Below, piece after piece: positions 1-64,000 of a DNA stretch of 64,000 nt. The stretch is from the NCBI GenBank assembly GCA_051362555.1, contig CM120640.1, forward strand, positions 11,408,001-11,472,000, written 5' to 3'. Each line of letters begins with the position of its first letter. Within the stretch, counting starts at the first letter, position 1. Source of the DNA: Lingula anatina. Lineage: Eukaryota > Animalia > Brachiopoda. Under the pieces are notes generated by a model. That model saw only the letters and a list, made by a program, of their open reading frames with translations, ran no database searches and was not told the origin of the DNA. A program made the translations under genes and the position numbers.

Positions 1-997
1 TGGGCTGTTATTCCCCAATTTTTGGTGAAATAGCAATCCAGGGTTAAAAGTAAAGCAATCATGCTCAATAACAGAAAAAAAATGATAATTAAAATAAGTA
101 AATAAAAATTAAATGTTAATATCTGCAAACATTAAATCAGTTAAGATCTGTCTGACTAGAACTTCACACATCAAACATTCTAAGATCAAATTGTTATTGT
201 GAATGGAAAAATTAGTATAATGAAAACATCAATATCATTTTACAAAAAAAAAAAAAAAAAAAAAAAAAAGTTGAACTAACAACAGCACAATGAAGTCCAA
301 CAGATAAGAAATCCACAATACATAAGCAGTAATTACTGCAGTTTCACAGACATTACAAAAAATGCACAGGCCTCCAAAGCTTAAAAGCAAAAGTATAACA
401 AAAAAGGCAAGCTATGGATAAACAATAACCACTCAGCCAACCTTTCAGTGTGTGAAGGGCATGTCCTAGAATGCAAAATCATTAATGATCACAATACCAA
501 TGATATGGAAGATATGTAAAACAACTAAAGCTATATTCCGCCCCAGACCTGACTCCTGGCAACACTGACTCTCAGAGTGGTATCATAAAACATTACCCAG
601 ATTTATATGAAATTGTAACTGAGAGTGAGCCAACATGGAAAAAGCTTTTGGTCAATAAAACAATGCAATAAATGACAATCTTTCTGAGCTTTTTTAATGT
701 CAAATAAAAACAGTGAAAGCAAAGAGTATCCTGAAAACATATCTTCAAAGCATAAATTTTTACGAGACAAAATTTATAATACAACAAGTTTTGTGGTGCA
801 CTTTGGTAAAAATGCATGTATTTCAACAAGGAAGGAAGTATTTCATTCAACAAATGGTTATCCAATTGCACATCTTGGAGCATTTGAGATAAAAAAAGTG
901 ATTTTGAATCTTGTGAAAACAGGCATCATATTGCATTTACTGATTTGATTTGATATATAACACAGACTTTTTAACACCTGCACAGCACAATTCCTAC

Positions 998-3900
998 CTG
1001 TAATCAAGGCCACCTGTTTCATGGCCTCCCCTCCCATCAGATGGAGCACCTTCACAATATGATTCATATTCTTCCCACAGGCCAATATAGACTCCTGAAC
1101 CTAGATTTACATCACAAAAAATCAGTGTTTGCAGATAGGTAAAAAACCATACAACTTATACATTTGTGAAAATTAAACAAATGTAGGGCCCATCCACAAA
1201 ATTGTTGACATCTGACAATTAAGTAAAAAGATATCTCACATCCACAATGTAGGTACAAGACAAAGACATCTTAATCAAGTATACTATATTAACTGATTTC
1301 TGCTCCAAATTCAACATAGGATATTAAATGTTTGAATTAAATTAAATATATAATCAATGGAGACTGCACTTACCTCCTTTCCATATGAGAGTGGTGCACT
1401 CATGCTTTCTTGGGCCTGTTGTGGAACGCGACGCTTGATCTAGAGATAAAACATATAAAAACACTGACTTAGGTATTTTAAAAATCGTCACCTCCTTTAA
1501 AATGTAAAATGTAAAATAATTTTAAAACTGACCCAGTATTGTTCACTACCTTAAATATACACATTTAATATTCCACATAGTCTTACCTTTCTTGCAGCCA
1601 GTCTAGTATCATTGCAGTAGGATTCAAGATCTTTCAACAAAATGGAAATATCACTGGTTTCTTGTTTTGGCTGAAAAAAATATAGTAGTAAACTGCAGCA
1701 TGCTATCATATTAGCTAAATGCAAATACGTCACTTTTTCCCTTTTTGATTACATTACAGATGAAATAAAGTGCTCTATTAAAACTAAGTGTACCCTCGAT
1801 GCTAACACAAGAAGGATAATCATCATACCACCCTATGTAATAGACATTTACCTGTAGCAGTAGCTTGAGTCTGGTGATGTCTACACTGACACAGTCACAA
1901 GCATTGAGAATCTGCTTGACATGATCTGCCATCAGCACAGTCTGGTCAACCTTCTCCTGGGCCAGGTGAACACTATACAGGTGCTAGAGTGGTAAACCAG
2001 AAGAAATGTATTGTTATGTTTTCATTACTTTCAAATTGCCCTTTTCTATATTCATATATATGCTTTTAGGAAAAGGAAAGTTGCCCACTGTAACTGTTAT
2101 GTAAAAAGATCTTAACTGCATACACCTCACATACCCAAATATCATTCCTTGCTGCACATATATACTTATCTAAGGGACAACTTCAATTTAACCAACTGTT
2201 ACAACCATTAAGACAAATTCTTCCAATGGAAAAACATTTTTCGTGAACATCTAAAATGTCACATATCAAGCAAATTTAAAGCATGACAATTATAGTATAA
2301 TGTTCATGATTATTATAAATCATAGTGATGATACTCACATGGAAATATGAGATTGACCTCTCTAAATTCTCTAGTGAGACTGTTTCATCCAGCTGATCTT
2401 TCCTTAGCAGTTCAATGTAGTGGTCTAGGTGCTTTTCATGGATAGCCATCTCTGGCAACAATGTCCCCACCTTCAGGAAGAGTTCAACACTACAAGTGTT
2501 CAGTGCACTGAAGTAGGAGAAAGTAAATATAATATACAGTCAAAAAGTAAGGAAGTATTTCAATCAAATATAAAACATGAAGTAGTTCAGCAACTATTTT
2601 GGAGTACAGAAAAAACTGTTTTGAATAATGATCAGAAAAAGATGTATGCATAAGAAGTTCCCAAGAATATACAGTATTAACTGTCACATTTTTTCATAAT
2701 TCTAAATTCCAAGAAACTTAATAAAAAAAATAATGAAAAAAAAGTTGTTACATACCTCTCATATTGGTGGAGATTGTTCTGTAATATACTTAGCATGTGC
2801 ACAAACTGGCATCCATAGCTGTACTGCTCTGCTTTGGGGCTTTTGAGAACCTGCTCTCTTGTAATGGATTCTGGAGCCTCAAACTGGAATATAAGAAAGA
2901 GCATCTTAAATATAACCATTATAAAATTAAAGTTAACACGGCTACAAGAAACAGTATAGGTTGTTCAAATAACAAAAAGGTTACCTTTTAAAAGAAAAGA
3001 TTTGAGAGTTAGCTACAGAAAGACATTCCATTTAATCTCAAAAACTATGACATTGTCATTCCTACATTCTCCCTCAAATCACTGCCATACAAATTTCATT
3101 TGAATAAACATCAAATGCTTTTTGATTAAAGAAAATCCCATAATATATTATAACCCATCTAACCTTTGATCTAGCTTGATTGATCAATAGGTCAGCTTTC
3201 TGGATCAACCTGGGTATTAGCAACAGGGCAAGAAGGGCATCATGGTCTCCTGGAATAAAGATAGCACTTCGACATTAATTTTTTCCTCAAATACCTATAA
3301 ACGAGCAATGCAAATAATGGAAATCAATTCAGTTTTTAATAGGCTTAATTTTCACATTTACTTGGAAACAAGGTGAAGTAGAAAACATGTGCATTATCAC
3401 TGAGGAGAGTTATAACCTTTATTGGTCTTAACTTTTAACTTGAGTATATGTATATGTATACCTACCTCCTCTTCTTATGAAACTCTCAGGCATGAAGGAG
3501 CAGAGAAGGGACACATGCTTGTTGGCCTGTTTCACATCCAACTGACGTATTTCCATGTCAATAGCCTAAAGCATAAAAATGATATAATATATATTACACT
3601 GATGAAACTTATGGTTTGTAAAAATTTTTAAACAGAGTCAAAAAGTTTCTTTTTAGCAGCATGTAAAATTTCACATACATTGTGCATGAAGTGACATAAT
3701 CTTTCATAAACAGTACAAAGATCTGCCTAAACATAAAGACAGAAGAAGAAAGCAAGACATACATATTCAATAATTGAAGCACTATCTTGTGTACAAAATT
3801 GGATGTTATTTCTACACCAGCATAGAAATCTAGGAACTTTATATAATGTGCTTGAATGACACAAACACTTACTTTGGCAAATGCCTTGGTCTCAATCAAT

Positions 3901-6900
3901 TTGGATTTGAAGTCAAACATTTCAATAGGTGGTGCTTGCTTCTGTGTCACTGTCTCAACCTGCTTGTTCATCAGCTCCTGGTTGGCCTCCTGGAATACAA
4001 ATAATAATTTGTGTAAAATCTTAAAGCATTAGCAGGATACTTATGGTTTGAAAATGAAATAAATGACATTCACACCACCACAACAGAATAAGTAAAAATA
4101 AAACTGTTTGGCATTAATACACTTATGTTTTGAACAGTAAAGAGACGTGAAGCATTAATGTTTATTGAATACCCACTCTCCCTCTCACTTAAGTTCAACC
4201 GAAGAAAAAAAAAATTAAATCAATTTTACCTGAAGTTGTGCAACCAGCTCTCTAAATTTGGCAATGGTGCTTTCATAATCTGCTATAGTCTCTTGGGTGG
4301 CATCCAATTTCCTTTGAGCCTGATAAAGGTAAAAATTTACTAACTAAAAGTAAAAACATCTTTCTGGCTTTTGTACTTAATTATGACAATATCAAGCTAA
4401 ACTTACATATGACTGTAAGGTGACCATGCAAAACTATAGCCACACATTTATATGCTAGCCTTACTTCATGAACTTTTGCCCTAGTGAGGTCAAGTTCCTC
4501 TCTCAGTTCAAGCTCTCCTTCCCTTGCTGTCTCCTGGAGTTCCTCGTTCATTTCATGTAGCGCTTCCTAGATGGAGAATAAGAAAATTTTGTAGTCAAAA
4601 TATCAACTAATGACATGGAATATATACAACACCAAAGTGAAGGGACATTTTCAAAAATTCAACTGATATTTAAATTGTTGGTGCAAAGGATGTTTTGATG
4701 TAAAGCAAGTTGTTAAGAGTGCAATGCACCTCGATTCAAGCAGAAATAAATAGCAGGTAGGCAAATGTTCACCTACCAGGTCTGCTCTCTCTTCCTCCAA
4801 CTCTTGAATCCTCTCTTCTAAAGCAAGGTTTCTATCAGTCAGATTTTCAACCATTTCTTCAGCACCAGTTGCAGCATCAACCTAGTAAACAGTTGAGACA
4901 ATTTAGGACAATCAGTATTAATCAGTGATATATAAATTTTGAAGTATAATAGCACTCTTGTCATCATTTTGGCATTAAATATAAAAGACCAAATGCAATC
5001 ATGAGAAGAAAATTCTACCTGTTCTTGAATTTCCAATATCTGATCTTGTAACTCCTTGACTTCTTCTGTCAGTCTGTCTTTATCCTTGGTCAAATTATTG
5101 ATCTCTGTTGTTTTCAGGTCCAGCTGTTTCTTTAATTGAGAAAGTTCTTGTTTCTCTTGGTTAGAGAGGTCCCTCATCCTAAAGTAAAGCAGTCCTCAGT
5201 TAAGTTATACATACAGCAAACCAAGTAAAACTGGACAAAGACTAATGTTACAGTTTGATAAAATCATTATCAATTAATTTCAACTTGTAACTGCACAGCA
5301 AGGAACCTATATTAAAACAACTGAATTACTCACTTAACCAAGGCCTCCTTCAGTCGCTCATTTTGCTGCTCCATTTGTTTAACTTGGTAGTTAGTGGCCC
5401 CACCCTCTGTGCCTGGGGAAAATATAGCAGTTCTTATAAACACTAATAATACATATATGCAAATGACCTCAATCAATATTGAATTAAAAGTTTTTGATTG
5501 AGGAACATTGGGCGTTCCAGAGAATTAGTCACCAAATTAATTTATGTAATGGGCACTACAAGCACAGTTTGTGTTAAAAAAGCTATCATTGATACACATG
5601 TACATTTTGTATACCTTAAGTTACTATGTACAAATGACATTTAAAATGCAAGCATCTATGAATAGCAACAAGTATAAATCAACTGCCTTTTACAACCTGA
5701 TTTACTCAAGTCTTCCTTCATAATCTCCAAATCCAAAGTGAGCTCTTCCACTTTTTCCTTCAAAGAATCAACTTCTAACTGCAAATTTTCACACTGAAAA
5801 AAGAATAGCACATTCTTTTAACGGATCAAACATTTATACTTATACATCATTAAAAGTCAGCCTTCAAAATACATCAATAATACTTCAGAATACACCAAAC
5901 AAAACAAGTTAACAATTTCACAGTGTGAATATTTGGAAACATTTTACATAAAATTTTCACCTTTTCTTCTGCCATTTCTTTGTCCAAAGTGGCTATTTCC
6001 ACTGTTTCTGCAAGGTCTGACATTTCATCTTTGTAACGATCATAAGCTTCTTGGGCATCTTTTGCTTCCTATAAAGAGATCCGTACTTAGACATAATAAA
6101 CATGTATACATATTTCACAATTTCCTTATAGGTTGTCATTTACCTTTAGACTGAAAAAAAAACTGCTAATGAGATGTGAGTACAAAGTAATTACCTTTGT
6201 TTTCTATCTTTTTAAGGTAATCAATATTTACTTTTTACATACCTTTTTAGAAGCTTGCAACTGTCTTTGCAAATCTGTTTGCAACTCTTGCATCTTAGTT
6301 TTGTATTCTTGAAGCTAAAAGAAAATATATATACAAATGTATGGCCTAGTGTCTGTATCAAGACTGGATGATAAACAAACGTCAGTCTTAAAACTTGGGA
6401 ATCACCTTATAAAACGGAGAATAAAATTCCAAAGCAGAACAAATGCTGCTACACATTGAAATGCCTGCTTAGAATAATATAAATCTATATGATCTTTAAA
6501 ACACTTAAATAATGAAGCCCATATAATTATAAACTTGATCTGTGTTGTAGCCTTGCTGAGGATTAAAGGTAAATTGCAGAAAAATGTCCAATTTTGTTTA
6601 TATCACAGATACCAGACATGCTGAAACTGTCGGTCCGATCGGTCATGACTGGGAAAATTTGTCTGGACCGGTAGAAAATTGGACTTGGTCAGTCCAAAGG
6701 ACCGACAAGAGTGTTAAAAACCGCAATTTTGAATTTACAGTCATCTTTTGACATACTTCACTAATAAAATTATCTAAAGCGTTTTTTTCCCTTCCATTTC
6801 AAAACTATCACATTCACAAACAAAGTAAGCTACCCTAATCGTACTGGTAGTATCTGTCTCAAACGAATAGAGTGATTTCCGGTCCGACAAAAATCCATTT

Positions 6901-7255
6901 GGTCCAAAAATTTTTCATTACTGCCGGTCCAAATGTCTGGCCATTCTGAAAAGTTTTCAGCATGTCTGAGATACTACAGGATATCATACCTGCTGAAGTT
7001 GTATCTTGGCTTTTTCAAACTCCTTCAATTTTACTTTATCTTCTGCTCTCTTCACTTTCAATGTTTCCAGTTTTTCCTCCAGGTCTTTGATATCTGCCTT
7101 GTAGTTCTCCACTTCCTGCTGTTGCTGAAGACTGCTCATCTGGCTGTCTATACTAGCTGACATCACTGATATATCAGCAGCTGAAGCCTGCAAAACACAC
7201 AAGTATAAATAAAAAATGTGTAAGATTTTGTCTCAAAGTATTCTTTAAAATAAAA

Positions 7256-7326
<71 letters not shown>

Positions 7327-10300
7327 GGGGGTGGCATAAACATTGAAAAAATTGGTAGTTTATTAGCAAGATTCACAAACCAGTGTTCCTGGTTTAAAGA
7401 TCATTATAAAACCAACTTAGATCTACCTATAACACCTTAATGCATTTGTACACAACAAATATATGTGAAATCTTATTGTGGGGTGTAGTCTAATTTTGAA
7501 TTTGAGTGTAGATAATAAAAAGTAACCACATAAATAACCTGCCTCTTATCATATTGTAAATTATTCTGTGCCAGCACTTCTCATTAAACAAAAAGCTTAG
7601 TTTACACGTATACAAATAAAGGATGTTAAGTATTGTATTAGGCTGTTGGGAAGAAATTACAAATCGGACAAATTAAGACACTTTTGCAGGTAAATTGTAC
7701 ATTCTTCATGGTTTAAGATCCCATAAATAAAAAAATCAAGTGTTGGTCTACAGCTAATAAAGGCACATCTGGCATGCAAATATAAACCAAGGCTTTGGTT
7801 AAAGGAAATTCAAGATATATAGTAAAGCTAATATATATGAATAAAGAAAACAGAAAGAATAGAAACATACAGCCCTATAAATGTGCTGGTCTTAGCTGGG
7901 CTATTTCAATTGTTTTTATAATTGTTTTAAAAACCTGTCCTTAAAATAATCAAGAGTTGGAAATACAATTTTGAAACATATACGTTTAAACTCTAGCATG
8001 TAATGTTGAATTACATTTAAATAACTGTTGGTTACATTGCTAAAAAAGCATTTTTTTTTTCAATTATATCTTCCACCTTAGTAATATAATATGGTCATTT
8101 CACATTTAGTAGACAACATGCAATATATTTCTATTAAGTGGGTTTGATATAATAGTTAACCCTTCTTCACAGTTTTCCCTAATCATTGCACTGTACATAT
8201 TTCTGTTCTCAATATAATTTTCATAATGTATATCAATGTAAATCAAAATATTTACTTTGAAAAAGAAAATTGTATTTATCCTGGTAAATGGATATTCATC
8301 TAATATAATAGTAGTAGTGAATTTATTTGCAGTCCTAGCAAACTGAAAAGTACACAACTTTGGGTATGATAAATCCAGAGAGGCTTTTTCTGACGAGAGA
8401 AAACTGTGATCAGACAAACTGGATTCTATTACAGCCATGCACTGACAACATACTTATACTTTACCTGTGAAAGAGGTCTTTTCTTTTTCCCATCTGTAGT
8501 CTTCAAACAAGCAACACATATATTTACTTTCAAAAACACACCGACATTCTATACCAAGATAATTCTGTCAGTAAAACCTTCCTTAATGTCTTGGAGTACA
8601 AGTTCTTATTTTACATATCTACTGGCTACTGAGTACATTCACTATTTCTTTGACATTTTACCAGGTTTTCAAATTTTGAGAGAAAATGGGAATCCTTATT
8701 CAATACAATCATTATTTACCTGAGACAAAGACCTCCTTTTGCTTTCTGGCTTTGACCCTAGTGCCTCCTCCTCTGCTGGGGTCGTAGGACTGCCATCTTT
8801 GCCCTTAGCAGCCTGGGCCAAGTCTTCCCTGCCTAAAAAGGGACAAACATTTATTTTACAATAATTTTTGTTTGAAAATCAACTTAAGTCAAAAATTGTA
8901 CATTAGGTAAAACATAAGCTAAATACCAAAAATTCATAAAATAACGTCTTTACACAAGTACCAATACAGTACTAATAGTAATACAACACAATAAGTACAG
9001 AAACCATGCTCACTGGACACTTTGCTTGGTGGTCTGAGACCAGAGATCCTGCCCTGTTTCTTTTCAGATGGCGGGGGTCTGGCTGGGGTGGCTTCAGAGG
9101 TGGGTGTGGCTGCTTGAGGAGCCTCCCCTGGGGTGGATGGGGACGCGCCCGACGAGCCATCTATGGGAGCAATCTGGAATATACAAGCAGGTATAAGAAG
9201 ACATTCCACGGAACTTATATAAAAACTGTAATACTGAAGTAAACTCTGCACTGCAATGTTCCTTCACATTATCAACTAGAGGATCAGAGAGGCGATACCG
9301 CCTCCGAATATTGTACCACCAGCTGGAGCAAGCGCATTCGTATAGACCCCCACATACACAAAATAAGGGACACAGCCACCAGTTTTGTGCTTGACAAGCT
9401 GTAAAAATGCAATCAACAAGAATTTTTAAACTATTGCAAAAAATATATATGGTACAATCAAATTTAAGTTCTTCGTAAGGTAGGTCAAGGGTCAATTTCA
9501 AGGTCACAGTAAATTGCCAGTATATGACTTCCTATTCAAGTTCAAGAGTAACTATGGACCTATCTCTGTCAAGTTTGAAGTTAAAAGAGAAAGAAATTAC
9601 CAGAGTTCAGTTCATGATAAAAAGTAGGTCAAAGGTCAATTTCAAGGTCACATTTAGATTGCCAGTATATGACTTCCTATTCAAGTTCAATAGTAACTAC
9701 GGACCTATCTCAGCCAGTTTTGGAGATAAAAGGAAAGCAAAATTTGCAAAATTCAGTTTATGGTGTAAAGTAGGTCAAAGGTCAATTTTAAGGTCACATT
9801 TAGATTGCCAGTATATGACTTCCTTTTCAAGTTCAATTGTAACTACGGACCTATCTCAGCCAGTTTTGGAGATAAAAGGAAAGCAAAATTAGCAAAATTC
9901 AGTTTATGGTGTAAAGTAGGTCAAAGGTCAATTTTAAGGTCACATTTAGATTGCCAGTATATGACTTCCTTTTCAAGTTCAATAGTAACTATGGACCTAT
10001 CTCAGCCAGTTTTGGAGATAAAAGGGAAGCAAAATTTGCAAAATTCAGTTCATGGTGAAAAGTAGGTCAAAGGTCAATTTCAAGGTCACATTTAGATTGC
10101 CAGTATATGACTTCCTATTCAAGTTCAATAGTAACTATGGACCTATCTCTGCCAGTTTTGGAGATAAAAGGGAAGCAAAATTTGCAAAGTTCAGTTTATG
10201 GTGAAAAGTAGGTCAAAGGTCAATTTTGAGGTCACATTTAGATTGCCAGTATATGACTTCCTATTCAAGTTCAATAGTAACTACGGACCTATCTCAGCCA

Positions 10301-12727
10301 GTTTTGGAGATAAAAGGAAAGCAAAATTTGCAAAATTCAGTTCATGGTGTAAAGTAGGTCAAAGGTCAATTTTGAGGTCACATTTAGATTGCCAGTATAT
10401 GACTTCCTATTCAAGTTCAATAGTAACTATGGACCTATCTCTGCCAGTTTTGGAGATAAAAGGGAAGCAAGTTTTGCAAAGTTCAGTTTATGGTGAAAAG
10501 TAGGTCAAAGGTCAATTTTAAGGTCACATTTAGATTGCCAGTATATGACTTCCTATTCAAGTTCAATAGTAACTATGGACCTATCTCTGCCAGTTTTGGA
10601 GATAAAAGGGAAGAAAAATTTGCAAAGTTCAGTTCATGGTGAAAAGTAGGTCAAAGGTCACTTTCAAGGTCATAGTAAGATTGCCAGTATATGACTTCCT
10701 ATTCAAGTTCAATAGTAACTATGGACCTATCTCTGCCAGTTTTGGAGATAAAAGGGAAGAAAAATTTGCAAAGTTCAGTTCATGGTGAAAAGTAGGTCAA
10801 AGGTCACTTTCAAGGTCATAGTAAGATTGCCAGTATATGACTTCCTATTCAACTTCAATAGTAACTATGGACCTATCTCTGCCAGTTTTGGAGATAAAAG
10901 GGAAGAAAAATTTGCAAAGTTCAGTTCATGGTGAAAAGTAGGTCAAAGGTCACTTTCAAGGTCATAGTAAGATTGCCAGTATATGACTTCCTATTCAACT
11001 TCAATAGTAACTATGGTCCTATCTCTGCCAGTTTTGGAGATATAAGGGACTAAATGTTATAATTTTGGAGTTACCATAATGTGCCTTAAATTTCGTACAG
11101 AAAAAATTAATTAAAATAAAGAAAATGTCATTTTGGTGAAAATTCTTGAAATAGGAGGTGCTCTGAAGTTTCAGAAGTTCAAATTTGATGAAATAATGTC
11201 ATTTTTGAACACAAGTTGTCTGCTTTGCCAAGCCTTATGTTTTATTTTTCCAGAGTTCAAAATTTATTATCCATTACCGTACTGCACATTTTGCTTTTAC
11301 CACCAATATGTACTTTTTGATACAGCGTAACTCGAAAACCGTATGGAATACAAAAAAACCGAGACCACCTCCAGTGTTGGGCTTTACATGCTCTACAAAA
11401 TGCAAAAAAGAATGGGTCTCTAGCATTAACGGTTCCCGAATTAGAGACAGTTTTCAGTTTCGGTATCTTATGGCCGCTACTCCCGTGAAAATGCACCGAT
11501 TGACCCCAAATTCATGGAGATGAAAGATGACCTGAAGGGTAACACCTTCCAATAATATTATTGGTTAAGTCTGTGTGGTGTCTGAATAACAGGGCAAAAA
11601 ATTTTTTTTTCGTAAAAAATTTCATTTTTTTGAAAATTTTGGCCCATTTGACCTTGGAGTAAAGGTCAAAGGTCAAATCCAAGGGTATATTTGAAATCTA
11701 CACATATGACTTTTGGAAAGCCGTCTATAGAAAATTTTCCCATAACTCCTTCCGTAGGGTAGATAATTAGCATTTAATTTTGCCATTTTTAGACAAGGGT
11801 GCATTGCAATGAGTGCCACACCCAGACCCCAATACCGACAAAGCCCAAATTTTACGTGGAACGAATTGAGATTATAGGTGACCTAAATCCATGAGATGGG
11901 TACGGGGGCCCTTACCGTCTAGGAGGAGAAGCGGTAACGGTAGCCGTCCGGCGGAGCCGGCGGAGCCAACGGAGCCGGCGGAACGATCCGCACGGGACCG
12001 AAACCATGTGTACCGCCAGCGCTAACGCTGGTGGTACAATGAATCTTTTCTGCATTTTTGACTTAATTTTGATAATTTTAATGTAAATCAAATTTAAAAT
12101 GAAAATACATGTACTGATAAAAACAAAATTTAAAGTATACCTGTGATTGTCTAACAAATATCCCATGGTTATCTTCACATGTGAAGTACTTCTTGCCTTG
12201 CACAGTACCATTATTTTTGCCTTTAGCATCATCCAGAATAACACCTACCCATTTACCTGAAAAACATTTATAAATCTGAAGAAATCAAAAACATCTATTG
12301 AGTTCAAATGATGTCCATAAAACAATGAAATAGTTACAACTTGGTGGAAATCTTTTTTTTTTTTTTTTACAAATAATTCAAGATTGCATATTTTAATCAT
12401 GAAAAACACTGATCTGAATATATCCATATTTTTGTCTTTTGTAACATTATATTAGATCAAAAAAGAGTGATTCTAAGCATTTAGGACTGTTCTTTCAACA
12501 CAATCATTATAACTTGGAATCTTATGCCATATGGGTGTTTTTTTGCAAATCTGCGACTCTTAATATTTCAAGTTTCTGATCAGTGAGTTCCCCATATTGA
12601 TTATATGCCATCATACCACTGATGGATATAACTCACCACTAGAAAATAAGGTGGCTCCTATGTAAGCAACAGTGCCAACCACCCCCTTTCCAATCACTTC
12701 TACCTTGGTGCCAATTTTAATTGACAT
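998..12727 (-). CDS. DCTN1: Dynactin subunit 1 (p150Glued), multi-exon; 3' part continues beyond the window start
   Basis: ATG at 12727. Exons 12637-12727 and 12141-12256 give a CAP-Gly domain ([69 protein letters not shown]). Downstream coiled-coil exons include [72 protein letters not shown] and [22 protein letters not shown]. Introns are GT-AG. A probable non-coding first exon has its donor at 13075. Confidence 0.96.
6613..6968. mobile_element. Non-autonomous hAT-like MITE in a DCTN1 intron, 14-bp TIRs, 6-bp TSD
   Basis: TIR CAGACATGCTGAAA (6613-6626) / TTTCAGCATGTCTG (6955-6968). Direct repeat AGATAC at 6607-6612 and 6969-6974. Repeated internal GGTCC/GGACC motifs. Confidence 0.8.
7250..7325. 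repeat. (TAAA)n microsatellite
   Basis: About 19 tandem TAAA units in a DCTN1 intron. Confidence 0.95.
9274..12040 (-). mobile_element. Helentron-associated non-autonomous element (HINE/DINE-1/pearl-like), copy 1
   Basis: Subterminal inverted repeat ATTGTACCACCAGC (9310-9323) / GCTGGTGGTACAAT (12027-12040). Stem-loop GTACCGCCAGCG-CTAA-CGCTGGTGGTAC (12010-12037) and short hairpin GAGGCG-ATAC-CGCCTC (9289-9304). (CGGAGCCGG)n short repeat at about 11950-11982, an internal tandem array, and a second inverted copy at 25310-28110. Confidence 0.8.
9480..11049. repeat. Tandem array of a 146-bp monomer (about 10.7 copies) inside HINE copy 1
   Basis: The (A/G)AGGTCA register recurs at 9644, 9790, 9936, 10082, 10228, 10374, 10520, 10666, 10812 and 10958, an exact period of 146. 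Confidence 0.97.
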
Positions 12728-13076
12728 CTTTGGGCTAAAAAAAAAACTTATAAAATGATTTTGGATATTAATAATATCAAGGTTTAATGAGGTTTCCTTC
12801 TGTGTGAAGGTGTTTATCAATAAAGATTCAGTGATAAAGTTATTCACACATCACTTTTACTGTTAAAATGAATAGTATAAAACATCGACTGGCCAAGGGG
12901 ATGTAGTAACAAGATGTACTGCACTTATGTTAATAAATTATAAACGGTTTAAAACAATCCGGTAAACATAGCGCAGCTAAGCCGGTTCATTCCGCTGCCA
13001 GTTTGGGATTAAAATACTATGTCCAAAGTCTAGAAATAATATACTTAATCTAATGCATGGTAACGTCGTTCATACC

Positions 13077-13497
13077 TTAAGCAAGCGCCTCGGGTTACTG
13101 GATATTCACACGATTTTATACGTCAAGTACCTACGAATTTTGCAGCCATTACTCATCTCATTCAGTGGCACAATCAGAGCACCGCAGCACACCTGATGCA
13201 ATAAAAAAAAATCGCCGTTTGTTCAACTCGTTATTCAAATGATATAAAGTGAAGGATATAATATGTTTAACATACTTTGCTATTTTATCTACACAGTCGT
13301 AGGGCAGGCTATCACTTGAATATTTATCTTTTTGACAAGTTACATTGCAAATATTCCTTCCTGATTAACCAACATTATTACATATCGATGCATAGTTATT
13401 GCCATTTCATTCACTCACGTTTTATCCCACCGTTGCGTCCATCTCGTAAAGTTGTCAACTTTTTTTCAATTTTTGGGATTGGATTTGATTTCTTTAA
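13077..13497. promoter_or_regulatory. Putative bidirectional promoter / 5' UTR region of DCTN1 and DUSP11
   Basis: About 420 bp between the DCTN1 first-exon donor (13075, - strand) and the DUSP11 ATG (13498, +). Locally CpG-enriched, with TACGTCA at about 13119. Confidence 0.6.
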
Positions 13498-15135
13498 ATG
13501 GGTAGAGTAAAAAGAAGAGATGTACCAGACAGGTAATGTGGGATTAAAAAAAAACAATAGAAATACTGATGAAAGGCAGGTTTCGGTAGCCTACAAGTAC
13601 ACAACACATAATGTGATGTGGCGTTGGTCTTTCCAGCATTCGTAATTTATTTCAGTGGAGTCTGGAGTCCGATATTTTTAAAATGCTAGTGACTTGAATT
13701 TTAGTACACAGATAGCCACATATCTGAATATGAATAAACAGTTTGAATGAAATAGCTATGGCAATTAGATAAATTATAAAGATTTTTAGTGACCCCAAAC
13801 TTCTGCATGCAAGTCTTGTATTACAGTACCTATGTCTTTTCAAAATTTAGTTATTTGGTGGCTTTAATTGGTGCCTCTCCTATTCAAATTAATTAGCTTG
13901 GCAATTTAATTATGGATTTAGCAATGCTTGCCCCAGAAATGACCTTTGCTCGTTTTATATTTAATTTTCTTGTAAATACATTAAAAACATCAACTTTTTA
14001 AAATAATTTATTTGAATAGCAGATACATTGGTAAAAATCACCACATAATTGAATTCACAAAAACACTGAAAATCAATGGCTTTTAATTTTTTTGGGCATT
14101 CTGAAGAAGTAGGTCTACAGGCACAATCATTATTTGAGATGCTATTTTCAAAAAGGTATAACATTATTTTCGACCTTTGATTTTAGTAGTTTGTCAAACA
14201 GAGTAATATATGTGCATGGATAATAGGTAAAGTTAAATAATTTTAGTACATTATAGTATTCTCTCACCCCTACCCCATACATCTTTGATTTGTTATATTT
14301 TTCTCAACTTTAGTTATGTGGGGACTTTATAATTCTAGTCCATTCAAATACACATGATGAAAACTGAGTTCATTTTAGGTGGTGAATATTTAAAGCTCCA
14401 ATTCATGATATTTTATTATTTTAAACTTGGAATAACATGTTGGAAGTGTGTATTGAGGTTCTAATATTGGATTTGAATGTATGAAATTATATTTTGTTCA
14501 GGCAAGAGTTTTATTAAAAAGTCATAGAGGTACATGTACAGTGTGAGTGACAGAGAAAATTTGAAAATTCAGATCAGAGTACAGATGTTAATATTTTCCT
14601 TTTCGTTTTTTTAGGTGGGAAGTATATGAACCGTTCTGTGACCCCATTAAAGGAACAAAATTCATTGCATTTAAAGTGCCACTGAAAGAGGTGAATAGTG
14701 TGTTGAAAAAAATTCTTAATTGACAAATATTTAGATAATTTTTTATCCGTATAACTTGCATCATAAAAGGGACATATCACCATCTGTTTGCAGTCAGAAA
14801 AATGAGTACACAGAACAAAAGATTGTATGATTTAACGAAAGTATAATGGATCAGTATTGATGTAAAGCTGTGTTTTTGTTAAATTTTCAGAGCATTTGTC
14901 AAAAGTTGGATGACAGAAGTCAGTGGTAGGAACCTTTACTATTCCTTTGATATATTCTGGTGTTTCAATCTAATATGTTTTCCATGTTTTTGGCAAATTT
15001 AAAACAAACTTAGGTAATTATAGCCCCTTGTTTACTTAATTATTTATTTATCTGTTATTATGTCAGGGCTTGTAGGGATCCCCGGTGTGTTGTCAGTGGT
15101 AAAATTGCCCTCAATGACTGAATGACTATGACTCA

Positions 15136-15185
<50 letters not shown>

Positions 15186-17880
15186 TCAATTGCATAAAGA
15201 CCTAAATGTCATATTAACATGTAGCAGTTACCAACAGTTTGATACATATGTACTTATGTGTTGTTAGGTTCACTCCATCAATGCTGGTTGAGAAACTATC
15301 AGCTAAGGGCAAGAAACTTGGAGCAATCATTGATTTAACCAACACTCAACGTTATTATGATCCTCAGGTAAGTCATCAGTTTTGTTTCAGATTATATGTT
15401 TTTTCTCTCAAACTCTGGGCATCATTTACTTTTTTTTAGATTGAACTTGAAGTTCTTATTTGTTTGTCAAAGCAACATGATATTATCTTGCTCTTCATAG
15501 GCACACATATAGTAATTTGTAAAAATTATTTAGTAATCTTTTGCAGTATAAAGTAGTAAACCAATTTTTTAAATGTGTAAACAACAGTTCCTTAGGAAAA
15601 ACTTTCTGCAAAAGTATTTCACTGATAGTGACTTTAAAACTAAAGATTAAGTTGGATGAGTATGCCAAAGTTTTTAACTCAGTAATAAAAGAATTGTAAG
15701 TGCCTGTGGTTATATATTTAAATATAATTTTGCAGGAAATAAAAAGCTGTGGGATTGAATATAACAAGCTAAATACAGTTGGACATGTTGTTCCAAGCAA
15801 GGATGTCATTGATAGGTATGTTCAGAACAAGAGCATAGTGCATAAAAGAGATAAATATTCAAAATTTTCATTTAATCTGCATTATGCCTGTTTGATTTAT
15901 AAATGTCATCTAATATCATTTGCTAAACTGTAAACAATACATGTCAGAATGAGAGCTTGTATGTACATTTGATTATTATCAGTAATGAAGTGCATTTATT
16001 AGCTGCAAATGTTATGTCTGATGATATGCAATTTATTATAGTTTTGCCAATATGGTGAGCAGTTTCTTGGAGAGAAATAAAGACACTGGTAAGTCAAATG
16101 CAATTTCAAATGTGGCCACCCACCACATCAAAAAAGTTGTTGTTGGATCATATGCTTTGCACATATCTGTTTTTTTTATCACTTGTGCAAGTATATTTCG
16201 AGGATAAACATCTAATCTAGACTTGAATTTAAAAGTATTCCATTTGAAATGACTGGTTAAGTAATCAACAAGTTATGGCTACTGCTATTAAAGTTAAATA
16301 AATGCATATTTGCAGATCTTCTCTTAGGAGTTCATTGTACTCATGGAGTAAACAGGTCTGGTCATCTCATCTGCAGGTATGTATGTATATTTATATTAAC
16401 ATATTTTTGTATATATTGCAGCATTCATGCATATTACGTGTGCACAGGCAACTACTATAAATGGCTACAAGGACATTGATTGAAAATTATTTTAACGTCA
16501 TATTAAACAAATATGTCCTAGATCACAGTTGCAAAACTTAAGTTAACTCAATAAAAAACACGTTTGCTTCTGTGTGTGCACTTTGTGAGATATTCATCTG
16601 AACAGAATGAAGTTGTGATGAAAAGCTCACCTGTGTGTTGAGGTCATTTGTTTGTAAAAGAGAGTTATCATTTGATGTCTTGATTTGCTATTATTTTCAT
16701 TTAGGTATATGATAGACAAGCTTGGGGTCAGTCCTGATGAAGCCATTCAAGGTAATATTGCTGTGAATAAGAAAATGTCTCAAGATAAATTCAGTTCTTA
16801 AAATGCGAATAAATACATAGAAATGTTATTGTTATATATATACATGCATACAGGCACAAATATGAAATACTAATTTTTGATAAATTGAGAAAAATTAATT
16901 GTATAAATTTCTTGTCTGACAGCATTTAATGAAGCACGGGGTCATAAGATAGAGAGAGAAAACTACCTAGCTCATTTAAGAGGTGAAAGTGTGTAAGTAA
17001 TCTTGCATTGAAATAATTTTTTTATGTAAAGGTTTTATTTAATGTTTTTCTGAATTATTTGATTTTTTACAAAATGATAGGCACTAATACAATTAACAAA
17101 AATGAACACCAATTTCTATTGAGTAAGTGATTCATGTACCAACTTACCACTACTGAAACTTCTCTTTGCTTTTCTTTGAAATATGTTTCAAATCTTGGTT
17201 TTAGGTCACATTTAGATGAGGAACCAATGCAAGGCAGGTCCCACCGTGGTAAATGGAAACGCCATGAAAAAACACATGGTAGGAACAGGAATGTTCCTTA
17301 TCAACATCAGAACAGAAATTTTAGAGAACAGGGTGCTTTCCAGCCAAATCAAAGTGGCTGGTCTGGGTATCAATATGACAATAGATATAATGTATACAAC
17401 AGACAGTATGAAAAGGACAGTGGCAAATGGATATCGAACTTAAAAAATAATGGAAACAGTAGAGAGGAATATGTAGGCAATAGAAAGGGATATAGAAGCA
17501 GTAGAGGGGGATATGGAGGTAGTAGACGGGGATATGGAGGATTTAGAGAGGGATGTGGAGGCAACAGAGACAGATATGGAGGAAATAAAGACGGATATAG
17601 AGGCAGTAGAAACGGATATGGAGGAAATGGAGAGAAATTTGGAGGCAGCAGTGATGGATACGGAGGAAGTAGATGGGAAAATGGAAATTTTGTAGAGAGA
17701 AGATGGCATCATGATGGTTACAGAGGGGGCAGTGGAAGGATAAGAGAGGATTTCAGAGGCTACAGAGGTCACAAATATAACAAACATGATATTTATTCTC
17801 AAGGGGAAGGTGGACAGTTTGGACCTTATGGGAATAACCCTGATAGATACTATTGGCCGAATTATTCAAACATTCAATAA
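13498..17880 (+). CDS. DUSP11: RNA 5'-triphosphatase DUSP11/PIR1 (RNA/RNP complex-1-interacting phosphatase) with a Gly/Arg/Tyr-rich tail
   Basis: About 10 exons splice to MGRVKRRDVPDRWEVYEPFCDPIKGTKFIAFKVPLKE...GAIIDLTNTQRYYDPQ...LNTVGHVVP...[26 protein letters not shown]...FNEARGHKIERENYL. The HCTHGxNR catalytic loop is at about 16332-16357. No guanylyltransferase domain follows, so this is not RNGTT. Last exon 17206-17880. Confidence 0.92.
15139..15183. repeat. (TA)n microsatellite
   Basis: Pure TA run in a DUSP11 intron. Confidence 0.95.
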
Positions 17881-17922
17881 CAGCTTTTGTTTTAACAAAT
17901 CCAGTCCTCAGATTGAATGTTT

Positions 17923-17962
<40 letters not shown>

Positions 17963-18742
17963 CAAACAAATTCCCTCTATAGTAAGTCATGCTTTAGCTT
18001 GGAGGTTTTTATTTTCAAAGACTTTCAATTGATCTCGATAGAGATATAAAATCATCGCTAGTACTTCTGCATCATCCGTGTGACAGAAGAAGGTTAGTTA
18101 AAGCAAAAATACTTTCATTTTAAAGCCAATAAAATTGTACCACCTTGAAACAATGTCCCATTTTAAACATAAAATGACTGAAGGAGAAAAAATCTTTTTA
18201 TTTTTCAGTTCTACTAAAAGTTTAGATTCTGCTTAAGAGCATAATTACATCCTTAATACATCAAATATTTAAAAGTCAATATTTTGCACTGCCAAATATT
18301 TAACATAACAAGATCTTTAAGCAAGTACAAAGCAAGTTATTAAATACACTTAGCTAAATTGCCATCAAGTAAAAATATTTAAAAAATGCAAATTAAAACT
18401 TTTTTAAGTTGTGATGTTCTATAATTGAAGTTATGGAATGCCCACTGTATTTATAAAAACATAAAATAGAAAATATAATGGGCAAACTTAAAGCAAGAAA
18501 TGGTTCTTCAAACAATACTTGGTATTAAGTTTTCTGTAAATTTCCATTTTCAAAAAGAATTTAAATAAGTGGAAAAAAGTGTATTGAGCCATGTTCAGAA
18601 TAAGTATTTCACTCAACTTCTATGGCATTTCAGTAACCAATATATAACTTTTTTCTAGCATATCTGGTGGGGTACCTAGAGGGTTGAGGTTAAGCTAGCT
18701 TTCTGAAGAAATCAAATTGTCTAATATGGCTTCAATCATGGG

Positions 18743-20653
18743 TCAGTCGTCTTCTATGTCCATTGCACATCGTCCTCCTATTGTGCCATCCCATGCATCT
18801 CGTTTGAGTTTTGACTGCTGCCGTTTACGTTCTAAAATCAAGAAATTATTGTACTGACATTGACCAAATTATATAAATCTTTCAAGCATCAATGTCTCGG
18901 ATATGTGGTAGCCTACAGCATCATTTACCAAACATTTTCAATTTCAAAAATGATAGCACAAGGGTATTGCTTTTGTTATTAAAATAATCAAATGCAGACA
19001 GTGTTTTTCTGTATTTAAAACTTGATGTATCTTTTACAAGTATATATTAAACCACAAATTTGACAAATCATTTGGAACCTGCTACTAACTTACTGTAAAG
19101 CTTTTGGAGGTTACATACCTTTTGCTTCTTTCAGCTGTTTTCTTTCTAGTTCTCTTTTCTCTCTGGACACATTGGTGGCAATCCCCAGGGCACCTGCTAC
19201 CAATCTCCTGGCAGCTGCAGCAGTGGTCTCTGGACGGGGCTTGTATGGCTGTAAAAATTCTGAATAAAGAACAATTTTTAAGTTCTATAAAAATTACACT
19301 TGTAACAATATTTCTAGAATTCATTTCGGTTTGTGCATAATATTGTAACTTTCCTAAATTAAATTACCTAAAATTCATATAAATTTTATTGTTGAAAACC
19401 TCATGCCTATTGGAAATCTCTCGGGACTTTACAGGACTGCACTAAATGATATTCAATATCTTTATTCTGGTGTAGTTGCAATTAATTCACATTAAGCATA
19501 AACTCAGTTCACTAAGTCCTTACCAGTGCACCTCTTAGCCTTCACTTTAGTCTGCCTTGTAGCCTGGGAAACTGGACGTGTTTTGAAGAGAGGATGGGTC
19601 ATGCAGAGAGCATCCTGAGCTGTGAAAAGAAGAGCAGCAACATGTACGTAAAAAGACACAAACTTCACCTGTTGTAATCAGACCATTTATGCTTGTGATT
19701 AAACACAACAGACCACATGAAATAATATCAACTAGAATGCTTAATTTCACTTTTATATATTTAACATCATGACAAGAATTTTAATGAAGTTAATAAAAAT
19801 ATAAATTTGTTTAATGGCACACAGAGCAATAGCCCACTAATGGTGTTGCTGGAGTTTATATAAACATTCCTGCAGTTTTCACTTACCTGCCACAGCACTT
19901 GCAAAAACACCTATAGCATGAGTGTCATCAACCCACTTGATATCAAACCCCCTACTCCTTTAAGAAAATACATCAATATTTATGTTTCATGAAACAGTAT
20001 ATATAAAGTAACACATATATTTTCTATGTGAATTAAGGTACGAATTCAATCCAATGTCAAGAATTGTTTGACAACAAAAGAAACAATCTAGCTGAAGCCA
20101 AATTATATTTGGTGCATTATCTACATCAATACTTCATAGTACATCTTTTATTGGTCTCAAGTCCTTGAAATAATTCTAATAACAGACTAATTGCTGAGAA
20201 ATACAAGATCAATTTTCTATAGGAACAGGTCACATTTATAGGAAGTGTCACTTCTGAATAACAAATGGATTAGGAACGACTAAACAAAACACCATTTTAT
20301 CTCATAAAATTGAAAAGAACTTACATAAAAGCCTGAAATACAGTTATAAGATCCCTTGTTTCAAATTCTTTTGGGAAGTCATATATTTCTATGAGATGCC
20401 CATACACTGGAAAAATAAAAATTTGGTACAGTTTTCAACAAATTAATTTCATCAAATCAGTAAAATCTGTGTCATTTCTTATTTTGAAGCACTTTTTATA
20501 AGGTCCCATTACTTACACTCCTGGTCCAACTCTGGGTCCTTAGGCTGGAAGTTGAGGTAATCAAACTGAGGTTTTTGTACCTTCACCTTCCCCACTGCGA
20601 CGGTCAACTGAAAATATTAATAAGACCAAGGCATAATGCTCAAAATTCCCAAA

Positions 20654-20702
<49 letters not shown>

Positions 20703-23700
20703 TCTGATCACTCAATGAAAGATGACAAATTTAAATACGTTCATTCAATAGGGTAATAAAGGGTAATAATAAAATTATTTATTTTCCTTCAAAAATTAGA
20801 TTCCTGCATTCCTGTTATAAAGTTGTAAATTAAGATATTACTAAATAATTTTAAAATCTTTATGAAATAATTTTACCAATAATGACATTACACTAAATCC
20901 TGCTACAGTCAACTGAAAATATTAATAAGACCATGTCCTAATATATATATATGAAATTCTGGTCATTTTTCTCACCTCCTCCATTAACTTAGGATCTAGA
21001 CACTCTCCATCATCATCAAACATTTTATCCCATGAATCTTCATCTTCTTCTTCATCTTCATCTTGAGTTTGTTCTATATTTTCTTCATTGGCATAACTGG
21101 TATTACATGTAGTTACCAACAGATTTTCTTCATGTAAAGATTTGTCAGATATTGGGTTAGTACAATTCTTGTCTATAAGATCATCTTTTTCTGAGAATTC
21201 TACTTCACTTATATTGTTTATTTCAGTTGGCATTCTATTTGTTTCATTAATGTGTTCAGGAATTGGTTCATTTTTCATTTCTAATACTACATCTTCCTTT
21301 TGAAGTTCCTGAGTTGTTTCCTCAGAGCAAACCCCATTGTGGTATGTGTCCCTGCATGTATTTGATATGGTTTCCTCTTTATTAACATTTGCCTCTGTTA
21401 AACAATCTGTTGACTGTTGAAAGTGAACCGTTTCCCCCCTTAAGTCTACTGGTAAGGACTCCCCCTCTATAAGAGTATTCTCTTCAGACCCTGAATAATT
21501 CATAAGCATGACAGTTGTTTCCTCCTCCAGTCTTTGGGCACAAGGCTGTTCCATTTCTACATGATCAGTCTCACCCTGGACACTCTGTTGTGCATCACTA
21601 TACACAGAGTCCGAAGATTCTGCCCCTTTAAGTGTTTCTCCTATATGTACATCTGACTGTACATCAACATCTTTGTCCTTGTCATCTTCGTTTATGTTAC
21701 TTGAATTTAATAGCATTTCCACTGTGGAGGTTTCACCCTTGTTTAGAGATGTAGGTAACTCTGATTCATTACATACCACATCCTCCTTTTGTACTGATGG
21801 CAATGCATTTTTGCCATCAGATGTTGAACTAAACTCATCATCCACAGTTTGATTGATTGGACTTCTTCTTTCGACAGGAGATGCTTCCCTTTTCCCAGAA
21901 TGTTCTAATGGCGACCTGGAGTGCTGTTTGTGTTTGTTATTCAACTTCCTTTTTCTGTTTCCCTTTTCTTCACCAACTAGGGAATTTGAGAGATTATCCT
22001 CTGATTTTGAATTATGTTTATGTTTTTTGTGCTTACAGGTTTTTAATTTTGTCAGTTCTAATTCTCTTAAAGAGTCATTTTTGTCATATGAATTGATCAC
22101 AGATATTCCACTTGAACTTTCTCCAAAATTTCTTTCATATTCAGATTTAATGGGTTTGTCTTGCACAGCTATAGCATTTCCCCCTTTGGGTTCTTCAACT
22201 GGTCTAGTTTCATTAGTTCCATCTGTTGTATCAACTTTAATACCATCTTCTGAAGAAGCATCTTGTGCTTGCTGCCTTCTTTGTCTAGGCACATATACCT
22301 GAGCACTAGGTCTTGATTTTCGGGATCTACCAAGTTGTGGTACTTGAAATGCTGTAGTCTCACTTTCTGCTGCATCCTCCAAGGTTTTTACATGTTGTTG
22401 GGTAGGCACATTCTCCCGAGAATTTTCCCTAGAAGCATGTGTAGCTTGCCAATGAAGCTGATTATCTATATCAGTTGGTAAAGGTGAAACAACTTGTGTA
22501 CGTCTCCCTCTTGGTACATAAACTTGCACTTCTGGTCGCTTTGTTCTTGTTCTATTGTATCATGAAACATTGGAACAAAATATCTATTATCTTGCAAAAG
22601 ATAAAATTAATGCAATATAACTCATTATATGAGGCACATAACATTCTATAACCATGTTAACAGGGTTGAATATCAATATGTAACTTTACTAGCAAGTCCA
22701 CTGTCAAGTTTTTGAAGGTATTGGGAGTGTATTACTGGCACAAAACAGTCCATTTCATGGAATTTGATCGCTTTTCAATTTTTTAAAATTAATGTTCAAT
22801 TTCAACTCCAATTCACTTGGATACAAAAATGAGATCCCTATATGTATTTCACTTAACCTACCTCTTCTTTTCATCATCCTTATTTTTCCTTCTCTGTGAC
22901 AGTGGAGATTCTGATGAGGTTCTGTTTTTAGTCTTGGACTGTTCTACTGGAAAATCTTCACTTGCAGGTTTACTGTTCTTTTTGTCTCTGCCTTGTACTT
23001 TCGCAATTCTGTCATTCTCCATCTGAAAGCCCCTGCAATAATAACAAGAAGTAAACAATTTTACTGGACTTGATCTTTTAAAAACATTGTTTGGTTATCA
23101 TACTGACTGCATGACAGTCATGTTGGACATAATTACTCACAAAAATGAAGAGAATTTTTCAGTTTTCAGTAGATTTCCTGGTCGACAATTAATTTATTAA
23201 CAATTTTTGCCATTACTGGACACAACAGCACTTACTTTATCTATCAATGGCATGATCAGAACTAGACTAACAGACATGCAACTAGACTGGCATCACAAGT
23301 CAAATAACACACAGGTGCCCCATAAAGCAGAATATCAAACCAAATTGTAAAATCTACCTAGTTGAAGGCTTAACATGTTATCAATAAGGATAGTTTCTAA
23401 GTTACATGTAGGCTGTTTGAAAACATGCCTTTACTGCGAAACTCTGATGTTTAATTTGGAAGATTCTGTCATGGTGAATTTAACATACATATACCTCAGT
23501 ACAGTGAGTTGGTGACAGACAGTAGTTCTCCTGTCTTCTCCTTCTCCTATTGAAAAACTACACAAATCTTGGAAATCTTCTGTAGCTTTGTGAATTAATA
23601 AACGATGATAGTTGTCTACTGGAGGAAAGACCAGGACACTGCAAAGAAAAAATCAGTCCATTAAACTAGATGTCATGAACACAGCCTTTTACTGTTACCA

Positions 23701-24260
23701 TTATTGAATTTATATTATTTGCAAATTAACAAACATGTATCCTACATAGATCATATAACTTAATACATTTGCAAAAGACATTGTGACTAATTATATAGAT
23801 CTACTGACTTATTCATTTAGAAGAAAAAATGTAATAAGTCTGAACAAGACAGAAATACGATTTCGATATAATTTAGTTACATATAACTGACATCATTCTC
23901 ACCTATACAATATGTCTAGTTATTGCATAGCATCTAAGATCTAATAAACAGATCTTAGATAGCATCAATAACTACATTTTATGTTTACAATAATTTTCAT
24001 TCTAGCTGTTAATTTATTCTACTAATTGCCAATATATGACAAAATGTACATGAATACAAAGGATATAAATATAAAAATATATAAAAAATGATGACTTGGG
24101 TTAAAGGTAAAATCCTCCCTGCCACCCTTTGCTTGTGAAGTATGTGTTCTTACCTGTCAACTGTTGCTTTTTGTAAGAAATAGCCAATATCTGACGTAAC
24201 TAGCTGAAAAAAGTCACTGTCTTCTTGGCTTAAGTAACGTCGCTCCAGGTAGATAGCCAG
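18743..24260 (-). CDS. R3HCC1L: R3H and coiled-coil domain protein (R3HCC1/R3HCC1L family), probable CUG start
   Basis: Exons 24154-24260 and 23495-23638 give an R3H domain (VLVFPPVDNYHRLLIHKATEDFQDLCSFSIGEGEDRRTTVCHQ). The large exon at about 20976-22549 has repeated QVYVPR motifs and ends EDSWDKMFDDDGECLDPKLMEE. C-terminal exons give HLIEIYDFPKEFETRDL, GFDIKWVDDTHAIGVF, LQPYKPRPETTAAAARRLVAGALG and RDAWDG. TGA at 18743-18745. Confidence 0.9.
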
Positions 24261-24273
24261 TGTGCCCCTTTTT

Positions 24274-24309
24274 TTACTGGAATGCCACAGTTTCCTTGCT
24301 GGGCTGCAT
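24274..24309 (-). promoter_or_regulatory. uORF (MQPSKETVAFQ*) in the R3HCC1-like 5' leader
   Basis: ATG at 24309-24307 and TAA at 24276-24274. Out of frame with the CUG at 24260 and ending 13 nt upstream of it, within the same exon (acceptor at 24334-24335). Confidence 0.55.
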
Positions 24310-24739
24310 GCAGCTGGGGTGATTTTACGTAGTCTGTAATTTTGAAAATAAAATAAATTCCAAAAATAATTATAATTTATACTGGTTAAAATTTGCACAA
24401 TCAAACCAGTTTCCAATTGAAAAATCACATTCATTAAAAAAATCCCGTCATTGTTCAAAATACACCATACTAATACAAATTAATTTTTGGATTTATGTTA
24501 TTACTTATATCAAAAACAGTCTTGTGAGACCCGTCATGCCGTGGAAGTGCAATTGAATCTGCCGTTGAACTGTAAACACGGTTGATGTCAAATATTTCAC
24601 CGAAGCACATTAGGAGGTTCTGGTAAATTAGAACAATCTAATTTCTTGTGTATAATGGAACAAAAACAAAAGGGCAATAACCACTCCCTTAATTTCAAAA
24701 ATTTACATTCACCACACTGAGCAGGAAATTTATGATAGC

Positions 24740-25103
24740 ATACCAACCTTCTTTTGCAGATGTTTGTGTTTTACGTCAGAGATAAAGCGGCCTAGGGACT
24801 ACAGTAAAACTACCGAAATTTATTAGTTTTTCCTTATTTCCACATAGGCTGGATGTGAAGCTTTTCTGTCGTGTATGTTAAGCAGTGCAAATTCATATAA
24901 TAAAAAGAATTACGGGAGTTTATAAACGATCTAAAATACACTTGCAAGATTCTGCCTAAAGTGTTAATTACATGCATGACGTCATCAGATACTGTGTAGA
25001 CAAACAACATGTGCGAGATGGAGTTGGGAGCGACCTTCAAAGTTGATTAACGTTAGAAGAAATACTTAAAGCCACGACCACAGGATGTGACAGCTCAGTA
25101 ACG
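24740..25103. promoter_or_regulatory. Putative bidirectional promoter of the R3HCC1-like and TIR-SLOG genes, with a palindromic CRE
   Basis: Head-to-head gene starts, local CpG enrichment, ATGACGTCAT at 24976-24985 and TTACGTCA at 24772-24779. Confidence 0.55.
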
Positions 25104-28100
25104 ATGTCGAAATACGTGAAAGTAGACCAACATTTACGTGATAGTGTCAACAGTGAAGCCGGTAAGTATTTTTGACTGGAGCATACTACCTGTAGCTACT
25201 GGAGTACATGTACATTTATGGATCGAGCTTCGGCAACGTTAATTTAGAAAGAGCTGAGATTAGCATTTTTTGTGATATTTTTCCATTTTCGTCCTTGAGG
25301 AAAGAATTTATTGTACCACCAGCGTAGGCGCTGGCGGTACCCATGGTTTTAGTCCCGACCCGTATGTTCCGCCGGCTCCGCCGGCTCCTGCGGCTCCGCC
25401 GGCTCCTGCGGCTCCGCCGCCAAGTCACCGTTACCGCTTCTCCTCCTAGACGGTAAGGGCCCCTGTACCCATCTCTTGGATTTAGGTCACCTATAATCTC
25501 AACTCGTTCCACGTAAAATTTGGGCTTTGTCGGTATTGGGGTCTAGGTGTGGCACTCATTGCAATGCACCCTTGTCTAAAAATGGCAAAATTAAATGCTA
25601 ATTATCTACCCTACGGAAGGAGTTATGGGAAAAATTTCTACAGACAGCTTTCCAAAAGTCATATGTGTAGATTTCAAATATGCCCTTGGATTTGACCTTT
25701 GACCTTTATTTCAAGGTCAAACGGGCCAAAATTTTCAAAAAAATGAAATTTTTTACGAAAAAAAATTTTTTTTCCCTGTTATTCAGATACCACACAGACT
25801 TAACCAATAATATTATTGGAAAGTGTAACCCTTCGGGTCATCTTTCATCTCCGTGAATTTGGGGTCAATCGGTGCATTTTCACGGGAGTAGCAGCCATAA
25901 AGTACCGAAACTGAAAACTGTCTCTAATTCGGGAACCGTTAATGCTAGAGACCCATTCTTTTTTTGCATTTTGTAGAGCATGTAAAGCCCAACACTGGAG
26001 GTGGTCTCCATTTTTTTGTATTCCATACGGTTTTCAAGTTACGCTGTATCAAAAAGTACATATTGGTGGTGAAAGCAAAATGTGCAGTACGGTAATGGAT
26101 AATAAATTTTGAACTCTGGAAAAATAATACATAAGGCTTGGCAAAGCAGACAACTTGTGGTCAAAAATGACATTATTTCATCAAATTTGAACTTCTGGAA
26201 CTTCAGAGCACCTCCTATTTTAAGAATTTTGACCAAAATTATGTTTTCTTTATTTTAATTAATCTTTTCTGTAGGAAATTTATGGCACATTATGGTAACT
26301 CCAAAATTATAACATTTAGTCCCTTATATCTCCAAAACTGGCAGAGATAGGTCCATAGTTACTATTGAAGTTGAATAGGAAGTCATATACTGGCAATCCA
26401 AATGTGACCTTGAAATTGACCTTTGACCTACTTTTCACCATGAACTGAACTTTGCAAATTTTGCTTCCCTTTTATCTCCAAAACTGGCAGAGATATGTCC
26501 ATAGTTTCTATTGAACTTGAATAGGAAGTCATATACTGGCAATCTTAATGTGAACTTAAAATTGACCTTTGACCTACTTTTCACCATGAACTGAACTTTG
26601 CAAATTTTGCTTCCCTTTTATCTCCAAAACTGGCACAGATTGGTCCATGGTTACTGTTGAACTTGAATAGGAAGTCATATACTGGCAATCTAAATGTGAC
26701 CTTAAAATTGACCTTTGACCTATTTTTCACCATGAATTGAACTTTGCAAATTTTGCTTCCCTTATATCTCCAAAACTGGCAAAGATAGGTCCATAGTTTT
26801 TATTGAACTTGAATGGGAAGTCATATACTGGCAATCTAAATGTGACCTTAAAATTGACCTTTGACCTACTTTTCACCATGAAATGAACTTTGCAAATTTT
26901 GCTTCCCTTTTATCTCCAAAACTGGCAGAGATAGGTCCATGGTTACTGTTGAACTTGAATAGGAAGTCATATACTGGCAATCTAAATGTGACCTTAAAAT
27001 TGACCTTTGACCTACTTTTCACCATGAACTGAACTTTTCAAATTTTGCTTCCCTTTTATCTCTAAAGTTACACTGTATCAAAAAATACATATTGGTGGTG
27101 AAAGCAAAATGTGCAGTACGGTAATGGATAATAAATTTTGAACTCCAGAAAAATAATACATAAGGCTTGGCAAAGCAGACAACTTGTGGTCAAAAATGAC
27201 ATTATTTCACGAAATTTGAACACCTGGAACTTCAGAGCACCTCCCATTCCAAAAATTTTGACCAAAATGACCTTTTCTTTATTTTAATTAATTTTTTCTT
27301 TAGGAAATTTATGGCACATTATGGTAACTCCAAAATTATAACATTTAGTCCCTTTTATCTGCAAAACTGGCAGAGATAGGTCCATAGATACTATTGAACT
27401 TGAATAGAAAGTAATATACTGGCAATCTTACTGTGACCTTGAAATTGACATTTGACCTATTTTTCACCATGAACTGAACTTTGGAAATTTTGCTTCCCTT
27501 TTATCTCCAAAACTGGCAGAGATAGGTCCATAGTTACTACTGAACTTGAATAGGAAGTCAAATACTGGCAATCTTACTGTGACCTTGAAATTGACCTTTG
27601 ACCTACTTTTCACCATGAACTGAATTTTGCAAGTTTTGGTTCCCTTTTACCTCCAAAACTAGCGAGATAGGTCCATAGTTACTATTGAAATTGAATAGGA
27701 AGTCATATACTGGCAATCTAAGTGTGACCTTTAAATTGACCTTTGATCTACTTATTATCATGAACTGAACTCTGCTAATTTCTTTCTCTTTTAACTCCAA
27801 ACCTGGCAGAGATAGGTCCATAGTTACTATTGAACTTGAATAGGAAGTCATATACTGGCAATTTACTGTGACCTTGAAAATGACCTTTCACCTACCTTAC
27901 GATGAACTTAAATTTGATTGTACCATTTTTAGTTTCATATATTTTTTGCATATATTGAAAATTCTTGTTGATTGCATGTTTACAGCTTGTCAAGCAGAAG
28001 ACTGGTGGCTGTGTCCCTTATTTTGTGTATGTGGGGGTCTATACGAATGCGATTGCTCCAGCTGGTGGTACAATATTCGGAGGCGGTATTGCCTCTCTGA

Positions 28101-30490
28101 TCCTCTAGTTCTAGATTTGTTTCAACTGCATTTCAGTGATATATACTGGTATTTTTTTGTTGTAAAGTAGAAATTATCTACTAATTTTGCCGTAAATTTG
28201 AAATAATCCGGCAGGACTCGCCATACCTGTCATACGTACTTTTGGCGTCACTTGCCCGGTGCAAGTGGGTTCTGGCGTTAGGCAACCAGAATTTATGTCG
28301 TTTTTGCCTGCAAACGCAAGTCACTTTCTCATGAATCATTTGTCCGACGTACATGAAAATTCAGTGTTTTCCTTGTATAATTTCCATCATCTACCAGTAA
28401 AGAAAATCTGATCAAAACATTACTTGGGTTCTCCATGCACTTTGTCTCATCACCCATCTTGATCCTATCACTGTGCCACCTTATATGAACAACCTTTTAA
28501 TTCTACTTTATTAATATGCAGGGTGTTCTCCAGCATGCTCTGTGACCAGTTTGTCCACTGAACATCTTTTTTATCTTGGCTATTTTTTGTTTATGTCATA
28601 AATTCAGGAAATTCTTTTTGGTGGGTAAACTTACGAAAAAAGTTCTATAGGATCCTTTCAGATCCTATAGGAAATTGACCCAATTTCCTATAGGCTCCTA
28701 TAGGATCTTATAGGATCCTATAGGAATTTTTGTTAGGGAATCCTGTGGAGAGGACCTTTAACATTAAAGAAATGTAGACACTTCATTATTTGCTATTATG
28801 TGGAAACTGAGATGAGAATCTTCTGCTCTTCTACTAGTATTGCTTTGAAGCATGCTAACAGTGAAATCTTTCTATTCCCCTGTGACATATACCACTAATA
28901 ATGCAACAAAACAATATAAGCAAAAAAAAAAAAAAAAAATTGAGACTCCCTTTTATTCGATTTTTGTACCACTTTCAATTTGATAGCTTAGTTCTAAACA
29001 AATTCAGATTTATTTAGATTGTCTTCCTGACATTTCTGTGGGAAATATTGACATGTAATTAGGTACTTCTAATTGAGGGGTTTTATCATCTTTTATTGGT
29101 TTTTCATTTGAATTATAAAAGAGAAGGAGCAGGATTATTAAACAAAAATGTATGACTTGGGATTATTTTAGAATGCATAATATATAGTACTCCTTAGCAT
29201 ATTATGAAGAGTTGAAAAATATTATTTTGTTTATTGACTTGTTACGTGTAAGTATGTATGGTTTATTTGTAGTTATTTTGTTTATGATCTTAATTGATTA
29301 ATTTTGTTATTTTTATTTTTATGTTGCCTGGTGAGCCTTTTGTACAAATTATTATAACGCAGTATATAATAGTAATTTTTTTCTCTCTATATAGATTCGG
29401 TTGAAGATGATTTTTTGATTGGTGTCCATCTATGTAACAAGGAACGTTCACCAGGGACTATTCCGTATGCAGGGGCTCACACAAGGAAGGTCACAAATGC
29501 TGGACAGCCTGATGGTGTATGTCTTGGAATATTAATCACAAAGCCCTCAGAACTTACAAGCATTGCACGCCTTCGTACCCTGATATGTAACCAAATCAGC
29601 CCTTTGCCTGTGGCATTCAAGTTCCAAACAAAACAAGGGTAAGTGGTTTTCAGTAACAATATAATTGAATAGTTTTTTTAGACCTTAATATAAATAAGCA
29701 CACAAATAACATCATGCGAAGTATGTACTAGTATACATTGATGTTAATTAAGTTAAGTAGACTTTAAGTTTTGGCTGTAAATAACACTCCTAGCTGAAGC
29801 TATTATGAAGAACTATGCTCTTAAAATCTTTGTATTTGAAAATAAAAATGTGTCACAACTTGGAAAATGTGTTAAGTACCTCTGTCAGGGGAGTGGTTGA
29901 TGGAGATGGATTTAATGCTTCACTTCATAAGCAACATTTATTATAACAGTGGGAAAATTGGAGGTCTGAAGATATTGACCTCTTGTTTCTGGCCCATAAC
30001 TGTAACACAATGCATGTATATATGATGAGGTGATTACTTCGTTTTTTTTCTAATTTTCATTTAGATACTTCTCGTATCAAACATTCCAATCTGTATTTTT
30101 TGATGACGTACCCTTTATAACCAAAGAAAAACTCAATAAATTTATTTTATAGATTTGGTTGAAATCTAATTTTTAGATGGCCAGTATTGCGGAATCAAGA
30201 GGCAGATATTGCAGCAAAGAAGGTTATATCCCAAAGAAATACTGTGGTCATAGAAAGGTGCTTTGGTAGGTAATGAATGAAATATGAAAACTTATCCCCC
30301 CTTCCCCCAGAGAGTATGGTATAATGGTATAATTTGATCTATTTTACCAATAATGGATGGCAATCATTTTGTAGCCTTGGAATGATCACTTTTCTTTTTT
30401 TATGATTTTACAGAAAGACTATCACTATAAGTCAAGCTTTGATATGTCAAAGTACAAAATTATATTTAAATTAGATTTCTAGATGGCCAA

Positions 30491-30556
<66 letters not shown>

Positions 30557-33500
30557 CCAAGCCAAGGATAGGTATACAGATGTTAAATGGCTACTCATTA
30601 GGATTTGTATTTATTGATTTAAAGAGCAGCCTAAGATGTTTGAGGCTTGAAATGTCATCACAGGTAATTTTTCTCCTGATATTTTGCATAAGTTCACATA
30701 CCTGGCAATGCTATGTGCTAAAACAATTACTAGTAAAAACTTGTGTTTTGAGTCAGTTGTACAGGTGTCAAAAAGTTTTGTATTTTTTCAATTGATTTTT
30801 AGTTGAAAAAGGCTCTAGACTACAACTTTTTAAAGTACAGATGCATATTGACAGTAAACCAGTTTTCATGTGATGATCATTTGGTGTATGGTTTGTAAAT
30901 AATTATTTTTTTTCACTAGATGGAAGGTTTTCAAAACATCCAGTTTTTAGATGGGAATGGCTGGCCAATTACTCTACAGCAGGAAAACCAGCTAAATGTG
31001 CTTGATATTCTTACTGATTCTCATATCACTGTCCATCAGCAGAGATCCCTGGAATCGATGCTTAGTAATTGTTCAGAGGAGAGCAGTTCATACCAGTACT
31101 TGCTTGATGTCCCCTTAAAAAAGAAAAAGAAAGGGTAAGTCCATGTATGTGTTGGTTTATACTGTTGTTATGTACAGCCTTTTACATATACATATGGGAT
31201 GAATGTCCTAAACTTATATAATTTTGTACGTTTAATTCAAGCGTGGGCTCGAAATAGGACATTACGTTTTAGACTTACTTAGTGGATAACGCAATCCAAA
31301 GATTCCATGGTTTGTGTCAGATTTCGGTGAGGTTGCACAAAGAAAACCCAAGTCCACATAATGACCAGTTAAATGGTTTATTGGTTGACGCTCTCCAACT
31401 ACATCATCTACGTCAAGTCTCCAACTTCTAAGCCGTCTCCCATGGTTCTGTCGAGCGGTCTCTTTCGAGTCTCTCTCCGATATTAATTCTGAACGTCTTT
31501 TATGCATATTTCTTATCAAAGGTGGATTCTGTGCTGCATTATTTGGCGGTGTTCACTGATTTTAATTACGCAAATTGCACACAGCCACTTACGTTGCATA
31601 ATTACAGGTAAGGCCATAAAACGAGTCGAGTGCACAAGCAAGCGACTCCAATCAAATTAATTAACAAGTCTGGAGATAATATTTGTGAACTGAACACCGT
31701 GCATCCATCCCATATTTGAAAACACTTTGAAGTGAGTATATGTGTGTTTACATGCATGTGCATGCATGGGTTTGTGCATTCATGTGTGTTTGAGGATGAG
31801 AAACGAAACTCTTGCTCAGTTTATCTATAGTTGGTTTTTGTGTGATGCCATATGCAGCAACTTTAACTGAACCCAGCTGGCTGACAAAATGGGGGGCTGG
31901 GCGGGCCAGGTGCCAAGAATAATATGCAGTCATATGAAAAATCTTGAGTTCAAATTCCACCAATATTTCATTGAACATTTTAGAGCCCTACAGATGTTCC
32001 TTTACGTATTGATCCTTTAGGTATTGGTTCTTATTTACCTGCTCTTATAAATTATTGTTCTAAAAGCAAATTTTGGCTATGCTGCTCTGAATTAGCTGCG
32101 TATTTAATCATTTGCTACTTAGTTTTCCCAATTTATGCAGATAAATGTGCAAACCATCTGTATGAAAAAAATGATTAAATTTCTAATAATAAGTTAGGTA
32201 TAACCTCTAGGATGTACCCTAGGTTCTAGATTCCGGTATTGCCAGCTCGATCTTGATTTCATATATAACCCATAGTAGCAATACTAGTAAAAGCGACTCC
32301 ACCACAAGGTATATTTAGCAAGCTAGCTTTTACGTTGCTCTGACACTCAGGGTACTAGGATGTGAACTCCTAGGACATTCAAATACATAGAAAGGGTCAC
32401 TAAAATCAGGGTATTCAGAAGATTAACAACTGGTCTATATTTTATGGGCATATATATATATATTTTTGGGCTGAAAAAAGTTTAAAAAAAACATATGTAC
32501 ATATTATTTTCTGGCCCGTAGCCAGCAATTTCAAAAGGGGGTTCTTTTTCTGAAAAAGTGGACCTTTTACCATGAAACCTTCATGTACCTAGATAAAATT
32601 TTACCCAGAAGGGACCTTTTCTCCGCAAAGGGGGGGTTCTTTCGAACATTTTTGACATTTGAAAAGAGACAAAGGGTAAGGTCTCATCAACGTATTCAAC
32701 ATTATTTTGGTTTGGGAATTCACCCCCATTGAACTTTATACTGACATAAGCATGTGCATGTATAAATTTATCTGTGTATCACATCCATTTTGTTTGTATA
32801 TTTTTCTATGAAGATTGTAAGAAGAGGGTTTTCTGAAAAGTAAGAAATTTATAGTGTTTGCAGTGAAGCCCATCATCTATTGTTGTCCAGAAAAAGCTTG
32901 ATACACAATATTTGAACAATCAGTATATACTAGTATAGCACAAGCACCCAAATCCAAATGCAGCATTCTCAGTGCATACGCCTCAAGTTAGACTTGTAAA
33001 CTGTACTGTAAATTGAAACTTCATAGTATTTACATAATAAAGTAACTAGTAGCACCTGTTATTTTTACATTATATTGGGTGAAAATTTCTGAATCCTATA
33101 ATAGCCTCAGAACCTAAGGCAAACTGTGAGCTAGAGCTAACTGAATGGGTTATGATAAATCACTTTGAAGCTGGAGCGGAAACATTGAGATCATGAATCG
33201 GTTTTTACAAATGATTGAGTATCACATTAAATGCTTAAAATACCATGATAATTCTGCTTCAAGCAATTGAATAGTTTGCAGGTCATTATGTTCCAGGAAC
33301 CTCAGGGCAATATTCTGGATTAATTTTATATCAGGGAACACTTTATTACTGCTTATTCTGAAAGCATACATACTCACCTTTTTCAAAAGAGTTTTGAGGT
33401 CAGGACGGGTGCTTTTTTGATCATTTAAAATAATTTCATCAATGTTTTGCTAATTTTGTTTTTCTAAAATGATATAACAGTTAGATTTCTTTATTTTTCA

Positions 33501-34141
33501 CTTATTCATTCATTTTCATTGGAAATAATGATGTTTTCACATTTCATATTTTCACACTGTTTTTAGACAAAAGATGACAAACCAGTTGACCTATCAGAAC
33601 AGCAAAGATGAAGCTCGTCGCGTCTGTGATATCGACCACATGGATGGAAATGCATCTGTAGCATCCAAACAGGTCCTAATAAGTTATGTGCGTGCTGAGG
33701 CTGCACAGCATGCACTACAGCTGAAGGCTGAACTTACAAAGTTTGACTATAGTGTATTTTTGGTAAGATTTTGAGAACACACCAAGCTTGATAACATATA
33801 CAAATCTAATTAAACCATCATTTCATTTATTAAGTGTTATTTTTTCCTGAAGTTAAACTTTTTTCTTTGATTTTGGCATTATATGAGACTGAGTTTGCCA
33901 AAATATTGATTACGTAGTATAGTTTGTATTTACAAAAATGGAAGCTCACAAAAATAAATAGTAAAAACTGAAATCTAAGATGCAGAGAAAAGCAAATTGA
34001 TTATTGTATGTGCCCACTAAATTTCATTTCACATTCATTTTATAGTTGATGTTATTTGAATGTCAGGAAATAAATTTCCTGCCATTTAAAATTTCCTCGC
34101 AGTTCCTGATTAAACTATCGTTTATTTAAACCTCCAGTTCA

Positions 34142-34180
<39 letters not shown>

Positions 34181-37100
34181 GTTTCTTGCTCTATTTCTCG
34201 TTTTCAGGATGTTCATGAAATAAAGTTTGGAGTGGATTGGCAGGACTCCCTAAATGATGCTGTCAGTAATTGTGAGGTCTTTATCCCACTTATTACACCT
34301 AGGTATGGGGAGACCCAGTGGACTAACAGAGAGGTAAGAATATCTTTAAAGGCTTTTGGCCAATTAAATGACACAGAATAATCAATAAAATTGATTTAGC
34401 ATTTGCATTGCTTTTTCTTTGATGTCCAATGTCAAAATCACTGTATTAGTTCATTCAAAATAATTAATCCAATTATGTTTTTCAGAAAAAAATGAATTTT
34501 TGTTATGTACATGATTCATCACAAAAAAGAAAAAAATAGTTTGTGACCTCATTCTTTTGAAAACATTTAATGAAGTTTGAATGTTTAAAACATTGTGTTT
34601 CATGTGATTTTAAGCTTATTGTTTTTTTTATACCATATTTTTACCCAAACATATTGAAAATTAGTTCTTGTTGCAAGATTTGTGTAATGGTCAATCCTAT
34701 ATATAGTCCAAGAAATTGGTGCAGAAAAATGGGTGAATTGTGCGTTTTTTACCTACAAGCATGAAATTTGCCACAGTTGTAGATAATGGAATTCTAAGCT
34801 TTTTTGGATATATGGGCATGTCTGAAAATTCCAGTATGGCCGCCAAATCCAATATGGCCGCCACAAATACTCTTTTAAATTAAAACATCTAATATATAGT
34901 CCTAAAATGGTTTAAAATATCATTTTATAGCTGGAAAATATCATGCTATGAATGAATTATCAATATCCGCTTCTACAGGTGTTTGAATTCCAAAATGGCC
35001 TCCAAAAGTAAAATAAGCAGTTTACTTACGCAAAATATGCAGCAGTTTTGTAAAATCATCAAGCACTTACAATTACAAGCATAAAAATTGGCACAGTTAT
35101 GTAGAACATGATTCTAAGCAACTTTGGATATAGGGGCATGTCTGAAAATTCCAATATGGCAGCCAATTTCAATATTGCCCCCAAAATACCCTTTCAAGGT
35201 GAAAGTTATTTGTATAGTCTTTTATAAAAATATCATTTAATGGTAAGAAAATACCATTGTATGTATGAAGTATCAGTATTTGCCACTTAAGGTTTTAAAA
35301 TTCCAAAATGGCCTCCAAAAGTCAGCAGACCACAACTATTGGATTGTAATCACTCGTGAATAGGCATGTGGGCATTGCAAACTACCTGTATAATCAGCAT
35401 ATTCCTACCTGTGCAGGAGCAATTCTACAGAGTTTTTAAAAAACCATCAAGCATGATACATTTATTATGTACTGAAAACAGTCCTTCTTTTGATAAACCA
35501 ACATAAGTACTTTGACTTTTTGCTCTGGATTCTTATTTAGATCAATTCCCAGTTAGCAATCTTCTTATATGGCACTCATGAGTGACTCCCCCTTTCTAAG
35601 AAAAAAAGTATCGTGCAAAATTCATAAAATGTGAAAGAAACACCAGAATAACTTAGCCTTAAAGAGGCAAATATAAAAAACTTGGGGTGTACCAATTTTG
35701 TCTGTTGGTTATGATTCTTCAGCTAGATCAGTGCATGGCGCTTCATCAAATGCTCATAAATATAACAAAAATGACAGCTAATCAAACATACAGGTCTCAC
35801 AATTTGGTGTTTTTCATTGGTAAATCACTAAAAGTGGGGCACATTTGCACTTGATAATGATATGATGTTATCTTGTGCTTCAAAAGTAAATTAGAAAAGC
35901 TTCTTATTTAAAAAAATTGGCTTTAGTACATTCGCAGTAATGGCTACCGAGAATTTAGTGAAAATTTATGAGCAAAGAAATACCTGTACCCCAAACAGAG
36001 GGCAGGTGTTGATACGTGCTGTATCCTAGAGTTGCATTGCAGGCTTCACACTTCGTGCACTAAAAATGAAGCACTGATAGGCGTCAAACTTTGGTTTTCA
36101 TTTGATCATTTGGCAACTTGTTTAGTTACAAACTTATACTTTTAAAAAAACTGAACATGAAAATAAAAGAATTAAAATCCTCCAGACATTTAATACATAC
36201 AAAACTTCAAAAAAACGGTGTATTCTGAGGATTACACCAAGAAATTAGTGCAATATGGACTTTGAAAGGTAAAAATTCATGATATTTCCGGCATCATTGT
36301 CTCTGTGGGACAATCCAGAATGAAGCCATGAGGAGTATTCACTTACCCAGCTAACAAAATCTACCAGGTAGCTCCTAACACATCTGTTTGTAGTTATGTG
36401 TGCAGTTGCTAACTGTGGTGAGGGGAGTCAGAAGCATTGGAAGACTGGTCCTATAAGGGTTCACACTAGTAACCTACATCTACTAATATGCCCTTCCACA
36501 CTTTCATGTTCCTATGGACCGTTATGCATGTAAACTGAGTCAGAAGCATTGGAAGACTGGTCCTATAAGGGTTCACACTAGTAACCTACATCTACTACTA
36601 TGCCCTACCACACTTTCATATTCTTATTGACCCTCATGCATGTAAACTGATGCTTTCTGGTGTTAAAAACGACCAATGCCTCTTGGTATTTTGTTGGGGA
36701 AAGTGGATTACATGTAGAAGCTATAGCTTTAAGGAAATACTGGGAAAGCTGAGGGAAACACAACTACTAGGCACACATTAATGAATGAAAATTATTTAAC
36801 CAAATAAGTAGAAATTTCGGTGTAGCTAGCTGGTATCCTCTGTTGGGATATTGTCTATTTACTAAAGTAAAAGGTTGACCGCCCATAAAATGTGCAACAC
36901 TTACTTGATAAAATAACTTTCGTTAATTTGAAACTTATTTGTGAAAATACCTTGACATTTTCATATCCTTGACATTTATAGAATTGCTGCATGTGGTGTC
37001 ACAACTAGACCAAAAGGAGTCCTGTTCCATTTTTTTATGGTCATTTGGGTCTAAATGTAACTAAAGGAGTGAAAAACCAAAAAAGAGTAAAGACTGTTGT

Positions 37101-40100
37101 CAGTCAGATTATATAGTAGTCTTTTTTACTTTAAAAGGGTTTTAGTGGCCATATTAGAATATTCAGACATGTCCCTATATAAAAAAATTGCTTAGAATCC
37201 TGTTCTGTACAATTGAGCCAATTTTCATGCTTGTAGTTTTAAGTGCATGATGAATTCACCATACTGCTGCTGTGAGTGGCCTGTTTTTCTTATTTTTGGA
37301 GGCCATTTTGGATTTCTATACACTTAAAGAATCAAATATTGATACTTCATGCATATCATAGTCTTGTCTAACCATAAAATGTTATCTTAAGTTATTATAG
37401 GATTATATATACTTGAAGTTTTAATTTGAACGGGTATTTGTGTTGGCTATATTGGATTTGGGGACCATATATTGAAATTTTTAGACATGCTCATACATCC
37501 AAAAGTGCTTAGAATCCTGTTTTACAACTGTACCAAATGCCATGCTTGTAGTTTTTGATGAATTAACCACTCTGCTGGATATCTTGGATTAGTAGAGTGC
37601 TTTTTACTATTGTCGGCCATTTTGGATTTAATACACCTAAAAAAGCAAATATTGATTCTAAATTCATACCGTGGTGTTTTTTAATCTTTGTATGATATTT
37701 ACGCCCTTAAAAGAACATATACTTGAAGTTTTAATTAGAAGTCGTATTTTTGGAGGCCATCTTGGATTTGAAGGCAATTTTTAAATTTTCGGATATGCCT
37801 ATACATCCAAACTTGCTCAGAATTTCATTTTCCACAAACCTGCCAAATTTTATGCTTGTAGATTTAAGTGTTTGATGAATTCCCCATTCAAATGGATATC
37901 TTAAATAAATGGTCTGCTTTTTTACTTTTGGCGGCCATTTTGGATTTAATACACCTGAAGGATTCATACCATGGTGTTTCTAACCTTTATATGATATTTT
38001 AAGTCATTAGAAGACTATGTACTTGAAGTTTTAATTTGAAAAGGTATTTTGGTGGCCATATTGGATTTGACGGCCATTTTGGAATTTTCAGACATGCTCA
38101 TATATCCAAATTTGCTTAGAATTTCATTGTCCATAAGTGTGCCAAATTTCATGCTTGTAGGTAAAAAATGCACAATTTTTCACCAATTTCCTGGACTAAT
38201 AGCATAAATGTTGACAGTATGTAGTTATATTTATATTATGTACAAGAGAAGTTCTTTGCACAGTAAATGCTTCATATTAAGCATATGCATGAGTTAATGT
38301 TGATGAGGTACTTTGATTTCATCAGTTTCAGCTTATCTTTTCTGTCTCTACATTATTTAAGGTGAAGCTTGCAGATGTTTTGGGTAAACTGATAATACCT
38401 GTGTCTTTTCTGGATATGTGGCCTCCCAAGTGCCTTGCCATACAGTTTGCCTCTACACAGTTCATTTCTTGGAAACCAAAGGATATTATAGAAAAGGGTA
38501 TGTTCATGAAACATATTCCTTGAGTACTGGTAGATGATAATCAATGCTCTTCTGATAAGTTCCCAAAATAGCATTCCTGTAACTAAACTTTGAATTGATG
38601 TTTAAGACTCATTATGGTAATAAGTTTCAAAATAACATTTAGAGTTCCATTACATTATGTTACTCTGCTGGGTTAAAAAAAGGCGACGATTAAGTAAGAC
38701 AAAATAATAAAAAAATATAAAAAATATATATATATATAAAAAATTAGTAGTCTTATTATGTTAACGTTTTATTTATTTAAAGCAAGATCCAGTATTCCCT
38801 GTTTGTTAAAAGCTAAAGCTATTTTTAGAATTAAGGAGTGGAGAACTACCAGAGAATGTGTATAACATCAACATATGGGATGAGGACTATGTCAAAAAGG
38901 CTGCCTCTGACATTGGAGAGTTGATAGAAAACTATATGAACAAGCAAGGAGATGCAGTAGATGGACCTGGAATTAAGAAGGTATGGCTTTGAAAAGTAAA
39001 GAAAAATTTAAAACTTGAAAGTATAATGAAATTATAATGCATTATAAGGGAGTGTAATGAGGTGCCACAGTCTTTAATTATGGTTTTTAGAAAAGAAATG
39101 TTTCAAGAGAATTTCAAAATAATGCATAACTCTTTAAATTAAAATTGTGTGAATCCTAATTTTGTAAGATTAATTTCTTAATTTTAGGCAACTCCTACAA
39201 CTCTGAAGAGCTACCCGTCCAAGCTTCCAAACTTGAATCTTGACTTGAGCCTGGTGAATGCTCCTCGTGAAGGCAAACCACTCGTTGTAATTTGTGTACA
39301 CCCAGAACAGATAACATTTGTAAGTTGTGTTTGATTTTCTAGGCTTTTTTTGTCAATATATTTTTGATTATGAGCACCTGTAAAGTATTCTTTTAGGATT
39401 TTATTGTTGAATAGACCAATTCAGTTATGGAACTGTCCCTAACAAATTTTCGGTCTATGTTATAAGTGTACTACCCATTTTTTAAACTTATATGATGATA
39501 TAATATAAGAATTAACTTGTACTAGTTATGCACCAACAAAATGTCAAAACAAATTTGAAAACATTTTTCTACATAATGACTCGCACTCAGTAAGACTTGT
39601 ATGCTATAAGTTATTACCATAGCAATGAATTTCTCATTATCACTACATGCAGTAAGTTGGGAATACTTTTTTGTATTAGCACACAATTCTCTCCTTTCAG
39701 ATGTATATTTGACACAATGACACATGAAATGTAGAATACATCTGTCATACTTTAGGCTAAATGATTGATGTTGCTAATACTTAATGACATAGATTTGTGT
39801 ATGTTTTTGTTTAGGGAAACTATTTAAAAGGTCTACTTTTAAGTGAAGGCTATGAAGCTTGGTGCTCTTTTGAAGTGTTGGAGGAAGTAGGCTGCACAAG
39901 TCTTACTGAAGTTGGAACCATTTCTTCTCTCAGTACAGATGGAGCAGACATTTGCAATGTAGAAGGTATCATTTTGTGTTTGATTGCTGGAATAGACAGC
40001 AGTTCCATGTTGCAGAAAAAGAATTTTTTAACATCAGTAGTTCTTGTAAATTTGATTTAAATTAAGATCTGATATTTTTATAACATAAAGAAAGATTAAT

Positions 40101-43100
40101 TCCATTAAGTGTGTTATTTTCATGTCCTGCAGAAAACATGAAGAATTTATAATCTTATAGAATGTGTATTTGTAATGGCAGTATTTTTGTTGTATAGGGT
40201 ATTTATTAAATTTTGATATGAGCCATCAATTTTTTCAGGCGAGCTGTCTGAGTCTGTTTCTCAATTTAATAGCTCTTATACTCCAAAAAGCATGGAAAAA
40301 AGAGTACAATTTCAAGGCAAAGCTGATGAAGCAGGAGTTGTCATTTTTGTATTGTCAAAAGCCTTCTCACAGTCTAAGATGTGCCAGCAACAGGTGATGA
40401 TAACACAAATTTGGGGAAGCATTGTTTTATCTGAATCTTACCTTTAATTGTAATATTACTTATCTTGGATCATAACCAAACAATCAATATATTGAACATA
40501 CTGAACATACTTGATGCACTATAAATTGTTTGATAACCCATTTTGTTCTAAGAATAACCATCTATGTTTTTGATATAGGTGTACTATTGTGAGCATCGCA
40601 AGAGATTCATTCCATTGAAGTATGAAGATTTTGCCATGCCGTACTGGATGAGCATGCTCATTGGAACTAGTACTTTTCTGGTATGTATTCTGAGCACATA
40701 ATGCATAAGTAAATTATATTTACATAATGTTTGTCTTCACTTTATTATCATAAGATGTAGAAAATGTGCAATAGTTGTCAAGAAAGATGCACTTTTTCTT
40801 ACATTTGTTTTACTGCTAATTTGTCTTACGAAAAACTGTAAAAAAATTGACAAAATTACTTTTTATATTCTATATAGATGTTGACATTCACTTACGTGTC
40901 TTGTCACCCCAATCTTTCAGTTTCTGCAATATCCATTTGTAAAGGTAAAGTGCATTATTGCCTTAAGCTGTGAAAAGGGCTATTATGCCTCTGCCATCAT
41001 AACCATTACTTGTTTTTTTATGGGCATGCATAAGGAAGTATTGAATTTCTAGTGCTAATTTCTAGGTATTCTTGAGCTGTTTTATTGCACAAATGATTAT
41101 GCCTCAGCCATTTGGCTGTGCATCACTGCTTGCATGTGTTAAAGGCCCAAAGAGCAATACACTGTATATGCCTTTTAAAATGCATCAGTTTCTATTGTGT
41201 ATTTGAAAACTTCAAGACAAGTTTTTATTGAACAGTTCCAACTGATAGCCCAAGTAGGAGGGCATTCTTTAATAATGACTGGTTGTGTTTCATTTCATTT
41301 TCCAGGAAAATATGTCACTACCTAAACATGCAAGTACAAGTTTTTTAAAGCAACCTTATCATTTTTATTTTTATTTCATATTTATTTGATTCTTTATGTG
41401 AAATTAAGTCAGTGCAAAGATTATCTAGAATGGTTGACTACAAATGTAAATTGGACAATCTATTTTAAACCATCTTTATAAAGTTTCATTGCTTTTCAGT
41501 ATTGTATGAAGGATTGGTTTGAGATTACACCCATACTTTTTGTAATGGCAATTTTGTCACTAGGAGCTGATGTTATTTTCAGTGCTATGCTGTCCTTGTT
41601 TTCTTGCTATTTATTTTAACAGCTGCTAAATTTACTTTGTTTTGAAGCTTCTTTAATGTTAAAATGCATTTGCTTTTGTTTTTATTTAGTTTGGGGTTAG
41701 TTTAGCTTAAAAACAAAAGGGCTCTAATGTTATTCCATGTCCAAAAAAAAAAAAAAACGTTCATTTTGAAAACAGAATATGTTCTTGGTGTTTGATATGA
41801 TGGCAATTAAAAAAAACAAATATTTGAAATATATTGAACACTTGTAGTATGCACAGGATACTTGTTCTATTGTATCATGAAACATTGATGTATAACATCT
41901 GATCATTAAAACTTTGTTATTGCCTGTGGCACATTCTAGTTTATAAATAGAAACAAAATACTTGTGTAGATGCAGTAACAACAAGTTGAATTCTTTAATT
42001 TGACAGGATTCACAGAGAGAGTGTTTTGAGAAGTCTGTCATCTCCCAAGTGAACAGCTGCTTGTTTCCAAAGTCAGGCAACCCATCTCCAACAGAAATGC
42101 ATGACAAACAGTTGTCAAAAGAAGTGAGTATATTAATATTTTTGTTGAAAAATATATGTATAATAAAAGATTTTATAATAAAAATATCTGCCTTAGTTTT
42201 AAAATGACTTAAATTTTTATTTGAATCTTTAATTCATTTAAACTGTTGCTGACAAGGTATATCTGCATCTAATGTACATAAGTGCCTTTTCGTGGGCACA
42301 ATTTTGCATTTTTATCCAGTGAGCAGTTTGTCTCTATTTTTAGGTTAGTTCACTTACAGAAAGTTTACCAAAGCATGGAAGTGTCTATATAGCAGGAGGA
42401 ACACACTTTTACCATAAGGATTCAGAGGCCATATGCAAGTAAGTTCTAATTAATTTAAAATGTGTCAAGTTGGGGCCAAGAGATGTGATGAATATAACCA
42501 ATATTTAATTCTGAAATGAAATAAACATTTTAAAATATGCAGTAATTAATTTCTGTATGCATTTGGCAGGTTTCAAAAAACTCTAATTACTTTTAAATAC
42601 ATTCACTAAATGTGTCAGTATGTATTCTGATCATGGTTTCTGTCTGCACTGTCACTGTTTGTAATGCCATCAGTCTCTAAAACTACCAAACTATATTTTA
42701 CTTAAAATTTGGTGTCTATATATTCGCTAGCTTTGCTGTTTAGCTTCATGACCATCATACACTTTGACTAAAGCTGGGTTTTTAAAACTGATTTAGGTCA
42801 GTTGGAAAACATCTTGCTCGCAACCCAGATGTAACAGTTGTAACTGGGGGATTCTTTGGGATTGGCGAAACTGTTGCACAAAGCTTTGAAGATGAACGTA
42901 AAGCTGTCAATGGGAAATCAGGAGTAGTACATGTTCTTCCTTTTCAGGATAAAGATGTAAGTGTGTTCTTTTTCCTGTATGACTTCACTGTGATTTAGAT
43001 TGGTATTATCTTGAATGAATTTGCATTTAACTGTGTGATCAATGGCATTGTCTGCTCAACCATTTGTCATGGCACAGGCAACCTCTGACCCTTGTCTCTT

Positions 43101-44899
43101 TTTCATGTAACTGACGTTGTTGGAATATTCTTCTAACACTGACTTTGATTACAATCATTTTAATGATTTATAAGGTGTTCTACTCTATGGATATGAAAAG
43201 GGGCGAAGAAATGGTATCATGTTTTTCAGATATAGGGTGTGAAAAACTACAGAAATAATATTGAAATGAGTTATTAGAAAATATATTTGCATTGCTTTAA
43301 ACTGTACTGTCTAGAAACATGTGTAAACCTCCACATTTCAGGACCACAGCACCAGAGGAAGGCAGAGAGCAGACAAAACATTTCAGCCTCCCCCATTTGG
43401 AAAGAGTGTGTTTGTTGGGAATAGTATAAGAGATAGGGAAATCATTGTGGCAAGAGCAATTGATATTTGTATTTTGATAGAAGGTATGTATTAATTACAT
43501 GTAAAGATGCATTTTGATGCCTGCTTTTTTTTCTTTTAAAATTTTTAGATAAGGTTAAGCATTTATCCATAGTATTAGCTTTATATGTCTTTCAAAAACT
43601 AAATTTATCGTTTGCATCATTTTAGAAGTATATATTATAAGTTCTCCCTTTACCTATAGGTGGCCCTGGTGCAGCCCATGAGGCAGAAGAGTTTGCATGG
43701 AATGATCACATAGTTGTACCAGTTAAGGTTACTGGAGGTGCAGCAGGAGGAAAATTCAATGTGCCACAGAAAATATTTAAGGTAAAAAAAGGCTACACAG
43801 GGGTTGAATGATGAGTAAAGACTTGATTTATCCCTGGATTCTTGGTAAAGCCCCTTTTACACTGGACGGCATCCTCTCTGCGTCCTGTAGTATGGCCCCG
43901 TTTGAGATTTAAAAAATAATAATACTTTACTTGCCGACAACTGGCAAGTCATTGAGCATTCATTCTGCAATGCAACCAAAGCGTTGCTTGTGCCTCCTTA
44001 CTATGACCACAGCGATGCCAGTTTCATGGCCGCACAAAGGACGCAGAAATGACACCATCCTGTGTAAAGGTAAAGGGGGCTTAACCAATTTGTTTGGTAT
44101 TAAAATAAATAAATAAAATACTGTGAAATAAATAACATTAATTTTTCATTAAACAAACACAGTTACACTTGTTTTACATTTGTCTAACTACTGCATCTTA
44201 CTACTTATAAGAAATATGTATTTTAGTATTTCATGATAATTCAGTTTTTGGTCATGGCCTTTTGTTACAGTTCCAATTGCATGCATATAATATATTTTAA
44301 AGGTTACAATTGGAAATGATATCTTAGACCCCATTTCCAGAGATTAGATCGATCTACTTTAGATCGACCTAACTCCCTGGGGGCTCACGCTAAATAGCTG
44401 TCAGCCGAGCGGACACGAAAGTTCATTACCCCCTTACAGCTTGTAGTAGGCGGGACGGACATTTAAGCCAGATTATCTGACAGTAATCTAGTGAGACTCC
44501 CCGTGGGGATAGATTGATCTAAAAGCTCTGGGAATACAGCCTTAATGGATTCAAGTTAGACCTGAATTTTGCATATGAACATTTATTAACAAACAAAAGG
44601 TAAAAAGTTGGGTGTTATTTCAGGTCCCACAGAGTGTGTCATTAGCTGACTGGTCAGTTCTGAGCAACAATTCCTCCAGCCCTGAAGAAATTGGGAAAGC
44701 AGTGGCCAGTGTGGTCAACACTTTGATATCAAGCAGGCCTGGACCTAGTCCACCCCCTGTCAAAGTTAAACCATGTAAATCCCCACTGACTCTCCCTCAA
44801 ACTAACAGCACACCTCCATCACCAACTTACACTAGGAAACGGAAGAGAAGTATTGCTACTTTGAGAATAATGGTAGACAGTGATGATAAACAATCATGA
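25104..44899 (+). CDS. Uncharacterised ~924-aa protein: two putative beta-grasp repeats, TIR (catalytic Glu), TIR (Glu->Gln), SLOG domain
   Basis: 19 GT-AG exons with consistent phases: 25104-25161, 29395-29638, 30177-30265, 30557-30663, 30920-31134, 33567-33762, 34208-34333, 38362-38497, 38829-38980, 39188-39319, 39815-39965, 40239-40393, 40579-40680, 42007-42123, 42344-42438, 42797-42956, 43342-43483, 43660-43781, 44624-44899 (2775 nt, open throughout). TIR1: QVLISYVRAEAAQHALQLKAELTKFDYSVFLDVHEIKFGVDWQDSLNDAVSNCEVFIPLITPRYGETQWTNREVKLADVLGKLIIPV. SLOG: VYIAGG...VVTGGFFGIGETVA...RDREIIVARAIDICILIEGGPGAAHE...VVPVKVTGGAAG. Confidence 0.88.
25310..28110 (+). mobile_element. HINE/DINE-1-like element, copy 2 (inverted relative to copy 1), in intron 1 of the TIR-SLOG gene
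   Basis: Begins ATTGTACCACCAGCGTAGGCGCTGGCGGTAC followed by (CCGGCTCCG)n, and ends ...GCTGGTGGTACAATATTCGGAGGCGGTATTGCCTCTCTGATCCTCTAGTT. Reverse-complement match to 9274-12040 along its length. About 9 monomers of 146 bp in two blocks. Confidence 0.8.
28630..28738. repeat. Short foldback element / MITE remnant built from CCTATAGG palindromes
   Basis: Perfect arms CCTATAGGAAATTG (28664-28677) / CAATTTCCTATAGG (28681-28694), further CTATAGG units on both sides, and imperfect termini CTTACGAAAAA / TTTTTGTTAGGG. Confidence 0.6.
30491..30553. repeat. (ATT)n microsatellite directly upstream of the exon 4 acceptor
   Basis: About 21 ATT units followed by CAG|CCAAG at 30554-30557. A similar run at 34142-34180 precedes exon 7. 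Confidence 0.92.
31196..31711. mobile_element. Non-autonomous TIR element with GGG...CCC termini and 4-bp TSD (Sola2-like)
   Basis: ATAT|GGGATGAATG ... CATCCATCCC|ATAT. The interior is richer in CpG than the flanks. The superfamily is inferred from the termini only. Confidence 0.55.
34704..38198. mobile_element. 3.5-kb foldback DNA transposon derivative with long modular inverted repeats (Academ-like)
   Basis: Termini TAGTCCAAGAAATTGGTG / CACCAATTTCCTGGACTA with a 3-bp TSD ATA. Subunits of about 300-320 bp: two in the left arm (34759, 35079) and four inverted in the right arm (37226, 37541, 37851, 38150). No intact transposase ORF. Confidence 0.75.
36425..36650. repeat. Two-copy 112-bp tandem duplication inside the foldback element
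   Basis: GAGTCAGAAGCATTGGAAGACTGGTCCTATAAGGGTTCACACTAGTAACCTACATCTACTA at 36425 and 36537. Confidence 0.9.
43849..44081. mobile_element. PIF/Harbinger (Tourist-like) MITE
   Basis: TAA|AGCCCCTTTTACACTGGA...TCTGCGTCC ... GGACGCAGA...TCCTGTGTAAAGGTAAAGGGGGCT|TAA, with a 3-bp TAA TSD. Confidence 0.75.
44327..44541. mobile_element. PIF/Harbinger-type MITE, family B copy 1
   Basis: TTA TSD (44324-44326, 44542-44544). Imperfect TIRs ...TTCCAGAGATTAGATCGATC / GATTGATCTAAAAGCTCTGGGAA. Homologous to 45610-45834. Confidence 0.8.
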
Positions 44900-45609
44900 T
44901 TGTTGCATATTGCTGTAATTGTGTTCATTAAAATATTGCTACCTAGGTTCCATGTTTGAAACATCATTCAAGACGCATGGATAAAACAGTGTGTGCAAAA
45001 ACTACAGTTCGTTTGATTTTGCCAATAAGTGCAATCATTTCAGCCATATTAGTTTTTTTTCAGCAAATCAGTGGGTATTTGTCTGAAGAATTAAATTACT
45101 TACAGCCTTTTAAAATATGATTTATTCATTTCCAATCCAAAGTGTTATATTCTTGCATGATAAACACATACTGGAAACTGAGCACTTCCTATTTTTCTTC
45201 ATTATTTACAGCCTACTTTTTTATCTTATTTTTGTGATTGTTTTAAAAATCATGCCACCAATTAACTTGAAAATATTATAAAATTTTGGAATATTTATGG
45301 AAAACAACTTATTAAAGCAAACTTACATTCATCCTTCTTTGTATATAATTATTTGTATTTTTCACTGTGAACACTGTTATAAAGTTAAACCTGCTCATTC
45401 TGAAGCATTGTTAAGTGAACACTTGTCCTGTTATCATGGGGTGTTTACTGTCAGTTAGTTTGTTATACAGAATTATAAAATCATTCAAAAGAAGTATTTT
45501 CATATAACAAATTTGTGATACCAAGTATGAAGTATGGTGACAATTTATATCAACATCTTACTTAAAGGGACAAAGCATAAGATATAAAGATATAAAGATT
45601 ATTATCTTA

Positions 45610-45834
45610 GGGTGTATTTCCAGAGATTTAGATCGATCCAGAAATTAAGATTTAGATCGACCTAACTCCCTGAGGATTCACGCTAAATTGCAGTCAGCTG
45701 AGCGCGCACCATAGTTAATTCTCCCCTTACAGCTTTCAGTAGGCGGGACAGACGCTTAAGCTGGCTAAGCTGACAGCAATCTAGTGAGACTCCCCACAGG
45801 GATAGATCAATCTAAAATCTATGGAAATGGGATC
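45610..45834. mobile_element. PIF/Harbinger-type MITE, family B copy 2
   Basis: TTA TSD (45607-45609, 45835-45837). Interior colinear with 44327-44541 (TTAGATCGACCTAACTCCCTG...CCCCTTACAGCTT...AGTAGGCGGGAC...AATCTAGTGAGACTCCCC). Confidence 0.8.
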
Positions 45835-47403
45835 TTAAAGTTCAACTGTTGAACTTATCTGAGGACATCAATACTTTTAAATAATTTTTAACAGATAAAT
45901 GCCTTAAATTAATGTCACCCAAAGTAATCTTATTTGTCACTTCCTGACAAACCTCCTCACCTGTCAACACATTTCAACAGTTTTAAATTGCATCCAACCT
46001 TGAAGTCAGTGTTTGAAATGATGTGAGAATTTGAAAACCCCGTGCTTAAGCGTGTGTGAAGGGTTTTTATATTCATTTCCAAGATTGTTACAGAGTTATG
46101 ACAAATATCAGGAAAGGGTGGTTGGAACTCAGTTCAACAGAGGTTTCTTTTAAGGCAAAATCTTATGCTGGGCACCTTTAATGAGTTGGTTATAACTGTC
46201 ATCAATGGCTACCTCTGAATATTGTTCTGCTGTCTTTTCTTTTTTTCTTTGCATCAGGTTTTTAGCCAAGCATTAGCAAGTGCTTGTAACAATTTGTTAC
46301 ATACATATTTAAAGCTTTGAAGCCCTGTGCTGTCCTGCCTTCAGTCAAATTTTGCAGTTCGGTATACACTGGTTTAGTATGTGTTTGTAAAGATCTTTGT
46401 ACATAGCATCTAGATTTTGAAAGATTTACATAGTTCAAGAAATTTACATTATTTGTTATCATTTACATCTTTGCCATCCAAAGTTGGAGAGTTGCTATTT
46501 TTATTGTTATTCTCTAGCAGTTGTCATGTTATCTTATGCTGTTTGTTAATCATAGGTCTTTATAGTTATGGATTAATCATCTTTAAGGACAAAACTTGTC
46601 TTGTTTATTGGATTTTTAATGACATATTGTGAACCATGATGTGATGAAAGAAAAATACTGATGGATACTTCTCTATATTTTGAGCAAAATGGAATTAATA
46701 TCAATTCTTTTACACCCTTTCCATTTGCTAGTCTTTTGTGTGTACTAGGGTTTAAGTGTAAACTTGCATTAATCATGACAGTTATCTTTTTTATGAAGTT
46801 ATCCCAGAAATAAATGCTATTTTCATATTGCTCAAGACTAGTTCATTTTTTTCTTTAAATCCGACGTGCTGTGATGGGTTCAGCATTGCTGCTCAAACAC
46901 CCAAATTGGAGACCTTGTTTTCATATGTACTAAAAATAGACTGATAAAATGTGTGTTAAAACAACTGACATAAGGTAAAAAAATGTTTATTATAAAAACG
47001 ATTAACAAGAATTAATTATGTGCTTTCAATAAAGCACTATTCTTCTGCATAAATTCGATCTGGTAAAAGTTTACTGCCTTGTAAGTAATCAGTCAGTTTT
47101 ATTAATAGGGATATGGTATGAACATGTGCAGCAGTAAAATACAAGATGAAATGTGGTTACAAGTAATATGTATATAAATGACCTCTTAAATATTAATGGT
47201 AGAATATTATGTCAGTAAAACCTTAGCATTCCAAAGTGCATGTGTAAATTGCAATTATTTCAATACATTAATGACTTTTTTTTTTATAATGATTTATTTA
47301 CACTGGAATGTTAAATGTTGGCCGACTTAAGTTGTTCGTTTTCTTTGACAGTCTATGTTGGATATCATCTCAAAGAAACAATAAGGGACATAAATGTTCT
47401 GTT

Positions 47404-48453
<1,050 letters not shown>

Positions 48454-48984
48454 TATAATTTTAAGCCGTGTGCCCAATATAACTTCAACAGGTTTTAAAT
48501 ATAAAATTTAGCTCTTCTCCACGGACCAAACTAAGATCAGTATCTGAAATTAGGTAAGCATCAATATTGAGTCAACTAAAAAGCTTGGCAACTTTAAAAT
48601 CAGTAGGATGTGTTAATCTAAACGGACTTAAATTGTGCGATTTTTAAGTCTAAACTAAGACACACCCAATGACTGTGTAAACACAAGAGCAGTGATGCTG
48701 ATAACTTACAGTTAAGTCTAATATTATTATTAGCAAATTGAGTAAGCTGTATATTTATAGACTGTACGTTTAAAAATGACTCATAAAATCACCTACTATT
48801 GACACATTCACAGTACTGTTTCAATACATGGACGATTCAATAAATGCATGACTGGTCCAAATGCAATATGTTAACCAAGTCTTTTTCTTATTTTATAGTA
48901 GCTTAAATGCTTTAGGTGGACCCCTGTATTAGCGAACATATCACAAAAATAAAAAGTAGCAGTCAAAACTACAGATTTACTCAC

Positions 48985-49170
48985 TTTATGGGCTGTCTTT
49001 CACCTAATATTATCACTAAGTTGTCGTGAAATACCTTAGAGTGATATACCTTAAGGAATACCTTAAGGACGATAACAGGTTTACCTAAACTCGGCTGCTT
49101 CCTTATCCTCAGCGTGAACTACGTCATCGCTAAACAAAATCTAGTGACGTAAGACTCATGTGTATTGATC
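48985..49170. promoter_or_regulatory. Putative bidirectional promoter of MORN4 and the LCOR-like gene
   Basis: Probable MORN4 non-coding exon donor near 48983 and LCOR ATG at 49171. CRE-like TACGTCA (49120-49126) and TGACGTAA (49145-49152), and three ATACCTTA(A)G copies at 49031-49067. Confidence 0.55.
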
Positions 49171-50314
49171 ATGGTGGACTGCGGCAACATACGCTGCGCA
49201 CAAGAAAGGCGGGCTTTTAAGAAAGATTTACTATCATGGACCAAAAAAATCCCATTAGCAGTAGGTGAGTAACTGCTCTTTCCAATGAGTTAAGTGTTTC
49301 ACGATTAAATATGTTTTTTCTGCTACAAATCGACCTCCAAAATCGAACCGGCTTTGTTGTCAAAATTTGGACCACAGGTGCGCTATTCACTTCAGCGCTT
49401 CCACCCCCACTGATCAATTGTGGTTCTCATCTTTGTTTTACGTTTCGTGATTAATTTGCAAGTGAAATATAGCCAGTCATATAACTTATCCATGTAATTT
49501 TCAGATCATTGTTATGTATTGGTACCTTACATTTGAAAAATAAATTATTAAATTTGGATTAATAATAGCCTTATTTTGACAAAGCATTGTTCTTACAATT
49601 AGAGCACTTTCTATTGACATAGGTTAACATGTGTGACGTCTGTAATATCAGGCAGCCATATTATTGTCTGTCACTGTTAACTGAGCCATGTATTTTTCAA
49701 AAATATAAAAAATCAGTATATTTTCAATGAATTAGCACTAAAGTGAAACCCTAGACTTGACCCTTAATGGACATAAAAACCCAAGGTCATGCTGCTGGAC
49801 ATGCTGGCAGTGATTCAAAATTGAACATTGTGAGTGTTCTTCAAACCTCAACTCATAAGCTAAAATTGATGTCCTGCAAACATTTCAAGTGTCAGTGTGA
49901 TGTTCAGGCAACCGCGCATTCCTTGATTAGAATTACTATTCCAGTTAATTAAGAAAGTCCAGGTCTTTTCTGAGGAAGCAAGTTGACAGTCGCTTAGTCA
50001 TACCACGAAATATTGATGATTATCAAAGTTATTGCAGTTACTGTGTAAAAAAACATCCACAGTAATTAGTTTTCTGTGAATTGATGAGGTCAGAACCATG
50101 ATAATGATATATCCATTATCTGTACATCTAAGCTTATTTCATCAGATTTCAAATTAGCATTGTAATATTGGGAAATCTATTTCCATAATCATTGTAAGTA
50201 GCCCAGATTGTTTTTAAAAGTTCTCTGTAGACTGTATTAACAGATGTTTTGAAAGACATAAGGTAGATTTTTTTTGTGCTCTTAAATTTTTTCTTTTTGT
50301 GTTTTGTACACACA

Positions 50315-50353
<39 letters not shown>

Positions 50354-53300
50354 ATGAGATTGGCCAATGGCTGTATACTTGTCACATTTCCTTTGCAGGT
50401 TTGGAAACAATAGCAAAAGAATTTGCAAGTAAGGATGTTATGGACAAGCTACTTGAGCCATTTAACAGTAAGCATATATTCCTTCCCATATGTTACTTCC
50501 ACAAAGTAGGTCCAGTAGTTCGCTTAATCCTTTAGATAAGTTTATCAAAATTCAGTATTTATATTTTATCAATTTTTATTCAGTACAGATAGCTATACAG
50601 TTGTTTTATTTTGCAGCAATGACTAAGTAAAAGCAGCAGGAGTTCTTTATAGAGATCAATTCGTATTTCTGTACAATTGATTTTTTAGTCTCAGAAGCTC
50701 TTTGGAAAATGTCCAGTTTCCTGTCAATTTAAGATAATTAGAAATCTGTTGTGACAGTTTCTATTTGTCATGATTTTCACCTAAAATATTATTGTATAGA
50801 ATTAATTTGGGTCACAAAGTAGAAGAATGAATTTTAATAACACAGTATACATTGCAGTTATACTGATAAAATTTAAAGACTTTTCTATTTGTTTTTTCTT
50901 TCTTTCTTCATTTGTTTTGAGATCCTTCATTTCTAATTTCTTACCTGGTTTTATCAGAAAAATAATATTTTAAAACAAAACCAGAATAATAGTTATAACT
51001 GTGACATCAGTCAAAGACCCTCACAGGGTATCTATAAATCAGGCCTACCCAACTACCAGACCCGACACGGAATGATCCCGAATTCACCGGTATATCGGAC
51101 CACACTAACTGTTTTCAAGGTGTGCATCAGTATGCATTTCGCAGTATCATACCCCGAACAAATTTTGAGTGGTGATGCATTAACCAACTGCTCTCTAACT
51201 TGCGGTGACATCATAATTTCATTTGAAAATTTGCTAAAATGCTTTTTAGTTCCCTTAAATAGGGAAGGGAAAATATACAAAGTGTATTTGTATAACTCTT
51301 TAAAATAAAATAATTATTTACGATGTACATATTCATACATTATGGTGGGTTTGTTTGCAAGTTTGCCTTTAGAATGAAGGTGGTTAGTTTTTTTGTTAAA
51401 ACTACACATAACCAACATTACCATATAACCTTTTTTTTTTCTTAAACTACATACACATAACCAACATTATCACATTACCAGATTTGACAATTAACTGCTT
51501 GAATGATGCTGTTGGTAAGACTAGTTTGGTTCAAGTTGGTCTGACTCCTTGGTGTGGACTTTCTACAATACTATTTCTTTTTCTCAAGAATATCTTATTG
51601 CTGGTATTAGTTATATGCTTTTTATCCACTTTTTAGATTTAGAGCCAGACACCGTCAAAGATTGGGAACCAGAGACAACCTGCCATTTCTGCTTTTCAAG
51701 GCTAAAATTCATGATTGTAAGTAACGAAAAGATGCAAATAAGATTTGAATACTGTACATTTTCACTACCTTTATATCATTTATATAAGTAATAAAAATAC
51801 TGTTTCCATCTGTGTTCAAGCAAATTCTGGACTTTGAAAGTTTGTTTTATTATAGATGATGCTTACAGTCAAGAGAATGCCAGTTTTAAGGTTGCAGATT
51901 TAGTAACAATGCATACATGGCTGTATTTGTAGAGTTTCTCAAACTGCCTGCAGATCTTATGGTTTGGTCAGCAGAATTTGTTGGATTTATCTGTAAGGAA
52001 TAAGATTTTCAATCATTACGTCTAGGGAACATTGGTGTTACATTTTTTTCCATTTGATAGAGTAGTGTAAAAAAACTTTTGCATCATTAAAACAAATGGA
52101 ATATAATGCACTTTTTCAATCACTATTTCAATTGTTATTTTTTTATTTAGCTGTTGTTTTGATGATGATAATTTTATGAAGAGTCCAGTAAAGCAGATTA
52201 CTAGTACATCATTGGTGTATAAAAAACCTTTCCTGAATCAGTTAAAAGTCTGACTCGTATTACCAGGCTGTTGCATGGGGGTAACACCAGTGAGACTAAA
52301 TCATTTTTTGTTAGATTAGCTTTGACTGGCCTTACCAGACACTCAAAAACTATGCATATATGTTAACTAAAATTTGTGCCCACAGGTAATATGAACAGAT
52401 TTGTACTTCCTTAATTAGCTTGTAAATGAACAATGTTTTTAATCAAGCAAGAGAGTGGATTAAGAGAGTGGATTAAGCTCTGGTTAAACAATGAAGGTAT
52501 TTCTGGTTAATACATTTCACTGAAAATATTGGATTATGATTTTTAATTTGATTTCTATAAATAACAATTATGAAAAGGTCATTTTAAGCTCAGTTTCTAT
52601 TACATTTTACAAAGCTTGGTTAAGGCTGGTTTGCAAATAAGAGGCCTACTAGAAATCAACACTCTAAAATTGTATGCAAAGTATAAAGAATATTCATACC
52701 ATAATTAATTTTAAATGTTGCACAAAGATATATATATTTTCAACATAATAGTTCTCAACACTTTTTGTGAAACTGATAAATGATGAAGTGAATCATTACA
52801 TTTTTAAAAAGAAAACTATCCCAAGTCTTAATATGAATAAAAGTTTTAAGTTGGAACAAAAATGAAAGAGTCAAAAAGGAAAGTGTTAGGTCTAACAATG
52901 TGCTTCATACTGTTTAAATGGAGCTGGTAGGATCTAATCACCTGTCATTAATATGCTGCTAAAATAGTGGCTCTTCCATTAAATAATGCACACCCCTATG
53001 CAGAGGTGACCTTTTGTATATCAGGTGCCATGATTAGTGCATGCCCTTGCTATGACAGCATTTGATAATTATCAGTATTGGAGATAGGTATTAAATGCAT
53101 GTTCAAGAACTTGTTACAATGGCCTTTAGAGAAGAAGTTGGGATCTTAGTTTAAGAGGAGGGTCTTTGAATCATTTTTGCCTGTTTATTTACTTATCTTT
53201 CATGATCACCTAAAATCCAAGGAATGGATAATGGAATAAAAAACAAAAGTGAAAAAAAAAAAAAAACAATAAAATCAATTAGGTGTGTGGGTTGTTATGA

Positions 53301-53781
53301 ATGTGGAAAAAAAGCACTTAAAGCAAACCTATCCATTAGCAGTGAACTGTTCCATAAGATGAACGACTGGTGAACTTTGATGACTGTCTAGTACATGTAA
53401 CGTGCCTGTCAGTTTTGTAATTAGTCTGGCCCTGTTCCCTTCTAGTAATCTTCAGTGGGTTATCAGCAGGTCAGTCTTGAGACAAAAGCAGAGTGTCTAG
53501 TATGGCTTTCTGTAGGATATTTTTGAAATGTAAGGCTGGTGATTGGTGGTTATGACAGAATTGAACAGATTGGGTTAGCTGATACTTGCATTGTTCTGAA
53601 ATTCAGACATGGCAAAAAATCTGCAGATGTTGCAGACACCAGGGCCTGCTAAAATCTAGGTATTACAGGCCTAGATTGTTGTTATATGTTATTATATTAT
53701 ATTATATATATATAATGTCTCTAAACATGATATGGAAAATAAGTGAAGTGTTTCCCTTATTGTCTTTTATTTTTCTAGGTC

Positions 53782-53829
<48 letters not shown>

Positions 53830-56098
53830 TTTTGAATGTCTGTTGTGGGAGAATATATATTTTGGTGTCATATTTAAATTATCTTTCATTATAGGAAACT
53901 GTAGAAAATGGAAGCTCAACCGAGGATGAAAGTTGTAACAGAACACGTGAAGACATTGGTATGTGATGAACCATTTCCTAAAAATGTAGTTTCACATTTC
54001 TTTTGATTCATGATTGAAAATGAAACACTTGTGGTTTTGAGTTAATAATTTTAATACTTTATTTATTTTTCACAATAAGGAAGCTAAATGCACATGATGA
54101 ATACTGTGTTATATGATCTAAAGCTAAGTCCACAGTACCTGTCAATGTGGGTGGCCATTTATGCCAGAGATTATGAGACTCTCAAAAACTAAAAAAGACC
54201 CTTGTTTGGAAAGTGTTATCAGCAATCATGGTTTGATTTTCTATCACCACTGAGTACAAAAATAAGTGTCTTGCTTGGAGATTATGCAACCTGTGGCTAA
54301 ATTGGGCCGATTTCCCCTTTGCAGGTATCCGTTATCTACGAGAACTACTTCCATCAGCATGTGCTCCTCTGTTTTTCCCAAATATAGAGCAAGAAGACAA
54401 TCAACCATTAGATTTGAGTGCTACATCCCAGGCTGCTAAATCACCAGGCAAATACACAGAAGAAAGTGCTGCAGTAACCAAACCTCCTGTGGAACTCAAG
54501 GTGCCCCAGATCAAGGTTAACACGAGGTGAGAGATATATATTATTTACACTGAACTATAGGGTGAATCTTTTTTAATATTTCATGATTAGCCAGAAGAAA
54601 AAGTAAAATTTAGTATTCTGATGGAAATTCATCTGTTTTATGTACTAATAATTATCATAAGTTTAAACTTTCATTTTCACAATTAAGTAATTGGGCAACA
54701 GATATCCGGTAAATATGGTGGGACTTTGTGTATAATGCATTTCAAGGTAAGTGCTTGTGTGGGCCTTTTGTTTAATAATTGAAATTTTTTCTTTTAAGCA
54801 GAAAGAAAGATACTGGGCGGAGAACATATACAGAAGAAGAATTGTCTGCTGCAGTAGATGACATACGCAGTGGCAAACTGGGCACACGTCGTGCAGCTTC
54901 TCTTTATGGCATTCCTAGATCAACACTCAGGAATAAGATATTCAAACTTGAACACAATGGGAACCATGGAAGTACGCATAGAACAGACCATTTCCACAGC
55001 CCTCCCAAGTCTGGGCACACAACAGACGAAGAAGAAGAGACATGCACTCTAGATCCTGAGGAAACTTGGCAACGCAAACTGGAACTTCTGCGACAAAAGC
55101 ATAACCTCAATCGTCATGTGCTAGAGTGGGATCAGGCCAATAAGCTGACAAATCCCTATGCTAATGAACTCAAGTTCCCATTCTTTCCTGATTTAGTGCG
55201 CAAAATGGCAGAAGATAGAATGCGCTCTGCTTCAGCTAATCCAGAATTGTCATCTGTATTGAGCATGCCAGAAACAGGAGCCAATAATTCTGCAAATGTA
55301 GAACTTAAAGTTCCGTCCTACAAGCCCATGTTCACCAATGGAGATGGTGAAGAGCCTTATGGACATTCCGCCTTGACTTCTGCTGGCAGCAAAATAGGAG
55401 AAACACTCAAAGATATCATAGCCAAGACAATATCAGAGAAGCTTCGTTCCCGCCTGGAATCCTCCTCGTCCTCTCAAGACATGGATCCACTAGTGCAATA
55501 TAGGCAGTCACAAGGTGCTTTGACAGATACCGATGAAAATACTCAAGAAAAACTGTCTGAAGGTCCAGTAGCAAAGAAACCCAGGTTGTCCACAAACTCC
55601 TCATCTCACCGTGGAAGCTTGATGCCTCTTAAGAAAACGCGTCCCAAGCGTGGTCAGTACCGCAAGTATAACAGCCAGTTGCTAATGGAGGCTGTACGTG
55701 CTGTGCAGCGTGGAGAGATGAGTGTACATCGTGCTGGAAGCTACTTTGGTGTTCCTCACTCCACATTGGAATACAAGGTAAAAGAGCGTCACTTGCTTCG
55801 CCAGAAGAAAATACAGGAGGCAAAGAGGCAGGCAGCTGCCACAGGGAGTGGAAATAGCAAAGATAGTGACTCCGACTCCAGTCCATCCAAGCGAGCATCA
55901 GAAGTTTTGTCGTCTTTTTCGGCAGCTCCAAGCACATTCCAGTCTTCATCTCTTATGAATGGTGGAAGTATGGAGACTTACAAGTACCATGGCTTCTCAG
56001 TCAATGCTTCAGCAACAGAGTTGCTTAGAAAATTGCAACAAAAAGTACAAGCCAAGTCCACACATTTACCCCAGAGTGAAAGCAAGTCCTTCAAGTGA
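49171..56098 (+). CDS. LCORL: Ligand-dependent corepressor-like transcription factor (LCOR/LCORL; Mblk-1/E93 family) with two Psq-type HTH domains
   Basis: Exons 49171-49264, 50399-50467, 51637-51716, 53895-53958, 54325-54526 and 54799-56098. The N-terminus CGNIRCAQERRAFKKDLLSW...VGLETI...DWEPETTCHFC is LCORL-like. CtBP-binding motif PLDLS. HTH1 RRTYTEEELSAAVDDIRSGKLGTRRAASLYGIPRSTLRNKI and HTH2 RPKRGQYRKYNSQLLMEAVRAVQRGEMSVHRAGSYFGVPHSTLEYKVKER. Confidence 0.92.
50318..50351. repeat. (CA)n microsatellite
   Basis: CA run in LCOR intron 1. Confidence 0.9.
53783..53830. repeat. (TTTA)n microsatellite
   Basis: About 12 TTTA units in an LCOR intron. Confidence 0.9.
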
Positions 56099-58787
56099 GG
56101 TGGTGCTACCACTTGAGCTGCAATACATTCAGTAAAGTATTATTGTTTGAATGACACTGATATTTTTGATGACTTTCTGGACTTTCAGAGCACAAAGTTG
56201 ATTATCTGTATCTGATGTTATGCTGTTTTAGAAAGCATATGGATGACAGTGGTGAAAGCTTATCAGTGTTGCCTTGAAATGTATGGTGATTAAATATTTG
56301 AAGCATTCCCTAGTCTGTATTGAGTAGAAGTCTTGCCAGAGAGTGGGACCATATTTATGCTATACTTTAGTGGACCTAAATCCAGTATGCATTTTCTACA
56401 ATTTGTAGATTTTACTGCAATGAATGAGTAGTTAAGGTTGTATTGGATTTTATTTTTGAGGAATACAAGAGGGGAATATATATTTTTTCAGTCTAGTCAA
56501 TATGTCTTATTCAAACTTTGGAAATGCTGCATCTGCTTTTGACCCTGACCCTTGTGTGCTAAGTTGATAGTCAAATTTTTTTAATGGTACCAGACAAATT
56601 GCTGTTGTTGCCATTAACACTCATGAAGTGTATCACCGAGTTGGTGACTGTGCAGTCAACTTTGAAAAATTTTTACTGTTTGCAATCTTTATATGAATGA
56701 AATTAATGTTTTTTTTTTAATGGTACCACAAGTAAGGATAAACTGCTTTTTATTTTTAGTCTTTTATTTTATTCTGTTTACAATTAATAGGTAATGCAGT
56801 ATGGCATTATTGATATAAGAAAAGACTAGGATTCAAGTTGGTGTTTGGATGTATAGGTTTAGGTTTTGAAAAGAGGATGTTGCTTGCAATTTGAATCTGC
56901 ACACTTTTACTATTATTAGGAGTGGTAATATTTACCCCTAGTTGTTACTATTTCTAATTTGTATAAAGCCTATTCTCATCTATCTTTTCTACCCATGGAG
57001 GGTAAGATGAGTCAAATGTTTTATATTGTATTTATTATCATGTCTTAAAATTCATTTTTGAGGATAACCAAATTTGGTTGAACTGCATATTGATATATAC
57101 TTGTTTACATGCTTTATTTTCTTTGGTGTTGTGAAGGTGCTAACTTTTGCTTTAAATACTATTTACTGACATTTCTATTATATAAGTAAATTGGATACTT
57201 TTTTGTTAATGTAACTATGTTGTTTTATATGCCATATAGCTTAATATAGTGAATGATCAGAACTCATTATTGGACATCTTCCCATCTGTGCCCAGCCTCT
57301 GATCAGCATACATAGCAAGTGCTATACGTCTCAAAATGTTGAGCAGAAATATTACTGACCAACTATATTTCACTCATCTGGGATTTTTTTTCCATTTTGT
57401 TGATTTGATCTCATTTTATTTTGTTATGTATTTCCCCTTATTCTTACAATTCTGGAGGGCCCAAAACACTTTTTGTTGTTATTGTTGTTGTTGTTTTTTC
57501 GATGTAGTTGTAAGCTCTGATGGTTTATTTAGACAAATGAAAGTAAAAGCACCTTGCAGAGTTTTGTACACAGAATCTCAAAGATTTGAAGTGTAGTTTG
57601 CTTAAGATGTGGTTATGTTTATAAAGTAAGTTATTAAATGTCTATGATATTATTTATTCATTCAGACCGGGTCTGAAGTATATAGGTTATATGTTCAAGT
57701 TAAACCCATTCTGTCCGTCTTACAAATCTTGCATTCAGTAACGCAATCAATGTGGGTGGATTTAGAGCACAATGTTAAAAAATCCCCCAACATGTATTAA
57801 GTAGAAAGGACAGATTTGATGTTTATCATGTCTCGGTAAATAAAACTGTCATTACGACTGAAAAAACAAAAATTGGGTTCTTATTTCTGAGAAGTGGAAG
57901 CATGACAACTTTCTACAGTATGTAATCCAACAAAAACAATATGCTGGTACAAGTTTTTTTTTTTTTTTTTTTTTTTACATTGTACCCCTGTAAATATGTG
58001 AACCATAGGTGAAAATTCTGCACTGAAAACTTGAAAAATAATACAGCTACAGAAACAATATGACCCATTTAAAAGTTGGCATTGTATATTTTAAGCTTAA
58101 AAAGCCCAATTAATATACATTAAAAAGAGAAATCGCTTAAACATCCAAATATGCGTTAAAAAATAGAATTTTTTTTGCTGTAAAATTCATTATAATTATG
58201 TTCTCGCCTAAAACATTTTAAATGTAAAAAATGTTTAATGTTGCCAAGGTACTTGGGATACTAATACATGGTGCAAAAGAAAAAAATCACTGGTTCATAT
58301 GCTATAAACGTGGACCAGAAGGGATCCCTTCAAAACTGTTACTCCAATGAAACTAAACAAGATTTCTAAATTCCTGCAAGGGAAAAACCACACTTCTACT
58401 TGCTATTTTACCCAAAATATAAAACATGCTTTTTGTCATTTTAACATTTAATATTCAATTCCTTAAATCGCTTTCCTGCACAATCATACCCTAGCCATGA
58501 TTTAATTAACACTTTTTCACACCTGTAAAGCCAAAGAGCAAATGTTCATTTGCAGTATAACTGTGAATATTGAACATTATTCACCACAGTAAATGCTAAA
58601 TTTGCCCTACTAGAGTCTTATTGCTCTTTGCAAGTTTCAGAATATTTTAGTTATATTGAAACTGCAAAGTTTGATCGTGACACATCTTTGAGTGTGTGAT
58701 TTCACACCATTTATCCAGCCAAGGCAGTGTCAATCAACTGGTTGCCAAACATCCTTCTTCTTATTCCTTACATAATGTAGTCTTACT

Positions 58788-61700
58788 TCATGTGCTTGGA
58801 AACATGCCTTGCTCTATCCTCAGGTCTACCATGGACTGGTTGTCAGAGATCTTTAGTGTCTGAAAGGGAGGAAATGAATGACTTGAAGTCCACAGATCGC
58901 ACAATATCTAGACTGGGTTTTCTAATTTCCGTTTCCTGATTTTCTTGCAAAAGTGATCACTTCTTTAAAGCTAGCTTAAATACTGCTTTAACAATTAAGA
59001 GGAAGATATACTCATTACATATACCTATTAATTATTTACCTTTTCATTTGCTAAATGCAATAAACACACAAATGCAATGGGTACACTGAGATTCTTAGCC
59101 ATATGTCGAGACACTTTTTTTGGAAGCTCATGGAGGAGGGACTGGAATGAATGTTCACCACAAACTTGTTTTTTCAACTGGTCTCCTTCTCCTTGGTTCT
59201 CCTAAATAATAAAAATAAGGAAATTAAAGGAATGTAACATGAATCTCTCAAGTTAAGACTAGGAGCAATATCAAATATAAAAACATGCATATAAACTATT
59301 CCAAATACGTTGTGTGTTAGCACTTGCCTATATTTTTTACCAATAAAGCATATCAAGTAATATTTTAATGTAAAACTTAATAGAATAGGATCAAACCTTA
59401 TTATCTTCACCCGTGCTAGTCAACAGGTTCCAAATGCCAGCCTTTAACTTTTTCACATCTATTTTCTTGGCTGTTTTAGCATAGGAAATGTCAATCTTTG
59501 CCACCTAGAAAAATGTGAAAGGTGTAAAAATTATCACTGCATCAGGCATAAGAACATTTAACATATAGATTTTCTGGCTAGAACTACATGTCCAAAGTAT
59601 TTTCAAGATTTTCCAGAATAGCCTTACTTGCGGTCCCTTATATGAATAATAAGCATTCACAAACAGAATGGTACAAGAAATATATATAAAATAATCAGTT
59701 CTCTAAAATTATGTATACATTTTACTATTTGCTCTAAAACTGTACATACCCTATTAGGCTGAGCTACCAAATTGTCTCCTGCCAGTATAGTACCATTCAT
59801 TACACTGTCATTGGCCAGGAAGCTACCTTGTGATGTGTCTTGGGAAATGTGACTGTACTCACTGGGACCAGAACTCAAGTTAAAACCGCCACCAAGGTCA
59901 TCATCATCATCATCGTTGTCATTTGCCCCCTGTAATAAAGAATATGTAAATACCATTTACCATTTAGTAGGGCTTCTGTTACAGCAATAATAACAACTGC
60001 ATGTAATACTTGTCTTAACTATATCTGTGACCATGCATGGCCAAATCAGTACAACATATCAGCCATCTGAAGTAATATGTGAAAAATATGTAATTATGCT
60101 TCTTTTCAAATACTGTTATGTTTTGAGTGCAATTACCTCACATTGGCCAGTAAATGAACAAGATCAAAACAACAAAGAACTTACATCAATTCCTGGGCAA
60201 TAATTTTCTCTGTCATTCGCATTATCATAGTCATAATTTTCAATACCATCATCCACATCCCCTGATGTGTTCAACTGTCTTTTCACCTGGAAATTCAAAC
60301 AAACAAAACAACAGAATGATAAAGTAAGCTTTTAAGACATTCACACATTTCATCAAAATATGATAATATTAAACTACTCTAAATGACTGTTTATAAAAGA
60401 AATATAGTTACAGAAGGAGAGTTAAATTTCATAGCAACCATACAATATATCTTTATCCCTGATTCTCATTAAATAATATCAAATAATTTCAAACAGCAAA
60501 AAGCTCGTTGTCTTATTTTGAGTAGTAACATTTCTCGAGCAAAGAAAAATCCTTATCCGGACTATAAAAATCTTTGCTAAGCTTTCCACAGAAAAAAGTA
60601 TTAGAGTGTTGAATAGGTCATTTCAAGTCATAAGTCACATCAATTCAAAAATCTAAGTAAAGCTGATCACCCACCATAACTCTTTCCTTCATGAATAACC
60701 TGAACAATGTTTCAGCTTCATAATGTAAGTCTTCAGGCAATGTAGTTTGACTTTTACTGTACTTCTCTAAGGTTGCCTTTGTAAGTGTTGTTGCAGCCCT
60801 GGACTCCTTGAAATATGAATCAAAGTCAACCTCCTGGTCATAGTCAAGTCTGAAAGCTTGTTTCTTCTCTTTGTTCTTTCGTGTTGTGTCTCCTCTGCTG
60901 ACACTGTACTTTGATTCTAAAGAGCAAAGAAAATGATAAAGAAATTAATCTCAATTGTTTTCAAAATAAGTCTACCATCTGATTAGCTAATAATAATAAT
61001 AATAATAATAATTGGTCAAACTGCTGCATTTCAATCTTATACTTTTAGAAGCTACATAAGTTTTGAAAACAAATTCAAGCAGTTAAAGAAAAGTACTACT
61101 AAGGCAAATAGAAAGTCAAACTTTATTTCTCTACTAATATACTCCTTCAATCAAAAAAAAAAAAAAAAATTACAAAGAATAATATGAAATACCTTTAGAC
61201 TGAGGTCTAAGTTTCCAATGATCTGGTCCAGCCCAAGTCTGTAATAAATCTGTGTTGAAATATGAATACTCCCCTGGTTCTGCTGCTAGCACCTGCAGCA
61301 AAGTACCTATTGTTCCATGTCTAATCAAAAAAGAGAAATATCATGTGATGGCACATTACTAATAATATCTATGCAAAAAAGACTTACATCCGATCAAACT
61401 TATATTTTAATAGCACATTTCATCAAATCATAAAAATGCATTGTGAAATCTTTTATTAAAAAGTTACAGTGGTCATTGGTCTTAATCAGTCAACATCTGA
61501 TATCAGATATGAAAGACGGACTGTGCGATCAAAACATTGCATAAATATTTCCACATACTGTTTTGCATGCACCACTCACGTGATATTACTAATGGCACTA
61601 TGCACCAGCTTGGCTTCTGTTCCATCTCCTATACAAACTGATGGCTCTCCTCTTGTACTGCTGCCATATGAATCATTTCCTGAAGAATTGGTTTTCATGT

Positions 61701-63784
61701 AAGAGATAATAAATAGGGTATGCAAACAAATGAAAATAATTTAACTATGTTTAGTGCATTCATATGATTACTTGACTACATTCTATGCATGACCCTCACA
61801 GTTTTTGTCTAATTCCATTTCAGCCATATGTCTCACCTGCATCATTATATTCATCTCCAAAATCATCGTCCATTAAATCTCCTGCAGTTTCACCAGCCCC
61901 TGTGCCAGGTATTGGCTCGTGTTCAGCATCTATGTCAAATGCATGGTCTCCCCTTCCAAGCTGATGGAACATGCTGCTTGAACTGTCCTGAAATGTAGAA
62001 ATCAACAGGAAGAATTTTGGACAGATTTTTAAATTCAACAATGCCATACAACATCCTTTGAAGGAAGAGTTTCTTCACAAAACACTTAAGTGTGTGTGGA
62101 GGGGGTGGGGGTGTGGGGGTGTGCGCATGCGTATGTGTGTAAAAATAGTCTGATAAAGGTGGTGTCCAACTTGATCTGCATTTAACCAGACAGTACCTCA
62201 TATTTTAAATAAAATATACTGACAATGGCCTTGTTATTTCAAGAAAGTCAAGTATTCACCTCAGAATCTTTGTTCCAGTTAGTGAATTCAAAGTCTGCAA
62301 ACAGTGGACAAATCTGAAGAGACTGGAGATTAACACCCTGGTACAAATCTGCAGAATACACAAATTATATTAACATGAGGAAAAACATCTTAAAACATCT
62401 ATAATCATTTCACAAAGACTTTGTTTTCAAAAAATATTTTAACTGATAAATCTTAAATAAGAATGTGCTTTATCCATTTCTTGTGTTTTTATTTAAATAA
62501 CAAAACACCTGAACATGCTAATTCTAGGCATTGATTGATTTGAGTATTAAAACTAACCTTTGAATTCCTGAAGATCAACTGCCTGAGTCCTCCTGTTGTT
62601 TTGTGTTGTGTCTCTCGTGCCCATAAGCACAGTATTAGAGTCCAAAACCAATTCTGAGGAGTCATCCATACACCTCAGGTGGTTCAACAACAGCCCACTG
62701 GTGCCTCCTTCATCAAATGCTGCAGAAGTCTTTTGGAACAGGGGGTCAACCTTACAATAAGAGAAACTTCTCAACTGTTGCTGTCCTTTAACATAATTGG
62801 CAAGTGCACAGGGTACAATTAAATCATCAAAACTTCTTACATTCATGCTGATCAAAAAGGACTATATCCTCATTTCAGGTAAATGATTGGGTCAAAAAAT
62901 CTGATATCAGACTAGTAACATTATGAAAATCCTTATTAATGTAACAGTGCTTGTATACAAAATCAATTCTCACCTCAAATTCCAAATCAAATTTGCTGAC
63001 ATTTATATTCTTAAGATTTTGCTCCACTGTGTTGCTCTTCCTGGCCTATAAAAAAAAAAAAAAACAAAGTATTGTCATGATGGAGCAACAAATCTGTATA
63101 CTTTAAAAAATTGAATAATCATAATCAAAGAACACTACACTTATTTAATCTAGGAATACATTCTTTCTTAATAATTTCTGGAATGTCTTTTATTGAATTA
63201 TTGTTATCATGTATAAATTATTTTTCAATTTCTAAGAAGTACATCAAATCCTCTAAAAGAATTTTTGTCAAGGGGAAACAAAGCAAGTATAGTAACTCAT
63301 GTAGTGGGAATCATCTGAGATAGCCTAAAATGAGGCTGTCGGCACTGCACAATGTGGTACATGACTAGTAAACTTGCAAGAGTCCGCGTCAAGTGTGCTG
63401 AACATTTTAGCAATAAGGGGGAAATTGTGTGTCAGAAATGTCTTAGAAAAGAATACAAAAGTGACAAACAAAACAAGATGAATACCAACTGCTGTGCAAC
63501 AGATTGTAATTCTACAGTACTTTAGAGAAATATCAATGGACAAATTCTGTCAGCTTTATTTGTCACCGTGCCATATTTGTCAGTCTTCCATTATTTCCAA
63601 CTTCATTCTCTTCTATATTCTGTAAAATCTAGCTTTATTTTAATGCTAAGTTCCAAGACTTTAGCTTATGTCATATGATTCCCATTAATGAACAATGTAA
63701 TAAAAGTAAAAAATTCACCCTCTTTCTTTTTTTATTCAAGTCTTCTTCTTGATCAGCATCTTCAGGCACATCCCCATTTTTTTC
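58788..63784 (-). CDS. NCAPH: Condensin I kleisin subunit CAP-H (barren); 5' part beyond the window end
   Basis: Exons encode NTVEQNLKNINVSKFDLEFE, VDPLFQKTSAAFDEGGTSGLLLNHL, GEYSYFNTDLLQTWAGPDHWKLRP, TLPEDLHYE, GDNLVAQPNR, VAKIDISYAKTAKKIDVKKLK and NLSVPIAFVCLLHLANEK. TGA at 58788-58790. Confidence 0.95.
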
Positions 63785-64000
63785 TGCAAAACAATTATGC
63801 ATTCCAAAATAAACCAAAATTTGTCACAGAAAGGTATCAACAAATTACAACATTCAAGGACTGCTTTATAGTTAAATTCAACTCAATAATGCTAAGAGAC
63901 TCAATGTCTTATTTATTCATCAGCCAAATCAATATTTAACTGGTGTAGACATTTTTCACATGAACAAAAACTGCCAGTGCAGTATGTCTAGGTTCTTTTT

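Follow-up and report, generated by a model that had tools for sequence, protein, structure and literature searches.

The window analysed here, a 64,000-nucleotide stretch of Lingula anatina contig CM120640.1, carries on its forward strand an intron-rich gene whose product has the architecture Ubl-Ubl-TIR1-TIR2-SLOG. Its features, numbered by position in the window, are as follows.

25104..44899, + strand: whole gene, 19 coding exons, 924 aa, based on splice sites, phases, translation, RNA reads and colinear homologs
Exons 1-10, + strand: 25104-25161, 29395-29638, 30177-30265, 30557-30663, 30920-31134, 33567-33762, 34208-34333, 38362-38497, 38829-38980, 39188-39319
Exons 11-19, + strand: 39815-39965, 40239-40393, 40579-40680, 42007-42123, 42344-42438, 42797-42956, 43342-43483, 43660-43781, 44624-44899
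25104..25161, + strand: putative exon 1 with start codon, strong GTAAGT donor, right phase
29395..31036, + strand: two tandem ubiquitin-like (beta-grasp) domains, exons 2-5, about aa 25-130 and 131-205
33667..38941, + strand: TIR1, about aa 272-428, exons 6-9
34319..34333, + strand: WxxxE motif, Trp341 at 34319-34321 and Glu345 (GAG) at 34331-34333
39275..42078, + strand: TIR2, about aa 471-645, exons 10-14, with Gln587 (40391-40393) at the Glu position and no Trp
42377..44728, + strand: SLOG domain, about aa 672-868, exons 15-19, with pocket residues Arg777 (43435-43437) and Glu800 (43680-43682)

A sequence-only reading had proposed a 19-exon spliced frame of about 924 aa, and the gene model bears this out: all 18 introns are GT-AG and phase-compatible, the spliced length of 2775 nt equals 924 codons plus a stop, and dozens of independently annotated homologs are colinear end to end with the Lingula protein. 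Every motif quoted in that reading occurs in the translation, namely ISY, FLD (spanning the joint of exons 6 and 7), TQWTNREV, VYIAGG, VVTGGFFGIG, DICILIEGGPGAAHE and VPVKVTGGAA. We also carried out the RNA-seq check that it had suggested, aligning four runs to positions 29300-45600, which hold 17 junctions, junction 1-2 lying outside. Spliced reads occur at at least nine of the 17, including junctions 5-6 (n = 8), 7-8 (16), 8-9 (15) and 9-10 (19) in the first half and 14-15 (25), 15-16 (15), 17-18 (12) and 18-19 (10) in the second, together with five reads at junction 16-17 that are shifted by an allele difference. Junctions 2-3, 3-4, 4-5, 6-7 and 10-11 to 13-14 are absent among the matches listed for the four runs, so that the reads by themselves leave TIR and SLOG unconnected. 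That the two reside on one polypeptide, rather than on separate transcripts, is borne out by the homologs: 151 of 162 fetched proteins of at least 600 aa carry both TIR1 and SLOG, and at four sponge-clade metagenome loci (L030-L033) the TIR-TIR-SLOG protein is a single intronless ORF. Exon 1 is the least certain part, its start codon only putative, because it shows 7% identity to homologs and junction 1-2 falls outside the RNA stretch.

The suggested phyletic survey revealed that the Lingula gene is no lone oddity but one member of a family with named representatives in nine animal phyla, ranging from sponges to ticks and starfish. No vertebrate, insect or nematode match appears among the named hits, in line with the expected absence of a vertebrate or fly orthologue, and a GTDB scan gave 28 pattern matches, one of them a short TIR-only match. 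The family tree follows the animal tree, and this vertical inheritance argues, as had been claimed, against contamination or recent horizontal transfer. The gene is slow-evolving, mostly single-copy per genome among the named hits, and has housekeeping neighbors; we found nothing for immunity, so the proposed immune switch is not supported, and a mainly immune role seems rather unlikely. SLOG is absent from the polypeptide in six proteins, including those of Mercenaria, Mactra, Ruditapes and Mya, all six still terminating in the mollusc terminal motif, and Glu800 is replaced by Leu in oysters and scallops; TIR1 is intact in the four named clams and in oysters and scallops.

Structural models were built on the chiton homolog P0018 rather than on the Lingula protein itself. 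The full model (pTM 0.58) fixes the domain folds, not their mutual arrangement. Its folded parts contain no further effector domain beyond the Ubl pair, the two TIRs and SLOG, and only a low-confidence tail lies C-terminal to SLOG, where TRPM proteins have ankyrin-like repeats and a TRP channel. Pfam matches to SIR2, ARM, SAM or a channel are lacking in the 54 members searched.

TIR1 is of the canonical catalytic type, as the motif with its Glu codon at 34331-34333 had indicated. Trp341 and Glu345 are each present in 122 of 124 homologs, the pocket residues Ser277, Tyr278, Asp304, Trp341 and Glu345 are near-invariant from sponges to chelicerates, and the positions counted in a WPPxCLAIQFAxTQ surface are conserved in 120-124 of 124. 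The domain is 64-79% identical across 12 species, sponge to tick, and is matched by Pfam TIR_2 in all 54 aligned members. Its nearest solved sequences in the PDB are SARM1 TIRs (E 2e-5), and its fold superposes on the SARM1 TIR with Z 14.0 (rmsd 2.6, 127 aligned, 26% identity). The PADLOC ThsB model likewise matches TIR1 in seven of seven proteins scanned (E 7e-10 to 3e-14). In the accessible text of one study, WxxxE is linked with the cleavage and cyclisation of NAD, and the active site is located between two TIRs (10.1101/2022.05.07.491051). We regard it as quite likely that TIR1 is enzymatically active, as an NADase or cyclase. Having the conserved Glu does not guarantee activity, since TLR2, IL-1R9 and IL-1R10 have it yet were inactive and, as far as the available part of a 2026 preprint reports, 12 of 61 animal TIRs assayed were active, mostly as cADPR makers (10.64898/2026.04.20.719644).

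The second TIR that had been recognized does have a TIR fold (Z 15.1, rmsd 2.7, 125 aligned to the Hydra TRR-2 TIR), but it lacks the catalytic motif, which had gone unnoticed: in a register set by motif and by eye, the Glu position holds Gln in 106, His in 9 and Glu in 3 of 124 homologs. TIR2 residues Y590, E592, R594 and K595 are conserved in 120-124 of 124 and may form a binding surface that brakes or seeds assembly.

Two ubiquitin-like domains, overlooked in the earlier reading, precede the TIRs. Residues 1-186 of P0018 are modeled with pLDDT 93; the best folds for the pair are the USP7 UBL domains, at a middling score (Z 8.8, rmsd 8.5, 160 aligned), single Ubls score Z 7-8, and Ubl1 and Ubl2 match each other at 98.9% by profile. 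Judging from the fold, the pair is probably a protein-binding or polymerising input.

The C-terminal domain adopts the SLOG fold attributed to it. The best scores are tied or nearly so: TM1055 (Z 17.2), PpnN (17.1), BcThsA (17.0), the Moco carrier protein (16.4) and type II LOG (16.2). Because SLOG thus resembles both hydrolases (PpnN, LOG) and a sensor (ThsA), sensing and hydrolysis are not separable by fold. Arg777 and Glu800, mapped by motif, are jointly conserved in 101 of 124 homologs. The tail had been likened to STALD/LSDAT clades; it is STALD-like in a weak alignment. For the SLOG domain, Pfam favors LDcluster4 (43 of 54 members at E<=0.05, against 23 for STALD), and LSDAT matches none of the 54. 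LDcluster4 (PF18306), a broad model that also matches 13 of 14 control genomes, exceeds its cut-off of 26.3 bits in 6 of 14 homologs, and exon 16 of the Lingula gene alone matches it at E 0.09. The animal SLOG domain of TRPM2 (MHR1/2, LSDAT) is reported, in the portion available of PMC13143021, to bind ADPR; its fold match is weaker (Z 12.2), and the Lingula family has neither an LSDAT match nor a channel. We consider it fairly probable that an adenine nucleotide, of the ADPR type or another, binds to SLOG; that this ligand is the product of TIR1 itself is doubtful.

Our preferred reading, in which we place even confidence, is that the family is a conserved SARM1-like intracellular NAD+-cleaving signaling enzyme, with the SLOG pocket sensing a nucleotide and thereby modulating it. 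TIR1 would likely cut NAD+ to ADP-ribose or a cyclic isomer, activated, by analogy with SARM1 and AbTir, by head-to-tail TIR assembly that the Ubl pair and pseudo-TIR2 may set. SLOG, by prediction an adenine-nucleotide binder, would tune TIR1 rather than execute the response, a dial comparable to ARM in SARM1 that some lineages would manage without. An obligatory gate of the Thoeris kind is improbable for SLOG, because the four clams named above lack the domain and oysters and scallops lack its pocket Glu, all with TIR1 preserved; on the same grounds, the earlier proposal of a protein that makes and senses its own messenger is not supported as the core design. Like SARM1 and C. elegans TIR-1, the protein is an animal, intracellular one with a conserved WxxxE TIR, and in SARM1, too, an NADase comes with a nucleotide sensor of its own (its ARM is described as sensing NMN); unlike SARM1, the family has a Ubl pair, pseudo-TIR and SLOG in place of ARM and tandem SAM. 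Vertebrates, insects and nematodes retain SARM1, whereas the Lingula family has no named match there. In bacterial TIR-SAVED, too, a single chain has a TIR NADase at its N-terminus and a nucleotide sensor at its C-terminus. The same holds for TIR-STING of Crassostrea gigas (structure 6wt7); the Lingula family differs from both in that its sensor is a SLOG, with a pseudo-TIR in between and two Ubl domains upstream.

Alternatively, SLOG may be an animal receptor for TIR-made cyclic ADP-ribose, from TIR1 or another protein, that switches TIR1 on in cis as a ligand-gated effector or amplifier, much as 3'cADPR activates ThsA and a cyclic dinucleotide activates TIR-STING. The enzyme-then-sensor order matches ThsA (SIR2-SLOG), whose SLOG is among the tied best folds. 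When the family is aligned by motif with a single STALD protein (HH probability 6%), equivalents of ThsA G289, R371, G399 and E403 are present, but that same weak alignment finds no equivalent of K388 and has Ser at the S290 position in just 56 of 124 homologs. Type I Thoeris (ThsB TIR plus ThsA SIR2-SLOG/STALD) thus shares a catalytic-type TIR and a SLOG with pocket Arg and Glu; it differs in being two prokaryotic operon genes (thsA, thsB) rather than one spliced animal gene, and the family lacks SIR2, stays below the STALD cut-off in 14 of 14 homologs scanned (STALD being listed in nine) and dispenses with SLOG in clams. In type III Thoeris, several TIRs act with a SLOG effector through a signal described as uncharacterised (10.64898/2025.12.03.692087). 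Of the NCBIfam models, its ThcB4 is the one that TIR1 matches best (E 1e-16 to 1e-19, with scores far under the 220-bit cut-off), and in six of six bacterial loci examined the ThcB4 gene lies directly upstream of an LD_cluster3 SLOG gene, the same TIR-then-SLOG order. This is a likeness, not demonstrated descent: the match is TIR-only, the family SLOG profile misses the ThcB4-adjacent SLOGs (HH probability 0.3%), and many unrelated bacterial TIRs match TIR1 about equally (28-36% identity). With SLOG lost or eroded in several bivalve lineages that keep TIR1, we judge such gating unlikely.

Still less probable is a two-step enzyme, in which SLOG would be a LOG/PpnN-type N-glycosidase that destroys or processes the TIR1 product, giving a self-limiting signal or a new small molecule. 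SLOG domains have been proposed to cleave cADPR-type signals (PMC9503650, accessible part), and the LOG catalytic pair Arg99/Glu122, as given in the available text of PMC4979012, corresponds to Arg777/Glu800. LOG/PpnN nucleosidases, the Moco carrier protein and TM1055 (LDcluster4, TIGR00725-like) share this pair, the fold at Z 16-17 and the best Pfam SLOG family, LDcluster4. The pair is no sign of catalysis, however, because the identical pair binds ligand in the sensor ThsA, and LOG substrate residues Thr119, Lys100 and Glu121 are replaced by Ala797, Glu778 and His799; across the TIR-fused family, the Thr of PGGxGTxxE is Ala in 82 of 124 and the Lys after Arg is Glu in 103 of 124. Least probable is a non-enzymatic scaffold with adaptor TIRs like those of MyD88 or MAL and a Glu and SLOG pocket kept as structural relics: the dead but conserved TIR2, the inactivity of certain Glu-bearing animal TIRs and the Ubl pair, hinting at protein binding, would fit it, but unless TIR1 has a small-molecule substrate, it is difficult to account for the near-invariance of its pocket from sponges to chelicerates.

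Public databases already contain the family, annotated with both Pfam labels, yet it is apparently unstudied; one member may have been assayed, because SLOG appears in the Fig. 3 legend of the 2026 preprint as one of the architectures of eukaryotic TIR proteins that make cADPR (10.64898/2026.04.20.719644). The accessible text of that preprint describes cADPR production as widespread among animal TIRs and its physiological role as open, and a reader of such signals in animals is an obvious gap. This family joins an enzyme-type TIR pocket to a fold that reads TIR signals in bacteria, a predicted enzyme and sensor that would place both halves of bacterial Thoeris signaling in one animal protein. 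Because the two share a chain, the question of an animal reader is testable with one soluble protein, for which the SLOG-less clams, the oyster and scallop proteins lacking the pocket Glu, and the intronless sponge-clade version are natural controls. On the modest reading, if true, animals would have in this family another NAD+ enzyme of the SARM1 kind, a second one that has probably escaped notice for want of named matches from vertebrates, flies or nematodes. If gating were true, animals would have retained since before the sponge split a one-protein Thoeris-type amplifier, which may have arisen by fusion of a bacterial TIR-then-SLOG gene pair resembling that of type III Thoeris and which would have disappeared from the lineages to which most model organisms belong.

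We rebuilt the 19 exons from the raw window sequence within 25104-44899, which gave a 924-aa product with one terminal stop. All introns (18 of 18) are GT-AG and compatible in phase, and the TIR1 Glu codon is found at 34331-34333, bearing out the sequence-only reading, which had claimed a 19-exon chain of ≈924 aa with a Glu codon at this position. Domain scores were weak in a Pfam scan of 18 single exons, where exon 7 alone matches TIR_2 (E 5.7e-6) and exon 16 alone matches LDcluster4 (E 0.09); exon 1 is putative. Across four RNA runs covering the stretch 29300-45600, spliced reads occur at at least 9 of the 17 junctions, those listed being 5-6, 7-8, 8-9, 9-10, and 14-15 to 18-19 with 5 to 25 reads each, and exon read depth is low. 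RNA-seq, which had been proposed as a check of the exon chain, thus upholds these junctions, but those joining TIR to SLOG (10-11 to 13-14) are absent among the spliced-read junctions listed, and the placement of both on one Lingula transcript is predicted by homology. Two intronic repeats (32020-33100 and 43990-44540) draw hundreds of loose-ended RNA reads, which originate from other genomic copies and not from this gene.

A query with exon 7 recovered 91 proteins at 61-95% identity, and the spliced protein is colinear over its full length with dozens of these. A profile search returned 207 matches, 120 of them listed, and the named ones represent nine phyla (Porifera, Placozoa, Mollusca, Annelida, Nemertea, Priapulida, Arthropoda, Echinodermata, and Hemichordata), with chelicerates as the only arthropods and with database labels reading uncharacterized, hypothetical, or TIR-containing. 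Among the 120 of 207 matches listed in this word-seeded search, there is no named cnidarian, lancelet, tunicate, or vertebrate, nor any named insect, crustacean, nematode, or flatworm. The earlier statement that no vertebrate or fly orthologue was recognized therefore holds for the named matches, but only across those 120, and absence from the lineages without a named match likely reflects loss. Most genomes among the named matches carry one copy, with two in Bradybaena and Candidula and three in Tachypleus. Exon 16 found no match in a 5.8-billion-sequence set and 45 matches in a full HMMER search, and a metagenome scan with a single-protein query gave no related sequence among 36.

The FastTree phylogeny, built on a chosen subset of 69 rows, mirrors the animal tree (sponges, Trichoplax, Ambulacraria, and protostomes) and places the window's gene inside a 33-row protostome clade (support 96), with two nemerteans as its loose neighbors (support 88). 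Full-length intronless metagenome matches seemed bacterial at first; one cluster of them includes a Halichondria RefSeq protein, with which the ORFs group, and their contigs are gene-poor with 37-42% GC. In four metagenome loci (L030-L033) the protein is a single intronless ORF grouping with Halichondria in the tree, whereas four other loci have introns exactly at both ends of exon 7. Full-length prokaryotic or viral relatives were absent from the scans of GTDB (a 36-residue TIR match only), viral contigs (0 of 11 pattern matches related), and plasmids (TIR-only matches at ≤17% query coverage). Contamination or recent transfer, already doubted from the sequence, is rejected on the animal-like tree, the clustering of the metagenome ORFs with a sponge, and these scans; inheritance of the family is old and vertical. 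The gene is a lone intronless ORF in the Halichondria-holding clade, whereas other loci share the window's intron positions. This suggests that the gene was retroposed in that sponge lineage or that introns were gained later in others.

To describe the domains, we used a model of the chiton homolog P0018, folded from a 54-row alignment (pLDDT 80, pTM 0.58), which resolves into four blocks: a β-grasp pair, TIR1, TIR2, and SLOG. The two β-grasp domains, modeled separately at pLDDT 93, match one another at 98.9% in a profile comparison and find their best fold matches in the USP7 UBLs (Z 8.8), followed by single Ubls (Z 7-8); ESM Atlas matches of the pair fall below 0.9. TIR1 has the SARM1 TIR as its closest solved sequence (fold Z 14.0), and TIR2 also adopts a TIR fold (Z 15.1). 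For SLOG, TM1055 (Z 17.2), PpnN (17.1), and BcThsA (17.0) lead, above the Moco carrier (16.4), type II LOG (16.2), and TRPM2 (12.2), and in this model the top matches tie, one being a sensor, one a hydrolase, and one without an assigned function. HH probabilities for SLOG are weak (LDcluster4 21%, STALD 6%, and LD_cluster3 0.3%), and its ESM Atlas matches, at the level of leads, are to SLOG clans only (0.80-0.84).

In both TIRs, a phase-0 intron directly follows the catalytic-position codon, at 34333 (Glu345) and 40393 (Gln587). This matched placement hints at internal duplication, but chance is plausible because each of the two codons has AG as its last bases. In a profile comparison, moreover, TIR1 and TIR2 match weakly (16%). 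The linker between the TIRs is variable except for a moderately kept K/R-S/T-Y/F-x-x-x-L-P motif (39206-39232, aa 448-455), a possible phosphorylation or docking site.

We fetched 162 proteins of at least 600 aa, of which 151 span both TIR1 and SLOG; of the remaining 11, six lack SLOG, four are partial, and one is unrelated. Conservation was scored on 124 sequences after removal of near-duplicate cluster members. TIR1 stays at 64-79% identity against 12 species spread over the tree, with Ser277 and Tyr278 invariant (124/124) and Trp341 and Glu345 each kept in 122. At the equivalent Glu position, TIR2 carries Gln in 106, His in nine, and Glu in three of the 124; Trp is never among the common residues at its Trp position, and YxExRK is kept in 120-124, a pattern that looks like a pseudo-enzyme with a putative binding surface. 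The SLOG pocket residues Arg777 and Glu800 are present in 115 and 109 sequences, respectively, and together in 101; oysters and scallops have Leu in place of Glu800, and seven snail-type sequences have Lys in place of Arg777. SLOG is wholly missing from Mercenaria, Mactra, Ruditapes, Mya, and two further proteins, which share a terminal motif with SLOG-bearing molluscs, and it was therefore lost internally rather than by truncation. On these sequence patterns, TIR1 appears to be the family core and SLOG an accessory.

WxxxE has been linked to NAD+ cleavage and cyclization, with an active site formed between two TIRs, in 10.1101/2022.05.07.491051, and for these reasons TIR1 would, by analogy, quite probably be an NADase or cyclase switched on by assembly. 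A caution is that, of 61 animal TIRs assayed, only 12 were active, and some Glu-bearing ones were inactive (10.64898/2026.04.20.719644). The source linking WxxxE to NAD+ cleavage describes the ThsA R371/E403 pair as binding 3'cADPR, and LOG catalysis uses Arg99/Glu122 according to PMC4979012. Motif mapping and weak profile alignments indicate that the family SLOG keeps the Arg/Glu pair common to ThsA and LOG, with no counterparts of LOG Thr119, LOG Lys100, or ThsA K388. Since the protein has no other effector, SLOG would most simply act on TIR1, and its dispensability leads us to read it as a dial and not as a gate. We consider the overall reading, an NAD+-cutting TIR1 tuned by SLOG as a dial, evenly poised between right and wrong.

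The sequence-only reading had the protein making and sensing its own messenger. An enzyme-type TIR and a SLOG do share one chain, as that proposal holds, but SLOG is lost in clams and Glu800 in oysters and scallops while the TIR1 core is kept, and a Thoeris-like gated receptor or amplifier is accordingly rather unlikely, just as it is doubtful that SLOG is a receptor for TIR-made cyclic ADPR. A two-step enzyme pairing the TIR with a hydrolase draws on the Arg/Glu pair and the PpnN and LOG folds, set against the missing LOG residues, and strikes us as improbable. A non-enzymatic scaffold, which would suit the inactivity of some Glu-bearing animal TIRs, is the least probable, given a TIR1 core kept nearly throughout. 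In the favored reading of a TIR1 tuned by SLOG, the family would work similarly to SARM1 and TIR-sensor fusions; it is not a member of SARM1, nor of Thoeris.

TIR1 nevertheless has type III Thoeris ThcB4 as its best NCBIfam match in all seven homologs scanned, with scores of 58-70 bits where the cut-off is 220. In six of six bacterial loci examined (five of seven over the cut-off and one below), an LD_cluster3 SLOG gene directly follows the ThcB4-type gene. Published descriptions of type III Thoeris give it several TIRs plus a SLOG effector, with an unknown signal (10.64898/2025.12.03.692087; PMC13276650). Its TIR-then-SLOG gene order equals the domain order of the animal protein, but its neighboring SLOGs escape the animal SLOG profile, and other bacterial TIRs match TIR1 about as well as ThcB4; we treat the resemblance as a lead, not as descent. 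One bacterial locus, L083, holds a type III Thoeris-like array at 1218-6602, in which TIR genes are accompanied by a gene fusing SLOG(LD_cluster2) to patatin, a ThcB4-like gene, and an LD_cluster3 SLOG gene.

We saw no immune gene cluster around the window's gene, whose neighbors, the first four from a Pfam neighbor scan, are as follows.

2276-12850, minus strand: dynactin gene
48220-48507, minus strand: MORN-repeat gene
54237-56098, plus strand: pipsqueak-HTH factor, which we take to be E93-like
59657-62861, minus strand: condensin subunit Cnd2
~19000-24300, minus strand: head-to-head neighbor, presumably R3HCC1-like by its motifs, with an R3H-like exon (~23500-23640) and a 545-aa exon (20922-22559) lacking a Pfam match

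Between the head-to-head genes lies the window's sole TGACGTCA palindrome (24977-24984), ~120 bp upstream of the start codon; we assume it to be a CRE-type site, and the region is possibly a promoter common to both genes. Intron 1 holds an element of ~146-bp tandem units (~25300-28100), probably a transposon, with a similar copy on the opposite strand in the dynactin gene (~9100-12250). A 249-codon Gly/Arg/Tyr-rich open frame (17131-17880, plus strand) without a Pfam match lies between the dynactin and R3H-like genes.

Set beside the expanding immune receptors of invertebrates, the present family, with its slow evolution, mostly single copy, and housekeeping neighbors, resembles SARM1 more closely. 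SARM1's worm orthologue acts in defense, according to 10.64898/2026.04.20.719644. For the present family, the evidence favors neither the presence nor the absence of an immune role.

A literature search found no description of the family; SLOG surveys by Burroughs and Aravind (2015, 2020), outside its coverage, may mention the fusion. The accessible text of the TIR survey PMC7075850 does not mention SLOG, on which background is given in PMC9503650 and PMC13143021. The Fig. 3 legend of 10.64898/2026.04.20.719644 names SLOG as one of the domain architectures seen in eukaryotic TIR proteins that produce cADPR; a mollusc and an echinoderm are among the species in its set. The odds that its SLOG-bearing protein belongs to the present family are roughly even. 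If it does, the enzyme step becomes stronger and the novelty lower. Overall, the earlier observation is confirmed and its interpretation partly supported: in what is apparently an uncharacterized animal family of nine phyla, two TIRs, one of enzyme type and the other a pseudo-TIR, are united with a Ubl pair and a SLOG pocket.
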